The translations under genes and the position numbers were made by a program. This document shows, one piece after another, positions 1-64,000 of a stretch of 64,000 nucleotides of DNA. The notes under the pieces are model-generated. The model made no database searches. It worked only from the letters and a program-made list of their open reading frames with translations, and was not told the DNA's origin. Source of the DNA: an uncultured delta proteobacterium (GTDB lineage Bacteria > Myxococcota_A > Polyangia > Polyangiales > B10-G4); the NCBI GenBank assembly GCA_963727445.1, contig CAVSGI010000006.1, forward strand, positions 32,001 through 96,000. Reading direction: 5' to 3'. Every line of letters begins with the position of its first letter. Position 1 is the first letter of the stretch.

Positions 1-1
1 G

Positions 2-232
2 ACCGAAGGCTTCGACGAGCTCACGGAGGCGGAGGACGAGGAGCTCGACATCCTCGAGAAAGCGTTCCTCCCCAAGTACAACTCCCGCCTCGGATGTCAG
101 GCCAAGATCGAAGAGGACGGGGTCTTCGAAGTGGAGATCACGGAGGAGAGCTTTCAGGCCTTCCTTGACGAGCACCCCGACGATGCGGCGGCGGCGCGCA
201 AGCTCTGGGACGAGATGAAGGCCACCGGGTGA
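2..232 (+). CDS. 2Fe-2S ferredoxin (ISC/adrenodoxin type), 5'-truncated by window edge
   Basis: My translation TEGFDELTEAEDEELDILEKAFLPKYNSRLGCQAKI...; the E-x-D-x-L and SRLGCQ motifs are typical of adrenodoxin-type ferredoxins. Not in the ORF track. Confidence 0.8.
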   Translation, partial: TEGFDELTEAEDEELDILEKAFLPKYNSRLGCQAKIEEDGVFEVEITEESFQAFLDEHPDDAAAARKLWDEMKATG

Positions 233-280
233 GGGGCCAGCTCTCGATCGACCAGGCGCGCGACGCCGCCTCGGACGCGA

Positions 281-751
281 TCAGCGTTCCGTAGCGAGGT
301 TGACGCGGATGTTGCGCCCGTCGATCTCGGCACCATCGAGGGCTTCCATCGCCCCTGCGGCGTCTTTGCGATCGGCATAAGTGACGAAGCCGAATCCTCG
401 CGACTCGCCCGTGTCGCGATCGGAGATGACGATGGCGTCCGCCAGCTCGCCGTGCTCCGAGAAGATGCGCTCGAGCTCTTCGGTCGTGGTGCTGCGGCTC
501 AAGCCACCCACGAAGAGTCGCGCGGGGATCGTCGCGCGCGGGGCGCTGGCACGGTCGTTCATGGCGGCGAGCGCCTCTTCGGCGGTCGGCAGGTCGCCGG
601 TGATGGCGTCCGCGCTGATGATCTCTACCGAAGACCCTCCGCGCGCCCGTCGCGCCCGCTTCCGCTCTGCCTTCTCGCGCTTCTTTCGGGCCTTCTCGTT
701 CTCGCGCTGGCGCTTACCAAAGTCGTTGCCCCGGCTCACCGGCACTCCCAA
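281..751 (-). CDS. RRM (RNP-1) RNA-binding protein with basic N-terminal extension
   Basis: RNP2 LFVGGL and RNP1 RGFGFVTY motifs; the true start may be GTG at 740. Confidence 0.92.
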   Translation of the reverse strand: MGVPVSRGNDFGKRQRENEKARKKREKAERKRARRARGGSSVEIISADAITGDLPTAEEALAAMNDRASAPRATIPARLFVGGLSRSTTTEELERIFSEHGELADAIVISDRDTGESRGFGFVTYADRKDAAGAMEALDGAEIDGRNIRVNLATER

Positions 752-869
752 TCAAAGTTGTCAGTCAATCGACTCTTGCTCCTCGTGTCTATGAACGTGG
801 ACACCTTAGCCCACGAGGCGCCTCCCGTGCACCGAAATCGACCTCTTCTCGCGTGATAACCTCACTTGC

Positions 870-2953
870 GTGGCAAAGGCCGGTCTCGCCGTGCTCGCTT
901 TCGTGTCCGCGTGCCTCGTCGTCGGTTGTGGTGACGACGGTGGAGGCGCGGATACGGCGGTGTCCGATGCCGGGGACGGTGGCGTAGCGGACGGGGGGAC
1001 GGACGCCGATCCGGTGATGGTCGAGGCCGCGAGAGAGGCCGCGCTGCCGGACCTCACACCGTGTGCGCCCGGATGGCGCGCGATCGAAGAGGACGGGCTG
1101 ACCTTGTGCGAGCCCTGGCCGGCGGGGGGGCGTGCGACGTGTGCATCATCCTTCGAAGCGCATCTGCCTGGCGACTCCGCGTGCGGGCGGCTGGGGAGCG
1201 CGTGTCCGAGCGGGAGCTTCGCAGAAGGACTGCCCACCGATGCGATCTACGTCGACTCGGCAGCCTCCTTGAGCGGCGACGGCAGCGCGACCTCGCCCTT
1301 CAGTTCCATCACCGAGGCGCTCGCCGCATTGGGATTCCGCCGGCGGCACCATCGCGCTGTCGGTAGGGACGCATGCGGCCAGCGTCACCATCGACGCGCC
1401 GATCTCACTGGTCGGCGCCTGTGCCGAGCAGACGCGCCTCGAGCCCGCGTCGGCTTCGGAAGAGGAGGCTACCCTCGTCATCAACGCCATCGTGAACGTT
1501 CGTGATTCTGTCGATCGGCGGGGACGCGCCGGGGATCGAGGTCGCGGGACCCTCCGCGCTCCTCGACGCCGAAGGTCTGGTCATCGACGGTGCTCTGGCC
1601 TACGCCATCGCCGCGCACGATGGCTCCACCGTCGAGTTACGCGACGCCGCCATCCGCGCCACGCGCGCCGACGCCATGGGGACGCGCGGCTACGCGCTCG
1701 ACCTGAACCTCGCGGGCGCCTCGCTGTCTGGCGTCGAGCTCGCTCGGAACACCTCGCGTGCCATCTACGCCCAGGGTGAAGGCACCCGCCTGGTGGTCGA
1801 GGACTCGTCGATTCGCGACACGGCCCCACAGCCCTTCGACGGGGGCCTCGGTAGCGCCATGGACGCCTTCGGCGGCGTGGACGCGCGCTTTTCGCGGACG
1901 GTGTTCGAGAACAACCGAGACAAGAACGTCCGCGTCGATTCCGAGGGGACGGTCCTGACGCTCGAAGACTGCGTCGTTCGTGGCGGCCTCCCGCGCATGA
2001 GCGACGACTCCTTCGGTTTCGGGGTGGGGGTGGCTTCGGGCGCCGAAGCGACCATCACCCGGAGCCGCTTCGACGACAACCAGGCGATCAGCGTCGCGAC
2101 GCAGAACGAGGGCACACAGGTAGCACTCACCGACGTGGTGATCCGCGACACCGGACCGAACCCCGCCGATGGCGAGGCGGGCGCGGGGCTCGACCTTCAA
2201 AGCGGGGTGGCGGTCGTCGCGCGGCGGGTCTTCATCGCGAGGAGCACCTTCCAGGGCATCCGTCTGACGGGGATACTGAGCGAGCTCGACGCCGAGGATC
2301 TCACCGTCGTCGAGACCCGGACCCACAGCGTGATGGGGATCGGTGGTTTCGGCCTCTTGGTCTTCGGTTCTCACGTCGGCGTGCGCCGCTCTCGCATGAG
2401 CCGGAACCACGCGGTGCACGTGCTGATCACGGCTGAAGGCACCGGCGATTTCGAGGACCTGACGCTCACCGAGGGGCTCGGCCAGGACGCCGACGGGCTC
2501 ATGGGCGCTGGGCTGATGACCTACGAAGGCGGTCGAGCGACGATCGCGCGCGCGCGACTCACCGATCTCAAGGCGGTGGGCCTGTGGTCGACCACCGGCG
2601 GGGACATCACCGGGACCGACATCGAGGTGAGCGGCGTCGTTCCAGCCGAGTGCGTCGTGGACACCTGCGCCGACAACCCCGGAGGCTTCGGCGCGGTGGG
2701 GACGCTCATGGCGAACCTGTCGCTCTCGCGTTTCGTGGTGAGTGACACCGAGCTCTGCGGCCTGAGCGTGGGTGAGACCTCGACGCTCACGGTCGCTGAC
2801 GGCTGGGTGCGTCACAGCGCCATCGGCATCAACCTGCAGAACCCGAGCATCGATCTCGCCGAGATCCAGCGCGAGGTCGCGTTCACGGACAACGTTCAGA
2901 ACCTGGATACGTCGGTGCTGACGCCGCCGAGCAGCTCGGTCACCGACCTCTGA
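870..2953 (+). CDS. Secreted/lipoprotein with parallel beta-helix repeats (two apparent frameshifts near 1335 and 1508)
   Basis: Lipobox-like LVVGC; IYVDSAASLSGDGSATSPFSSITEAL motif; it continues in other frames as GGTIALSVGTH...LVGAC and then repetitive beta-helix sequence to the stop at 2953. Confidence 0.7.
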
Positions 2954-3164
2954 GCGCGTGTTAGTGCCTGGTCCAATGACACGGAAGGGTTCTCGCTCGT
3001 TCGTCGGCCGCCTCGCGGCGTCGGGAAACCTCGAATGTGCGCTGCACGTCCTTCGGTTCCCCTCCTTGCGACGCGACCGACGTCCGTCGCGATCTCCCCT
3101 TCCGTATCATCGGACCAGGCACTAGGCTGGTCACGATGTTTCGCGAGCACTCGCAGGCAGAGAC

Positions 3165-4190
3165 TTGAGTCGGCGACGTACTCCACGCTGGGCGAGCTGG
3201 CCCACGGAGCGACTCCTCGATCTCCGGATGAACGAGCTGGGCGTCCAGATCGAAGGGACCTGGGTGGCCGACTGCATCGAGCGCGTCCTCGGTGATCTCG
3301 ACCGCCGAGAGATGGTCTTCACGCCCCACTTCTGGCTCTCCGACGAATGGCACTCGCCGGACGGAGTGCCCGGCGTCGGTGTGCCCTTCTATCTGGCGCA
3401 TCCACGTTTGACGCGCCTCGAGCGGCAACAGATGTTCGAAGCCGAGGGCTCGAGCCGAGAGAGCTGCATCAAGATCCTTCGTCACGAGGTGGGTCACGCC
3501 TTCTGTACGGCCTACAACCTGCACAAGCGCCCGAAGTTTCGCCGCCTCTTCGGCTCGATGGGCGAGCCCTATCCGGAGTGGTATCGCCCGAATCCGCGGA
3601 GCAGGCGCTTCGTCCACCACCTCGACGGATGGTACGCCCAGGCGCATCCGGCGGAGGACTTCGCCGAGACATTCGCCGTCGCCCTCGGCGCCCGAGCCCG
3701 GTGGAGGAGGCGCTACGACGGGTGGCCCGCCCTCGACAAGCTCGAGTACGTCGATACGATCATCGACGAGCTCGCCGCCGCCCCCCCGCGGGTGCGTTCC
3801 CGCGCACGCCCCTTCTCCCTGTCGCGCATGCGCCGCACGCTTCGAACGTTCTACGCGCGCAAGCACGAGCAGTACGCCATCGGTTACTCCGAAGCCTACG
3901 ATCACGATCTGTTGCGCCTCTTCTCCAACGACCCGAAGTATCGAAAGAACGAGACGGCGGCCGCGTTTCTTCGACGCAATCGCCGGCGGATCCGCGAACA
4001 GGTCGCCAAGTGGACAGGGCAATACCAGTTCACCCTGGATCAGGTCCTGCGTGAAATGTCCGGTCGGTGTCGCGAACTGAAGCTGCGTCGCGTAGGCTCC
4101 GAGCGCCAAGCGCGTTTGGACTTCTGTATCGTGCTCACCGCGCACACCGTTCAGAAGCTGTATCTGGGTGGAGGCTGGCAATCGCTCTGA
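3165..4190 (+). CDS. Putative zinc-binding metallopeptidase (zincin-like)
   Basis: HEVGH (HExxH) motif plus downstream HPAEDFAETF third-ligand motif. Confidence 0.85.
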   Translation: MSRRRTPRWASWPTERLLDLRMNELGVQIEGTWVADCIERVLGDLDRREMVFTPHFWLSDEWHSPDGVPGVGVPFYLAHPRLTRLERQQMFEAEGSSRESCIKILRHEVGHAFCTAYNLHKRPKFRRLFGSMGEPYPEWYRPNPRSRRFVHHLDGWYAQAHPAEDFAETFAVALGARARWRRRYDGWPALDKLEYVDTIIDELAAAPPRVRSRARPFSLSRMRRTLRTFYARKHEQYAIGYSEAYDHDLLRLFSNDPKYRKNETAAAFLRRNRRRIREQVAKWTGQYQFTLDQVLREMSGRCRELKLRRVGSERQARLDFCIVLTAHTVQKLYLGGGWQSL

Positions 4191-4194
4191 GCCC

Positions 4195-5235
4195 ATGACG
4201 AAGCCCAAAAAGAAGAAGCGCGTCTTGTTGCTCATGCACGAGGACCTGGTGCCGCCGGACGACTTCTCGGAGGTGACCGACAAGCAGGCCGCGGAGATGA
4301 AGACGGAGACCGACGTCCTGGTCGGGCTCACACAGGACCTCGGCCACGACGTCTACAAGCTCGGGCTGTGGGACGAGCTCCGCCCGCTGCGCAAGGCGGT
4401 CGAGGAGTATCGCCCCCACGTCGTCTTCAACATCCTCGAGGAGTTTCGCGGGGAGGCGCTCTTCGATCAGAACGTGGTGGCGTACCTCCAGCTCCTGGGC
4501 GTTCCCTACACCGGATGCAATCCGCGTGGCCTCGTCCTTGCGCGTGACAAGGCGCTGTCGAAGAAGATTCTTCACTACCACCGCATTCGCGTGCCGCGAT
4601 TCGTCACCGTACGCCGGGGCCGTCGCCCGAGGCTCCGGGCGAAGATGCAATACCCGTTCATCGTGAAGTCGCTGGTGGAAGAGGCGAGCACCGCGATCGC
4701 GCAGGCGTCGGTGGTGCGCGACGAGGCCGCGCTGAACGCGCGCGTGGAGCTCATCCACGACAGCGTGGGGACCGACGCCATCGTCGAGGAGTTCGTCGCT
4801 GGACGCGAGCTCTACGTCGGACTTCTGGGGAATCGACGTGTGACGGCCCTGCCGACCATGGAGCTCTTCATCGACAACCTGCCTGCGGACGCGCCGAAGA
4901 TCGCGACGCGGAAGGTGAAGTTCGACCTCGAGTACCAGAAGCAGGCCGGCGTGCGGATAGGTCCGGCGGCGGATCTGGGCGAGCCGCTGGCGCGGCAGGT
5001 GGCACGTACCGCACGTCGCATCTACCGGATCCTGGAGCTCGATGGATACGCGCGGATCGATTTCCGTCTGAGTGATGACGGTCGGATCTACTTCCTCGAA
5101 GCGAACCCCAACCCCGATCTCGCTTACGGCGAGGAGCTCGCCGAAGCGGCCGAGGCGGCAGGCCTCGACTACGGGGCGCTCTTGAGCAAGCTCATCAACC
5201 TCGGCATCCGCCGCGCCAAGCAGAAGCGGCGCTAG
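4195..5235 (+). CDS. ATP-grasp ligase, D-Ala-D-Ala ligase-like family
   Basis: GVPYTG, ARDK, PFIVKS, EEFVAGRE, YARIDFR and LEANPNP motifs; lacks the canonical Ddl GGxSxE N-terminus. Confidence 0.88.
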   Translation: MTKPKKKKRVLLLMHEDLVPPDDFSEVTDKQAAEMKTETDVLVGLTQDLGHDVYKLGLWDELRPLRKAVEEYRPHVVFNILEEFRGEALFDQNVVAYLQLLGVPYTGCNPRGLVLARDKALSKKILHYHRIRVPRFVTVRRGRRPRLRAKMQYPFIVKSLVEEASTAIAQASVVRDEAALNARVELIHDSVGTDAIVEEFVAGRELYVGLLGNRRVTALPTMELFIDNLPADAPKIATRKVKFDLEYQKQAGVRIGPAADLGEPLARQVARTARRIYRILELDGYARIDFRLSDDGRIYFLEANPNPDLAYGEELAEAAEAAGLDYGALLSKLINLGIRRAKQKRR

Positions 5236-5243
5236 ACCGAGAG

Positions 5244-6608
5244 CTAAGAGGCTTCTTTTTCCCAGCGCTCGAGCTTGCGATAGAGCGTGCGCCGGTCGAG
5301 CCCCAACACCTTGGCGGCCTGGGTCTTGTTGCCGTCGGTGACGGTCAGAACCTGCTCCACGTATCGACGTTCGAGCTCGCCGAGGCTGAGCATGTGCTCG
5401 GGATCCGCGGCTCCGAGGCGGCGGGGCAGCGCCTCGTACGCCGCGATTTTGTCCGGTAGGTCGTCGACCGTGAGCTTGTCGAACTGAGTCAGCGTGACCG
5501 CGCGCTCGATCACGTTCTCCAGCTGGCGCACGTTGCCCGGCCAGTCGTACTCGAGGAGCTTCTTGGCAGCTTCGCTGGTGACTCCCTTGACCGGCTTGTC
5601 CATCCGTTCGGCGACCCGCTCCAGGAAGTGTTGCGAGAGGAGCAGGATGTCGTTGCCTCGCGCGCGGAGCGGCGGGACGTGAATCTGCACCACGTTCAGG
5701 CGATAGAAGAGATCCTCGCGGAACTGTCCGTGGTCGACGTCGGCGTCCAGGTCGCGGTTGGTGCTGCTGATGATCCGCGTGTTGATGGTGACCTCCTCGT
5801 CACCCCCGACGGGCCTCAGCTTGCGTTCCTGGAGCACGCGCAGGAGCTTCGGCTGCATCTCCGCCGGCATCTCCCCGATCTCGTCGAGCAGGATGGTGCC
5901 GCCGTCGGCCTGCAGAAAGAGTCCCTTGCGGTCGCGCTTGGCGTCGGTGAAGGCACCCTTCGCGTGGCCGAAGAGCTCGCTCTCCAGGAGGTTGGCCGGG
6001 ACCGCCGCGCAGTTCACTGCGATGAAGCGCGCATCGGATCGGCCGCTGCCCTCGTGGAGCGCGCGTGCCACGAGCTCCTTGCCGGTGCCGCTCTCTCCGG
6101 TGATCAGAACGGAGGTGTCCGTGTCGGCCACGCGCCGGATCAAGTCGAAGACCTTGGTCATGGCCGAGCTCTCGCCGACCAGGCCGGACGCACGCCCGGT
6201 GCGGGCGGCTTCTTCGGTGAGCCGCTCGACCTCTTCGCGGAGGTGGCGGTGCGAGACCGCACGACCGATGGCGTGCGCCATGCTCTCGATGTCGGCCGGC
6301 TTGTTGATGAAGTCGTAGGCGCCGGCGCGGATGGCGTCGATGGCCGACTTCATGTCTCCGAAGGCGGTGAGCATGATGACCGGCAAGCCGGGTCTGGCCT
6401 CGATCACCCGGCGGCAGACGTCGAGGCCGCTCATCTCTCCGAGGTTCAGGTCGGAGACCACCACGCCGAAGTCGCGCTCGCCGAGGAGCGCCAGGGCGTC
6501 GGCACCGGTGGTGCACCACTCGACGCGGTAGCCCTTCTGCTTCAGGCCGGACTCGAGCATCTCGCACATGCTCTGGTCGTCGTCGACCACCAGGATGGGC
6601 TTGGTCAT
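5244..6608 (-). CDS. Sigma-54-dependent response regulator (REC-AAA+-Fis HTH)
   Basis: ILVVDDD receiver, GESGTGKE Walker A, GAFTD loop, WPGNVRQL and a C-terminal HTH. Confidence 0.95.
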   Translation of the reverse strand: MTKPILVVDDDQSMCEMLESGLKQKGYRVEWCTTGADALALLGERDFGVVVSDLNLGEMSGLDVCRRVIEARPGLPVIMLTAFGDMKSAIDAIRAGAYDFINKPADIESMAHAIGRAVSHRHLREEVERLTEEAARTGRASGLVGESSAMTKVFDLIRRVADTDTSVLITGESGTGKELVARALHEGSGRSDARFIAVNCAAVPANLLESELFGHAKGAFTDAKRDRKGLFLQADGGTILLDEIGEMPAEMQPKLLRVLQERKLRPVGGDEEVTINTRIISSTNRDLDADVDHGQFREDLFYRLNVVQIHVPPLRARGNDILLLSQHFLERVAERMDKPVKGVTSEAAKKLLEYDWPGNVRQLENVIERAVTLTQFDKLTVDDLPDKIAAYEALPRRLGAADPEHMLSLGELERRYVEQVLTVTDGNKTQAAKVLGLDRRTLYRKLERWEKEAS

Positions 6609-7531
6609 GTTCGTTCCTCCGGAAGGAACACCTCGAAGGTGGTCCCGCTCCCCAAGGTGCTGTCCACCTCGATCCAGCCGCCGTGTTCGCGCACGATGCC
6701 GTGGCAAACCGTCAGACCCAACCCCGTGCCTCGATCCTCTTTCTTCGTCGTGAAGAACGCATCGAAGATGTCCTCCAGTCGTTCCTCGGGGATACCCACG
6801 CCTTCGTCGGCCACCACGATCACCAGGTAGTCGCCTTCGACGGCGCGGCGATCCGGAGGGTCAGCGACGTAGCGCCGGTCGACACCCAGCTCGATCCGAC
6901 CTCCCTCGGGCATGGCCTGGACGGCGTTCATCAGGAGGTTGGTCAGCACCTGAAGGACCTTGCCCGAGTCTATCTCGGCTTCGACGTCGAACGCGCCGCT
7001 CACGACCAGCGAGATCTCCTTGTCCTCGCACATCGGTTCCATGAGGTTGGCCGCGTGCTCCAGCACGTCGCCGAGGCGCGCCTTCTGGCGCTCGAGGGGC
7101 TTGCGTCTGGAGAAGTCGAGGAGCTCCCGGATGATCGAGGCCATCCGGTCCGCCTGTTCGGCGATGATCCTCGCGTTCTGTCGCGCCTCATCGGGGACAC
7201 GGGCATCCCCTTCGATCATCCGTGCCCGTCCGGCGACGACGTTGAGGGGTGTGCCCAGCTCGTGGGCCATGCTCGAGGAGAGCTTTCCGACGGTGCTCAA
7301 GCGGTCCGCGTGGCGCAGCTGTTCGAGCGCAGCCGTGCGCGCACGGCGCTCGGCGGCGATCTTCTTCTGGCTCGCGGCCAGCTGCTCGATCATCGCGTTC
7401 ATCTCCGACGCGAGCTCGGCGAGCTCGTCGTCGCCCGCGGCGCGGCTACGCAGTGTGTAGTCACCGCTCGCCACCCGACGTGCGAGCCGAGTCAGCTCTT
7501 CGAGGGTCGGAGATGAGGGGGATGCTTCCAA
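6605..7531 (-). CDS. Sensor histidine kinase (partial HAMP-HisKA-HATPase), no N-terminal sensor visible
   Basis: AHELGTPL H-box, NLLMNA N-box, DEGVG G1 box and GTGLGL G2 box; overlaps the regulator start. Confidence 0.9.
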   Translation of the reverse strand: MEASPSSPTLEELTRLARRVASGDYTLRSRAAGDDELAELASEMNAMIEQLAASQKKIAAERRARTAALEQLRHADRLSTVGKLSSSMAHELGTPLNVVAGRARMIEGDARVPDEARQNARIIAEQADRMASIIRELLDFSRRKPLERQKARLGDVLEHAANLMEPMCEDKEISLVVSGAFDVEAEIDSGKVLQVLTNLLMNAVQAMPEGGRIELGVDRRYVADPPDRRAVEGDYLVIVVADEGVGIPEERLEDIFDAFFTTKKEDRGTGLGLTVCHGIVREHGGWIEVDSTLGSGTTFEVFLPEERT

Positions 7532-7546
7532 GGTGTCCTCGATGGG

Positions 7547-7873
7547 TCATGAGACCCGAGTGATGGCTCCGCGCTCCACGCGCCAAGCCGCGATCTGTTC
7601 GTCGACGCCTGCTTCCTCGCCTTCATAGACGAGAACGCCCGCGGACTCGAATCGGTCGATTATCGTCTCTGCGTCCGCGGCGGATAAATCCAGCTCGACG
7701 ATCAAGTGGTCGCGGAGCGCGGTCTTGCCGAGGATGTATCCCTGCGGTGGGTCGTTTTCGCACCACCGGACCATGAGCTCGCAGACGCTCGAAAGCCCAT
7801 GCTCCACGTTCACGCGCCCTGCGTCCCGCGCGAACGGATCGATCAGGGGCTCGTCGATCTTCGTCGAATTCAT
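7547..7873 (-). CDS. Small hypothetical protein, winged-helix-like (paralog of 26773..27072)
   Basis: ATG at 7873 with GGAG RBS; motif P.GY..GK...DR.E..G.+VYE shared with the 26773..27072 product. Confidence 0.65.
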   Translation of the reverse strand: MNSTKIDEPLIDPFARDAGRVNVEHGLSSVCELMVRWCENDPPQGYILGKTALRDHLIVELDLSAADAETIIDRFESAGVLVYEGEEAGVDEQIAAWRVERGAITRVS

Positions 7874-7886
7874 CCGCTCCAAATGA

Positions 7887-7902
7887 AGCATCGGTCGTGC
7901 CA
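7887..7902 (-). promoter_or_regulatory. Putative sigma-54 (-24/-12) promoter
   Basis: Minus strand TGGCACGACCGATGCT = GG-N10-GC, upstream of the hypothetical-kinase-bEBP unit. Confidence 0.5.
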
Positions 7903-8011
7903 GTCGCGAATGGACCCCGAAATCCCTTACGCGAGGCGCTGTCGTGTGGCGACTCTGCGCGAATTGGGGCGTTTCGCCCCGCCGCTTGCGGAGGATTCCC
8001 CACAAAGTCTC

Positions 8012-8027
8012 GGGAACGGCGATTGCA
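8012..8027 (+). promoter_or_regulatory. Putative sigma-54 (-24/-12) promoter
   Basis: GGGAACGGCGATTGCA = GG-N10-GC, about 30 bp before the ATG at 8057, with GGAG RBS in between. Confidence 0.5.
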
Positions 8028-8056
8028 CTTGGGCCCGGGCACATGGAGACGAGATC

Positions 8057-8305
8057 ATGATGACCCCGGAACAAGTACGACACGCGCACGAAGTCAGCGC
8101 GCCGTGGGATCACTTCAAGACCCCGGCAGCCGTCCTCGCCAGCAGCCTCACCGTCGCGGAAAAGAAGCGGGCGCTCGAGTCTTGGAAGCTCGACGCCCGG
8201 CTCCGGATGACAGCGACCGAGGAGAACATGACGGGCGGGGTCGAAAACGACCTGCGCGACGTCACCGAATGTCTTCACCGTCTGGAGCGCGACCTCAGCT
8301 GCTGA
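8057..8305 (+). CDS. Small hypothetical protein (82 aa)
   Basis: ATG with GGAG RBS; helical sequence ...PAAVLASSLTVAEKKRALESW... Confidence 0.6.
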   Translation: MMTPEQVRHAHEVSAPWDHFKTPAAVLASSLTVAEKKRALESWKLDARLRMTATEENMTGGVENDLRDVTECLHRLERDLSC

Positions 8306-9188
8306 CGAGAGATCGAGACCACACGTTCATGTCTTCGATCCCTTCGCCGATGCGACAGGACTGCGCCATCGTACCGCAGAGGTCGAAGCCCAAGCGGCAG
8401 AACGCCAGGTTCACGCCGGGGATGCGGGCCCGCGCCAGAGTGAAGGCCGTCGGGTAGTCCATCTCTCGGAGATCGTCCATCAGGTCGAGGAGGATCGCCT
8501 GCATGAAGCCGTTGCCCCGATGCTCGGGTAGCGTCGCACAATCGGTCAGCTCCGCGGTCTCGGCGCGCGTCACGAGGTCGGCGCTCGCACACGCGACCAC
8601 CTCGCCTTCCTGGCGCACGAGTCGGAAGGGCGTGCCTTCTTCGATCGCTTCGGCCACGTACGTGGGATCGCCGCTGGGCGTCGGGTACTGGGTGAAGGTC
8701 GCGGACAGGAGGGCGGCGATCTCCGGAGCGTGCTCCGCCGTCGCCCGCTCGGTCACGACGTCGGGGCGCGGTGGTGGCTCCGGGGACTGCTCCTCCACCA
8801 GCCGCTCGACCTTCTGCACCAGCGCGGGCGTGGCGAGGTCTCGCCGCTCGGGATCCGGATAGGCCCCCATCACGATGCACGAGCGCTGCCCCTTGTAGAA
8901 GCCGGGCATCTGGGCTTCCTCGCGGTAGCCGACCTTCGAAAGCCCCTCGGCCACCGAGTCGTCCACCATGGCGACGATGCGGCCGCGATCGCGTTCGACG
9001 GCGGCCCGCCGGAGGGCGTGGCCCAGAGCGACCCCGTCGACGCCTCGCTCTGGATGGTCGCAGCGCAGGCAATCGGAGTAGTGATCATCGAGGACGCGCA
9101 CGGCGCTTCCGTCGGCCAACTGGGCGACGAAGGGCTTCTTTCGCAGAGCCGCATCCGCTGTGGTCAAAATGCTTTGCACAGAAAGCAC
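8295..9188 (-). CDS. ablB: Beta-lysine N-acetyltransferase-like GNAT (AblB/YodP family); start may be TTG at 9167
   Basis: Family-typical motifs F..YPTP, AELTDCATLPEHRGNG, TLARA, GVN..F..LGF and IEDMNVW. Confidence 0.75.
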   Translation of the reverse strand: MLSVQSILTTADAALRKKPFVAQLADGSAVRVLDDHYSDCLRCDHPERGVDGVALGHALRRAAVERDRGRIVAMVDDSVAEGLSKVGYREEAQMPGFYKGQRSCIVMGAYPDPERRDLATPALVQKVERLVEEQSPEPPPRPDVVTERATAEHAPEIAALLSATFTQYPTPSGDPTYVAEAIEEGTPFRLVRQEGEVVACASADLVTRAETAELTDCATLPEHRGNGFMQAILLDLMDDLREMDYPTAFTLARARIPGVNLAFCRLGFDLCGTMAQSCRIGEGIEDMNVWSRSLVSS

Positions 9189-9260
9189 TATGTGGCCCGA
9201 TGTGGGATAGTGCAAATCAGTTTGTCTAATGATTTCAGCGAAACTCCTTCGTGATCGAAG
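9171..9260. promoter_or_regulatory. Two palindromic operator-like sites in the ablB/hdac divergent region
   Basis: GCTTTGCACAGAAAGC (9171-9186) and CTTCGTGATCGAAG (9247-9260); similar to sites at 35016 and 40190. Confidence 0.55.
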
Positions 9261-9284
9261 TTCGTTCGTGTAGATTCTCGGCTC

Positions 9285-10325
9285 GTGCTCAGAATCCCCG
9301 TCTACTTCCACGAGGCCCAGCTCGCGTTCAAGCCTCGCTACGAGTGGGCGTTCGGTAAGCGCATTCGGCACCCGGAGACCACCCGACGCGCCGAGAGCAT
9401 CCTGGGCGCGATCGAGAAGGAGGGGCTCTTCGATCTCCGGCCGCCGGAGGAGATGCCTCTGGGCGCGCTGCGGCGCGTTCATCACTTCAGCCTGATGACC
9501 CTCTACACCACGGCGGAGCAGCTGCCCGAGGGAGAGGACCTCTATCCCCACGTCTTCCCGCGGCAGATGCGCGGTCAAGGCGATCCCACCAATCTGCGGC
9601 AGGCGGGCGCCTACTGCTTCGATGCGGGGACACCCCTGAACCGGCACACCTGGAGCGCGGCGGCGTGGAGCGCGGGTTGCGCGTTCCAGGCCGCGAAGAC
9701 CCTGCGCGCCGAAGAGCGCGGGCTGGTGTACGCCCTGAGCCGGCCTCCCGGGCACCATGCGCAGCGGGATCTCTTCGGCGGCTACTGCTATTTCAACAAC
9801 GCGGCGGTCGCCGCGGACGTGCTGGGGCGCTACGGGCGCGTCGCCATCCTGGACATCGACTTCCATCACGGAAACGGCACGCAGGAGCTCTTCTACAAGA
9901 ACGACGGGGTCTTCGTCGCCAACATCCATGGCGACCCGCGCGAGTTCTTCCCCTTCTATTGCGGGTTCGCCCACGAGACCGGGAACGGTCGGGGCGAGGG
10001 CTACAACCTGAACGTTCCGCTTCCGCGGGGGACGAAGGGCGCGGCCTATCTGAAGGAGCTCCGTCGCACGGTGGTGCCGGCCATTCAGCGCTTCGATCCC
10101 GCGTATCTGGTTCTTTCGGCCGGTCTCGACACCTACGAGAAAGATCCCATGGGGGGCTTCGCGCTCACGACCGACGACCTCGAGGACGTCGGGACGCTGA
10201 TCGGCAGACTCAAGTTGCCCACCTTGGTGGTGCAGGAGGGCGGGTACTACACCCCGCACCTCGGGAGAAACGCGGTGGCGCTGCTCCATGGCCTCGCCGA
10301 AGGAAGAAAGAAGCGACGGCTTTGA
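9285..10325 (+). CDS. Histone deacetylase family / acetylpolyamine amidohydrolase-like deacetylase
   Basis: RPPGHH, GGYCYFNN, DIDFHHGNGTQ, SAGLD and QEGGY motifs. Confidence 0.93.
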   Translation: MLRIPVYFHEAQLAFKPRYEWAFGKRIRHPETTRRAESILGAIEKEGLFDLRPPEEMPLGALRRVHHFSLMTLYTTAEQLPEGEDLYPHVFPRQMRGQGDPTNLRQAGAYCFDAGTPLNRHTWSAAAWSAGCAFQAAKTLRAEERGLVYALSRPPGHHAQRDLFGGYCYFNNAAVAADVLGRYGRVAILDIDFHHGNGTQELFYKNDGVFVANIHGDPREFFPFYCGFAHETGNGRGEGYNLNVPLPRGTKGAAYLKELRRTVVPAIQRFDPAYLVLSAGLDTYEKDPMGGFALTTDDLEDVGTLIGRLKLPTLVVQEGGYYTPHLGRNAVALLHGLAEGRKKRRL

Positions 10326-12034
10326 ACGATCTGACCGACGACCGCATCGACCCGGAGACACGCCTCGAGATCGAATCCTCGGTCGAGGAGTACGAGATCA
10401 AGCTGCGGCGAGAGCTGACGGAGCTCGAGGAGATGGGCTCCATCGCGCGCAAGGCGAAGAAGTTCCGAGAGCGCTTGATCCGCGCCGAGCTCGACGACGT
10501 CACCCAGGACGAAGCAGCGATGCGCCGTGAGGAGCACTCGCTGGTCAACTGGAACCTCTATCTCTCACTGGGGATCTCGATCGTGGTGATCGGCCTCGCG
10601 TTGATCTTCACCGAGTCGGTGCAGAGGTTCTCCGAGAACGCGAGCGAGTTCATCACCAACAACCTCAGCTGGTTCTACGTGCTGTTGAGCTCGGGCTTCA
10701 TCGTGTACCTCCTGTACCTGGCCTTCTCGCGCTATGGGCACGTGGTCCTCGGCGCCCCGAACGACCGCCCCGAGTTCTCCGACTTCTCCTGGTACTCGAT
10801 GCTCTTCTCCGCCGGCATGGGCGTCGGCATCCTCTTCTGGGGGGCCGCCGAGCCCGTGCACCACTACATCCATCCGCCGGTGGGCGCGCCCGAGACGGTG
10901 CAAGCTGCCAAGGCGTCGATGGCGCTCTCCGCGTTCCACTGGGGGCTGCACGCCTGGGGGATCTACACCGTCTGCGCGGTGGGCGTCGCGTACTACGGGT
11001 TCCGCAAACAGAAGAAGTACCTGATCTCCTCCAGCATCATGGACGTCATCGCCAACAAGCGGGCGAGGCGCGTCCTCAAGCTGCTGGTGGACATGGTATC
11101 GACGCTGGCCATCGTATTCGGCGTCGCGGCATCCCTGGGGATGGGCCTGATCCAGATCGCCTCCGGCCTGCACCACGTGTTCGGCGTCGATGCGGCGACG
11201 TCCGTCGGATACCTGGGAATCGTCGTGGTGATGACCGCGCTCTACCTGGTCTCTTCGTCGACGGGCCTGCAGAAGGGCATCAAGATCCTTTCGAACCTCA
11301 ACATGTTGGTGGCCCTCTTGTTGATGCTCTTCATCTTCATCGTCGGGCCCAAGCTCTTCATCCTCAAGCTCTCCGTCGACTCGATCGGCCAGTACCTGCA
11401 GCGCCTGCCAGAGCTCAGCTTCAAGGTCGACCCGTTCCAGCCCGAGTACGAAGGGTGGATGAAGGACTGGACGGTGACCTACTTCACCTGGTGGATCGCC
11501 TGGGCGCCCTTCGTGGGGATCTTCATCGCCCGCATCTCGCGTGGCCGCACCATCCGGGAGCTCGTCCTGGGCTCACTCCTCGGTCCGACGCTCTTCTGCA
11601 TCCTCTGGTTCAGCGTGTTCGGTGGGACGGCGCTACATCTCGAGGTCTTCGACGGCAACGGCATCGGCAATCTCGTCGATCAGGACGTGTCGGTGGCGCT
11701 CTTCGGCCTGTTGGATCGGCTACCTCTGACACAGGTCACCTCGGTCGTGGCCATCATCCTTCTGTTCACCTTCCTGATCACCTCGGCGGATTCGGCCACC
11801 TTCGTGATCGCGATGATGACCTCCGAGGGGGACCTCGAGCCGAGCACGAAGCTGAAGGTCGTCTGGGGTGTGCTGCTCGCGGCGCTCTGCTACCTGCTGG
11901 TCATCGGCGGCGGCATCAAGGCCCTTCAGGCCGCAGCGCTTGTCTGCGCCTTCCCCTTCGCGATAGTGCTGCTCTTGATCATCGCCTCGGTGACCTTTCG
12001 GCTATCGATTCAGATCAAGAAGAAGCGCGTCTGA
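10322..12034 (+). CDS. BCCT family (betaine/choline/carnitine) transporter with charged N-terminal extension
   Basis: SWYSMLFSAGMGVG, FHWGLHAW and WWIAWAPFVGIFIARISRGRTIRE motifs; the TTG start overlaps the HDAC stop (TTGA). Confidence 0.95.
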   Translation: MNDLTDDRIDPETRLEIESSVEEYEIKLRRELTELEEMGSIARKAKKFRERLIRAELDDVTQDEAAMRREEHSLVNWNLYLSLGISIVVIGLALIFTESVQRFSENASEFITNNLSWFYVLLSSGFIVYLLYLAFSRYGHVVLGAPNDRPEFSDFSWYSMLFSAGMGVGILFWGAAEPVHHYIHPPVGAPETVQAAKASMALSAFHWGLHAWGIYTVCAVGVAYYGFRKQKKYLISSSIMDVIANKRARRVLKLLVDMVSTLAIVFGVAASLGMGLIQIASGLHHVFGVDAATSVGYLGIVVVMTALYLVSSSTGLQKGIKILSNLNMLVALLLMLFIFIVGPKLFILKLSVDSIGQYLQRLPELSFKVDPFQPEYEGWMKDWTVTYFTWWIAWAPFVGIFIARISRGRTIRELVLGSLLGPTLFCILWFSVFGGTALHLEVFDGNGIGNLVDQDVSVALFGLLDRLPLTQVTSVVAIILLFTFLITSADSATFVIAMMTSEGDLEPSTKLKVVWGVLLAALCYLLVIGGGIKALQAAALVCAFPFAIVLLLIIASVTFRLSIQIKKKRV

Positions 12035-12035
12035 G

Positions 12036-13274
12036 TCACTCGCCGAGCCAGTTCGTGCGGATGGTCTCCATGCGGGGAGACTCCTTCAGCTCGAGGAGCT
12101 CGAGGTCCAACAGGTCCTGTAGGTTACTGCCGATGGCGACGCAGAATCCGTAGCCCACCGGCTCGTAGCTGTGCTCCGAAAGGACGAGGTCGTGGGCTGC
12201 GTCGTCGCGCGTCAGATGATAGGCGAGCACCGGCCGGTCGAAGACGACGGCTTCGGCGTCGCCGCGCTCCACCATCGCGATGGCCTCTTCCACGTCGTCT
12301 GCGGTGGCCACGCGTCCACCGTGCCGGCGCACGAAGGGAACGGAGCTGGTGCCGCGTGGCACCGCGATGGTGCGACCCTCGAGGTCGTCGATGGAATCGA
12401 TGGAGGAGGTGTCGAGGTTCGCGAGGGTCAGGGCGGTGGCGATGAAGGCGGTCATCGACGAAGTGGTGATCAGGGCGAGGATCATCCAAACGCCAGTGAT
12501 CACCCGACCGATGGGCGTCTCCGGCGCTCGGTCGCCGTATCCGACGGTGGTCATGGTGACCAGCGCCAGCCAGATCCCGTTTCCGATCCCGTGGAGCGGC
12601 TTCTCGGGGAAGTGGTCGGGGTTGGCCTTGCGCTCGGTGAGCCAGAGGAGCGTCCCGACGATGGTGAGCACGATCAGGAACGCCAGCAGGCCTCCGATGA
12701 AACCGCGCGTGAGGAACGGAGCGACCCGTGACCACATGCCGCTCTCCGGTGGCGCTGCGATGGAGATCGAGCTCGAGTAGTGGGGCTGGGTGAAGGCGAC
12801 CCGCGCCGCCCGCTCGCTGTTGATGGTGATGGGGCCGACGCCGACGTCGACCTCGCCGCGCGCCACCGCGTTGATGAGACGCAGCGCGTTGGGATAGTCG
12901 CGGTAGCTGTATCGAATGTTCGCCTGGGCCGCGATCGCTTCCCAGTCCTCCACGCTGATGCCCTTCCTGCCATCGTCGCCCTCCACCACGAAGGGGGCGC
13001 TCCCCGCGACCCCCACCACGAGCTCCATCGGCTCGGCCGGTGGCTCCACCACCGGGGGCAGGAGCTGGACGTCACTCTCCTGCGCGCCCGCTTCTCCGGC
13101 GTCGCCGGCATCGACGTCCCCCGCGTCGCCGGCATCGGTGTCCTCTGCGCGACCGGCGTCGGCGTCGCGGCCGGTGTCGCGCGCGGATGGAGGCTCCTGC
13201 TCGTCCTGCGCGCGCGCTGGCAGCGGCGCCGCGAGCATCATCAGGGCGGCGGTGAAGAGCGCCCACGCCTTCAC
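12036..13274 (-). CDS. GluR0-like ligand-gated K+ channel (SBP_bac_3 S1/S2 flanking a 2TM pore)
   Basis: Signal peptide, split amino-acid-binding domain (PF, ITINSER, FTQP, GTSS, DRP) and K+ filter TMTTVGYGD. Confidence 0.9.
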   Translation of the reverse strand: MKAWALFTAALMMLAAPLPARAQDEQEPPSARDTGRDADAGRAEDTDAGDAGDVDAGDAGEAGAQESDVQLLPPVVEPPAEPMELVVGVAGSAPFVVEGDDGRKGISVEDWEAIAAQANIRYSYRDYPNALRLINAVARGEVDVGVGPITINSERAARVAFTQPHYSSSISIAAPPESGMWSRVAPFLTRGFIGGLLAFLIVLTIVGTLLWLTERKANPDHFPEKPLHGIGNGIWLALVTMTTVGYGDRAPETPIGRVITGVWMILALITTSSMTAFIATALTLANLDTSSIDSIDDLEGRTIAVPRGTSSVPFVRRHGGRVATADDVEEAIAMVERGDAEAVVFDRPVLAYHLTRDDAAHDLVLSEHSYEPVGYGFCVAIGSNLQDLLDLELLELKESPRMETIRTNWLGE

Positions 13275-14311
13275 TCATCACCTCCCGCGGACTCGATGCG
13301 CCGCCGGGCACGCTCCACGGCGCGCTCGAGCGTCTCGACCAGCCGGCCGGCGCGCGGGCCCGCTTCCGCCACGAAGGCCTCGCGCACCTCGAGCGCCCGC
13401 TGTCGGAACGGCTCGCGCTCCTCCTCGCTCAGGTGCGTCACGCTGATCTCCGGACGCCGCGCGCGGATCTCGGCCAGCCGCTCTTCGTTGACGGCACGCT
13501 GCACCTCGTAGATCTCGGTCTGGAGCTGCGCGACGACCCCTTCGAGCATCTGCCGCCGGCCCGCGTCGAGCCCGTCGAGAAAGGCGCGGTTCGCCGCGAC
13601 GGTCGTGATGAAGAGCGCGTGGTGGGGAAACGTCATGTGGTCGGTCACCTCGTAGAAGCTCATCTCTTCGATGGCGAAGATCGGATTGACCTGTCCGTCG
13701 ATCATGTGGAGCTGGAGGCCGGAATAGACCTCGGCGTAGGGGAGGGGGGTGGCGCTGGAGCCGTAGGCGTCGTAGGTCGCGAGCAGAAGCGGGGAGGTCA
13801 TGACCCGCATGCGGATGCCCTCGAAGTCCTCCGGGGTGTGAATCGCCTCTCGGGTGGTCCACACCATCTCGCCCTCGGAGAAGGCGGCGAGGAAACCGAG
13901 CCCGCGCTCCGCATAGAGCTCGCCCATCATCTCGCGCAGCTCCGCGTCGCCCAGAGCGATGGAGTCGACCTCCTCGTCGCCGCTGAGGACGTAGTGCAGG
14001 AGGAGCGCCTGGACCTCGGGGATGATCTTGCCGAGGTGCCCTGGTGAGCTCATCGCCAGCTGCAGGGTTCCGTCGTGCAGCTGCTCGGTCACCTGGTCGG
14101 AGGTACCGAGGGTGCCGTACGGATAGACGATGACCTTCACCTCGCCGCGGGTGCGCTCGTGCACCAGCTCGGCGAAGCGCTGCGCGTAGGAGTCCTGAAC
14201 CGAGCCGCGGGTCTCCTCGATGGCGAAGCGCCAGATCTCCCCATCGTCCCGGCGCGGCTCGCAGGCGACGAGCAGCGCCATCAGGGTCAAGAGCGTGCAG
14301 AGACGGAGCAT
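13271..14311 (-). CDS. dctP: TRAP substrate-binding protein DctP, TeaA-like (ectoine), lipoprotein
   Basis: WRFAIEET.GSVQD N-terminus resembles TeaA; RVMTSP, YSGLQ and DGQVNP motifs; lipobox LVAC. Confidence 0.88.
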   Translation of the reverse strand: MLRLCTLLTLMALLVACEPRRDDGEIWRFAIEETRGSVQDSYAQRFAELVHERTRGEVKVIVYPYGTLGTSDQVTEQLHDGTLQLAMSSPGHLGKIIPEVQALLLHYVLSGDEEVDSIALGDAELREMMGELYAERGLGFLAAFSEGEMVWTTREAIHTPEDFEGIRMRVMTSPLLLATYDAYGSSATPLPYAEVYSGLQLHMIDGQVNPIFAIEEMSFYEVTDHMTFPHHALFITTVAANRAFLDGLDAGRRQMLEGVVAQLQTEIYEVQRAVNEERLAEIRARRPEISVTHLSEEEREPFRQRALEVREAFVAEAGPRAGRLVETLERAVERARRRIESAGGDE

Positions 14312-15597
14312 CAGTCGAAGGCGAGGTCTCGGAGAAAGAGCGCGATCTGTGGAAAGGCGATCAGCAGGGCGGAGGCGAGGAGCAGCATGAAGATGAAGGG
14401 CGGCGTCCCCCGGATGATGTCGAGGTAGGGCTTACGGAAGATGGCGATGGCGGTGAAGATGTCGCAGCCGAAGGGCGGCGTCGCCGAGCCGATCGCTACC
14501 TGGAGCGTCACCACCGTGCCCACCAGCACGGGGTCGATGCCAGCGGCCACCGCGACCGGGTGGAAGATCGGGGTGAGGATCAGGATCACCACGATCGGAT
14601 CGACGAACATGCAGCCGACGAAGTAGGCGACGGCGATGGTGATCATGATGGTCGCGTAGCCGCTGTCGGCGCCCAGACCGAGCGTGCCTTCGACGACTTG
14701 CGTCGGGAGCTCGGCGTAGCTGATGACCCAGCTGAAGGCAGCACCGGCGCCGACGAGGATGAAGACCACCGAGGTGACCAGGCCGGTGTCGCGTGCGATC
14801 TTCGGCAACTGACGGAAGGACAGCTGCTTGTAGACGCCGACCTCCAGGATGGCGGCGTAGAGCACGCTCACGGCGGCGGCCTCGGTGGGGCTGAAGAAGC
14901 CGGCGTAGATGCCGCCGATGATGATCACCGGAAAGCCGAGCGGTAGCGACGCACGGCGCAGCGCCGTGAGTCGCTCCGACCAGGTCGCCGGGCGCATCGC
15001 CGCGATGCCCATGCGGATGCTGTAGAGGAAGCAGTATCCGCAGAAGAGCACCAGGATGAGCAGGCCCGGCCCGATGCCCGCGATGAAGAGCTCGCCGATC
15101 GAGGTCCCGCTGACGACCCCGTAGACGATCATCCCGATGCTCGGTGGGATCAGCAGCGCGATGTCGCTGGCGTTGATGATCAGCGCGGTGCTGAAGGCGT
15201 CGTCGTAACCGGCTTCGAGCATCTTCGGGCGCAAGGGGCCGCCGATCGCGACCACCGTCGCCTGAGTGGAGCCGCTCAGCGCTCCGAAGAGCGTGCAGCT
15301 CACCGCGGTGGTGATGGGCAGGCCTCCACGGACGTGTCCCACCATCCCCATCACCAGGTCCAAGAGCCGGTCCGCCGCCTGGCCGCGGGTCATGATCTCG
15401 GCGGCGAGGATGAACATCGGCACCGCGATGAGCGCCGATGGCGTGACCCCACCGATCATCTGCTGGACCAGGGTCTCCGGGTCCGCGCCGGGGAACCAGA
15501 CCAGCGCGACCAGCAGCGCGGCCGCGATCAGAGGGACCTTCATGGGATAGCCCATGAAGAGCAGCAGCAGCATCACCCCGATGATCGCGAGCGCCAC
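14311..15597 (-). CDS. dctM: TRAP large permease DctM (TeaC-like)
   Basis: AVPMFILA, FGALSGS, LIPPSI and TPPFG motifs. Confidence 0.93.
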   Translation of the reverse strand: MALAIIGVMLLLLFMGYPMKVPLIAAALLVALVWFPGADPETLVQQMIGGVTPSALIAVPMFILAAEIMTRGQAADRLLDLVMGMVGHVRGGLPITTAVSCTLFGALSGSTQATVVAIGGPLRPKMLEAGYDDAFSTALIINASDIALLIPPSIGMIVYGVVSGTSIGELFIAGIGPGLLILVLFCGYCFLYSIRMGIAAMRPATWSERLTALRRASLPLGFPVIIIGGIYAGFFSPTEAAAVSVLYAAILEVGVYKQLSFRQLPKIARDTGLVTSVVFILVGAGAAFSWVISYAELPTQVVEGTLGLGADSGYATIMITIAVAYFVGCMFVDPIVVILILTPIFHPVAVAAGIDPVLVGTVVTLQVAIGSATPPFGCDIFTAIAIFRKPYLDIIRGTPPFIFMLLLASALLIAFPQIALFLRDLAFD

Positions 15598-15603
15598 GCC
15601 GGC

Positions 15604-16155
15604 TCAGATCCCCTCCGGAGGCAGCGGCGCCTCCCCGTATTCGTCGAGCTGCTCGAAGGACAGGTAGACCTCCTCCGAGCGAAGGTTCTGAACGAAGGCC
15701 AGCACGTATTGGATCCCGGCCAGCACGAATCCGATCGGAGCCGCGAGGTAGACGAGCCACAGCGGCACCTGAAGTGCGGGCGATACCGATCCCAGCTCGC
15801 GGACGGTGCCTAGCGAATAGCGAAGCCCGAGGTACGCGAGATAGAAGAGCAGAACCGCCGTGGTGAAGGTGATGAAGAGGCGCACCCCCTTCTTCGCCTT
15901 GTGGGGCAGGGCGTCGTAGAGCGCGGTCATCCGGATGTGCCGGCCCTTGCCCGCCGCATAGCCCAGGCCGAGGAAGGTCACGAAGACCATCAGGAACTGA
16001 CTCAGCTCCTCCGCCGACGCGAGGCTCTCGCCGAAGAGCGTGCGTCCCGCGACGTTGGTGATCGTCAGTACCGCGATGCCGAGTACGCCACCCGCGAGAC
16101 ACGTCTCCTCGATGCGGGTGACGAGCTTCGATACGCGCGCTGGCAGATCACTCAC
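15604..16155 (-). CDS. dctQ: TRAP small permease DctQ (TeaB-like)
   Basis: Four TM segments, EELS and GRHIRM motifs. Confidence 0.92.
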   Translation of the reverse strand: MSDLPARVSKLVTRIEETCLAGGVLGIAVLTITNVAGRTLFGESLASAEELSQFLMVFVTFLGLGYAAGKGRHIRMTALYDALPHKAKKGVRLFITFTTAVLLFYLAYLGLRYSLGTVRELGSVSPALQVPLWLVYLAAPIGFVLAGIQYVLAFVQNLRSEEVYLSFEQLDEYGEAPLPPEGI

Positions 16156-16237
16156 GACACTCGCGATGAGGGTTTGGATGGACGTATTTCAGGCGAATGT
16201 GACATTCTCGACAGACACCCTACACGTCACGACGCCG

Positions 16238-17407
16238 ATGCAACACCGCGACGATCTCGCATTCCCCATGGACGAGTACCTCCGCCGGCTGCGCGAGCTG
16301 CGCGAGCGCATGGCCGAGCGTGGGTTCGACGCGCTCCTGATCACGACGCCGGAGAACATCTGCTATCTCACGGGCTTCGAGAGCCCGGGGTACTACGCTT
16401 TCGAGGCATTTCTCGTCCCGATCGAGGGGGAGTGCATCATGCTCCCCCGGCGTCTCGAGGAGGCTGGCGTCCAGGCACGGACCTGGGTCACCCACATCCG
16501 GGCCTACGACGACAACGAGGATCCGATCGCCAAGGTGGTCGAGGTGCTCGCCCTCGCGTCGCTGACGGACAAGCGGATCGGCTTCGAGCGCGACTGCTGG
16601 TTCTTCACCGCCACGCAACAGGAGCGGCTCTTCGCGAAATCACCGATCACCTCCTTCGTCGATTGCAGCGGCATCGTCGAGGCGGGGCGGCTGGTGAAAT
16701 CGGAGCTCGAGATCGAGATGATGCGCAAAGCGGCTCGCTTCGCCGAGGCTGGGATGCGCGCCGGGCTCGAGGCCGTTCGCCCGGGGGCGACCGAGAACGA
16801 CGTCGCGGCCGCGATCCACTTCGCGATGATCTCGGCGGGCGGTGAGTGGCCCGCCATCTCCCCCTTCGTCGCCACGGGACACCGCGGCTCCATCGGCCAC
16901 ACCACGTGGGAGGGGGTGCCCATCGAGGAGGGACACTGCGTATTCTTGGAAGTGGGCGGGTGCTTCAAGCGCTACCACGCCGCCCTCATGCGCACCGCCT
17001 TCCTCGGCAAGCCCGACAGCCGCATCGAGCTCGCTGCGCGCACCATCGAGGACGCGATGCGTGCGGCCCTGACGCAGATCGAGCCGGGCATGCGCATCGG
17101 CGAGGTCGACGACATCAGCCGAAAGCTCATCCGAAAGGCCTCGGACCGTTTCGGGGGGATTCAGATGACGCGCTCGGGCTACTCGATCGGGATCGCCTTC
17201 CCGCCCGACTGGGGCGAAGGGCACATCATGAGCATTCGGCACCAGGATCCCCGGGTGCTGGTGCCGAACATGACCTTCCACCACATCCCCTGGGTACAGC
17301 TCCCCGGTCGCGCGGGGATCGGGATGTCCGAGACCATCCGTGTGACCGAGGACGGCTGCGAGACGCTCACGAAGTTCGATCGAAAGCTCTTCGTGGTGGA
17401 GGCGTGA
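16238..17407 (+). CDS. doeA: M24 family hydrolase, ectoine hydrolase DoeA/EutD-like
   Basis: F..EY..RL N-terminus, RYHAALMRT and GYSIGIAFPPDWGE motifs (DoeA-type); divergent from the Tea-like TRAP genes. Confidence 0.75.
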   Translation: MQHRDDLAFPMDEYLRRLRELRERMAERGFDALLITTPENICYLTGFESPGYYAFEAFLVPIEGECIMLPRRLEEAGVQARTWVTHIRAYDDNEDPIAKVVEVLALASLTDKRIGFERDCWFFTATQQERLFAKSPITSFVDCSGIVEAGRLVKSELEIEMMRKAARFAEAGMRAGLEAVRPGATENDVAAAIHFAMISAGGEWPAISPFVATGHRGSIGHTTWEGVPIEEGHCVFLEVGGCFKRYHAALMRTAFLGKPDSRIELAARTIEDAMRAALTQIEPGMRIGEVDDISRKLIRKASDRFGGIQMTRSGYSIGIAFPPDWGEGHIMSIRHQDPRVLVPNMTFHHIPWVQLPGRAGIGMSETIRVTEDGCETLTKFDRKLFVVEA

Positions 17408-18432
17408 CGCAGAAGCGCTTCTTCGCCAGCGACAACGCGTCGGGGACGCACCCGCGTGTGCTGGAGGCGCTCACGGGGGCGAATCGCGGCCACGCCCTGG
17501 CTTACGGGCACGACCCGTTCACCGAGCGCGCCGTCGAGGTACTGCGACGGCACTTCGGAGCGAGAGCGGCAGTGTACTTCGTCTTCGGTGGGACGGGCGC
17601 GAACGTTCTGTCCTTGGCCTGCGCCCTCGCGCCGACGGAGTCGGTGGTCTGCGCGCGCACTTCGCACGTCTGGAACGACGAATGCGCAGGGCCGGAGCGC
17701 TTTCTCGGCACCAAGCTCGTCCCCGCCGAGACCGAAGAGGGCAAGCTCACGCCGGCGTCCATCGATCCCCTGCTCAGGACGTCCACCAGCCCGCACGGAT
17801 CGCGCGCGGGCGTCGTGACCGTGAGCCAGGCGACCGAGTGGGGCACCGTCTACACGCCGGAGGAGCTGTCGGCGCTGTCGGCGCTGGCCCACACGCGCGG
17901 CGCGCGGCTTCACGTCGACGGCGCCCGCCTCGCCAACGCAGCGGCGTCACTCGACACCTCGCTGGGCGCGCTGGTCGCTGACACCGGCGTGGACGTGCTC
18001 AGCCTCGGCGGGACCAAGAACGGGATGATGTTCGGTGAAGCGGTGGTGATCCTCGAGCCCGAGCTCGCGAAGCACGCGGCACACCTGCAGAAGCAGGCGA
18101 TGCAGCTGCCGTCGAAGATGCGCTTCGTGGCGGCTCAGATCGAGGCCCTCTTCGGCGCGGACCTCCACCTCGAAAACGCGCGCAAGGCCAACGCCGCCGC
18201 CGCGCGTCTCGGCCAGGGCCTCGGCGCCATCGACGGGGTCGAGGTCGTCGTCCCCGTTGAGGCCAACGCTGTCTTCGCGCGCATGTCGCCCGCGCTCACC
18301 GAGGCCCTGCGCGAGGATTTCGTCTTCCACTGCTGGGAAGGCGACGTCGTACGTCTGATGTGCGCCTTCGACACCACCGACGAGGACGTGGACGCCTTCG
18401 TCGCGGCTGCGCGCCGCGGCGTTCAGTCGTGA
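17404..18432 (+). CDS. ltaE: Low-specificity L-threonine aldolase (PLP)
   Basis: FASDN, GGTGAN, QATEWGTVY, HVDGARLANA and GGTKNG motifs; GTG start overlaps the doeA stop. Confidence 0.9.
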   Translation: MTQKRFFASDNASGTHPRVLEALTGANRGHALAYGHDPFTERAVEVLRRHFGARAAVYFVFGGTGANVLSLACALAPTESVVCARTSHVWNDECAGPERFLGTKLVPAETEEGKLTPASIDPLLRTSTSPHGSRAGVVTVSQATEWGTVYTPEELSALSALAHTRGARLHVDGARLANAAASLDTSLGALVADTGVDVLSLGGTKNGMMFGEAVVILEPELAKHAAHLQKQAMQLPSKMRFVAAQIEALFGADLHLENARKANAAAARLGQGLGAIDGVEVVVPVEANAVFARMSPALTEALREDFVFHCWEGDVVRLMCAFDTTDEDVDAFVAAARRGVQS

Positions 18433-19406
18433 GGCACGGCCACGAGGCCCAGGCAGTCGCCGCGCTCGGTCGCGGCGAGGGCGCGCTGGCCGACGAAGAC
18501 GCCGTCCAGGGGCGCGCGGTGCGCCACCGGCTCGCGCATCGACCCCGCGCGTCGATGGACGCAGCCCACCACCTGTCCGTGGGTGACGTTCTCACCGAGG
18601 GAGACCGTGGGCTCGAAGAGCCCGTCGTCGGTGGCGATGACGAAGCCTTCGTCAGGGACGCGTAGCACGCGGGTCTCTGCGCTCGCTGCGGGCTCGCCCT
18701 CGAGCGCCCCGAGGTGGCGCAGAACGTTGCGCGCCCCGGCGCTCGCCAGCGAGGCGGTGCGGGGCGTGACCCGACCCCCGCCTCCGAGCTCGGTCGACAA
18801 GAAGAGCTTGCCCGCGCGCTCGACCTCGGTGTCGAGCATTCCCTGATCGTCGAGCTCGGATACGACAAGCGCGTGCGGTGCGCCGAAGGCGCGGGCGAGA
18901 GCCAGCGTCTCCTTCGTGCGCACCTCGTCGTCGAAGGCGTGAACCAGGGTGGTGGGAACGAACTCGAGCGAGCGCCCACCCGAGTGGATGTCCACGACCG
19001 CCGTGGCGCGCGACACGCACTCGGCGTGGATGAAGTGCGCGATCCGCTCCGTCACCGTGCCGCGCGGATCGCCCGGAAAGACGCGATTCATGTTCTTGCC
19101 GTCGAGCGGAGACAGACGCGTGCTGGCGGCGACGGCGGGCGCGTTCAACTCCGGCACGATGATCACCTGACCGCGCACCTCGCTGGCTTCGAGGCTCTTG
19201 GCGAGCTCGCCGAGGGCGATCGGTCCCTCTGGCTCGTCGCCGTGGCTGCCGCCGGTGAGCAGCACACAGGGGCCGTCACTCGTGCCGCGAATCGACACGA
19301 TGGGGACGAGGACCGAGCCCCAGGCGGAGCTCTCGCGAGAGTGGGGAAGGGAGAGCCGTCCGACGTGCTTGCCAGGGGCATCGAGAGAGATGTTCAGCGC
19401 GCTCAT
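18423..19406 (-). CDS. doeB: N-alpha-acetyl-diaminobutyrate deacetylase DoeB/EutE-like (AstE/AspA family)
   Basis: LPHSRESSAWGSVLVP, GGSHGDEPEG, NMNRVFPG, DIHSGG and TELGGGG motifs. Confidence 0.82.
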   Translation of the reverse strand: MSALNISLDAPGKHVGRLSLPHSRESSAWGSVLVPIVSIRGTSDGPCVLLTGGSHGDEPEGPIALGELAKSLEASEVRGQVIIVPELNAPAVAASTRLSPLDGKNMNRVFPGDPRGTVTERIAHFIHAECVSRATAVVDIHSGGRSLEFVPTTLVHAFDDEVRTKETLALARAFGAPHALVVSELDDQGMLDTEVERAGKLFLSTELGGGGRVTPRTASLASAGARNVLRHLGALEGEPAASAETRVLRVPDEGFVIATDDGLFEPTVSLGENVTHGQVVGCVHRRAGSMREPVAHRAPLDGVFVGQRALAATERGDCLGLVAVPHD

Positions 19407-20730
19407 CAGAGCACCTCGAGGTAGAGCTCGCGCTCGAGAGGCGTGACCTGTCGCTCGAATCGCTCGCGTTCGGTCTTCTTCACCCGCAGGAAGAGATCCC
19501 AGAAGCGCTCGCCCAGATACGCCGGCAGGATCTTCGCCTCGTCGGCCGCGGCGAGCGCCCGCTCCCAGGTCCCGGGCAGCGCGCGAAGGGAGTGAGTCGT
19601 CACGTCGTCGCGGATTCTCGTTCGGCGCGTCGAGCTTCGCGCCGAGACCGTGATGCAACCCGGCGAGCACCACCGCGACCACCAGGTAGGGGTTGGCGTC
19701 TGCGCCGGCGACCCGGTGCTCGACACGCGGAGCGCCGGGGGGAATGCGCACCGCAGCCGTCCGGTTGTTGCGGCCCCAGCTGGCCGTGTTGGCCACGAAG
19801 GCGCCGGGGACGAAGCGCCGAAAGGAGTTGGCGTTGGGGGCGAGGAGCGCGGTCGCCTCGGCCATGGTGGCGCACAGGCCGCCTACCGCGTGGCGGAGTG
19901 CATCGTTGACCTCCGGCTCGGAGGCGAAGAGGGCGGAGCCATCACGGCCCAGGGCGCTCGCGTGCACGTGCATGCCGCTACCCGGACGGTCGGTCCAGGG
20001 CTTGGCCATGAAAGTGGCGCGGCAGCCGTGGTCTCGCGCGACGTTGCGCACCGCGTGCTCGAAGATGAGCGCGTCCGCGACGGCGCGCAGGGCGTCGTCT
20101 CGATGATGGAGATTGATCTCGTAGTGACCTTCGCCGGACTCGGCGACGGTGGTCCCGGTCCTCACGCCCATGGCTTCACAGGCGGCATGGACGTCCTCGA
20201 CGAAGGCCGAGCGTTCGTCCATGCGCACGGCGGCGTAGGACTGGACCGCGCCGCCCAGCGACGAGGGAAGGGGGGACGCGGAAGCCGCCGTGTCTCCCTG
20301 GTGTAGATGGAACTCGAGCTCGACCGCGACGGTGACCGCGAGGTCGTCGCCGGCGAGCCTTTCGCAGACGCGCCCGAGCGCGGAGCGTGGATCGGCGAAG
20401 AAGGGGCTGCCGTCCTCGTCTTCCATGGAGACCAGCGCCTGCGCTCTGGGGCCGTGAGGATCTCCGCTCGCTCCAGGGGACGCGGGTGAGTGTTCCTTCG
20501 ACGATCTTGCAGTATCGGTCGCGTTCTCCCTCTTCGGCGACGATGCCGGTCCCTCCGACCAGGAGCCCGGAGGAGTCCATCGAGAAGGTGGAGCCGGGGA
20601 TGCGCATCCCCTCCGAGGCGATGGAGGCGAAGTCGGCGCGGCGGATGCGCTTGCATCGCAGCACGCCGTTGAGGTCGGGCAGGAGCAGATCCACCGCGCG
20701 AATGTCGTCGTCGAGAGCGTCGTCAGTCAC
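19406..20730 (-). CDS. Glutamine synthetase family gamma-glutamyl-amine ligase (PuuA-like), frameshifts near 19590 and 20450-20490
   Basis: DLNGVLRCKR, ELEF, E.GEGHYEIN, FMAKP, GSGMHVH, WGRNNRT and EHRVAGADANPY motifs spread over three ORFs. Confidence 0.85.
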
Positions 20731-20759
20731 GCCGCGACCCTAACATCTCGCGCCCGCCC

Positions 20760-22460
20760 TCACACGGACGCCACCGCCGTGGTCCAGGAGGGCTCTGCGC
20801 TGCTGACCCACGCCCCGTCCGCCGCGCGCGTCGCGGCGCACACGCGACCGAAGCCGAAGCTGTCGACCTCCTGATCGAGGACGGTGAGCTCGTGTCCGAG
20901 CGCCACGAGCGCCTCTCGAACCGAGGGCGCGACGCGACCGTCGACGTAGGTTGCGCCGCCCTGGGAGTGGATCCGCGGCAACGCGAGGGCGTCGTCGATG
21001 GCCATGTCGTGGTCGACGACGTGGATCAACGCCGAAAGGACCGCCGTCTCGATGCGATAGCCGCCGGAGCCTGCGGCGGCGAAGACGGCGTCTCCGTCTC
21101 GCGCCGCGACGAGGGCGGGCGCGCCGAACATGGGCATCTTGTGGGGCGCGATGCTCGAAGGCCGCCCGGGGCGTGGGTCGAAGTAGCTCATCCCGTTGTT
21201 CAAGAAGACGCCGGCCTCGCTCGCATAGACCAGCGACCCGAAGGTCCATCCGACGGCGGTGATGATCGACACCGCGTTGCCCTCGCGGTCGGCGGCCACG
21301 ATCTGACTCGTGCCGCCTCGGGGAACGGGCGCCGGCCCGTGTGGCCTTTCCCCCAGCGGCTCCGCGCCTGCCTCGAAGGGCCACGGGTCGCCCGCCGCGA
21401 CCGGGCGGGGCAGGGCGCGATCGGAGCGGATCTGCGCGCGTCGCTCTGCGGCGTACGCCCTGCTCCGCAGGCCGGACACCGGGCTCGGGGCGTGCTCGGG
21501 ATCGCCGTAGTGCGTCAGGCAATCGGTGAAGGAGATGGCCAGCGCTTCGGCGACGAGGTGCAGATGCGCGGCGTCTTTCGGCGAGAGGTCGCCGAGCGCG
21601 AAGCCGTCCAGGATCTGAAGCACCTCGTAGGCGACGTGATCGCCACAGGTGGTCAGCGCGAGATCCCGATAGCGCGCCGGCGGCTCGCGAACGATGCGCG
21701 GCCGGTAGGCGGCGAGGTCCTCCTCGCTGAGGATGCCGCCGACGCTGCGGACGGCGCCGGCGATGGCGCGCGCCACCTCCCCGCGGTGAAAGCCGTCGGC
21801 GCCTTCGGCGGCGATGCACCTCAGCGTTCGGGCGAGTGCGCTGGTGTCGAGCCGTGCGCCCGTCGCCTCCTGCGGTGCGAGCCGGGGCGCGAGGCCCCCT
21901 GGCAACAAGACCGCGGCGGTCTCGCGCATGCGCCGGATGCGCGCTTGGTGCTCGGCGACCGCCAGCACGTCGCGCCAGGTGAAGGACACGCCCCTGTCGG
22001 CAGCCTCGATGGCCGGGGCGAGGACCGCCTCTCGCGGGAGCCTCCCGCGGAGCGCGTGCGCTTCGCAGAGCCCCGCCACCGCCCCAGGGACGGCGACCGA
22101 CAGACCGCCGTAACGCTGCAGCTCCGAGGCGGGGTGCCCGTAATAGGTGGGGGGCGCGTCGGGGATGGGGAACATCGTAGCGTGCGCCCCCGCCGGGGCG
22201 CGCACGTATCCATCCACCGAGAGGCTCTCCCCTCGGGCCGCATCCCAGAGCGAGAGGTGCGCGAAGCCGCCCAGACCGCAGTCGACCTGTTCGACGACGA
22301 ACGCGGTGAAGGCGGCGGCCACGGCCGCGTCCACAGCGTTGCCTCCCTCCTCCAGCATCCGCGCGCCGGCCGCGGCCGAAGCCGGATGGCCCGCGGCGCA
22401 GATCCCGTCGCCGCGAAGCGCCGGGTGCGCGCGGGCCGCGTGATGCGCGCTCCGCAGATC
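20760..22460 (-). CDS. Gamma-glutamyltransferase family protein (start uncertain)
   Basis: GGNAVDAAVA, VPG, TSQIVAADREGN (nucleophile Thr), FGS, LNNG, GSGG and PRIH motifs. Confidence 0.9.
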   Translation of the reverse strand, partial: DLRSAHHAARAHPALRGDGICAAGHPASAAAGARMLEEGGNAVDAAVAAAFTAFVVEQVDCGLGGFAHLSLWDAARGESLSVDGYVRAPAGAHATMFPIPDAPPTYYGHPASELQRYGGLSVAVPGAVAGLCEAHALRGRLPREAVLAPAIEAADRGVSFTWRDVLAVAEHQARIRRMRETAAVLLPGGLAPRLAPQEATGARLDTSALARTLRCIAAEGADGFHRGEVARAIAGAVRSVGGILSEEDLAAYRPRIVREPPARYRDLALTTCGDHVAYEVLQILDGFALGDLSPKDAAHLHLVAEALAISFTDCLTHYGDPEHAPSPVSGLRSRAYAAERRAQIRSDRALPRPVAAGDPWPFEAGAEPLGERPHGPAPVPRGGTSQIVAADREGNAVSIITAVGWTFGSLVYASEAGVFLNNGMSYFDPRPGRPSSIAPHKMPMFGAPALVAARDGDAVFAAAGSGGYRIETAVLSALIHVVDHDMAIDDALALPRIHSQGGATYVDGRVAPSVREALVALGHELTVLDQEVDSFGFGRVCAATRAADGAWVSSAEPSWTTAVASV

Positions 22461-22464
22461 GATC

Positions 22465-23732
22465 TCAGCCCGCGGCGCCCAGGAGCGTCTCGTCGAAGGG
22501 GAAGCGGCTGATGCGCTCGATGCCGTGCTCGGTCACGAGCACCTCCTCTTCGAGCTTCACGCCTTCGCGGCCGCCCACCTCGGCGACGTAGCTCTCGACG
22601 CAGAGCACCATCAGGGCTCGATCGCGCCCTCGGTGCCGTGAGCGCCCCAGTCGAGGAGGTGTGGAATGAACGGCGTCTCGCCGTGCATCCCGCAGCCGTG
22701 CATCACCGAGGTGTAGCGACGGGCGGCGATGCGCTCGGGCATCTTCCAGGCGCGCTCGGCGATCTCGCGGTAGGTCATGCCCGGGGCGATGATCGACATG
22801 TTGTGGCGGAGCTGGTCGTAGGCCATGCGGTAGAGCGCCTTCTGCTCGGCGCTGGGGCGCCCGGGACCGCAGAAGAAGGTCCGCGAGAAGTCGGAGTAGT
22901 AGCCGAAGCAGCCGATGGTGTCGGTGTCCACCGCGACCAGCTCGCCCGGGCGCACCAGTCGCCCGCTCGCCTCGTTGAACCAGGGGTTGGTGCGCGTCCC
23001 CGAGCTCACCAGGCGCGTCTCGACCATCTCGCCGCCGCGCGCGATGACCGCGCCGCACCATCTTCGGCGAAGAGCGCGTTCTCGCTCACGCCAGGCCGGA
23101 TCTCCTCGCGAAGCTCGTCGACCGCGGCCTCGCTGCTCGCCATGCTCAGCTCGCAGGCAGGCGATCTCCTCGGGGGTCTTGATCCGGCGGCAGTGGAGCA
23201 TGTCCTGCCGGCAGTCCACCGACCGCCAGCCCCGCCGCTTCGAGGGCGAGGGCCAGGTGATGGAAGCACCGGTCGAGGCCGACGCGTCTTGGTGCCCGAG
23301 CCGTGGGTTCGCACCAGGTCCGCGATCTCGGCCGCGAAGGGTGCGGCCGTCTCGAGGTCGCTGTCCGCGGACCGAGGACCAGACCACCTTCGAGGTGCGC
23401 GCCTCGTCGATCGTGTCGAGCATCTGCGAGACGTGGGCGCTGTGCGGATACTCGAAGAGGACCACCGGGCCCTCGGCAGGCACGTAGATGTAGCGGCTCG
23501 AGTTCCGCAGGAAGTAGCCGAACATGTTGCGCGAGCCCGTGGCGTAGCGCTGGTTGTTCGGGTCGAAGAGGACGACGCCGGCGTAGTCGCGCTCGCGGAG
23601 CATCGCGCGCAGGCGCGCCAGGCGCCCGCGGCGGAGCCGGGCGGTGTCGACGCCGTTGGGCTCGGCGTCGGTGAGGGTCATCCCCGGCCGCTTGGCGGCG
23701 AGGAGCCGGCTCGCGGGCAGGCCGGCTACCAT
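22465..23732 (-). CDS. M24B Xaa-Pro peptidase-fold enzyme, DddP-like subfamily (several frameshifts)
   Basis: LFDPNNQRYATGSRNM, ETRLVSSGTRTNPWFNE, DTD..G..GY..DFSRT, MHGCG and VLCVES...GVKLEE..L motifs. Confidence 0.8.
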
Positions 23733-23736
23733 TTCA

Positions 23737-24591
23737 TCAGTCGACGAGGCCATCGAGTCGCTCCTCTTTCCCGCTCGTGTGTGCTTCGGTCACGCGCCCG
23801 AAGAGCTGGCGCGTGCGCTCGGGCTTGCCGATCACGCCCGGCTCCTTGGCGTAGGCGAGGATCGCGGTCAGGCGCGGGCGGTCACCATCGACCTCGGTGA
23901 CGCGATGCAGGGTGAAGCGGCCGAGGAAGAGTTGAAGGTCGCCCGACGCGAGCTCGAGCTGACGCACCTCGGAACGATCTTCGCCTCTCAAGACGCGTCC
24001 CACGCGATCGTAACGCTCGTCTCCCGGCGCCCGGATGTTCGGGCAGTACTCGAAGACGCCGCCCTTCTCCGCCGGCGACAGGAGCGTGGAGACGATGAAC
24101 TCGTTGGTGTCGTAGTGCCACGGATGCTCCGCGCCGCGCGGGAGCACGTTGACCACCAGGGAGGCGAGGGGATCGGCGTATTCGTGGATCACCTCTTCGT
24201 GCAGGCAGTCGGCGACGAAACGCTGGAAGGCGAGCGAGGCGTAGAGTCGTCTCAGGAGCGCCTCGTCGGGGATGCGGTCCTTGGCCACGAAGCCGTGCGT
24301 GCGCTTCATGAAGATCCGCCGCGGGTGATCCTCGGGAAAGCTCGGGTCGTCGAGGGTCGAATACGCGTTCACCCAGCGGGGGTGGTAGTAGGCCTCGCCG
24401 AGGAGCGGGAGCGCCTCGGTGCGCATCCGCTGGACAGCTTCGCCCTCCAAGAAGCCGCGGAGCACGCTGCATCCGGTGCTGGCGAGCTCGCGCCGCACCT
24501 CCTCCACGATGCCTCGATAGGTCTCGCGGTGCGGGGCGTCCAAGGGGTAGCGGGCGAGGTCCACGACCCCGTGCAGAGAGGCGCTTTGCAT
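23737..24591 (-). CDS. Fe(II)/2OG oxygenase of the BesD/HalD-like family, hydroxylase type (HxD)
   Basis: WHYDTNEF facial triad, GGVFEY, GDLQLF and LHRVT..R motifs. Confidence 0.75.
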   Translation of the reverse strand: MQSASLHGVVDLARYPLDAPHRETYRGIVEEVRRELASTGCSVLRGFLEGEAVQRMRTEALPLLGEAYYHPRWVNAYSTLDDPSFPEDHPRRIFMKRTHGFVAKDRIPDEALLRRLYASLAFQRFVADCLHEEVIHEYADPLASLVVNVLPRGAEHPWHYDTNEFIVSTLLSPAEKGGVFEYCPNIRAPGDERYDRVGRVLRGEDRSEVRQLELASGDLQLFLGRFTLHRVTEVDGDRPRLTAILAYAKEPGVIGKPERTRQLFGRVTEAHTSGKEERLDGLVD

Positions 24592-24673
24592 GGTTTCACT
24601 CTGGCGAGGCGCGGGGCGGCGGTGAAACGAGTTCTGCCAATACCCTCATCAGCCGGGCGAATGGCTGGGCCGC

Positions 24674-25561
24674 GTGCTACGGGAGATCGCCATGCGGCCG
24701 ACCCTGGATACCGATCTCTTGCGGGCCTTCGTCGCGGTCGCGGAGCTCGGCAGCATCACCCGGGCCACGCCCTTTCTGGGGCTCACGCAGTCCGCGGTCA
24801 GCCTGCAGATCCGCCGCCTCGAGGACCAGCTCGGCACGCAGCTCTTCCACCGATCGAGCCGCGGCGTTCAGCTCACCTCCGCCGGCGAAGCCTTCGCGGT
24901 GCGGGCGCGGCAGATCCTCGACATGCACGCGCGCGCGGTCGACAGCCTGTGGCGCGCTCGTGGCGACGAGGCGGAGATCCGCCTCGGCATCAACGACGTC
25001 TACGCCGCGCGGCATCTCGCGCCCGTCCTCGACGAGCTCCGGCGCCGACACCCCGAAGCGCGGCCCATCGTCGTCTGCGACGTGAGCACCGCGCTGGCCC
25101 TGGCGTTCGATCGCGGCGCCCTCAATCTGTGCATCTCCCTGCGTCACGACCCGGCTTCCGAGGCGGAGGTCGTCGCCCGCGAGGCGCTGGTCTGGGTCGC
25201 CTCTCGGGAGCTGGCGCTCTCGCCCGGGCGGCCCGTCCCCCTCGCCGTCTATCCCGAGTATTGCGTCTTCCGCGCGCGCGCGCTCCGGGCCCTCGCGGCG
25301 GCGGAGCGCGACTGGCAGATCGTGTTCACCAGTCAGGGGCTCGCGGCCATCAATCTGGCCATCGACCGGGGCTGGGGCGTGGCGGTCAAGACGGCGAGCA
25401 CGGTGGAGGCGCGCTGGCGCGTCCTCGGCGAAGCCGACGGCCTGCCCGAGCTCGGGAGCGTCGAGGTGGAGCTGCGCCGCTCACCCACGAGCGACACCGC
25501 TCCGGTCAGAGATCTCGGCGACCTCCTCGCGGAGCGGCTTCGTCACGCGGCTCGGGCTTGA
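24674..25561 (+). CDS. LysR-type transcriptional regulator (probable start ATG 24692)
   Basis: LRAFVAVAE...TQSAVSLQIRRLE HTH; divergent from the oxygenase operon. Confidence 0.93.
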   Translation: MLREIAMRPTLDTDLLRAFVAVAELGSITRATPFLGLTQSAVSLQIRRLEDQLGTQLFHRSSRGVQLTSAGEAFAVRARQILDMHARAVDSLWRARGDEAEIRLGINDVYAARHLAPVLDELRRRHPEARPIVVCDVSTALALAFDRGALNLCISLRHDPASEAEVVAREALVWVASRELALSPGRPVPLAVYPEYCVFRARALRALAAAERDWQIVFTSQGLAAINLAIDRGWGVAVKTASTVEARWRVLGEADGLPELGSVEVELRRSPTSDTAPVRDLGDLLAERLRHAARA

Positions 25562-25565
25562 GGGC

Positions 25566-26567
25566 TCAGGCGGCTTCGCTCTCGGCTTCCGCGGCGGCGG
25601 TCACGACAGCGTCGAGCTTCTTGCGACCCTTGGGGCGAAGCACCGTCCACACCAACCAGGCGATGTCGAGGAGGTCCGAAGGCGCGTCGCCCGCTTCTTG
25701 TGCCTGCTCGGCAATCTCGAAGGCGATGCCCGCGATGCGACCGTAGAGCCAACCGGTGGGGCGCGCGTTCCAGCCGATGTTGGGCGAGTAGCGCCTCACC
25801 AGCTCCTTGGAGACGCTGGCCTTCACGTAGAAGCGCTCCTCTGGATGGACCAGCGCCGAGGGCGCGGTGGCGAGAGACCAGGAGACCTTCTCGCCGCTTC
25901 GGCCGAGCGCGTTCACGAAGCGCTCGAAGCGCGCCTCGTAGGGGCCCGTGCCGTAGAGCATGTTGCGCAGCGTGCGGGTGAGGGTGGGAAGGTCCTCCTC
26001 CGCGAGCGCCCGAAGAGGCTCGAGCTTCTTCTTGGTCACGAAGTCGCCCTTGCTCAGGACGTCGAGCAGCGTGTCACGGACGCCCCCGTGGTCTGCCGCT
26101 TCGGCCATTCGATGGAGCGCGTCGGCGGAGAGGCGCTCGCGCGCATCGGCGATCGCCGCGTCTCGGTGGCGCTTGATGCGTCGCTTCTGTCCGCGGCCGC
26201 GGACCTTCTTCAGGTAGTCCTCGGTGGCGAAGCCCTCGGGATACTCCTCGATGAAGATCGCGTGCAGCGCCGTGAAGTCGACCGCGGGGACCGAGGCACC
26301 ACGCCGCGAGAGGTTCGCCTCGCGTGCGATGTTCGCCTGCTTCAGCATGGACTTGAGGTTCTTCACCACGCGCTGGGCGTTGACGTCCTCGCGCTTCACC
26401 GGCTCGAAGAGATCGTAGTAGCCCTTCTTGAACACCCGCAGCTCACCGTCCTGGAACTGATAGCCCCGCCGGTCGCGGCGCTCGAAGGCCATGATGGCCA
26501 TGCCCCACTCTTTACGGCGTTTGACATGTTCGAAGATCTGGTGATTCAAGATGGGTGCGCTGGACAA
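25566..26567 (-). CDS. Hypothetical protein (paralog of 27416..28457)
   Basis: TTG start with GAGGAGG RBS; H..R.EWG.AI, FQDG..R.FK.GYY and WSLAT motifs shared with the paralog. Confidence 0.8.
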   Translation of the reverse strand: MSSAPILNHQIFEHVKRRKEWGMAIMAFERRDRRGYQFQDGELRVFKKGYYDLFEPVKREDVNAQRVVKNLKSMLKQANIAREANLSRRGASVPAVDFTALHAIFIEEYPEGFATEDYLKKVRGRGQKRRIKRHRDAAIADARERLSADALHRMAEAADHGGVRDTLLDVLSKGDFVTKKKLEPLRALAEEDLPTLTRTLRNMLYGTGPYEARFERFVNALGRSGEKVSWSLATAPSALVHPEERFYVKASVSKELVRRYSPNIGWNARPTGWLYGRIAGIAFEIAEQAQEAGDAPSDLLDIAWLVWTVLRPKGRKKLDAVVTAAAEAESEAA

Positions 26568-26772
26568 AGAAACCTCCTCAGGTCGTGCGAGATGCTCGCC
26601 TCGGTTCGTCGCGAACGCCCTGGATTCGAGGCGTGCGGGATGCGCACTTCTGGCGCATCAAACGAGGCATCCGCCACCGCGCTGGACCGTTCAAAAACGA
26701 ATGATCACACGAGGCGAACTCGTACAACATAAGACGGATTGCGCCGAGCGCAACCCCCTCAGACGCGAAATG

Positions 26773-27072
26773 TCAGCGCTTTTTTCGGCGGATGCGCCAG
26801 CTCTTGCGGACGCCGGCGCGCGGGCGCTCGTAGACGATGGCCCCGACGGCTTCGAGCCTGTCCGCGAGATAGGCGGCGCGTGAAGGGCCGACGCGAAGCA
26901 TCTTCTGGAGAGCTTCGGAGATCACCCGCTTGCCTCTTCGATAGCCGCGAGGATGCCGGCGACCCATGCGCCGCTGGAGCTTCGGGACGAGCGTCCACAC
27001 GTCCAGTCGACTCTTGACCTCGACGACCGGCTCCGAGGGCTCGTGGCGCTGGAGCTCGATCTCTTCCCGCAT
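26773..27072 (-). CDS. Small basic hypothetical protein, winged-helix-like (paralog of 7547..7873)
   Basis: PRGYRRGK...ADRLEAVGAIVYE motif; starts immediately after the upstream stop. Confidence 0.65.
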   Translation of the reverse strand: MREEIELQRHEPSEPVVEVKSRLDVWTLVPKLQRRMGRRHPRGYRRGKRVISEALQKMLRVGPSRAAYLADRLEAVGAIVYERPRAGVRKSWRIRRKKR

Positions 27073-27073
27073 C

Positions 27074-27382
27074 TCAGCGGGCGAAGGAGCTCAGGACGCT
27101 CTGATCGTATCGGATCCAGGCGTCTCGGTTCTCACGGACGTTGGCGGTCATTTCACGCACACGACCTTCCATGTCCTCCGCCTTCGGGACGGTCTTGACC
27201 TCGGCACCGTCGGTGCTGCGTGGGTTCCAACGGACGAACACCTGGGCGTTCGGGAACTCCTCCCGAATGCGACCCCGCAGCTCGTCGACGTAGCGGCTCG
27301 CGCTCACGTCGTACATCAACCCAATCGGGTCAGCGCCGTCGAAGAGCTTGGAGCCGGTGTTGATGATGATTGTCTGAGTCAA
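27074..27382 (-). CDS. Hypothetical protein
   Basis: AAGGAGGA RBS before TTG at 27382; non-shadow amino-acid composition. Confidence 0.7.
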   Translation of the reverse strand: MTQTIIINTGSKLFDGADPIGLMYDVSASRYVDELRGRIREEFPNAQVFVRWNPRSTDGAEVKTVPKAEDMEGRVREMTANVRENRDAWIRYDQSVLSSFAR

Positions 27383-27415
27383 CAGTCCTTCCTTTCTCAA
27401 TAGCTTCGTTTGGGT

Positions 27416-28457
27416 TCAGGCGGCCTCGCGATCGGCGCTCGCGGCCTGGGCCGAGAGGCCGAGCTCGGCGCGGCGCTCCAGGATCTCCTTGCGCGCAGCA
27501 GGCTTGAGCGTGAGCCACATGAAGTCGACCACGTCGAGGAGGTCGGTGGGCTCGACGCCTTCGCTCACGAGGCGCTCGCGCATCTTGGTGCCCATCGCAA
27601 GGAGTCTTTCGTAGAGGATGCCCATCGGGCGGTCCGAGAGGCTGAGCCCCGGCGCCATCCATTCGGCTTGAAGCGTCACCGCCTTGGGTCGCACCACCAG
27701 ATGCTTCTTCGGACGCACCACGCCGGGCAGGACCGTGGCGAGGCTCCAGCTCGGCGTGTGTCCCATCGCGCTCTCGAGCGCGCCCACCCACGCTTCGAAG
27801 CGCGGGATGAGCTTGCCGGTGCCGTGCAGGAGGTCGAAGAGCGCAGTGGCGACCAGGGCGTGATGCTTGCGGGGCACGCGGCCGAAGCGCTTTCGGTCCT
27901 CGGGGCTGACGAGAATCGGTGGAGTTGATCAGGCGCTTCGCGGTGTCGAAGACGGCGCGATGGTCCTCGTCGGCCATCATCTTCTTCATCTTGCGCTTGG
28001 AGAGCTCCTTCGCCGTCTCGACCAGCGGATCCCGGTGGCGGCGCAAGGGGCGCGTGCGCCCGTCTCCGCGGTGGGTCAGGACGTACTCCTCGTCGGCGAA
28101 TCCCTCGGGATGAGACTCGAGGAAGAAGGCGACCTGCTCTTCGGGGGAGACGGGCTTGACGCGTCGCCTGGCCGAGCGCGTGTCCTCCTCGGGGGCCATG
28201 CTCTCGAGGGCGCGCACGACGCGCAGCGTGGTGTCGAGGGGTTTGTCCACCGCTTCTATCAGGTGGTAGTAACCGTTCTTGAAAGAGCGAGTCCGACCGT
28301 CTTGGAAGAGCATCTTCACGCGGTCCGACTGCCGGCGCAGAACGATGGCCAGCCCCCAACGTTCGCGCTTGGAGTGGCAGAAGAGCGTGCGCACCGCGGA
28401 GCGGTCGTCGTGGACGTCGAGGTCGACGGAAGCGAAGTCGGAACCGAATTTGGACAC
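27416..28457 (-). CDS. Hypothetical protein (paralog of 25566..26567), frameshift near 27915
   Basis: AAGGAG RBS before GTG at 28457; the two ORF pieces together align with the 25566 product. Confidence 0.75.
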
Positions 28458-28680
28458 GAGGTCTCCTTGTCGTTCGGGTGACGAAATGGGCGAAGCCCCC
28501 GGCGCTCGTCGGCACCGAATGGGCGGTTTTTCTGGGCCGGACGAGGGTTCGCCCGTATTTCCGCGCCGCCTCGCCATCCCATCGCGTGCCAGTGGCACGT
28601 CACGACGGACGATTGGAGTGCGACGAGGCGGAGTGTAGCACCAAACGAACGTAAGTAAAGGGGAAATCAAACGCAGTAGC

Positions 28681-28809
28681 TCACCACAAGCGATGATCGC
28701 GGGCGTCTCGGAGCAGTGTCGTCACGAGGAACACCAGCCCGAGGGACACCGCGACGATGGCGCCCCAGATGGCGAGCTCGAAGAGCCCCTTCGGGATCAT
28801 CATCGTCAT
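28681..28809 (-). CDS. Small membrane protein coupled to the SSS transporter
   Basis: MTMMIPKGLFELAIWGAIVAVSLGLVFLVTTLLRDARDHRLW; single TM; ATGA overlap with the transporter stop. Confidence 0.65.
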   Translation of the reverse strand: MTMMIPKGLFELAIWGAIVAVSLGLVFLVTTLLRDARDHRLW

Positions 28810-30231
28810 CGCCGCACCTCGGCGTCGAGGAGCGCGAAGTCGAAGCGCGCCGGGGCGGCCCACGTGCCGAAGAGGGTGATGAGCATCGACGCCGCCGCGC
28901 TCACCAGCGCGGCGGTGAAGAAGCCGATGGTGAAATACGCGGTGAGTCCGGCGGCCGAGCCCACGATCATCGCCGCGGTCGCGGCGCGCGCGTTGGTCGC
29001 ACGAAAATACAGACCGGCGGCGATGGGCCAGATGGTGGAGGCGACGAAGGCGCCGGTGAGGTTCAACACCTCGCCGAGGGTGGCGAGGCGTTGCCAGCAC
29101 AGCGCGATGGTGACGATGCCGAGGGCGAAGATCAGCCAGAGGCTGGCCGAGCGGAGCTCCGAGTCCCGCGCGCCCGGCCGGAGGAGACGTCGATACACGT
29201 CTTCGACGAAGAGGTCGGAGGTGGCGGCGAGGAGCGAGTCGAGGGAGGAGGCGAGCGACGAGATGACGACGATCAGGAGCAGCACCGCGCCGGTGCTGCC
29301 GAGGAGCTCACCGATGACCAGCGGCCCGACCATGTCGAGGGAGGGCACGTCGACGCCGAGCAGAGGCGCCACCAGCGCGACCGAGCCCGCGAGGACCGGC
29401 ACCGGCAGCCAGAGCACGCCGCCCCAGAAGAACGCCCGGCCTCCCACGTCTTCGCGAAAGGCGTGGGCGCGTGACCACCACACGTTCGAGTGAAAGATCT
29501 CCCCGAGCCCGAAGAGGAGGTGGTTGAAGAGGAACATGATCGACGCGGGCGCGAGGAGGTCGAGCAGCGCGGGGCGATCCTCGGCGAGGCGCGCGTGGAC
29601 CTCGGAGGGGCTCGCGGTGGTGAATGCGGCGACGCCGACGATCACCAGGCCGAGGAGGATCAGCACGCTCTGGATGAAGTCGGTTCCGATCACGGCGCGG
29701 AGCCCGCCGAGCATGGTGTAGCCGGTGCAGACCACGATCACCGTCACCATGCCCACGCGATAGTCGATACCGGTGAGCGACTCCAGGAGGATGCCCCCGG
29801 CCATGCCCATGCTCACCAGCCAACCGAGCGCGTAGAAGAAGGAGATGCCGAGGAAGACGATCCAGCCCGCGCGACCGAATCGCATCCGGACGAAGTCGCC
29901 GCTGGTGTAGCCGTGCGGCATCAACTTCTTGATGCGTGTCGCCAGCGGCGCGAACAGCGATCAGCCCGACCGCCGCCAGGGAGTAGCCGAACATCCCCCA
30001 GATACCGAGCTGGTAGGCGAACTGTGGCGCGGTCATCGTGGTGTTGGTGGTCACCCAGGTCGCCATCGCGGTCGCGGTGCCGAGGGCGAATCCGACGCTG
30101 CGCCCGGCGAGGGCCCGGTCCTCGTACCCATCGGCGTCCCGTCCCCACCACCAGCCGAGCACGAGCCACAGAGCGCCGAACCCCAGCAGGATGGCGAGCC
30201 CGACCTCCTGGCTGATGATCGGCTCTTTCAT
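28806..30231 (-). CDS. Sodium:solute symporter family transporter (frameshift near 29955)
   Basis: AGRSVG, ATWVT, RFG, YTMLGGLRAVIGTDFIQ and SSLDSLL motifs; multiple TM segments. Confidence 0.88.
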
Positions 30232-30563
30232 CACTCGTTCCTCCGGTGTCCCACCGCGATGAGCGCGACGGTCGCCCCGAAGACCACGGCGCCGGTGAAG
30301 AAGAAGAGCGCCGCGACCCCGAGACTCGGGGGCTCTACCTCGACGGTGCAGCTCGCTGCCTCCCGGGTGTCGCTGACGACCAGCTCGTAATGATGAGCGC
30401 CGGCGAGTCGTCCGGAGACGGCGAGAGAGGGATCGTCGCCGTGGTAGATGAGCGCTCCGTCCTCCAGGAGCTGGAGCTCCGCGCCGTCGTGCGCCTGCCA
30501 TTCGAGCTGATACGCGCCCGTTCGGCTCGGCTCGGAAGGGCAATGGAGGTCGAGGTCGCTCAC
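30231..30563 (-). CDS. Hypothetical protein with C-terminal TM anchor
   Basis: Fills the gap between ectD and the SSS gene, overlapping the SSS start; beta-rich N-terminus plus a TM helix. Confidence 0.6.
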   Translation of the reverse strand: MSDLDLHCPSEPSRTGAYQLEWQAHDGAELQLLEDGALIYHGDDPSLAVSGRLAGAHHYELVVSDTREAASCTVEVEPPSLGVAALFFFTGAVVFGATVALIAVGHRRNE

Positions 30564-30567
30564 CTCG

Positions 30568-31437
30568 TCAGGTCAGTGGCTTGGAGCTGCGTGCCGCGAG
30601 GAAGTCCGGGCGCGGGTCCCGGCCACAGAAGGGTGTGGTCAGTTGGTTGTGGCACGAGTTGTAGACGTAGAAAGCGTTGGTGCGCGGCCAGGGCGTGAGG
30701 TTCGCCGTGGAGGCGTGCATCGTGTTGCAGTCGAAGAAGACCACGGTGCCCGGACCCCCGACGGCGCTGACGATGCCGCCGGCGCGCACGAGCTCGGCCA
30801 GGGACTCTTCGTCTGGCGTGCCCAGCTCCTGCTTTCTGAGCGAGGTCTTGTAGTGATCCTCGGGCGTCTGTCCCACGCATCGAACGAAGGTGCGATGGGA
30901 GCCGGGGATCAGCATCAGCGGGCCGTTGTGCGCGGTGTTCTCGGTCAGCATCACCACGCAGCTGAGCGCTTGCATGTGAGGCATGCCGTCCTCCGCGTGC
31001 CAGGTCTCGAAGTCCGAGTGCCAATGAAACGCCTGGCCCCCGAGGGCCGGCTTGTAGTTGATGCGCGACTGATGGATGTAGACCTCGTCGCCTACCACTC
31101 GCCGCACGAAGCTCAGGATGCTCGGGTGCGCAGCGAGCTCTCCGAAGGCGGGCACCAGCTCGTGCACGCGGAAGACGGAGCGCACCTGGTCGCTCTCGGG
31201 CTCGTAGATGAGCTCGGCGTCTACAGGCAGGTCCCGCTGGCAGCGGGCGGCCTCCGCGGCGAGCGTCGCCACCAGCTCCGCGGTGAGGAGATCCTCGAGG
31301 ATCACGAAGCCGTCGCGTTCGAAGCGCTCGACGCTCGCTTCTATCAGCGGGTCGTCCGAGGGCGCACCCCACAGGATGCGGTCTGCGCGTGCGATGCGCT
31401 CGGGGCGAACCGTGCGCGTGAAGTAGGGGTCGGCCAC
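30568..31437 (-). CDS. ectD: Ectoine hydroxylase
   Basis: Signature FHWHSDFETWHAEDGMP and HQSRINYKP. Confidence 0.97.
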   Translation of the reverse strand: MADPYFTRTVRPERIARADRILWGAPSDDPLIEASVERFERDGFVILEDLLTAELVATLAAEAARCQRDLPVDAELIYEPESDQVRSVFRVHELVPAFGELAAHPSILSFVRRVVGDEVYIHQSRINYKPALGGQAFHWHSDFETWHAEDGMPHMQALSCVVMLTENTAHNGPLMLIPGSHRTFVRCVGQTPEDHYKTSLRKQELGTPDEESLAELVRAGGIVSAVGGPGTVVFFDCNTMHASTANLTPWPRTNAFYVYNSCHNQLTTPFCGRDPRPDFLAARSSKPLT

Positions 31438-31438
31438 T

Positions 31439-31834
31439 TCACTCCGCCTTCACCCCTGCGGGTGCGTACGCGCCGGTCTCGTCGTGTACTTCTTTGCCGG
31501 TCACTGGAGGATTGAAGACGCAGACCATGCGCATCTGCGTCTTCGCGCGCAGTATGTGCCGGTCGTGGGAGTCGAGCGCGTAGACCGTGCCGGCGCTGAT
31601 GGGCCAACGCTGGCCGGTATCGCGAGACTCGATCTCGCCTTCGCCTTCGATGCAGTAGACCGCTTCGAGGTGATGCCGGTACCACATCGGGAGCTCGGCC
31701 CCCGCTTCGATCAACGTGTCGTGGAGCGAGAACCCCATGTCGTGGCGGGCCAGGAGAAGGCGTCGGCTGTTCCAACCCTCGGAATGGACGTCGTCTTCCG
31801 TGTCCCGCACCTCTTCGAGCGTGCGGACGATCAT
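31439..31834 (-). CDS. ectC: Ectoine synthase
   Basis: MIVRTL, W.SRRLLL...[20 protein letters not shown] and [13 protein letters not shown] motifs. Confidence 0.97.
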
Positions 31835-31838
31835 GTCC

Positions 31839-33155
31839 TCAAGCCTGTAGCTCCGTCGTGGGGGGTAGCGCATTGTGCTCACGCACGACCTCCTCGATGG
31901 ACTCCTCGACGATGTCCAGGCCGCGGGCCAGCGCCTCCTCGGTGATCGTCAGCGGCGGAAGCAGCTTGAGCACCTCGTCATCGGGGCCCGCCGTCTCGAT
32001 CATGAGACCACGCTCGAAGGCCGCGCGGGAGACGGCGGCGGCGCGCTCCGGCCGCGCGAAGACGAGGCCGCGGATGAGTCCGAGGCCCCGCTGCTCTACC
32101 ACCACGTCGGGACGTCGGGCCACCATCTCCGAGAGCCTGCCCGACGTCTGTTGCGCCTTCTTTTCGACGCCACGCCGCAGGCGGTCGTCCCGCCAGTGAT
32201 GGTCGAGGGCCGCGGTCGCCGTCACGAAGGCGAGGTTGTGACCCCGGAAGGTGCCGTTGTGCTCTCCCGGCTTCCACACGTCGAGATCGGGCCGGATGAG
32301 CACCACGCTGAGCGGCGTGCCGTATCCGCTGAGCGACTTGCTGAGCGTCACGATGTCGGGGCGGATGCCTGCGCGGTCGAAGCTGAAGAAGGGGCCCGTG
32401 CGCCCGCAGCCGACCTGGATGTCGTCCACGACGAGCAGCACGCCGTGGCTTCGGCAGATGGCCTCGAGGCGCTGGAGCCAGTCGACGGAGGCGACGTTGA
32501 CACCGCCCTCGGCCTGCACCGTCTCGAGGATCACCGCCGCGGGCTTGTCGAGGCCGCTCGAACAATCGGAGAGCATGCTCTCGAAGAGCTCGAGGGTGTC
32601 GGTGTCACCGCCGAGATAGCCGTCGAAGGGCACCGTGGTGGCGTGGGAGAGCGGGACGCCGGCACCGAAGCGCTTGCCGGCGTTGCCGGTCATCGCCAGC
32701 GAGCCGAGGGTCATGCCGTGAAAGCCGTTGGTGAAGCACACCACGTTCGTCCGTTCGGTCACCTTGCGCGCCAGCTTCAGCGCGGACTCCACGGCGTTGG
32801 TGCCGGTGGGACCCGGGAACATGACGCGGTACTCGAGACCGCGGGGCCTCAGGACCAGCTCTTCGAGGCGCTCGAGAAAGGCGCGCTTGGCCGAGGTGTG
32901 AAGGTCGAGGCTGTGGGTGATGCCGTCCTGGGAGAGGTAATCGACGAGCGCCTTCTTCAGCTCGGGCGGGTTGTGGCCGTAGTTGAGGGCGCCGGCGCCG
33001 GCGAAGAAGTCGATGTAGCGTCGCCCTCGCTCGTCCACGAGCTCGTGGCCCTGGGCCGACTCGAAGACGGTGGGGAAGGAGCGGCAGTAGCCGCGGACGC
33101 GGGATTCGAGTCGCGTGAAGGTGCTCTTGTCGTTTCGTCTGTTGGGTGGGGTCAT
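31839..33155 (-). CDS. ectB: Diaminobutyrate-2-oxoglutarate transaminase
   Basis: [47 protein letters not shown] and [12 protein letters not shown] motifs. Confidence 0.97.
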
Positions 33156-33667
33156 GCGAAGGGTCCGATTCGAACGAGTTGCTCGGGTGCGTGGTCGTTG
33201 GCGAAGAGATGCCCGGGGTAGCCGCGGCGCCAGGCGAACCCGGCGCTCTTTCGTTTGGCGAAGGACTCGAAGAGACTCCGGCTCGCCGCGTTGTCTGGCG
33301 TCACCGTGGCTTCGAGGAAGCGCACGCCTTCGCATCCCTTTGCGGCGACCAGGGCGTCCAACAGACGGCTCCCGATGCCCGCTCCGCGGGCCGATGGGCG
33401 GATCCCGATCTGCCAGACGAAGACGGTGTCCGGTCGCTCGGGTGGGCGATACGCCCCCACGAATCCGACGAGCTCGCCTGCCCGCTCGGCGACGAGCGTG
33501 GTCGCGGCGAAGTGGTCGCAGAGCAGGATGTAGGCGTAACAGGTGTTGAGCTCGAGACCGCCGCTCTCCTTCACCAGTCGATGGATGCGCGGCGCGTCTT
33601 CGAGGCGCGAGGCACGATATGCGATCCGTCCCTCGACCGAGGGCTCGTGGGCGTCGACGGTCTCCAT
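33152..33667 (-). CDS. ectA: Diaminobutyrate acetyltransferase
   Basis: LELNTCYAY, FVWQIG, LEATVTPDNAAS and F...H..E motifs. Confidence 0.95.
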   Translation of the reverse strand: METVDAHEPSVEGRIAYRASRLEDAPRIHRLVKESGGLELNTCYAYILLCDHFAATTLVAERAGELVGFVGAYRPPERPDTVFVWQIGIRPSARGAGIGSRLLDALVAAKGCEGVRFLEATVTPDNAASRSLFESFAKRKSAGFAWRRGYPGHLFANDHAPEQLVRIGPFA

Positions 33668-34956
33668 CAGGCGGCCACCTCTGCCTCGCCCGTGATGAAG
33701 CGGTCGTGCACGCACTGGACGGCGCGGTCCACGTCGTCTCGCGCGACCAGGCAGGTCAACGCCTCTCTCGAGGTGAAGCTGGTGGCGACCTCGACGCCCT
33801 CGGTGCGGAGCGCGTCCAGCGCGGTGAGCAGGGCGGCGGGCTCGTCGCCCACGCCGAGACCCACGGCGCTCACCGATCCCAGCCCCTGCTCGACGATCAG
33901 ACCGGCGCCTTTGAACCGCTCCTCGAGCGCCGACGCGAATTCGCCCGCGCTCGGGATGTTCTCCGTCGCCACCACGATGTCGAAGCGCTGCCTTTGCGGC
34001 TCGACCCCGCTCGAGAGCACGTCGCAACCATCGAGGGATCTCAGCACCGCGTCGGTGCAAGCGTCGCAGCCCTGTCCTTCGCAGCGCACGCGCAGGAGGT
34101 CCTTGCGGCCAGCGACGCCGGTGACGCCGTAGGCGTTGAGCTCGCGAAGTCGATCCTTCGGACCGTCGTCGGCTCGCTCGACCTTGGTGTGGTTGTCGGC
34201 GCCGAAAGTGGAGCGCGCGTAGATGGCGATCTGATGACGTCGGGCGAACTCCACCGCCTGCGCGTTCAGCACGCGGGCGCCCTGTCGGGAGAGCTCCTGC
34301 ATCTCTTCGTAGCAGAGCTGGTCCATCCGCACGGCGTCGACGACCACGCGCGGGTCGGCGCTGTAGATCCCGTCCACGTCGCTGAAGATGTCGCAGTGGT
34401 GCGCGTCGAGCGCGGCCGCCAGAGCGACCGCGGTGGTGTCGCTTCCGCCGCGACCGAGCGTCGTGATCTCGTCGCGGTAGCTCGCGCCCTGGAAACCGGC
34501 GACGACCACGACGCGGCCGTGCGCCAGCTCGTCTTCGATGCGGAACGGCCGCACCTCCACGATGCGCGCGTTGGTGTGATTGTCGTTGGTGAGGATCCCG
34601 CACTGGGTGCCCGTGAGCGAGATCGCCGAAACACCTTCCTCGGCGATGGCCATGGCGAGCAGCGACATGCTGATCCGCTCACCGCTGGTGAGCAGCATGT
34701 CCATCTCGCGCAGGGGCGCGCTCGTGGTGATGGACTGAGCGCGCTCGACGAGCTCGTCGGTGGTGTCACCCATGGCCGAGACGACCACCACCACGTCCCA
34801 GCCTTCACGCCGGGTGTCGGCGATCTTCTTGGCGACGCGCCGGAGGTGGCCGACCGTGGCGACCGAGGATCCTCCGTATTTCTGAACGACCAGTCTTCGC
34901 TCCGGACGCGGTTTGGCGGCGCGCGCCTCTGCCATGAGATGGCTCGTGCGATCCAT
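33667..34956 (-). CDS. ask: Aspartate kinase
   Basis: [25 protein letters not shown] and [10 protein letters not shown] motifs; GGGAGGA RBS before ATG at 34956. Confidence 0.95.
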
Positions 34957-35015
34957 GTTCCTCCCGTGAGGTTTGGCCGAAGAGCGAAAGCGCTCTCCGT
35001 GAGGGGAGGGTATCC

Positions 35016-35027
35016 TTTGCACACAAA
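35016..35027. promoter_or_regulatory. Palindromic operator-like site upstream of ask-ectABCD
   Basis: TTTG-CACA-CAAA in an AT-rich intergenic stretch. Confidence 0.55.
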
Positions 35028-35105
35028 AGAAAAATTGCCAAGCGATTTCGCAGAAATTGCGTCAAAATCCCCGTCCTTGGACCCTTGATCGTTTGAGAAC
35101 GAAGT

Positions 35106-36527
35106 TTATTGGGCGATTTCCGCGTCGTCTTCGAGGCCCCATCGGCGGCCCAGCGCGTAGATCGCGAAGCCAGCCAGCATCCCTGGCGCGACCTCGTAGA
35201 CGAGGCTGCTGAGCCCGAACTCGCGCCACAGGACGGTGACCGCGACCCCGCCCACCACCATCAAGACGGCGACTGGCTCACTCACCCGTTTGTCGAAGGC
35301 ATAGAGGAAGAGGATCGGCCCGAAAGCGGCGCCGAGCACGGACCAGGCGATCAACACCAGGCTGAAGACGTTCGAGGTCCCGAAGAGCGCGACCGCCAGC
35401 GCGAGGCAGGCGACGATCAACGTTCCTGCCTTCGTGACAAGCGAGGTGTCGTAGCGCTTGGGCAGGATGTCGCGCGTGAGCGCGGCCGAGCAGCTGAGGA
35501 TCTGCGAGTCCGCGGTGCTCATGGTCGCCGCGAAGAGACCCGCGAGGACGACGCCGACGAGGATCTCGGGCAGGTGCTCCATCGCGAGCGTGGGCATCGC
35601 GAGCTCGGGATCGAAGGCGTCGGTCTCCGGCAAGAGGATGCGCGCGGTGAGTCCCACGCCGATGGCGCAGAGGTAGAAGAGGATGTACCAGGCGTAGTAA
35701 TAGACGCGCACGCGCATCAGATGCTTCGGCTCGTCCAATGTCATGTAGCGGATGACGATGTGCGGCTGACCCGCGACGCCGAACCCGGCGAAGAACCAGC
35801 CCATGATGAAGAGTACGGGGCCGAGCGCACCCTCCACAGGCAGGTCGGGCGGCGTCAGCGACATGTACGTGTCGGAGACGGCGTCGAGGCTCGCGAAGAG
35901 CTCGCTCGGACCGCCGGCGACCCCGATCGTCACGTAGAGCAGCATCGCCATCGCGAAGATCATCACGATCGACTGCGCCGCGTCCGTCCAGATGGAGGCG
36001 CGGATGCCGCCCGCCATGCAGTAGATGACGACGATGACGAAGCCGATGATGGCGCCGGTGGCGTAGTCCCAGCCGAAGAGCACGTGCAGCGCCTTGCTCC
36101 CGGCCTTGAGCTGGGCGGCGGCGTAGGTGCCGAGGAAGACGATGGTGATGATGCCCACCAGGAGCCGCAGCCGCTTGTGCTCGGTGCCGTGCCACCTCGA
36201 GAGAAGGCCGCCGAAGCTCAGGACGTTTCGCTTCTCGGTCATGACCCGGAGCTTGCGGTAGATGACCAGAGAGGCGACGAGGTCTCCGAGGATCCAGCCC
36301 ACCATCAGCCAGATCGACGACAGCCCGACGTCGTAGGTGTAGCCGATCTGGCCCACGAACATGTAGCCGCTGTTGTTGGTGGCGACGGCCGACAGAGCCA
36401 CCAGCCACGGCTTCACGCTGTGGCCGGCGAGGAGGTAGTCCTGGTTGGTGCCTTCGCTCTTGAGGACCGACGCCGCCCCGATGGCGACGAAGGCCAGGAG
36501 GAAGAAGCCGAAGCTGTAGAGGATCAC
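35106..36527 (-). CDS. putP: Sodium/proline symporter (PutP-like SSS)
   Basis: DYLLAG, ALSAVATNNSGYM, GGIRASIWTD, GQPHI and AATMSTADSQ motifs; GTG start overlaps the SDMT stop. Confidence 0.85.
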   Translation of the reverse strand: MILYSFGFFLLAFVAIGAASVLKSEGTNQDYLLAGHSVKPWLVALSAVATNNSGYMFVGQIGYTYDVGLSSIWLMVGWILGDLVASLVIYRKLRVMTEKRNVLSFGGLLSRWHGTEHKRLRLLVGIITIVFLGTYAAAQLKAGSKALHVLFGWDYATGAIIGFVIVVIYCMAGGIRASIWTDAAQSIVMIFAMAMLLYVTIGVAGGPSELFASLDAVSDTYMSLTPPDLPVEGALGPVLFIMGWFFAGFGVAGQPHIVIRYMTLDEPKHLMRVRVYYYAWYILFYLCAIGVGLTARILLPETDAFDPELAMPTLAMEHLPEILVGVVLAGLFAATMSTADSQILSCSAALTRDILPKRYDTSLVTKAGTLIVACLALAVALFGTSNVFSLVLIAWSVLGAAFGPILFLYAFDKRVSEPVAVLMVVGGVAVTVLWREFGLSSLVYEVAPGMLAGFAIYALGRRWGLEDDAEIAQ

Positions 36528-37366
36528 CCTGGTTTCCGGAAATGGAAGACGCCCCAGACCAGGTGCCCCGCCTTGCCGCCGTCGATCCAGTGTCTCAGGC
36601 CGGAGCGCATGCGTTCGAGGTATCCCTTGCTGATCTCGCCGGTGAGGCTCTTCTCGCGCGCCTCGGTCTCTTCGAGCACGCGCGAGTAGTGGGTGACCAG
36701 CTGAACCGTGAGGTCTTCGAAGCCGACCTCGCGCAGCCCTGCTTTGCGCGCGGCGTCGCGATAGAACTTTGGTGAGCCGAGGCTCTCGAGGTGGATGCGG
36801 TCCAGGATCGGCGTCAGCACGCTCGGGTCGCATCGATCGGACTGCATCGGGTCGGTGAACACCAGGTTGCCTCCCTTGGCGAGGACGCGGGCGATCTCGG
36901 TGATGACACGCGCGCGGTCGCCCGCGTGGAGGATCGCGTCCTGGGACCACACCAGGTCGAAGGAGGCCGGCGGCCGCGCGATGGTCTCGAAGCTGCCCAG
37001 CACCACGTCGATGCGATCCGTGAGGCCCGCCTGCTCGTTGAGCTCGCGCGCGCGTGCGTTTTCCACGTCGCTGATGTTGATGGCCGTGACCTTGCAGCCG
37101 TACTTCGCCGCGAGGTAGCGGGCCGCGCCGCAGTAACCCGAGCCCAGATCTGCGACCGAGGTGGACTCGCCGAGCCCCTCGACCCGCGAGGCCAGGCGTT
37201 CGATGGTCCGGCGGCTCGCGGTGGCGATGTCGTCCTTCGCTCCTTCGTAGATGCCGATGTGGATGTCCTCGCCGCCCCAGACCGCGCTGTAGAAGCGGTC
37301 AGCGTCGTCGCTGTCGTAGTAGTCCCGCGCCGTGGTCACAGCCGACTGCATGTTCGCTCTGGTCAT
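36524..37366 (-). CDS. bsmB: Sarcosine/dimethylglycine N-methyltransferase (SDMT)
   Basis: YYDSDDADRFY..VWGGEDIHIG, DLGSGYCG, WSQDAILH and FTDPMQ motifs. Confidence 0.93.
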   Translation of the reverse strand: MTRANMQSAVTTARDYYDSDDADRFYSAVWGGEDIHIGIYEGAKDDIATASRRTIERLASRVEGLGESTSVADLGSGYCGAARYLAAKYGCKVTAINISDVENARARELNEQAGLTDRIDVVLGSFETIARPPASFDLVWSQDAILHAGDRARVITEIARVLAKGGNLVFTDPMQSDRCDPSVLTPILDRIHLESLGSPKFYRDAARKAGLREVGFEDLTVQLVTHYSRVLEETEAREKSLTGEISKGYLERMRSGLRHWIDGGKAGHLVWGVFHFRKPG

Positions 37367-38166
37367 GCTCGCTCCTTACCGGTGGCGTAACGCTTCTCGG
37401 CGACGTGGATGAAGAAGTCCGGGTCCTCCTCGCGATGCGTCTCCTGAAAGTCGCCGTAGGACTCGACGTGCTGAAATCCGACCTCGCGCATGAGCCTCTG
37501 CACGTACTTCTGCCGGAGCGGAAACATGTTGAGGTGGTAGGTGCCCCCGTCGGGGAAGCTGTACTCGAAGCGCGCGAGCCCGGGGTCCACGTACTCTGGT
37601 TTCACCGAGACGTCCTCGCCGCAGTAGTAGTAGATGTGCTTGGACGAGTACCCGTTGTCGAGGATCGCGTCGTAGTTGCGTTGATCGAGGACCAGCACTC
37701 CGTCGTGGCGCAGTGCTGCGTAGAACTCCGCCAGCGCCTTGCGTCGATCGTTTTCGTCGAAGAGGTGAGTGAAGGAGTTTCCGAGGCAGATGACGGCGTC
37801 GAACTTGCCGTGGATGTCACGGTTCAACCAGCGCCAGTCCGCGCGTACGGTGCGCAGCACGTGACCACGTCGCTTGGCGTTTTCGAAGGCCTTGTAGAGC
37901 ATCTGGGCGCTTCCGTCGGCGCTCACCACGTCGAAGCCCGCTTCGATGAGCCGCACCGAGTGAAAGCCGGTGCCGGTGGCCACGTCGAGGACCTTCTTGG
38001 CCCCCCGCGCTTTCAGCTGTTCGATGAAGAACTGCCCCTCGGTCTCGGCTCGCGCATCCCAGTCGATGAGCTCGTCCCACTTCTGCACGAATGCCTGTAC
38101 GTATTCTTCCCGGTAGTGGTCCGTGTCGCGGACTTCGAGCGGTTGTTCTCCAAAGGATTGGCTCAT
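37363..38166 (-). CDS. bsmA: Glycine/sarcosine N-methyltransferase (GSMT)
   Basis: FVQKWDELIDW, DVATGTGFHS, CLGNSFTHL, DQRNYD and YGDFQET motifs. Confidence 0.95.
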   Translation of the reverse strand: MSQSFGEQPLEVRDTDHYREEYVQAFVQKWDELIDWDARAETEGQFFIEQLKARGAKKVLDVATGTGFHSVRLIEAGFDVVSADGSAQMLYKAFENAKRRGHVLRTVRADWRWLNRDIHGKFDAVICLGNSFTHLFDENDRRKALAEFYAALRHDGVLVLDQRNYDAILDNGYSSKHIYYYCGEDVSVKPEYVDPGLARFEYSFPDGGTYHLNMFPLRQKYVQRLMREVGFQHVESYGDFQETHREEDPDFFIHVAEKRYATGKERA

Positions 38167-40146
38167 TCATTCTCCGATCGTGATCTCGGTGGTCGGGGGT
38201 AGGGGGCGTGGGGGCTCGGTGGTGTTCGTGGCGAGCTCGGCGTGGACGATGTGGATGCCGAGGAGCTGGTTCAGCAGCGCGTCGTTCTGCACCGCCGTCA
38301 CCGCGTCGGTGGTCGTGGCGCGCTGCTCCAGGAGCTCACGGACCTTGGCCGGGTCGAAATGTCCGAGCGCCTCGATGGCGTCGGGGTTCAGGTACCGCTC
38401 GACGAGCGCGGCGATGGCGCCGCGCTTCTTCGGGTCGGTGTGGCTCGGAGGCGCCATGAACGCGAACTTCTGACGCTCGTAGAGAGAGCGCGGCAGGACG
38501 TGCTTCATCGCTTCGCGCAGGATCCACTTCTCGACTCCCTCTCGGATCCGGAGCATCGGTGGGACGCGGGTGGCGACGGCCGCGAGTCGGTGATCGAGGA
38601 AGGCCGGTCGCGCCTCTACCGAGTGCGCCATGTCCATCCGGTCCCCGCTCCATCCGAGGACCTGGCTCTCCATCAGCGTCTTGACGTAGGTGTACTGCGC
38701 CTTGTCGAGGGCGTGGCGGCCCGCGAGCATGTTGCCGTCGAGGCGCGTCGCGGATTCGGTGATCGGATCGTAATCGGCGAGCTCGGCGCGGAGCTCGTCG
38801 CTCAGCAGGGCGCGGGCGCGAGTCAGGGTGGCCATCCAGGGGTGAAGCCAAGCGGGTGTGAAACCGCAGAGTGTCTCGAAGGCCGGATGGGTCCGGGGCT
38901 CTTCGCTGATCGTCGCGCCGCGAAAGACCGCGTTGTCCTCGAGCACCGAGCCGAGCTCGCCCTCCGCGTCGCCGTGGCGCAGCAGATCCTGCTTGAAGAA
39001 CGGGTAGCCGCCGAAGAGCTCGTCCGAGCCCTCTCCGGTCACCACCACCCGGTAGCCCGCGTCGCGAACCGCGCGGCTCAGATGCCACTTGGCCACGCTG
39101 AAGGGGTTGTAGAAGGCGCGCTCGGCGTGGCGCACCGCGTCCACGTAGCTCTCGCCGTAGAGCGCGTCGGCTTCCAGCGTGAGGATGCGCTGCTCTGCAC
39201 CCAGGCTCTTCGCCATCTCGCGCGCCGGTGCGCTCTCGTCGTAGTCGTCGTCGTCGAAGCCGACGGTGAATGCCTGCACCGGCGACTGTTGCATCGCGTC
39301 CGCGAGGCCGAGGATCGAGCAGCTGTCGATACCCCCGGACAGATAGCAGCCCACCGGGACGTCGGCTTCGAGGCGCACCCGCACCGCGTCGATCAGCGCA
39401 TCGGCGACCGCGCGTTCGTGCGCCTGGGGATCGGTTGCCGCTGGGCGATCGCGCTCCAGGGGAAAGTCGAGGTCCCAATAGGTGCGGTCCCGAACCGTGA
39501 AGCGGCCGCCCTCGCGCGTGATCACCAGCATGTGGCCGGGCTCTACGCTCTCGATCCCCTCGAAGGCCGTGCGGCCGGGGGGCACGAGGTTCATCATCTG
39601 ACCGAGCGTCGCGTGGGCAGACATGCGCCGCGGCACCGCGGGATGGGCGAGGAGCGCTTTGATCTCCGACCCCCAGTAGACGCCGTCGGGCGCGATGTGA
39701 ACGTGCAGCGGTTTGACGCCGAAGCGGTCCCGGACGAGCAGAAGGCGCTCGCGCTCTTCGTCGAAGAGCGCGAAAGCGAACTCACCGCGCAGGGCGTCGA
39801 CGAAGGACAGCCCCTGCTCCTGGTAGAGGGGCAGGGCGATCTCCGAGTCGCTCTTGGTCGACAAGCGATGTCCGCGGCACCTCAGAGCCGCCCGAATCTC
39901 TTTGTACTCGTAGAACTCGCCATTGGCCGTCAACACGGCGCTCCGGTCGCGAAGCGGCTGGCTCCCCGTGTCGAGGTCGATGATCGAAAGGCGGGTATGG
40001 CCCATGGCCAGACCGCGCGATGCATCGAGGTGCATCCCCTGATCGTCCGGGCCCCGGTGGTGAAGGGAGGCCATCATTCGGCGCAAGGCCGAGTTGGCGC
40101 TCTCCTCGAGGGGTCGCGCGACCCAGAATCCTGTGATTCCACACAC
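38167..40146 (-). CDS. asnB: AsnB-like glutamine-dependent amidotransferase
   Basis: N-terminal (M)CGI Ntn Cys, HRGPD, RLSIID, NGEFY, LSGGIDS and TGEGSDELFGGY motifs. Confidence 0.9.
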   Translation of the reverse strand: MCGITGFWVARPLEESANSALRRMMASLHHRGPDDQGMHLDASRGLAMGHTRLSIIDLDTGSQPLRDRSAVLTANGEFYEYKEIRAALRCRGHRLSTKSDSEIALPLYQEQGLSFVDALRGEFAFALFDEERERLLLVRDRFGVKPLHVHIAPDGVYWGSEIKALLAHPAVPRRMSAHATLGQMMNLVPPGRTAFEGIESVEPGHMLVITREGGRFTVRDRTYWDLDFPLERDRPAATDPQAHERAVADALIDAVRVRLEADVPVGCYLSGGIDSCSILGLADAMQQSPVQAFTVGFDDDDYDESAPAREMAKSLGAEQRILTLEADALYGESYVDAVRHAERAFYNPFSVAKWHLSRAVRDAGYRVVVTGEGSDELFGGYPFFKQDLLRHGDAEGELGSVLEDNAVFRGATISEEPRTHPAFETLCGFTPAWLHPWMATLTRARALLSDELRAELADYDPITESATRLDGNMLAGRHALDKAQYTYVKTLMESQVLGWSGDRMDMAHSVEARPAFLDHRLAAVATRVPPMLRIREGVEKWILREAMKHVLPRSLYERQKFAFMAPPSHTDPKKRGAIAALVERYLNPDAIEALGHFDPAKVRELLEQRATTTDAVTAVQNDALLNQLLGIHIVHAELATNTTEPPRPLPPTTEITIGE

Positions 40147-40189
40147 GTACGTCGGCCTACCGGGCGTCCCTCCCGGAGCCCATGAATGC

Positions 40190-40201
40190 TTTGAGTACAA
40201 A
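40190..40201. promoter_or_regulatory. Palindromic operator-like site between asnB and ectR
   Basis: TTTG-AGTA-CAAA in the AT-rich divergent promoter region. Confidence 0.6.
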
Positions 40202-40268
40202 AAATATGAACCCAATGCAAATGGGCTGGCGGAGAGGGCTGTCTCCGGTGAAAGCTCGGGGAGCAGCG

Positions 40269-40793
40269 ATGACGAGCCGATACGAGGACAGCATCTTGCG
40301 ATCGCTCCGGCGGATGACGCGCGCCGTGGACCTGCACAGCAAGCAGCTCGCCCGTCATCACAGCCTGACGGGACCGCAGCTGGTCTGCCTGCGTCTGATC
40401 GAGAAGCGGGGTGTGATCACGCCGAGCGAGCTGGCGAAGGGTGTCTCGCTGAGTCAGGGCACGGTGACCGGGATCCTCGAGCGTCTGGCGGCGCGGGATC
40501 TCATCCGGCGCGAGCGCAGCGCCGAGGACAAGCGGAAGATCCTCGTGCAGCTCACCAGCGCCGGGGCCGACCTGGTGAAGACGGCGCCCTCTTCGCTGCA
40601 AGAACAGTTCTCGAAGCGGCTCGCCGCGCTGCCGGAAGGTGAGCAGGCGATGATCGATTGGATCATGCAGCGGGTGGTCACGCTGATGGAGGCGGAGGAC
40701 GTCGACGCTGCGCCGATCATGGCGACCGGCCCGATGTCCGCCGAAGCGGAGGTGGTCGCCGACTTCCTCGACCCGGACGCCGAGCCGACGTAG
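40269..40793 (+). CDS. ectR: MarR family regulator, EctR/CosR-like
   Basis: ILRSLRRMTRAVDLHSKQL, LTGPQL, SLSQGTVTGILERL, DKR and the C-terminal M.AE.VDAAP motif. Confidence 0.85.
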   Translation: MTSRYEDSILRSLRRMTRAVDLHSKQLARHHSLTGPQLVCLRLIEKRGVITPSELAKGVSLSQGTVTGILERLAARDLIRRERSAEDKRKILVQLTSAGADLVKTAPSSLQEQFSKRLAALPEGEQAMIDWIMQRVVTLMEAEDVDAAPIMATGPMSAEAEVVADFLDPDAEPT

Positions 40794-40924
40794 CGCGCGG
40801 TCCGCGCTGGCGGGATCCCGACGCCGAGCCGACGTAGCGCCCGGTCCGCGCAGCCGGGAAGGTCGAGCATCAGGGGTGCGCCCGCGGGCGGGTGGGGTGG
40901 GGCGGCACGAGTCGACGGAAGTTA

Positions 40925-41180
40925 TCAGCCAGCGTTGGGGCCGCCGAAATCGACGAGGGGATCGTCAGGGTCTTCGTGCGCGATCTCCAGGCAATCCTCG
41001 CAGAAGAAGACCACGCCTCGCACGTCCACCGGCGGGGCGTTGCAACGCCTGCCGCGCATCACACGCTGGCGTCAGCCAGCGTTGGGGCCGCCGAAATCGA
41101 CGAGGGGATCGTCAGGGTCTTCGTGCGCGATCTCCAGGCAATCCTCGCAGAAGAAGACCACGCCTCGCACGTCCACCGGC
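40925..41180. repeat. 109-bp perfect direct repeat (40925-41033 and 41072-41180)
   Basis: Identical sequence TCAGCCAGCGTTGGGG...CGTCCACCGGC occurs twice, 38 bp apart. Confidence 0.9.
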
Positions 41181-41554
41181 TCGAGGTTCGTGGTGGTCAG
41201 GCACGAAGCGCATTCGAGGCGGGGCGGGATCGGCTTCGACAAATAGCAGCGGAGCGTCTCCGCGATCCGCTCGAAACACAGCGGATGGGTGAAGACGGCG
41301 ATCCCTGCCCGTGCCGCGCGAAGGCGCGGCGCCAGCCCGCGATCCGTGACCAGGATCAGCGCACCGTCGTAGCCGAGCGCGCGTAGTCGTTCGAGGATCC
41401 AGATCTCCTGGGCGATCACCGCGCCGCATTCATCCTTCGCCTCGAAGTCGTTGTCCGGCGCCACGCGCAGCACGATCTCCGAAAGCTCGTCACCGAGGCG
41501 CGCGCTGATCTCGTACGCGTCTTCGATGACAACTACGTGCTTCTCGTCATGCAT
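41072..41554 (-). CDS. Hypothetical protein: degenerate receiver-like domain plus CxxC...CxxC zinc ribbon
   Basis: VVVIED N-terminus; CASC...CEDC near the C-terminus. Confidence 0.55.
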   Translation of the reverse strand: MHDEKHVVVIEDAYEISARLGDELSEIVLRVAPDNDFEAKDECGAVIAQEIWILERLRALGYDGALILVTDRGLAPRLRAARAGIAVFTHPLCFERIAETLRCYLSKPIPPRLECASCLTTTNLEPVDVRGVVFFCEDCLEIAHEDPDDPLVDFGGPNAG

Positions 41555-41851
41555 GCTCGAAGAGCACCGCAAGACACGTGCCGCCCGCAAAACCCAGCGT
41601 TGTCGCCGTGTCCTGTGCCGCGTTCCGCCCCACGCGTGGCGCCCTGCCACGAAATGCCGCGTCGTTCGAACGAGGGTGAAATCCTGCAGGGCGCGTCGCG
41701 CGCGTAGGTCGTTGGCGTGCGCGGTGCTCGTCCATCAGGGCGAGGCCACGCTCGACGACCGAGGTGCGAGGAAGACCGCGTCTCGACCTGGGCCGCCTCG
41801 AGGTTGAGCCAGTGAGCGGACGCGTGCGTGTCAGACGTGACGCGTCGCCCC

Positions 41852-42840
41852 GCGGTTGCAAGTCGTGATGTTGCGGGCGACGCCGGCGGTTGTGACCGCC
41901 CCGCGGTAACAAGTCGTGATGTCGCGGACGACGCCGGCGGTTGTGACCGCCCAGCGGTCACAAGTCGTGATGTCGCGGACGACGCCGGCGGTTGTGACCG
42001 CCCCGCGGTCACAAGTCGTGATGTCGCGGACGACGCCTGCGGTTGTGACCGCCCCGCGGTCACAAGTCGTGATGTCGCGGACGACGCCGGCGGTTGCGAC
42101 CGCCCCGCGGTCACAAGTCGTGATGTCGCGGACGACGCCGGCGGTTGTGACCGCCCCGCGGTCACAAGTCGTGATGTCGCGGACGACGCCTGCGGTTGTG
42201 ACCGCCATGCGGCGGGCGACGCCGGCGGTCGTGATGCTCCGCGGTCGGCGACGCCGGCGGTTGTGACCGCCCAGCGGTCACAAGTCGTGATGTCGCGGAC
42301 GACGCCTGCGGTTGTGACCGCCCCGCGGTGGACGACGCCTGCGGTTGTGACCGCCCAGCGGTCACAAGTCGTGATGTCGCGGACGACGCCTGCGGTTGTG
42401 ACCGCCCCGCGGTCACAAGTCGTGATGTTGCGGGCGACGCCGGCGGTTGTGACCGCTCCGCGGTCACAAGTCGTGATGTCGCGGACGACGCCGGCGGTTG
42501 TGACCGCCCAGCGGTCACAAGTCGTGATGTCGCGGACGACGCCGGCGGTTGTGACCGCCCCGCGGTCACAAGTCGTGATGTCGCGGACGACGCCGGCGGT
42601 TGTGACCGCCCCGCGGTCACAAGTCGTGATGTCGCGGACGACGCCGGCCGTTGTGACCGCCCTGCGGTCACAAGTCGTGATGTCGCGGACGACGCCTGCG
42701 GTTGTGACCGCTCCGCGGTCACAAGTCGTGATGTCGCGGACGACGCCGGCGGTTGTGACCGCCCAGCGGTCACAAGTCGTGATGTCGCGGACGACGCCGG
42801 CGGTTGTGACCGCCCCGCGGTCACAAGTCGTGATGTCGCG
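41852..42840. repeat. 51-bp tandem repeat array, about 18 intact plus 2 degenerate units, hairpin-forming
   Basis: Unit GCGGTCACAAGTCGTGATGTCGCGGACGACGCCGGCGGTTGTGACCGCCCC; period 51 (41911, 41962, 42013...). Confidence 0.95.
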
Positions 42841-42918
42841 GTGCGCCGCGCACGCGCGTTCCGTCTAAACGGACGGGACGGGGTTGGCGAAGGGTCCGCC
42901 TCGCACGCGCGGCACGGC

Positions 42919-42995
42919 TGGCGGATGCTAGAGGATTCGAACCTCTGACCTTCGGCTCCGGAGGCCGACGCTCTATCCAGCTGAGCTAAGCATCC
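42919..42995 (-). tRNA. tRNA-Arg (CCG)
   Basis: Reverse complement GGATGCTTAGCTCAGCTGGATAGAGCGTCGGCCTCCGGAGCCGAAGGTCAGAGGTTCGAATCCTCTAGCATCCGCCA; cloverleaf, CCG anticodon, encoded CCA. Confidence 0.97.
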
Positions 42996-43134
42996 TCAGG
43001 GGCGCTCGATGTAACCAAAGTGCTGGCGCGACGCAAGCTCGCCCAGCGAGTACGGTCTGCGGCGATCCGGTCTCCCGAACGCGGGAGGGGCGCTCCCGGT
43101 GGTGGCTTGACGAAATCTCCCACTTCCGGCACCG

Positions 43135-43830
43135 ATGGAGGCGGTGGATCTGGGCGAGCTTCTGGTCGAGGAAGGGCTCTTCGAGGCGGCGCGGCTCTCC
43201 GAGGCCCGAGCCGAGGCCCTGCGCCTCGACCGGCCCCTGGTCGAGGTGATCTGCAATCAGGGGCTCGCGGCCGAGGACATGGTGGCCGACGTGGCCGCCC
43301 GGGCGGTGGGGACGGTGGTGATCGACGTCCATCTGGGCGCCCTCGATCGCGAGGCCGTGCAGCTGGTCCCAGAAGGGGTGGCCCGGCGTCACCTGCTGAT
43401 CGCCCTGTCCAAGGACGGCGACGGCGCCCGGATCCGGGTGGCCCTGGCCAATCCCCTCGACGAAGCCGCCGTGGCGGCCGTGCGCGAGGCCACGGCCCTC
43501 GAGGTCGAGCCCATGGTCGCCACCGTGTCGGGGGTGAGCGCGGCCATCGACCGCGAGTACGCTTCCTCCAATACCGCGATCATCCGCGCTCCCCGCGCGC
43601 CTTCCGACCTCCCGCGGGAGGACACCCGCAAGATGCGCGAGGACGATCGCCGCGCCGGCAAGACCAATCCAGGCACCAATCCCATGGGCACCTCCCCGAT
43701 GCACCGCCTCGAGCACGACGCGCCGATCGAGCAGCGCCACGAGGCGCTCCTCCTCGCGCTCGTCGACGCCGGGGTGCTGACGCGATCGGACTACCTCGCG
43801 GCTCTCCGGCGCCTCAAAGGAAGAAAGTGA
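43135..43830 (+). CDS. GspE/PilB N-terminal (MshEN-like) domain protein
   Basis: LGELLVEEGL, VPEGVARRH and VALANPLD motifs; no ATPase domain. Confidence 0.8.
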   Translation: MEAVDLGELLVEEGLFEAARLSEARAEALRLDRPLVEVICNQGLAAEDMVADVAARAVGTVVIDVHLGALDREAVQLVPEGVARRHLLIALSKDGDGARIRVALANPLDEAAVAAVREATALEVEPMVATVSGVSAAIDREYASSNTAIIRAPRAPSDLPREDTRKMREDDRRAGKTNPGTNPMGTSPMHRLEHDAPIEQRHEALLLALVDAGVLTRSDYLAALRRLKGRK

Positions 43831-44115
43831 CCTGATCTCCGCAGGGTGGCGGCGCGTGAATTAACTGACGCCGCGCCGGGGATCACGACATGGGTGTCCG
43901 AGTCCCCATCTCGGGCCTGCCCATCCATTCCCTTTCCGGCATGGCCTGCCCCTTGCTCACGTTCGGTTCTGCCCGTGTGGACACGTGTATGTCGACGTCG
44001 GGCAGGGTGGTGAGCGAACCCACTTTCGCTTGACACCCATAGGCGCGCTGCTAGACCGCGCCATCTTTCGGACCAGTGTGGTCCATGGCTTCGGGCTGCT
44101 GGAGGACTTCTCAAA

Positions 44116-45591
44116 ATGAATCGCAAGCTGTTCACCTTGGCACTTTGTAGCGCGTTCACGCTCGGCCTCTCGGCCTGCGGCGACGACCACGGGATCGTGG
44201 GCGACGCGGGCGACACCAGCGTGATCGTCATCGACGGCGGCTCGGACTCGAGCCCGCCGGACGCGACGCCTGACACCAGCCGTCCCGACACCAGCACCGG
44301 CGGCTGCGACGTGGGCGAGGCCTGCGATCCGACCCGCGGTTGCGCCATCAGCGTTCTGTGCATCGACGAGTTCGCGAACGAGCTGGGCGGCACGGACGAC
44401 CCCATCACCGGGCTTCCGAGTGGTGAGATGGGCATCCCGACCACCTCGTGGACCGGCGGCTACTGCTCCAACGCGAACCCCATCGACATGGGCGGCTGCG
44501 ATCCCAACGACGAAGAGAGCTGCGGCGGCGTCGACTGCGCCGTCTGCCTCAACGCCGGCACCGACATGCGCGGCGTGACCGTCGGCCTCTGCGCCGCGAG
44601 CTGCATGCCCAGCCTCACGGACAACGGCGCCTGCCGCGACACCTACGACTGCGGTCTCACCACCAAGGCGTGCGTCCCCGGCTGCGCGACCGACGAGGAG
44701 TGCCGCGTGGTTCGCCAGGACACCAACGACAACGGCTTCATCGACCCGTACGACGCGATGGCGAACCCCATGGGTGATCACCTCGTCTACGACGACTCCA
44801 CGATGGCCACCTGCAACCTCACCACCTATCGCTGCGAGCACAACGGCACGATGGGCGCCGAGGCCGGTGACACCTGCACCTTCGACTTCGAGTGCGAGGA
44901 GAACGGTGACTGCATCGCCGACAACGACGACCCCGCCACGGCGGAGAACGAGGGCGGCTGGCCCGGCGGCTACTGCACCAAGTTCGGCTGCGACATCGCC
45001 GGCAACGACTGCGCCGGCGCCGGTAAGTGCCAGGAGCGTGGCCTCGGCATCGCGCTGTGCGTTCAGGCTTGCGAGGTCGCGGCGACCGTCGACGCCGCGG
45101 ACCCCTTCTCGGACCCCCGCGACTGCGCCCCCGGCTACAGCTGCTTCTGGGACGGCACCTCCGGCATGGGCATGGGCAACGGTGGCTGCGTGCCCGGCAA
45201 CTACAACGACATCACCGACCCGAACATCGGCGAGACCTGCATGACCGAGGCGGACTGCTACTCGCCCTTCGGTCAGGGTCAGTGCCGCGACTTCGGCGCG
45301 GGCAACCACTGCACGCTCTTCGACTGCGGCGCCCCCGGCATGCCGGGAGACGTCTGCGGCGCGGCGGCGACCTGCGCCCAGATCAGCGGCTCGGACACCT
45401 CGCTCTGCATCAAGACCTGCACCACGGCCGCCGACTGCCTCCCGGGCAACGGCTGCTGGGACACCTCGGCCGCGGGCATCAACACCGCCGGCGCGACCGT
45501 CTGCTTCCCGGGCTGCCTCGAGGACTCGCACTGCAACACCGGCGAGACCTGTGTGGGCGCCAGCATGACCGCCGTCGGCGAGTGCATGTGA
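44116..45591 (+). CDS. Cys-rich surface lipoprotein
   Basis: Lipobox LSAC; many Cys repeats (GGYC motifs); GGAGG RBS; possible promoter TTGACA (44030)...TAGACC. Confidence 0.85.
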   Translation: MNRKLFTLALCSAFTLGLSACGDDHGIVGDAGDTSVIVIDGGSDSSPPDATPDTSRPDTSTGGCDVGEACDPTRGCAISVLCIDEFANELGGTDDPITGLPSGEMGIPTTSWTGGYCSNANPIDMGGCDPNDEESCGGVDCAVCLNAGTDMRGVTVGLCAASCMPSLTDNGACRDTYDCGLTTKACVPGCATDEECRVVRQDTNDNGFIDPYDAMANPMGDHLVYDDSTMATCNLTTYRCEHNGTMGAEAGDTCTFDFECEENGDCIADNDDPATAENEGGWPGGYCTKFGCDIAGNDCAGAGKCQERGLGIALCVQACEVAATVDAADPFSDPRDCAPGYSCFWDGTSGMGMGNGGCVPGNYNDITDPNIGETCMTEADCYSPFGQGQCRDFGAGNHCTLFDCGAPGMPGDVCGAAATCAQISGSDTSLCIKTCTTAADCLPGNGCWDTSAAGINTAGATVCFPGCLEDSHCNTGETCVGASMTAVGECM

Positions 45592-45593
45592 TG

Positions 45594-45882
45594 TAGAGAA
45601 GGCTCGGGCCGCGGAGCGTACGGGCCCGCAGAGAGCCGCGAAGGCGGCTCGGCGCGGGACCGGGAGCGCAGGGGTCGAGCCGGGAGTGGTCTAGGAGAAG
45701 GCTCGGGCCGCGGAGCGTACGGGCCCGCAGAGAGCCGCGAAGGCGGCTCGCGCGGGACCGGGAGCGCAGCGGGCCGAGCCGGGAGTGGTCTAGGAGAAGG
45801 CTCGGGCCGCGGAGCGTACGGGCCCGCAGAGAGCCGCGAAGGCGGCTCGCCGCGGGACCGGGAGCGCAGCGGGCCGAGCCGG
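45594..45882. repeat. Three tandem 99-bp REP-like units
   Basis: GGCTCGG at 45601, 45700 and 45799; each unit closes with (C/T)CGAGCC. Confidence 0.9.
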
Positions 45883-45905
45883 ATTGCACACCGCGCCACT
45901 CCACA

Positions 45906-45934
45906 TTGACTGAGACGCCCCGGTGCCGTATGGC
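45906..45934 (+). promoter_or_regulatory. Sigma-70-like promoter for the small basic ORF
   Basis: TTGACT-17 bp-TATGGC. Confidence 0.5.
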
Positions 45935-45978
45935 TCCGGGGCGTTTCGCATTCTGAAAGAGTGGATTAGAGGAAACCG

Positions 45979-46116
45979 ATGTATATCTTCACGGGAAAGC
46001 GCCGTAACCAGTCCAAGAACCGGAACAAGTCCGCGCGCTACCGCGCCAAGCTCAAGGCGAAGAATCGCCGCCGGGTCAATGGCATGAAGGGCCGCAAGCT
46101 CGCTCGCCGTCTGTGA
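45979..46116 (+). CDS. 45-aa Arg/Lys-rich small protein
   Basis: MYIFTGKRRNQSKNRNKSARYRAKLKAKNRRRVNGMKGRKLARRL; AGAGGA RBS; GC3-biased codons; absent from the ORF track. Confidence 0.75.
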   Translation: MYIFTGKRRNQSKNRNKSARYRAKLKAKNRRRVNGMKGRKLARRL

Positions 46117-46261
46117 ACACCACTCGGGCACGCCATCCGCCGGCTTTCCTCCTCGCCCCCTCCCTTCGCAATACCTCTGGTATTCCTCGGTCGGGGCCTG
46201 CGGGGGCGCTCGGCGGCTGTCGCACCTGAGCGGCGTTCACCAAAGGCTCTGGGTAAGGCGC

Positions 46262-47116
46262 GTGGAACACAACCCGATCTTCGTCGTCAGCGACTCGACC
46301 GGCGAGACGGCCGAGCGCGTGGTGCGCGCCGCCCTCCTGCAGTATCCGGAGCATCGGGTGCGCGTCCGCCTCTTCACGCGCGTGCGTGACGAGGAGTCGG
46401 TCCGCGACGTGATCCTCAAGGCGGCGGATGCTGGGGCGATGATCGTCTTCACCCTCGTCGCCCCCGAGCTCCGCGAGTTCTTCCACGAGCTCGCGCACGA
46501 AAACCAGATCGAGGCCGTCGACGTGATCGGGGGCCTCATCCACAAGGTGGGCAACTTCCTCGGCGCCCAGCCGATCAACGTGCCGACCGCGACGCTGCCG
46601 CTCTCGGAGGAGTACTTCCGCCGGGTCGAGGCGATCGAGTTCGCGGTGAAGAGCGACGACGGCAAGGAGCCGCGCAACCTCAAGAAGGCCGACCTGGTGC
46701 TCTGCGGCGTCAGCCGCACCTCGAAGACGCCGCTGGCGACCTATCTCGCGGGTCGCGGCCTGCGCGTCGCGAACGTCCCGTTGGTGCTCGGCGTGTCACC
46801 GCCCAAGGAGCTCTTCGAGATCCCGCCCGAGCGCGTGGTGGCCCTGACGATCGACATCGACAGGCTGCTCGAGATCCGCAAGCAGCGATTGCAGCAGCTC
46901 GGGATGCCCGTCGACGCCAACTACGGCCTGCGCGATCACGTGAAGGCCGAGCTCGAGTACGCGCACCAGATGTTCAAGGAGCACCCCACCTGGTCGGTGG
47001 TCAACGTCAGCGGCCGCGCCATCGAAGAGACGGCGACGATCATCCTCGAGTACTACAAAGACACCGAGGAACGCCGCGGCGGAACCAACACCCACCCGCC
47101 GCCCACCGTCCTGTAG
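46262..47116 (+). CDS. PEP synthase/PPDK regulatory kinase-pyrophosphorylase (DUF299)
   Basis: VSDSTGETA, YFRRVEAIEFA..DDG and GVSRTSKTP motifs. Confidence 0.93.
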   Translation: MEHNPIFVVSDSTGETAERVVRAALLQYPEHRVRVRLFTRVRDEESVRDVILKAADAGAMIVFTLVAPELREFFHELAHENQIEAVDVIGGLIHKVGNFLGAQPINVPTATLPLSEEYFRRVEAIEFAVKSDDGKEPRNLKKADLVLCGVSRTSKTPLATYLAGRGLRVANVPLVLGVSPPKELFEIPPERVVALTIDIDRLLEIRKQRLQQLGMPVDANYGLRDHVKAELEYAHQMFKEHPTWSVVNVSGRAIEETATIILEYYKDTEERRGGTNTHPPPTVL

Positions 47117-47680
47117 AAGGCTCGGGGCGCGGAGCGCACGGCCACGCAGAGAGCTGCGCAGCAGCGCGGCGCGAGGACGGGAGCAGAGCGCGCCGAGCCG
47201 GGAGTGCGGACCGTCCAATAGAAGGCTCGGGGCGCGGAGCGCACGGCCACGCAGAGAGCTGCGCAGCAGCGCGGCGCGAGGACGGGAGCAGAGCGCGCCG
47301 AGCCGGGAGTGCGGACCGTCCTGTAGAAGGCTCGGGGCGCGGAGCGCACGGCCACGCAGAGAGCTGCGCAGCAGCGCGGCGCGAGGACGGGAGCAGAGCG
47401 CGCCGAGCCGGGAGTGCGGACCGTCCAATAGAAGGCTCGGGGCGCGGAGCGCACGGCCACGCAGAGAGCTGCGCAGCAGCGCGGCGCGAGGACGGGAGCA
47501 GAGCGCGCCGAGCCGGGAGTGCGGACCGTCCTGTAGAAGGCTCGGGGCGCGGAGCGCACGGCCACGCAGAGAGCTGCGCAGCAGCGCGGCGCGAGGACGG
47601 GAGCAGAGCGCGCCGAGCCGGGAGTGCGGACCGTCCAATAGAAGGCTCGGGGCGCGGAGCGTACGGCCACGCAGAGAGCC
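47113..47680. repeat. Five and a half tandem 105-bp REP-like units between convergent genes
   Basis: GGCTCGG at 47119, 47224, 47329, 47434, 47539 and 47644; alternating CTGTAG/CAATAG junctions. Confidence 0.93.
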
Positions 47681-47694
47681 GCGGCAGGTACGGT

Positions 47695-48225
47695 CTACTT
47701 TTCCTTCGGCGGGGTGGAGCTCACGCGCTGGTAGTTGTCGGCGACGCTGGTGACGAACTGTGCCACCAGCCCGTCGGCGACACGAAGGCGCCGGCTGAGC
47801 TCGCGGGCGATGTTCATGATGAACAGGGCGTAGCTCTTGAGGTCCTTGCGGTACAAGAGGCGCTCGACGTCCTCGCCCGTCACCTCGAGCACCATCGTCG
47901 GGGCGACCGCGCGCACCGTGGCCGAGCGCGGCTGCGGGTCGACGATCGCCATCTCGCCGAACCAGTCCCCCGGTCCGAAGAGCGCCACCCGAACGTCGCC
48001 GCCGCCGGCGGTCTGTTTGACCACCTCGAGCTCGCCGCCGATCACCACGTACATCTCGCGGGCGGTGCCGCCTTCGGCGACCACCACCTCGCCGGTCTCG
48101 ATGTGCTTGGTGGGAAGCTCGCGCGCGAGCAGGGTCAGCGTCTCGTCCGACAGGCCCCCGAACAGGCCCACGTCTCGAAGCATCGCTGCGTTGATCTTGG
48201 GTGCCGGTCGCTCGGAGGCGCTCAT
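47695..48225 (-). CDS. Cyclic nucleotide-binding domain protein (stand-alone)
   Basis: LFGGL and FGEMAIVDPQPRSATV phosphate-binding cassette. Confidence 0.9.
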   Translation of the reverse strand: MSASERPAPKINAAMLRDVGLFGGLSDETLTLLARELPTKHIETGEVVVAEGGTAREMYVVIGGELEVVKQTAGGGDVRVALFGPGDWFGEMAIVDPQPRSATVRAVAPTMVLEVTGEDVERLLYRKDLKSYALFIMNIARELSRRLRVADGLVAQFVTSVADNYQRVSSTPPKEK

Positions 48226-48370
48226 GGCGCGGATCGTCCGCGTCCCGCCAGCACAATTCAAGGGTCCTGACACGGCAAACGACCGCACTCTTAAGCGCAT
48301 GCCGCTTTACCTGGTGGGCATCGAGCCGCTAACCTGACGGGCTGAATAGGCTTTTTGCACCCTCGAGAAG

Positions 48371-50740
48371 TTGGTCCACAGCCCCGATGCCCTCGATCTG
48401 CCCCGGGAGTTCGGGGCGTACACCCTGCTCAAGCGCCTTGCCGTCGGTGGGATGGCCGAGGTGTATGTCGCGAAGGCGCAGGGCATCGGCGGCTTCGAGA
48501 AGCTCGTCGCCATCAAGGTCATCCACCCGCGCCTGAGCGAGGACGAGCACTTCATCCAGATGTTGGTGGAGGAGGCCAAGCTCTCGGTCGTCCTCACCCA
48601 CGGCAACATCGCCCAGACCTTCGACCTGGGATGCATCGACGACACCTACTTCATCGTGATGGAGTACGTCGACGGCGCCGACACCTATCGAATTCTCAAG
48701 CGCGCCGAGGCGCAAGAGAAGCAGATGCCGCTCGACATCTGCGCCTACGTGGTGAGCGAGGTCGCGAACGGCCTCGACTACGCGCACCGCAAGCGTGACT
48801 CCTCGGGCAAGCCGCTGAACGTCGTCCACCGGGACATCTCCCCGCAGAACGTCCTGATCAGTCATACCGGCGAAGTGAAGATCGTCGACTTCGGGATCGC
48901 CAAGGCGGCGCATCGCACCGGGCAGACCGAAGCAGGCGTCATCAAGGGCAAGTACTACTACATGTCGCCCGAGCAGGCCTGGGGCGATCCCCTCGATCAC
49001 CGCAGCGACATCTTCTCGCTCGGCGTCGTCCTCTACGAGCTCCTCACCGGCGAGATGCTCTATCAGGAGGACAACATCCCTGCGCTGCTCGACCGCGTGC
49101 GCAAGGCCGACGTTCTGCCGCCATCGCTGCGGCGCCCCGAGGTCCCGACCACCCTCGAAGAGGTCGTGCTCAAGGCCTGCGCCAAGAAGCCCGAGGACCG
49201 TTACCAGTCGGCCCACGAGATGTCGCAGGCGCTGTCGACCTTCCTCTACACCGTGAGCCCCTCCTTCAGCGCTCAGCGCCTCGCCGACTACATGGGCGAG
49301 CTCTTCGGCGAACAGGTTCCGAAGTCGGGCGAGCGCAAGGCGCCGAAGGCGGAGGCGCGACCCGCGCCGCCCCCGGTGCGCGCGGACGACAATCAGACGG
49401 CGCGGCTGTCGGCGATGAGCCTGGCCGACTTCTCCCCCAAGGTGAACAGCGTCATCTTCGACCTCGACGACGAAGAGGGCGAGACGAGCGCCGACATCGA
49501 GCCCTACCGCCGCTCCATCCAGGATCCCACGAAGGAGCTCGCGAAGACGGACGTCGAGCACAAGATGGTGGACGAGGAGGAGGACGAGGAGACCCTCATC
49601 CACAATCGCGTCGCCCAGGATCACTGGGACGCCACCACCAGCCGGAAGGACGGCGCCTGGGACGATTCCACCGCCGTCGACGACCGGGAGGAGCTGGCGA
49701 TCCCGCCGCCGCGACGCCTCCCCCAGCCCCCTTTGGGCAAGCGCCGCCCCATCCCCCGCGCGACGCCTCCCGCGCGGCCCTCGGCCCATCCGCCACCCCC
49801 GGCGATCCCTCGGCCCTCTGCGGCCGCCAAGAGCGCGCGCCCGCCCGCGCCGCCGCCGCCCAACCGACCGAACCCCGTGAGCCCCCCAGTCGCGCCTCCG
49901 CCGGCCCAGCGGCCCACCTTTCCGAAGGAGGCGCCCGGCCACGCACCCGTCGAGGCCGCCTCGCCCTGGCCCCCGCCGGCGGTGCGCGTGCCCTCCCAGG
50001 CCCCGGCGCCCGCACCCGCCTGGCCCACGCCGACGCCCGCGCCCGCGCCTTTGGCGGCGGCGGAGCCGCCCACCGCCGAGAAGACGAGCATCCCCGCGCC
50101 CGGCGGCTCGCCCACCGCTTCACTGTCCGCGCCCAATCCCTTCACCGCCCGTCCCGACTACGTCGGCGAGACGGAGCTCCTGCCGCGCCAGCGCCACATG
50201 CTGCTGCTGCGCATCGCGCTCGGTGTGGGCGCCGGCCTCGCGGTGGTGGCGCTCATCGTGCTCATCGCCGTGCTCACGAGCGGCGAGCCCACCCCCGACT
50301 CGACGGTGGAGGTGATCTCGGTTCCCTCCGGAGCCTCGGTGCTCCTCGACGGCACCGAGCTCCCCGCGGTGACGCCGCTGGTGATCTCCGATGGGCTCGA
50401 GATCGGCCGCATGCAGCGCATCGAGGTGCAGCTCGACGGCTACGAGGTCTGGACCACCACCTTCCAGCCCATCGACGGAACGCTCAAGCAGATCGCGGTC
50501 CTGTCGCCGCTGCGCGCGACGCTGCACGTGCGCACCGAGCCCGCCGCTCACGTGTGGATCGACGGGGTGCTCTTCGGCTCCTCCCCGGTGGAGGTGCCGA
50601 ACAGAGAGATCGGGAGCGAGGTTCACGTGCGTGCGTCGCTCATGGGTCGCGACGACGTGGAGCAGACGGTGACCATCACCGCCGCCGACCTGAACCCGAC
50701 CATCACGCTCCGCCTTCCCGACGCGAGCGAAGAGCCGTAG
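48371..50740 (+). CDS. Ser/Thr protein kinase with Pro-rich linker, TM and PEGA domains
   Basis: GGMAEV, AIK, HRDISPQN, DFG and YMSPEQ motifs; C-terminal SVPSGASV PEGA repeats. Confidence 0.95.
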   Translation: MVHSPDALDLPREFGAYTLLKRLAVGGMAEVYVAKAQGIGGFEKLVAIKVIHPRLSEDEHFIQMLVEEAKLSVVLTHGNIAQTFDLGCIDDTYFIVMEYVDGADTYRILKRAEAQEKQMPLDICAYVVSEVANGLDYAHRKRDSSGKPLNVVHRDISPQNVLISHTGEVKIVDFGIAKAAHRTGQTEAGVIKGKYYYMSPEQAWGDPLDHRSDIFSLGVVLYELLTGEMLYQEDNIPALLDRVRKADVLPPSLRRPEVPTTLEEVVLKACAKKPEDRYQSAHEMSQALSTFLYTVSPSFSAQRLADYMGELFGEQVPKSGERKAPKAEARPAPPPVRADDNQTARLSAMSLADFSPKVNSVIFDLDDEEGETSADIEPYRRSIQDPTKELAKTDVEHKMVDEEEDEETLIHNRVAQDHWDATTSRKDGAWDDSTAVDDREELAIPPPRRLPQPPLGKRRPIPRATPPARPSAHPPPPAIPRPSAAAKSARPPAPPPPNRPNPVSPPVAPPPAQRPTFPKEAPGHAPVEAASPWPPPAVRVPSQAPAPAPAWPTPTPAPAPLAAAEPPTAEKTSIPAPGGSPTASLSAPNPFTARPDYVGETELLPRQRHMLLLRIALGVGAGLAVVALIVLIAVLTSGEPTPDSTVEVISVPSGASVLLDGTELPAVTPLVISDGLEIGRMQRIEVQLDGYEVWTTTFQPIDGTLKQIAVLSPLRATLHVRTEPAAHVWIDGVLFGSSPVEVPNREIGSEVHVRASLMGRDDVEQTVTITAADLNPTITLRLPDASEEP

Positions 50741-50743
50741 CGC

Positions 50744-51601
50744 TCAGCTCGCCGGGGCTTCGAGCAGGATGTTGTCGATGAGCCGGGTGGTGCCCAGATG
50801 GGCGGCGGCGGCGATGAGGATGCGCGTGGCGCCGGAGGCGGCTTTCGCGAAGGTGTCGGGGTCGACGGCGGTGACGTAATCGACCCGGTCGAAGACCGGC
50901 GCGATCTCGGCGCGCGCCGCCTCGACCAGCGCTTCGGGATCGCGGCTGCCTTCGGCGAAGCGGGCACCGGCGGCGCGCAGGCCGCGGATGATGGCGATGG
51001 CGCGGGCGCGCTGCTCGGGCGTCAGGTAGTGGTTACGAGAGGACAGGGCGAGGCCGTCCTCTTCGCGCACGGTCGCCGCCGTCACGATGCGCGCGCGGAT
51101 GTCCAGGTCGGCGGTCATCCGGCGGATGATGGCCTGCTGCTGAAAGTCCTTCTGGCCGAAGACCGCGACACAGGGCGACACCAGATTGAGGAGCTTGGTG
51201 ACGACGGTGGTGACGCCGTCGAAGTGGCCTGGCCGGTGCGCGCCCTCGAGGGAGTCGGTGAGGCCGGTGACGCGTACCGTGGTGGCGAAGCCATCGCCGT
51301 ACATCTCGCTGACGCTGGGCGCGAAGACCAGGTCCACGTCGAGCGCGGTGAGGGCCTCGACGTCGGCTTCGAGGGTGCGCGGATAGCGATCGAAATCCTC
51401 GCCTTCGCCGAACTGCAGCGGGTTGACGAAGATGGTGGCCACGAGGAAGGTCGCGCCCTCGGCGCGGGCCTTTGCCACGAGCGAGAGGTGCCCTTCGTGG
51501 AGCGCGCCCATGGTCGGCACCACCCCCACCACGCGCCCCTCGGCGCGCGCCTCGTCACAGGCCCCCGTGACCTCGGCCCGCGTGTGGACGACCCGGGTCA
51601 A
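50744..51601 (-). CDS. panC: Pantoate-beta-alanine ligase
   Basis: [36 protein letters not shown] and RLIDN motifs. Confidence 0.97.
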
Positions 51602-51607
51602 CGGGCG

Positions 51608-52503
<896 letters not shown>

Positions 52504-52627
52504 GGGCTTTCTCTTTTTCTCTATCGGTCGCGGCCGGGCGATTTCCCGGTCCACGCCGCTACACCCGGAACTTAGAGCGCTTCGGCGGCGAGCGCAACGG
52601 GACGATTCTGCCGAAATCGCGAAGGAA

Positions 52628-53035
52628 TCACCCCGCGCGCAGCTGGCGGCGCCGAAGGAAGAGGGCGATCGCACCGACGGGCGTCATCGACGCCATCACG
52701 GCCCAGCGCACGGCCAGAATGCTCTTCACGCCGGCGAGCTCGCGCATGAAGAGGATCTCGCCCGCCTCCGCGGCCGCCTCCGGGGACTGGTCGAGGCGGA
52801 AGAGGGTGAGCGGGGCGGTCGTCGCCACGAAGCCGATTGTCAGCGCCACCGTCACCCTCAGCACCCAGGCGAGGGTGTCGTCCTCGGGCACGCGGTGGGT
52901 GCCGATGGCGCACACGAGGATCGCGGCCGCGGGTGCGAGCGCCACTCCCCAGCTCGGCAAGTAGCCACCGAGGAACGCGGCGATGGCCGCCCCCAACATG
53001 ATCCCGACCGTCCAGCCGAGCGGCTCGAGGCTCAT
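52628..53035 (-). CDS. Hypothetical membrane protein
   Basis: About four hydrophobic segments; ATGA overlap with the upstream TPR gene. Confidence 0.65.
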   Translation of the reverse strand: MSLEPLGWTVGIMLGAAIAAFLGGYLPSWGVALAPAAAILVCAIGTHRVPEDDTLAWVLRVTVALTIGFVATTAPLTLFRLDQSPEAAAEAGEILFMRELAGVKSILAVRWAVMASMTPVGAIALFLRRRQLRAG

Positions 53036-54291
53036 CCGTCTTCGCCGAGGGCGGCGAGCAACTCGGCGATCTCCGTCTTGTCGTCGGAGTCGTCCTCCGC
53101 CAGCGCCAGGGCTCGCTCCAGCATGCGCCGCGCCTCCCCTTCGAGGCCGAGCTCGGTGAGCAGCCGCCCCGCCTCGCGGTGATAGCGCAGGTGGTTCGCC
53201 CGGTCGGGGCCCTGGCTCAGCATGCGCCACAGGTCGGCCGCGCGCTGCGGGTTGTCGTGCTTCTCGTGGAGCTCCGCCAGGGTGGTGGTGGTGCGGATCG
53301 GGAAGGCGGTGATGCTCTGACTGGTCAGGAACTCGAGCGAGGATTCGAAGACCTCGATCGCCTGCGCGTCCTGACCATCGTCGTGGAGCGCGAGGCCGAG
53401 CTCTTCGAGGATGGCGACGTCGGGGCGCATGCCCATGAGGTCGGCCGCCATCTGCAGCACCTCGACCGCCTCGCTGGCCCGGCCCTTGTCGCGAAGGTAG
53501 CGGCCCAGGGCCAGGAGCGGCCGCGGGTCTTCGTCGAAGAAGGCCGCCGCGTCTTCGAGCTCGCCGATGGCGGCTTCGATGTCGCCGCGCGCGTCGGCGA
53601 GGCGCGCCAGGTTGGCGTGGGCCGCGAGCCGACCCTCGCCGCCCTCGTCGTCTTCGAGGAGCTCGAGGAAGGTGCGGAACGCTTCCTCTGCCGCCTCGTC
53701 GTCCTCGTCGAGCATCCGCCCACGGCCCACCTCGAGCCACAGGTACACCGGCGCCTCGGCTTCTTCGAGGATCGCTTCGAACAGGGGACGGGCGCTCTTG
53801 GGCTCGTCGCCGAAGAGCGCGAGGAGCGCGTCGGTCATCGCGTCGCCGTACTCGGCGTACTCCTCGTCCTGGGCGGGCTCCCAGGTGCCGGCAATCGCGG
53901 CGAGGCGGTCCTGGTCGGTCACCTCTTCCTCGGCAGCGGCGGTGACGGCGTCGGCGCGCTCCATGTCGTAGAGGAGCTCTTCGGCGCGGGCTTTGATCTC
54001 CGCGTCGTGCACCACCTCGAGGGCGCCTTCGAGATCGCTGCGCGCCAAATCCAGGTGTCCGGCTTCGATGTGGCTCTCGGCTTCGGCGATTCGCTCCTCG
54101 GCGATGCCGTCGCAGCTCGCGGCGATGCGCTCACCGAGCTCGGCGCGCACGGCCTCGTCGCGCGCCTTGTCGCTCGCTTTCTCGAAGGCGAGCTTCGCCT
54201 GGCCGAAGCGGCCGGCTTCGAAGTGCGCCTCGCCTTCCTTGCGGTGGTCGTCGAGGCTCATGCCTCCGAACATGCGCTTGAGCAGGGACAT
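53032..54291 (-). CDS. Tetratricopeptide repeat protein
   Basis: Repeated helical A..LG/A...Y/F..AL patterns; start overlaps the upstream stop. Confidence 0.8.
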   Translation of the reverse strand: MSLLKRMFGGMSLDDHRKEGEAHFEAGRFGQAKLAFEKASDKARDEAVRAELGERIAASCDGIAEERIAEAESHIEAGHLDLARSDLEGALEVVHDAEIKARAEELLYDMERADAVTAAAEEEVTDQDRLAAIAGTWEPAQDEEYAEYGDAMTDALLALFGDEPKSARPLFEAILEEAEAPVYLWLEVGRGRMLDEDDEAAEEAFRTFLELLEDDEGGEGRLAAHANLARLADARGDIEAAIGELEDAAAFFDEDPRPLLALGRYLRDKGRASEAVEVLQMAADLMGMRPDVAILEELGLALHDDGQDAQAIEVFESSLEFLTSQSITAFPIRTTTTLAELHEKHDNPQRAADLWRMLSQGPDRANHLRYHREAGRLLTELGLEGEARRMLERALALAEDDSDDKTEIAELLAALGEDG

Positions 54292-55439
54292 CAGCGCCGG
54301 CCTTTCGTCTTCTTCTCGTGTCTCTGAATCGCGGCCTGCTTGAGGGGCCCTGCGATGTTGCGGCTGCGGGTGAGGGTCTTGAGGTCGTTGTCCCGTAGAT
54401 GCGACAGGTACTTCAGCGACGTGGCGAAAGGGGTCTTCGCGTTGAAGACCAGCGCGCGCTTCACCTCGTAGCTGCCGACCCACTTCTTCTTGTCGCCTAT
54501 GAACCGGAGAATTTCCTCGCCGACCTCTTTGCTCTTGGCGATGGACGCAGCCTCGCCCGCGGTCATCTTGGGCGAGCTGATCGCAGCCTTGGCGACGGAC
54601 TTGTTGTGATCGCGCACCAGGATGGAACGGGCGGCGGCGCCACCGATCACCGCCATGCGGATCTTCTCCTGCTTCTTCATCCCGTCGATCCGCTGGCGGA
54701 GCGGAAGGAACTTCTCCTTCATCGTCTCCTTCAGCTTTTCGCGGTCGTTCCTGTCCCGCTCCTCCTCGACGGCGTCCTCCTGCTCGTCGTCGGCGGCGAG
54801 CGCCTCCTGGAACGCGACGTCGGAGGGTAGCGGCTCGTCGCCCTCGGGCTCCATGATGAGCTCGCCCTGGATCGCCTCGACGTGATCATGAAACGACGGG
54901 ATGCCTTCGAGGACCACGCCGTTGCGCGCGCAGAGCTCGATCAGCCGGTCTGCGGTGCTCATACGCGTGTTGGCGTTCTTGTAGAGCGCTTCGATGATCT
55001 TGGGCGCGGCGAGGATGCGCTGCTGGTTGACGGCGATCGCTTCGCTGATGCTCTCGGAGCAGTGAAGGGCGATGCGCTCGATCGTGTAATCCGCGGTGCC
55101 GCGGTTCATCACCAGCAGCTCGAGGACGTCGTCGCGATCGGGGAAGCGATCGGCGAGGCCGTCGAGGATGGCGATGTGTAGCGGGGCGCTGCACGCGGCG
55201 TGGAGCACGCCTTCGGGCAGGTTCGAGAGGGTGTCGCGCGCCGAGTTGGCGATGTTCTGATCGGCGTCGGCGCCGAGCTGGACCAGGAGAGTGACGAGGT
55301 CGCCGCCCTTGACGGGGACGAGACCCTTGGCGGCCATCGTGCGCGCGGGACCCGGGGCCTTCGGGTCTCCGAATCGCCGCAGGCCCTCCGGGAGCTCCGA
55401 CGCCGGCAGTGGGAGCGAGGGGACGGTCATGGGAGGCAT
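54291..55439 (-). CDS. Conserved hypothetical helical-repeat protein
   Basis: MAAKGLVP, EKIRMA..G...R.IL.RD.NK.V and LVFNAKTP patterns; strong coding signature. Confidence 0.8.
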   Translation of the reverse strand: MPPMTVPSLPLPASELPEGLRRFGDPKAPGPARTMAAKGLVPVKGGDLVTLLVQLGADADQNIANSARDTLSNLPEGVLHAACSAPLHIAILDGLADRFPDRDDVLELLVMNRGTADYTIERIALHCSESISEAIAVNQQRILAAPKIIEALYKNANTRMSTADRLIELCARNGVVLEGIPSFHDHVEAIQGELIMEPEGDEPLPSDVAFQEALAADDEQEDAVEEERDRNDREKLKETMKEKFLPLRQRIDGMKKQEKIRMAVIGGAAARSILVRDHNKSVAKAAISSPKMTAGEAASIAKSKEVGEEILRFIGDKKKWVGSYEVKRALVFNAKTPFATSLKYLSHLRDNDLKTLTRSRNIAGPLKQAAIQRHEKKTKGRR

Positions 55440-55495
55440 AGTGCCGATAATCCACGGGTGGATCTACGACAACGCGTACCTGCGCCCCCGCGCCG

Positions 55496-56284
55496 CTACC
55501 GCCCTTCGAACACCGGCGGGCGCTTCTCGAGGAGCGCAGCCATCCCCTCGGCCGCGTCCTCGGTGGCGAGGCTCTCGGCCTGGGCGAAGGCTTCTTCCCA
55601 GGCCGCGTCGCGGACCTCCCAGGCGAGATATCGCCTCAGGCTCTTCTTCATCGTCCGGATCGCGTAGGGCGCCGCCTCGGCCACGAGCCCCGCGCGTTCC
55701 ATCGCGGTGGGGAGCACCGCTTCGGGCGCCACCGCCTGCGACACAAGCCCCATCGCGTGCGCCTCGTCGCCTCGGACCAGGCGGCCCGTGAAGAGCAGGT
55801 CCGCCGCGTGGGCCGCTCCGACGATGCGCGGCAAGAGATAGCTGATGCCGAGCCCGGAGTGAAAGCCGAGGCGCGCGAAGTTCGCCCCGTACTTGGCCTC
55901 CCGGTTGCCGAAGCGGAGATCGCAGAGCAGGGCGAGGCCGAAGCCGCCGCCCACCGCGTGGCCGTTCAGGGCGCCGATCACGGGCACCTCGATGTCGAGC
56001 ACGCGGAGGAAGGGCTCGTACATGGCGAAGGAGCGCTCGTGAGGTCGCATCGGGCGCTCGCCCCCTGCCACCTGCAGGGTCGATTTGAAGTCGGCGCCGG
56101 CGCTGAAGCAACGCCCCTCGCCGGTGATGACCACCACGCGCGCCTCGCGATCGGCGAGGGCGCTGTCCACCGCCGCGTCGAAGGCGGCGAGAAGCTCGGG
56201 GGTCATGCTGTTGCGATTGTCGGGGCGCGCGAGGGTGACGACCCCGATGCGATCGCGTTGGTGGTAGCGGACGGCATCACTCAT
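55496..56284 (-). CDS. Enoyl-CoA hydratase/isomerase family protein
   Basis: FSAGAD and NGHAVGGGFGLAL.CD motifs. Confidence 0.92.
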   Translation of the reverse strand: MSDAVRYHQRDRIGVVTLARPDNRNSMTPELLAAFDAAVDSALADREARVVVITGEGRCFSAGADFKSTLQVAGGERPMRPHERSFAMYEPFLRVLDIEVPVIGALNGHAVGGGFGLALLCDLRFGNREAKYGANFARLGFHSGLGISYLLPRIVGAAHAADLLFTGRLVRGDEAHAMGLVSQAVAPEAVLPTAMERAGLVAEAAPYAIRTMKKSLRRYLAWEVRDAAWEEAFAQAESLATEDAAEGMAALLEKRPPVFEGR

Positions 56285-56474
56285 GGGGCGGCAGAGTAAC
56301 GTCTCCGCCACTGTCGAGGGGTTGTTGCTGGTGCATGGAGGAGGAACGCCGAGAACCCGAATTACTCACGAAATTCACCGGTTCCCACGTTGAAAGGGTG
56401 TAGGGCCGTGTCATACTGCCGCGTTGGCGTTTTAGCGTTTCCGCCCTCTCGTACGAGAGGGGCGTCCGAAGGCG

Positions 56475-58538
56475 GTGCACGTGATCAGGTCTTGGCTTCT
56501 GGTGTGGACGTTCGCTCTCTTTCTCGCGGCTTGCGGGGACGACTCGACCACCGACGCGGGTGACGCGGGCGGCGACTCCGCCATGGACGCCCCCATGGAC
56601 GCGATGATCCCGGACAGCGCGGAGCGCTGCGAGACCGACGAGCAGTGCGACGACGCGATCCCCTGCACCACCGACGCGTGCCTGCCCGCGGGCTTCTGTC
56701 GCCACACGCCCGACAACGCATTCTGCAGCAACGACATCTTCTGCGACGGCGTCGAGATCTGCGACGTCCGCGCCGGCGGCTGCCGGATGGGCGACCCCAA
56801 CGCCTGCAACGACGACGACGTCTGCACCCTCGACCGCTGTGACGAGGAGTCGAAGACCTGCGTCCAGGTCCCGCGCGACTTCGACGAGGACGGCGCCGTG
56901 GACTGGCACTGCGAGGGCGGCACCGACTGTGACGACCGCAACCCGAACCTGTCGCCGCTGACCAACGAGGTCTGCGACGACATGCTCGACAACGACTGCG
57001 ACGGCATGGTCGACGAGTCGGGCTGCGGCCGCGCGCCGTACGACACCTGCGATGATCCCTTCGACGTCAGCGCGGGCGGCCGCTTCTTCATCAGCAACGA
57101 AGGCGCGATGGCGGACTACGGCCTGAGCTGTGCCGGCACGCGGCGTGACGTGGTCCTCACCTTCACCACCACCGAGGAGCACGACGTCAGCATCCGCGCC
57201 GACGGGGCGGGCGTGACCGCGGTGTCGCTGCGCACCACCTGCGACGACACCGTCAGCGAGCTCGAGTGCGAGAGCGGCTTCCCCGGGCAGGCGCGGGTGC
57301 GCTCGCTGCCGGCGGGCACCTATTTCGCCATCGTCAGCGACTCCGGCGTGGGCGAGATCGAGGTGCAGGTGGACTTCCTTCCGCCGACCGATCCGCCCAC
57401 CAACCAGACCTGCGCGTCGCCCGAGGACATCACGGGCGGCGGCACCTTCATGGGCTCGTTCCTCGACGTCTCGGACGACCTGATGATGAGCTGCGGCTTC
57501 AGCGGCCAGGCAGACCTCGTCTACTCCTTCACCACCACCGAGACGCAGGACGTGCGGGTGAACCTGGTGAGCGACACCAGCGACACCATGAACTTCGCCA
57601 TCCGCTCGACCTGCTCCGACGACGCCTCGACCCTGCGCTGCTCGCGCGGCGCGCCGGCGGGCTCCACCGTGCACGAGCTGCCGGCCGGCTCCTACTACCT
57701 GATCATCGAGGGGCCGTCCTTCCGCGAGGTCGACTACACCCTCGACGTGGAGTTCCTGGCGCCGACGCCCGCCGCAGAAGGCGACGTCTGCGCGAGCGCG
57801 ATCCCTCTGACCCTCGGCACGATGGAGCTCGGCACGCTCTCCGACAAGGAGGACGACATCGACGTCTCCTGCGGCTTCTACTATCGCGACGCCGTCTACA
57901 GCTTCACCACCACCAGCCGTCAGGACGTGACGGTCACCGTCGATGGCGGGGGCACGTACATGTACGTCGCGGTGCAGGGCACCTGCGGGGACGACTCGAC
58001 GCAGCTCCGCTGCACCTCCGGCAACCCGTCTCGCGCGCGCCTGAGAGACCTCGCCCCCGGCACCTACTACGTGATCGTAGAGAGCTTCCGCGGGACGAGC
58101 TTCAACATCACCGTCGACGCCACCGCGCCCACGATGGTCACGCCAGTCACGGGCAACGACGACTGCGCGAGCGCGTACACGGTCCCGCCGACGGGCGGGC
58201 TCTTCACCGGGAACACCTCCGGCTTGATGAACGACTACGAGACGAGCCTCTGCGGCGCGATGGCGCGTGCGCCCGACGCGGCGTTCTCGCTCACCCTCAC
58301 TACGCCCAAGCGCGTGGTGGCCAACACCGACGGCTCGTCCTTCGACACGGTGCTCCACGTCCACGAGCCGATGTGCGTCTCCATGTCGGAACGGTATTGC
58401 GACGACGACGGTGGGGACGGTTCGGCGAGCCTGATCGATCAGATGCTCACCGCGGGGACCTGGTACTTCGTCGTGGACGGCTTCGGAACGGCCTCCGCGG
58501 GGGACTACACTTTCGAAGTCCAGGTTTTCGACCCATGA
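56475..58538 (+). CDS. Cys-rich surface lipoprotein with DCDD metal-binding motif and PPC-like repeats
   Basis: Lipobox LAAC; DCDD.NP...EVCD..DNDCDG motif; repeated L.AGTY..IV. Confidence 0.85.
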   Translation: MHVIRSWLLVWTFALFLAACGDDSTTDAGDAGGDSAMDAPMDAMIPDSAERCETDEQCDDAIPCTTDACLPAGFCRHTPDNAFCSNDIFCDGVEICDVRAGGCRMGDPNACNDDDVCTLDRCDEESKTCVQVPRDFDEDGAVDWHCEGGTDCDDRNPNLSPLTNEVCDDMLDNDCDGMVDESGCGRAPYDTCDDPFDVSAGGRFFISNEGAMADYGLSCAGTRRDVVLTFTTTEEHDVSIRADGAGVTAVSLRTTCDDTVSELECESGFPGQARVRSLPAGTYFAIVSDSGVGEIEVQVDFLPPTDPPTNQTCASPEDITGGGTFMGSFLDVSDDLMMSCGFSGQADLVYSFTTTETQDVRVNLVSDTSDTMNFAIRSTCSDDASTLRCSRGAPAGSTVHELPAGSYYLIIEGPSFREVDYTLDVEFLAPTPAAEGDVCASAIPLTLGTMELGTLSDKEDDIDVSCGFYYRDAVYSFTTTSRQDVTVTVDGGGTYMYVAVQGTCGDDSTQLRCTSGNPSRARLRDLAPGTYYVIVESFRGTSFNITVDATAPTMVTPVTGNDDCASAYTVPPTGGLFTGNTSGLMNDYETSLCGAMARAPDAAFSLTLTTPKRVVANTDGSSFDTVLHVHEPMCVSMSERYCDDDGGDGSASLIDQMLTAGTWYFVVDGFGTASAGDYTFEVQVFDP

Positions 58539-58550
58539 TGGAGCTCAGCA

Positions 58551-60737
58551 ATGCGTAGTGCTGCTTTGATTGCCGCTTCCTTCGTCCTCTTCGGCCTCGC
58601 CTGCACTTCGGGGGGCGACGACGCCTCGGGCCTGCCCGACGTGGGCTTCGACGTCGGGCCGATGGACGGGGGATCGGACACACGTCCCGAGCCCGTCGAG
58701 GAGACCTGCACCGCCGACAGCATGGACAGCACGCTGGGGCAGGCGTGCTCGGGCGACGCCGAGTGCGACGACGGCTGCTACTGCAACGGAGTCGAGCTGT
58801 GCTCGGGCGGCACGTGCGTCGCGGGCTCGGATCCGTGTCCGGACGAGGTCGACTGCACCGCCGATTCGTGCCTCGAGGAGCTCGACCGCTGCTTCCACGA
58901 TCCGCAGCACGAGATGTGTGCGGACGGCGACGCCTGCAACGGCGCCGAGATCTGCGACATCTCGATGGGCTGCCGGCCAGCGTCCCCGCTCTATTGCAAC
59001 GACGAGAACGCCTGCACCGTCGACAGCTGCGACACGACGGAGGGCTGCGTCTACACGCTCCGCGACCTCGACGGGGACGGCTTCGTGGATGGCCGCTGCG
59101 GCGGTGAGGACTGCGACGACGACCCGCGCTTCGGAATGAACATCTATCCCGGAGCGACGGAGGACTGCCGCAATGGTCGCGACGACGACTGCAACGGGCT
59201 TCGCGATTTCACGGACCCGGCGTGCGTGCCCACCAACGACGACTGCTCGAGCGCGGAGATGCTCCCCGGTCCGGGGCGGTATTCGGGCTCGACGGCGGGG
59301 CTCACGGACGACATCGCGGTCGGCTGCGACAGCTCCGGCCTCGACGCCGTCTACCGCTTCAACCTGCCGATGACGCAGGACGTGCGGGTCTCACTCGCCG
59401 GGGGCGGCACCGGGACGTCGATCGCGCTTCGCCCCTGGGGCTCCTGCGCGAGCGGGCCGGACGACAAGTGCAGCGCCGCGACGCCGCCGACCATCCTGCG
59501 CCGTAGCCTGCCGCCCGGCGACTACGCGATCATCGTCAAGACCACCACCGGCTCGCCTTTCGACATCCTCTTGATGTTCGACGCGCCGACGCCGATTCCG
59601 CCGGTCGACGTCTGCAACGCGATGACCGAGGACGTCTCCGCGGGCGGCACCTTCACCGGGTTCTTCGCCGAGGTCGACGACGACTACACGCTGTCCTGCC
59701 ACAGCGGCTCGGGCTGGCTGGACGCCGCCTACAAGTTCACCATCACCTCGCCCAAGGACGTGACCATCACCGGCAGCACCTCGGGCGCCGCGTGGACACC
59801 GACCACCTACGTGTCGCTGCTCACCGACTGCAGCGACTCCTCCACCACGCTGCAGTGCGTCACGGGCACTTCGTCGATGCTCAGACGACGTGGCCTGCCG
59901 GCGGGCACCTATTACGTCCTGCTCGAGTCGAGCGCGACCGACGCGACCATGTGGAGCCTGGACGTCAGCATCACCGATCCGTTGCCGCGCACCGCGGGCG
60001 ACGCCTGTTCGAGCGCGGTGGACATCACCAGCTCCATGGGCAGCGTGGACCTGGCGACGCAGGAGTTCGACGTCGGCACGGGCTGCGGCGGCGCCTCCAC
60101 GATCTATCGGGACACGTTCTTCTACTTCGATCTCGCCACCACGCGGGACGTGACGCTCGAGACGAACGCTGCGGGCGCGTTCCACTATGTCTCGTTGAAC
60201 GACGCCTGCGGCGTGGTGGGGAGCGAGATCCGCTGCCGCAACGGAAGCGGCACCCTGACCAACACCTTCCGCAGCCTACCGCCCGGGCGCTACTTCGTGA
60301 CCACCGCCACCACCGCCTCCGCGGGCATGGTGACGGCGCAGATCACCACCGCGCCTCCGACGCCGATCCCACCGAACGATCGGTGCAGCGGTGCCATCGA
60401 GGTGGGCATGGGCTACTCGAGCGTCGACACCGTCATCGACTTCGAGGACGACGTTGTCGGCTGTACGGGAACGAACGAGCCAGACGCCTTCTACCAGATC
60501 ACACTGACGACGCGTCAGCGTGTGCTCATCACCGCCGACGGTATGCCCGGGACGGCCTCCACGTACCTGACCCTGCGCAACGTGTGCGGCTCCGGCACCA
60601 ACCTCGCGTGTGGCTCGGGCGACCCCGCGACCATCTCCCAGACCCTCGACCCTGGCACCTACTACCTGATCGTGGAGTCGCCGAGCTTCACGAGCGCCCA
60701 CGACTACCGTCTGGACGTGGTGATCCTCGCGCCGTAG
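58551..60737 (+). CDS. Paralogous Cys-rich surface lipoprotein with PPC-like repeats
   Basis: Lipobox GLAC; DCDD...PGATEDC.NG.DDDCNG motif; repeated LPPG.Y. Confidence 0.85.
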   Translation: MRSAALIAASFVLFGLACTSGGDDASGLPDVGFDVGPMDGGSDTRPEPVEETCTADSMDSTLGQACSGDAECDDGCYCNGVELCSGGTCVAGSDPCPDEVDCTADSCLEELDRCFHDPQHEMCADGDACNGAEICDISMGCRPASPLYCNDENACTVDSCDTTEGCVYTLRDLDGDGFVDGRCGGEDCDDDPRFGMNIYPGATEDCRNGRDDDCNGLRDFTDPACVPTNDDCSSAEMLPGPGRYSGSTAGLTDDIAVGCDSSGLDAVYRFNLPMTQDVRVSLAGGGTGTSIALRPWGSCASGPDDKCSAATPPTILRRSLPPGDYAIIVKTTTGSPFDILLMFDAPTPIPPVDVCNAMTEDVSAGGTFTGFFAEVDDDYTLSCHSGSGWLDAAYKFTITSPKDVTITGSTSGAAWTPTTYVSLLTDCSDSSTTLQCVTGTSSMLRRRGLPAGTYYVLLESSATDATMWSLDVSITDPLPRTAGDACSSAVDITSSMGSVDLATQEFDVGTGCGGASTIYRDTFFYFDLATTRDVTLETNAAGAFHYVSLNDACGVVGSEIRCRNGSGTLTNTFRSLPPGRYFVTTATTASAGMVTAQITTAPPTPIPPNDRCSGAIEVGMGYSSVDTVIDFEDDVVGCTGTNEPDAFYQITLTTRQRVLITADGMPGTASTYLTLRNVCGSGTNLACGSGDPATISQTLDPGTYYLIVESPSFTSAHDYRLDVVILAP

Positions 60738-60752
60738 TCCGAGCTGCCCGCC

Positions 60753-61610
60753 TCAGGTCGCGACGACTTCGTGAAACTTCCGCACGTCGAGGACGAGGCG
60801 ACCGTCCTCGCGCTCCGACAGCACGTCGGCGAGTCGGTGCCCGAAGAGGATCTCGGTGTCCGTGTAGGTATAGACGGAGTGGACGAGCATCCGCGTGGTC
60901 TCGTCGATGCCGCTCACGGCGACCATGAGCTCGACTTCCTTTTCCGCGAGGTCCTCGGCGGTGAGCCCGGCGAAGGGGCTGTCGTCGTCGATGGCGTGCA
61001 TGATGTTGAAGGAGCGCGCGAGCACCGGGGCCTCGCTGCGCACCAGCGGGAGATCGAGGAGGCGGTAGAAGGTCTGGCCCTCCGCCGTGACGCTGGTGAA
61101 GGTGAAGACGACCTTCACCTGGGCGTCGAGGACCGAGTCGCCGCGGTCGTTGCCGATACGAAACATGAGGGTGGGCACCCCGTCGAAGGGCGTGATCACC
61201 GCGGCGCGTGAGAACACGATCCGCGCCCGAGAGACCGCGAACTTCGTGAAGACCATCCCGGTCGCGATCGCGGTGTAGAGGACGCCGAGGATCGATTCGG
61301 CGATCACCAGCACGTTGGCGACCCGCGAGGTCGGGTGCATCGAGCCGTACCCGATGGTGGCCAGCGTCTGGACGCTGAAGTCGAAGGCGTCCGCGAAGGA
61401 TCCGGGCGCGGCGTTTTCGATGCCCCCGGTCCACACGTATGCAGCAGCGAAGACCAGGTTGATGAGCACGAAGACGCTGGTGATGGCGGCGACGATCACG
61501 CTCCAGCGGGCGCGGAGCAGACCGCGATACACATCCCGAAGCGGATGATGGCGCACGCCCACGATGAGAGGGCGGGTGTCGGGGGGCGGGCCGCTCGGGG
61601 TGTCGCTCAC
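60753..61610 (-). CDS. Inward-rectifier K+ channel (KirBac-like)
   Basis: FSVQTLATIGYG filter, ARIVFS, DGVPTLMFRIGN and HAIDDDSPF motifs. Confidence 0.93.
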   Translation of the reverse strand: MSDTPSGPPPDTRPLIVGVRHHPLRDVYRGLLRARWSVIVAAITSVFVLINLVFAAAYVWTGGIENAAPGSFADAFDFSVQTLATIGYGSMHPTSRVANVLVIAESILGVLYTAIATGMVFTKFAVSRARIVFSRAAVITPFDGVPTLMFRIGNDRGDSVLDAQVKVVFTFTSVTAEGQTFYRLLDLPLVRSEAPVLARSFNIMHAIDDDSPFAGLTAEDLAEKEVELMVAVSGIDETTRMLVHSVYTYTDTEILFGHRLADVLSEREDGRLVLDVRKFHEVVAT

Positions 61611-61703
61611 GGGCCGGATCGTCGAGGGGGCAGGGCGGTGCGGCAAGAAAGCGGCGCGGACGATCGGAAGGGGTGGGACGCCGAACAACGCGTTTGCGAC
61701 TTG

Positions 61704-62345
61704 CTATCCTCTCGGCAGGGCACCTGCCACGCCGCAACGATGGACGCGCCCCTGCATCGAGAGGGCGCGGCCCGCGTAGCGTACGGGGACGCCGAAGGTC
61801 GCCTCGGAGAGCGTGTCTTGGAGGATGCGCACGCGCGCCGCGCGGCAGTGCGGCGGCGCGACCTCCTCCCAGGGGATGCGGTAGAGCGTCTCGCCCTTTC
61901 GCGTCAGGGCGACGCGCGGAGGCGGGGCCTCCAGCGCCTCCTCGGTTTCCTCAATCTCGGCCACGAGCGTTCCGCGAGGCGTCTCGACGGCGACGCGGTG
62001 TGGGTCGACGGAGAGCCGCGCGGCCCGAACGGGGTAGCGGATCAGAGCCGCGCCCGTGGCGCGCACGAAAGCACTGTCGAGGTCGCAGGCGACGGAGAGC
62101 CACGCGGCGGCGCCCTCGTGTCGCACGCCGACGCGAAAGAGCGCTTCGTGGTAGTCGAGGCGTGGGCCGGGGAGTGCCCGCGGCCGCAGGCCGTCCATCC
62201 AGAAGAAGAGGACGTTGACCGGGACCGTCCCGTCCGGGTTCTCTTCGGCCTCCACCCCCGGGGGCAGCGCCGCCGCGAGAGCCGGATCGGCCGAGCCACT
62301 GAGCTCGACGGTGAATCGCTCTACGCCCTCGACAATGGTGCGCAC
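61704..62345 (-). CDS. Hypothetical protein (DUF2071/acetoacetate-decarboxylase-like fold possible)
   Basis: DPALAAALPPG and YHEALFRV patterns; fills the gap between co-oriented genes. Confidence 0.55.
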   Translation of the reverse strand: MRTIVEGVERFTVELSGSADPALAAALPPGVEAEENPDGTVPVNVLFFWMDGLRPRALPGPRLDYHEALFRVGVRHEGAAAWLSVACDLDSAFVRATGAALIRYPVRAARLSVDPHRVAVETPRGTLVAEIEETEEALEAPPPRVALTRKGETLYRIPWEEVAPPHCRAARVRILQDTLSEATFGVPVRYAGRALSMQGRVHRCGVAGALPRG

Positions 62346-62370
62346 GCCACAACCTTACGATGGAGGCGCG

Positions 62371-63336
62371 CTACCGCGGATACTGCGGCAGCTTCGCCTT
62401 CTCCGGGTCGAACTTGTCGGTCTCGACGAAGACGTAGCGGGCGAGGGGGACGGTGGTGCGGATGCGGTGCTCGAGGGCGTTGGTGCGTTCGACGACGTCG
62501 TCGACGGTGAGCTCCTCGTCCCATTCGATTTTGATCGCCGCCAGGAACTCGTCGTCGCCGAGCTGCATGGTGCGCAGGTTCATCAAGCGGGCGACGCCTT
62601 CGGTGTTCAGCGTCAGCTCTCGGATCGCCTCCTGAGACTCCTTGCTCGCCGCCTCTCCGATGAGGAGCGACTTGGTCTCGCGGGCGACGAAGAAGGCGAT
62701 GAGGACCAGGAGCACGCCGATGGCGAAGGTCGCGTAGACGTCCCAGTGCGGCTGGCCGGTCACCAGAACCAGCACGATGCCAATGAGCGCCAGGAACAGG
62801 CCGATCAGGGCGCCGGTGTCCTCCATCCAGATGACGATGATCTCGGTGGACTTCGACCCCTCGATGTAGCGGATCAGCCCCTCGTCGCCGCGGAGGCTGT
62901 TGATCTCGCGCGTGGCCGCGATCCACGACATTCCTTCGAGGATGATGGCCACCACCAGCACGCCGATGGCCACCTCCGGATGCTGCATGTGGTACGGCTC
63001 GCCGCTCGCGAGGTGCGCCTTGAGCTCGTGCAGCTTCTCCACGCCTTCGTAGAGGGCGAAGAGCCCACCGAGGGTGAAGAGCATCACCGCCACGATGAAG
63101 CTCCAGAAGTAGCTCTCCATCTTGTAGCCGAAGGGATGCCGCTCGTCGGGAGGCCGCGAGGCCTTCTTCATCCCCCACAAGAGCAGGATTCTGATTCCCC
63201 GTGTCCGCCAGGGAGTGGATCGCCTCGGCCAGCAGCGACGCCGACCGCGTCAGAAAGAACGCGACGAACTTCGCCAGCGCGATGCCCATGTTCGCCGCGA
63301 GGGCGAGGAAGACCACCTTTTTGACCCGTGTGCCAT
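62371..63336 (-). CDS. Cation diffusion facilitator transporter (frameshifts near 63190 and 63320)
   Basis: ALAAN..IA.AK, AEAIHSLADTGNQ, HPFGY and EDTGAL motifs. Confidence 0.9.
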
Positions 63337-63404
63337 GGGGCAGGGGCGGGACTCTACCCCATTTCGAGGGAGTGGCTGGTCGGGAGATGGCCTTCCTGGG
63401 CAGG

Positions 63405-63803
63405 CTACGGGTTGGTGGCCCCGGAGCACCAGCCGGCCGTGCCACCGCCTCTTGTCGTGCAGTGTTCTCCGGCCAGGCAGTCGACGTCGCCGTTGCAGGC
63501 GACCCCGCCTTGGCAGAGGCCCGCGATGCAGGCCGCCCGGCGCTCGGCCGTGTCGGCCGGTCCGATGCAGCCATCGCACTCGATCCCCGGCTCGCATCCG
63601 ATGTGCGCGCGGTACTTCTCCTCGTATGCTTGGTTGATTGCCTCGAGGTCATCGAGGGTGGCGCCGCACCCACAACACACGCTCAGGACCACGATGCAGT
63701 CCGCGTCCACCGTGCACGTGCGCATCTCGGTGAGCGAGGGGCTTTGATTGCAAGCACCGAGGAGCAGCGGCACGAAGAGAAGCGTCGCGAGCGCACTGCG
63801 CAT
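63405..63803 (-). CDS. Small Cys-rich lipoprotein
   Basis: Lipobox LGAC; C..DADC and CCGC motifs. Confidence 0.65.
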   Translation of the reverse strand: MRSALATLLFVPLLLGACNQSPSLTEMRTCTVDADCIVVLSVCCGCGATLDDLEAINQAYEEKYRAHIGCEPGIECDGCIGPADTAERRAACIAGLCQGGVACNGDVDCLAGEHCTTRGGGTAGWCSGATNP

Positions 63804-64000
63804 GAGCCATATGGTATCACTCGATCCGCTCGCGGGCTGTCGGCCTACGGGGGTGACAGGACAGGACGGGGCGGGCGCGGGTTCGCCTCGTGCGTGCGGT
63901 CCGTCTGGACGGCCTCGACCTCGCTCGCCTTGTGGGACGTGCCTGGCCGCCGGGCCCCCCGCATTTTTCTCGTGCCGAAATTTTGCCCACTCTGGCCCAA

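Follow-up and report, generated by a model that had tools for sequence, protein, structure and literature searches.

An ectoine-hydrolase-like M24 gene translationally coupled to a threonine-aldolase gene in a myxobacterium: a candidate route for hydroxyectoine breakdown

We found that the gene for an M24 amidohydrolase resembling ectoine hydrolase (DoeA) ends in a stop codon that overlaps the start of a threonine-aldolase-family gene, next to a predicted ectoine importer, in the window (the whole stretch of 64,000 nucleotides that we analyzed). What we observed directly is the stop/start overlap, the families to which the genes belong, the absence of eutA and eutC, and the fact that the hydrolase-aldolase pairing recurs elsewhere. 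Our best explanation, which we put forward tentatively, is that positions 13271-25561 form an accessory island for ectoine uptake and breakdown, in which ectoine or hydroxyectoine would be imported, its ring opened, and the 3-hydroxy intermediate split by a retro-aldol reaction into glycine and (N-acetyl)aminoacetaldehyde, replacing EutABC. We infer every substrate and product of this route, including the retro-aldol cleavage of 3-hydroxy-diaminobutyrate, from sequence. A literature search found no description of an M24-aldolase route for hydroxyectoine, and the pairing could represent an undescribed means of degrading this compound.

The host genome is 9.47 Mb in 27 contigs and 85.6% complete; we refer to the host as a salt-adapted myxobacterium. 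A DNA comparison with G001, a genome of the same genus, did not find the sequence of 13271-25561 there. The importer genes lie on the minus strand, divergent from the M24 gene: the TRAP small permease DctQ (15604..16155; PF04290, 103.7 bits), the large permease DctM (14311..15597; PF06808, 363.8 bits; TIGR00786, 349.3 bits, above its cut-off of 268) and the solute-binding protein DctP (13271..14311). The start of a gene for a ligand-gated ion-channel-like protein (12036..13274, minus strand; SBP_bac_3 and Lig_chan/Ion_trans_2 in Pfam) overlaps the dctP stop, which probably makes it the final member of the TRAP operon; because it has a DNA match in G001, it may belong to the flank and not to the island. 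On the plus strand, the M24 gene (16238..17407, 389 aa) is followed by the aldolase gene (17404..18432, 342 aa), and the bases GTGA at 17404-17407 hold both the TGA stop of the former and the GTG start of the latter, a 4-base overlap. The gene for a DoeB/EutE-like N-acetyl-diaminobutyrate deacetylase (18423..19406, minus strand, 327 aa) converges on the aldolase gene, with 3' ends overlapping by 10 bases. The initial annotation had described this coupled pair, its convergence on a doeB-like gene and a Tea-like TRAP importer next door, and all of these elements proved to be in place. The span that it gave, 16238..19406, was too short, as the deacetylase gene is the last of a longer minus-strand operon that reaches 24591.

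Directly upstream of the deacetylase gene in this operon is a glutamine-synthetase-like gene (gamma-glutamyl-amine ligase type; 19407..20730, minus strand) whose reading frame breaks twice, at about 20480 and about 19600, so that it is spread over three frames; these breaks are probably assembly indel errors. It is joined, also on the minus strand, by a gamma-glutamyltranspeptidase-family gene (20760..22358; PF01019, 333.7 bits; TIGR00066, 240.7 bits, under the cut-off of 357.9), a second M24 gene, DddP-like but far under the cut-off and also disturbed in frame (22611..23753), and a gene for a BesD/HalD-family Fe/2-oxoglutarate enzyme (23737..24591; PF23169, 55.4 bits). Aligned to lysine halogenases and hydroxylases, this last protein carries H-x-D where solved halogenases show H-x-G, which suggests a free-amino-acid hydroxylase if, as we assume, HxD marks hydroxylases and HxG halogenases. 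A LysR-type regulator gene (24674..25561, plus strand) is divergent from the operon. Elsewhere in the window, panB is likewise split over three frames.

To characterize the M24 protein, we compared it with family models and solved structures. It has Creatinase_N (PF01321) and Peptidase_M24 (PF00557) domains in the full-length "pita-bread" architecture, and its best NCBIfam matches were the two ectoine-hydrolase models, both end to end: NF038259 at 458.8 bits (model positions 1-385 of 386; cut-off 575 not reached) and TIGR02993 at 246.5 bits (cut-off 613 not reached), against 127 bits for prolidase models. Among solved proteins, DoeA (PDB 6twj) matched end to end at 224.8 bits and the best prolidase at 117.7 bits. 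These comparisons make opening of the ectoine or 5-hydroxyectoine ring a candidate function. A relative from the same order, L094, passes NF038259 at 608.2 bits, so the model can be passed within this order; the window protein falls in a separate clade (100% support, six rows). Of 349 M24 relatives, the best 80 include three genome loci from this clade. A search of 401 Actinomycetota found it in 1, and one of 401 Planctomycetota in 2, with only 47% identity for the second match; the clade being very rare, the sample is small.

The deacetylase and the importer were placed in the same way. The deacetylase (AstE_AspA_cat PF24827, 142.4 bits) matched solved EutE at 268.5 bits over residues 5-324 (6twl) and 270.8 bits (3na6), and scored 319.2 bits on TIGR02994, short of the 402.7 cut-off. 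For the TRAP binding protein, the best solved relatives were 4pfi (231 bits), TeaA (3gyy, 230.5 bits; 2vpn, 227.9 bits) and UehA (3fxb, 226.9 bits), and the next best, an unrelated TRAP binder, scored 123.5 bits. Aligned to 3gyy, it keeps the motifs at the conserved Arg (mRvmTsP vs iRtmTnP) and Asn (dgqvNPiF vs dgqeNPiF), while the Trp that follows the Asn motif in TeaA is replaced by Ala, as in 4pfi; we take these Arg, Asn and Trp residues to be ectoine contacts. By its scores against solved proteins, the binder is of the TeaA/UehA (ectoine/hydroxyectoine-binding) kind, and the system is a predicted ectoine importer. The earlier view that the locus is ectoine-related is supported by this binder, by an M24 enzyme and a deacetylase nearest to DoeA and EutE, and by relatives that occur in Ehu/EutB/aldehyde-dehydrogenase clusters.

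The partner of the M24 enzyme is a Beta_elim_lyase-family protein (PF01212, 162.8 bits) that, among proteins of solved structure, is closest to L-threonine aldolases of the Pseudomonas type. The match to these begins at residue 4, in agreement with the GTG start at 17404, and reaches 247.5 bits for 5vye; L-threonine and phenylserine aldolases (5vye, 7w0i, 1v72) matched over their full length at 220-247 bits. The alignment to 5vye preserves the lysine of GGTKNG, presumably the PLP lysine, together with HxDGAR, the N-terminal SDN and H-x-x-x-DE, which we take to include the substrate-binding motifs. The protein missed the cut-off of 312 on NF007825 (PRK10534, low-specificity L-threonine aldolase LtaE; 39.6 bits), a model that we assume represents the E. 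coli type, and missed that of 230 on its best NCBIfam match, the GntG model NF041359 (78.8 bits). Since the M24 enzyme, the deacetylase and the aldolase are all under NCBI equivalog cut-offs, we treat them as related to the enzymes after which they are named and not as established members, and their true substrates could differ.

The pairing of the two genes extends beyond this genome. A metagenome contig from a close relative, L106, keeps the same junction, with an M24 protein 91% and an aldolase 77-78% identical to those of the window. In two Actinomycetota MAGs (L013 and L014) of the same 100%-supported clade, an aldolase gene directly follows the orthologous M24 gene, and these aldolases belong to a different lineage from that of the window, so the pairing arose at least twice. 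Conversely, the aldolase lineage of the window occurs in three other Myxococcota (G020, G613 and G677; 50-53% identity), where it adjoins a second DoeA-like M24 clade and an aldehyde dehydrogenase. A gene for an N-acetyl deacetylase of the ArgE type (332.7 bits; cut-off 297.7) is also part of the G020 operon, which adjoins the only above-cut-off EctD of that genome (343.9 bits; cut-off 336.5); G677 has the M24-aldolase pair, and EctD is absent. G043 carries the M24 clade of the window and no aldolase at E ≤ 1e-20, which, like the missing EctD of G677, counts against the proposed route. The recurrence of the pairing, the rarity of the aldolase in the phylum and the failure to find the island's DNA in G001 make the pairing look functional.

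It is possible, if unlikely, that the locus serves ordinary ectoine catabolism and that the aldolase is a bystander. The TRAP system, M24 enzyme and DoeB would then yield diaminobutyrate, which EctB, encoded within the window, would turn into aspartate semialdehyde, and the aldolase would be a general low-specificity threonine aldolase for glycine and threonine metabolism. The enzyme does look like a normal L-threonine aldolase, with motifs intact and 247 bits to that of P. putida, and thousands of homologues at ~55% identity bear the name threonine aldolase. When 14 other aldolase loci from Myxococcota were examined, only 3 had an M24 neighbor, which means that this family is not reserved for an ectoine role; the remaining 11 have neither an M24 nor an aldehyde-dehydrogenase neighbor. 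Among the 80 genome loci examined for gene neighborhood (the best 80 of 349 M24 relatives), 33 have a DoeB-like gene and none of these 33 has an aldolase. Against a bystander stand the stop/start overlap retained in L106, the two separate aldolase lineages behind orthologous M24 genes, and the link of the window's aldolase lineage to a further M24 clade in three genomes. Moreover, the aldolase is rare: counting the own genome each time, 4 of 41 related genomes have it, as do 12 of the 401 Myxococcota genomes searched. No further close copy occurs in the own genome (next match 29% identical); its absence from most relatives fits a housekeeping role poorly.

We consider it quite unlikely that the M24-aldolase pair acts on some other imported compound, such as a small peptide, a cyclic amidine other than the ectoines, or a beta-hydroxy amino acid bearing an N-acyl or N-amidino group, from which the M24 enzyme would free a beta-hydroxy-alpha-amino acid for the aldolase, with the likeness to ectoine enzymes reflecting family membership only. 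Scores under both ectoine-hydrolase cut-offs and a clade apart from that of L094 are compatible with such a substrate. So are the settings of the Actinomycetota pairs: L013 has luciferase-like monooxygenases and acyl-CoA dehydrogenases around it but neither a transporter nor DoeB, and the gene that comes after L014 encodes an AGCS carrier of the alanine/glycine type instead of an ectoine transporter. The neighboring operon, with its glutamine-synthetase-like, gamma-glutamyltranspeptidase, second M24 and HalD-like hydroxylase genes, also fits no known ectoine pathway. The TeaA/UehA-like binder adjoining the pair argues the other way, as do the DoeB/EutE-like genes that widely accompany the M24 family and the closest members of the clade, L015 and L101, where EctD is present along with a TRAP system of this type; in G043 and L101, EctD lies directly upstream of the M24 gene and TRAP system, in a genome without EctC. 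That the aldolase runs synthetically, joining glycine and an aldehyde into a beta-hydroxy amino acid that would serve a natural product or an osmolyte derivative, is very improbable: threonine aldolases are reversible and the best NCBIfam match is to the biosynthetic GntG family, though far below its cut-off, but the neighboring genes encode an importer, hydrolases and a deacylase, biosynthetic scaffold genes are missing, and related modules include an aldehyde dehydrogenase, fitting removal of an aldehyde product.

We next considered how the candidate hydroxyectoine route compares with known systems. In Ruegeria pomeroyi, EutD opens the rings of ectoine and hydroxyectoine alike, and the resulting compounds are deacetylated by EutE (PMC8739950, PMC13188858). 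EutABC, a racemase-like protein, a threonine-dehydratase-like protein and a cyclodeaminase-like reductase, are proposed to remove the hydroxyl group, with exact activities stated to be unknown (PMC8739950, PMC5924519). The window shares three protein families with the EutD/EutE (DoeA/DoeB) and UehABC/TeaABC systems of R. pomeroyi and Halomonas elongata, but here the M24 and deacetylase genes are under equivalog cut-offs and in different, converging operons, the aldolase is translationally coupled to the hydrolase, and the window has a LysR regulator and lacks eutABC, ssd/atf (doeC/doeD) and enuR/asnC. Both this route and the EutABC branch would face the same problem, the 3-hydroxy intermediates from hydroxyectoine opening; C-C cleavage by the aldolase would yield glycine, not diaminobutyrate. 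Characterized L-threonine and phenylserine aldolases differ from this one in that its gene is coupled to that of a DoeA-like amidohydrolase.

The reported absence of eutA, eutB and eutC holds in the window, and across the whole genome (85.6% complete) eutA and eutC gave 0 matches and the eutB model found generic dehydratases only (best 201.3 bits vs a cut-off of 413.35), with no family-level EutB. Among the same 80 loci of M24 relatives, 20 have an EutB-like gene (at least 48% identity), and the commonest neighbors include Ehu-type SBP_bac_3/ABC genes, GntR and aldehyde dehydrogenase. The claim that doeC and doeD are missing holds with one qualification: the window has no aldehyde dehydrogenase (the best tblastn matches are on other contigs), but it does encode EctB, a biosynthetic diaminobutyrate transaminase of DoeD's family, at 31839-33335. 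DoeA, DoeB and the aldolase do not form the single conserved unit that had been envisaged, as DoeB is in a separate operon here and was not found in G041, one of two other aldolase-linked genomes; in G043, DoeB matches are weak, at most 90 bits. Nor did we retain the idea that glycine feeds a GSMT/SDMT betaine pathway in the same cluster: the GSMT (37363-38166) and SDMT (36524-37366) genes are real, but they are its only basis and lie ~18 kb away, beyond ectABCD-ask, in other operons.

In the favored reading, the TeaABC/UehABC-type TRAP system would bring in ectoine or 5-hydroxyectoine and the DoeA_2-like M24 enzyme would open the tetrahydropyrimidine ring. From hydroxyectoine, the product would be N-acetyl-3-hydroxy-2,4-diaminobutyrate, a beta-hydroxy-alpha-amino acid either directly, if it is the gamma-N-acetyl isomer, or after deacetylation by the DoeB-like enzyme. 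The co-translated aldolase-family enzyme could then release glycine and (N-acetyl)aminoacetaldehyde, taking the role thought to be held elsewhere by EutABC. Plain ectoine could still be turned into diaminobutyrate with the help of DoeB, and the reversible EctB would convert this to aspartate semialdehyde. There is no obvious gene for handling free aminoacetaldehyde in the cluster or the window.

A broader version, in which a "hydroxylate, open, retro-aldol" route in several phyla bypasses both EutABC and the diaminobutyrate-to-aspartate branch, is somewhat doubtful. An EctD-type hydroxylase would make 5-hydroxyectoine, or the cell would import it; a DoeA-like M24 enzyme would open the ring; a DoeB-type or ArgE-type deacetylase would act next, unneeded for the gamma-N-acetyl isomer; and a threonine-aldolase-family enzyme would free glycine, with an aldehyde dehydrogenase or gamma-glutamyl shuttle detoxifying the amino-aldehyde. 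The net result would be conversion of ectoine to two glycines and acetate. On this view, the glutamine-synthetase-like and gamma-glutamyltranspeptidase genes beside doeB in the window would supply the amine-protecting shuttle. Carnitine biosynthesis uses trimethyllysine hydroxylase, HTML aldolase and an aldehyde dehydrogenase, and guanitoxin biosynthesis uses GntD and GntG. The same logic, from Fe/2-oxoglutarate hydroxylase to glycine-releasing PLP aldolase to aldehyde dehydrogenase, matches the G020 set of EctD, aldolase and aldehyde dehydrogenase, whereas those pathways are biosynthetic and act on other amino acids, and the window aldolase is well under the GntG cut-off.

Ectoine and hydroxyectoine count among the major osmolytes of marine and soil habitats, and they also constitute a store of dissolved organic nitrogen. 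If the proposed route is real, a C-C-cleaving aldolase branch would be a second, chemically different answer to hydroxyectoine degradation, with glycine, not aspartate, as its predicted product, and likely ectoine consumers would extend to lineages outside those covered in the published surveys that we consulted.

The initial annotation described a DoeA-like M24 hydrolase (16238-17407, plus strand) with a threonine-aldolase-family gene directly 3' of it (17404-18432, plus strand), and we confirmed both its coordinates and the overlap of these two genes: bases 17404-17407 are GTGA, in which the M24 stop codon shares bases with the aldolase start codon. A DoeB/EutE-like gene (18423-19406, minus strand) is convergent with the aldolase, sharing 10 bases with it at the 3' ends. 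It is the final gene of a minus-strand operon beginning at 24591, which runs through a HalD/BesD-like Fe/2-oxoglutarate enzyme (23737-24591), a second M24 gene (22611-23753), a gamma-glutamyltranspeptidase-family gene (20760-22358) and, directly before the DoeB-like gene, a glutamine-synthetase-like (GS-like) gene (~20730-19407); a LysR regulator (24674-25561, plus strand) is divergent from this operon. On its other side, the M24 gene is divergent from a minus-strand TRAP operon consisting of dctQ (15604-16155), dctM (14311-15597) and dctP, the binding protein (13271-14311). The start of a prokaryotic glutamate-receptor-like channel gene (12036-13274, minus strand; SBP_bac_3, Lig_chan and Ion_trans_2 domains) overlaps the dctP stop, and the channel appears to be co-translated with the osmolyte importer. 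Biosynthetic ectoine genes (ectD, ectC, ectB, ectA and ask) occupy 30568-35022, and SDMT-like and GSMT methyltransferase genes occupy 36524-38166. Between ask and the SDMT-like gene lies an SSF-family carrier (~35151-36500, minus strand), a possible osmolyte importer, which shares 47% identity with the SSF carrier of an M24/aldolase operon in another genome (G020).

The window has ~68% G+C and a myxobacterial-looking gene content, with a PEGA Ser/Thr kinase, sigma-54 activators and MopE/PPC proteins; its source genome comprises 9.47 Mb in 27 contigs and is 85.6% complete. Frame breaks divide the GS-like gene (19407-20730) among three reading frames and also disturb the second M24 gene (region 22611-23830). 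We rejected the reading that these are pseudogenes, because the window's essential gene panB (~51608-52500) is likewise broken up among three frames; indel errors in the assembly are the likelier cause. Such errors seem to be frequent in this assembly and may lower the completeness estimate as well. Another SSF carrier, at 28806-30543, is probably also frame-split. The M24, aldolase and DoeB-like genes all give full-length family alignments free of any break.

To score these proteins we used NCBIfam models with their curated cut-offs. The M24 protein matched NF038259 (ectoine_DoeA_2) end to end at 458.8 bits, short of the cut-off of 575, and TIGR02993 end to end at 246.5 bits, short of the cut-off of 613, while the top prolidase model reached only 127 bits; among solved structures it is closest to H. 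elongata DoeA (224.8 bits), followed by a prolidase (117.7 bits). The DoeB-like deacetylase scored 319.2 bits with TIGR02994, under the cut-off of 402.7, and reached 268.5 bits against solved EutE. The aldolase is a full-length relative of Pseudomonas-type L-threonine/phenylserine aldolases (5vye, 247.5 bits; 1v72, 220.7 bits), with the GGTKNG lysine motif and other conserved motifs lining up, and it matched the LtaE model PRK10534 at 39.6 bits and the GntG model at 78.8 bits. The best four solved relatives of the TRAP binding protein are 4pfi, TeaA (3gyy and 2vpn) and UehA (3fxb), at 227-231 bits, with the next TRAP binder at 123.5 bits. By these scores none of the M24 hydrolase, deacetylase and aldolase is a proven equivalog, and the locus looks ectoine-related, in agreement with the initial annotation. 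The HalD-like enzyme has H-x-D in place of the H-x-G of solved halogenases, which suggests a hydroxylase; it might put a hydroxyl on a non-hydroxylated intermediate.

The lack of EutABC, the known branch for 5-hydroxyectoine, had been noted for the window and was found to hold across the 85.6% complete genome: eutA and eutC had no match, and the search for an EutB family member returned generic dehydratases only, at no more than 201 bits against a cut-off of 413. The DoeA-like and DoeB-like genes are present in one copy each in the genome. Aldehyde dehydrogenase was not found within the 64-kb window; the biosynthetic cluster encodes the reversible diaminobutyrate transaminase EctB. We tentatively propose that a retro-aldol step by the aldolase takes the place of EutABC.

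We placed the M24 protein in a quick maximum-likelihood tree (LG+G4, SH-aLRT, 130 rows) that left out sequences with <90% coverage or <35% identity and one locus with an internal stop (L034). The window's M24 falls in a six-member clade with 100% support, together with L013 (an Acidimicrobiia bacterium MAG), L014 (an uncultured Actinomycetota bacterium MAG), L015 and L101 (Planctomycetaceae lineage) and the metagenome contig L100. L013 and L014 carry M24 genes 67-68% identical to the window's with an aldolase directly 3', followed in L014 by an AGCS-type amino-acid carrier. An apparent DoeA-aldolase fusion in L014 was rejected, as the M24 and aldolase matches are in separate frames and the long ORF is a frame overlap in high-GC DNA. 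In L015 (1-4830) and L101 (397-3344), whose M24 proteins are 69% identical to the window's, an EctD-type hydroxylase is followed by M24 and then dctQMP. The genome of L015 (G043) yielded no ectoine synthase (24.9 bits only), which places this EctD in an uptake or degradation setting and not a biosynthetic one; the same genome had no aldolase at E ≤ 1e-20 and only weak DoeB-like matches. No DoeB-like gene was found in the genome of L013 (G041), and that of L014 (G042) has one, located at a contig end and not on the contig of L014. There (L194, G042:C8, 80-4444) the DoeB-like gene is oriented divergently to genes for an EutB-like dehydratase (382.9 bits against a cut-off of 413), an L-threonine 3-dehydrogenase (521 bits against 380) and a glycine C-acetyltransferase (607 bits against 460); these threonine-catabolic enzymes could be another way to process a threonine-like 3-hydroxy-diaminobutyrate, or a chance neighbourhood. 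Metagenome contig L106 carries the window's pair as well, with M24 91% identical, aldolase 77-78% identical and the same end-to-start junction. Two database proteins, an M24 93% identical (P0121) and an aldolase 79% identical (P0003), are both on contigs of 2278 bp and may share one contig. Other database M24 relatives include a 77% identical protein from a 112-kb contig (P0122) and one from Symmachiella dynata (P0133). Scans of 401 genomes each in Actinomycetota and Planctomycetota added no new members to this clade, returning one genome (the scan's own centre) and two genomes (the centre and a 47% relative), respectively, and in the metagenome scan the close clade occurred only on short contigs (L100, L101, L106 and L151). 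A search of sequencing runs with positions 15600-19500 listed no RNA run, and each of three DNA metagenome runs contained at most 0.09 of the words sampled from this stretch.

Several results argue against the aldolase being a passenger of the M24 gene. The aldolase is not a housekeeping gene here: 4 of 41 related genomes (E ≤ 1e-20) and 12 of 401 Myxococcota (E ≤ 1e-60) carry it, its own genome included in both counts, and no second close copy accompanies it there. Neither the M24 gene nor the aldolase is present in G001, a genome of the same genus that is 86% complete. When window positions 7000-26900 were searched against G001 at the DNA level, matches were confined to the flanking channel gene and an ORF at ~25.8-26.5 kb, leaving 13271-25561 with no DNA match in this 86% complete genome; by this comparison the island is accessory. 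A second tree, of 49 aldolase rows, comprised the window, 16 locus-derived sequences and 32 unevenly picked proteins of the 120 listed from databases. In this tree the aldolases of L013 and L014 belong to another group, clearly split from that of the window, and thus orthologous M24 genes gained aldolase partners at least two times. The window's own group holds three more aldolases (50-53% identical; G020, G613 and G677), each adjoining a member of a second DoeA-like M24 clade and an aldehyde dehydrogenase. Members of this second clade share 27-30% identity with the M24 of the window, and NF038259 is again the top-scoring NCBIfam model (~220 bits). G613 has a compact operon of aldehyde dehydrogenase, M24 and aldolase with unrelated flanks, and in G677 the M24, aldolase and aldehyde-dehydrogenase-like genes are next to one another. 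In G020 (L187, G020:C39, 2119-14557) one strand encodes M24, an SSF carrier, a member of the acetylornithine deacetylase family of ArgE type (332.7 bits against a cut-off of 297.7), subunits resembling sarcosine oxidase, the aldolase and aldehyde dehydrogenase; divergent from this cluster is the genome's only EctD above cut-off (343.9 vs 336.5 bits), and EctC lies on another contig. The sarcosine-oxidase-like subunits, of the heterotetrameric SoxB, SoxA and SoxG types, are not accounted for by our proposed scheme. On the side of a passenger, 11 of the 14 Myxococcota aldolase loci examined have no M24 or aldehyde dehydrogenase within ~10 kb, so the aldolase family is not dedicated to this role. 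Overall, the M24-aldolase linkage extends beyond this genome and is non-random (L106, L013, L014, G020, G613 and G677); a fixed trio of DoeA, DoeB and aldolase did not emerge.

To place these loci in the wider M24 family, we performed a pattern scan with one genome per species, which returned 349 relatives, and a metagenome scan, which added at least 80 further M24 loci. Among the best 80 loci of the 349, tblastn with the window proteins found a DoeB-like gene in 33, a GS-like gene in 4 (all cyanobacteria), an aldolase in 2 and TRAP in 1, and 20 carried an EutB-like gene at least 48% identical to that of G042. The commonest neighbour clusters in the same 80 loci, counted approximately owing to a reduced ORF set and crude ORF calls in high-GC loci, were an SBP_bac_3 binding protein (41), GntR (40), a Cys/Met-metabolism PLP enzyme (28), an ABC ATPase (20) and aldehyde dehydrogenase (19). 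This make-up is that of published ectoine-utilisation clusters, as far as the accessible text of PMC13188858 and PMC5924519 describes them. G005, a genome from the same taxonomic order as the window's, has a dctM-dctP-doeA-doeB arrangement; its DoeA passes NF038259 at 608.2 bits, and its TRAP proteins share 61% and 84% identity with those of the window. Chloroflexota DoeA-DoeB clusters (L017, L020, L021, L026, L032, L033, L043 and L044) contain a second M24 paralogue that is 36-42% identical to the G020 type, in most cases with aldehyde dehydrogenase alongside; this recalls the "two eutD homologs" of other phyla in the accessible text of PMC13188858.

Two further arrangements were seen in this family. 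The Cys/Met-metabolism PLP enzyme (gamma-lyase/synthase family) often adjoins DoeA-like genes that have no adjacent DoeB (28 of the 80 loci, mostly Trueperaceae/Deinococcales, e.g., L086, 5715-7109) and may represent another undescribed fate of diaminobutyrate; homoserine dehydrogenase neighbours DoeA-like genes in 9 of the best 80 loci. In Elainellaceae cyanobacteria (L048, L052, L058 and L062), degradative and synthetic-type ectoine enzymes share one cluster. For example, L048 (9001-16567) encodes DoeA-like, GS-like and DoeB-like proteins, two ABC permeases, EctC (190.7 bits, cut-off 128), EctD (397.4 bits, cut-off 336.5) and an SBP_bac_3 binding protein. The GS-like ligase sits between DoeA and DoeB in these cyanobacteria and resembles the window's pair of GS-like and doeB genes; this pairing recurs in the four cyanobacterial loci, with the two genes adjacent in L048 and L052.

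Beta-hydroxy-alpha-amino acids with a free alpha-amino group are the substrate class of threonine aldolases, and hydrolysis of 5-hydroxyectoine would give products with the hydroxyl on the carbon adjoining the alpha-carbon. From our own CIP reading we infer that opening a (4S,5S) ring would leave a (2S,3S) product of L-allo-threonine-like configuration, which low-specificity enzymes accept. In the variant first put forward, M24 would release the alpha-N-acetyl product, DoeB would deacetylate it and the aldolase would yield glycine and aminoacetaldehyde. In a deacetylase-free variant, M24 would release the gamma-N-acetyl isomer and the aldolase would yield glycine and N-acetylaminoacetaldehyde. 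Both variants agree with the data; the second would explain why a deacetylase is missing from G041 and from the three-gene module of G613, and why aldehyde dehydrogenase is present in related modules. Free aminoacetaldehyde as the product was not borne out, with no obvious aldehyde-removing gene in the window. More speculatively, the two genes that precede doeB, GS-like and gamma-glutamyltranspeptidase, could provide an amine-masking gamma-glutamyl shuttle of the kind known from putrescine utilisation.

The initial annotation also suggested that the glycine could feed betaine synthesis in the same cluster. GSMT scored 507.4 bits (above its cut-off of 350) and the SDMT-like enzyme 374.9 bits (below its cut-off of 550), and both genes lie 18 kb from the aldolase, beyond the ect genes. 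This link failed to find support, as proximity is the sole connection between the methyltransferases and the aldolase, and we consider osmolyte interconversion from glycine to betaine improbable.

A full-text search, with many subscription papers outside its scope, found no paper connecting (hydroxy)ectoine with threonine aldolase, aminoacetaldehyde or retro-aldol cleavage, and the word "aldolase" is absent from the accessible text of PMC13188858, PMC8739950, PMC5924519 and PMC13342039. By the accessible account of one published survey, its selection filter would miss clusters like that of the window. EutABC is required for hydroxyectoine use, with its activities stated to be unknown in the accessible text of PMC8739950. 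The interpretation given in the initial annotation is, as a whole, partly supported, and the aldolase route offers a concrete and cheaply testable hypothesis for an open step of osmolyte catabolism.
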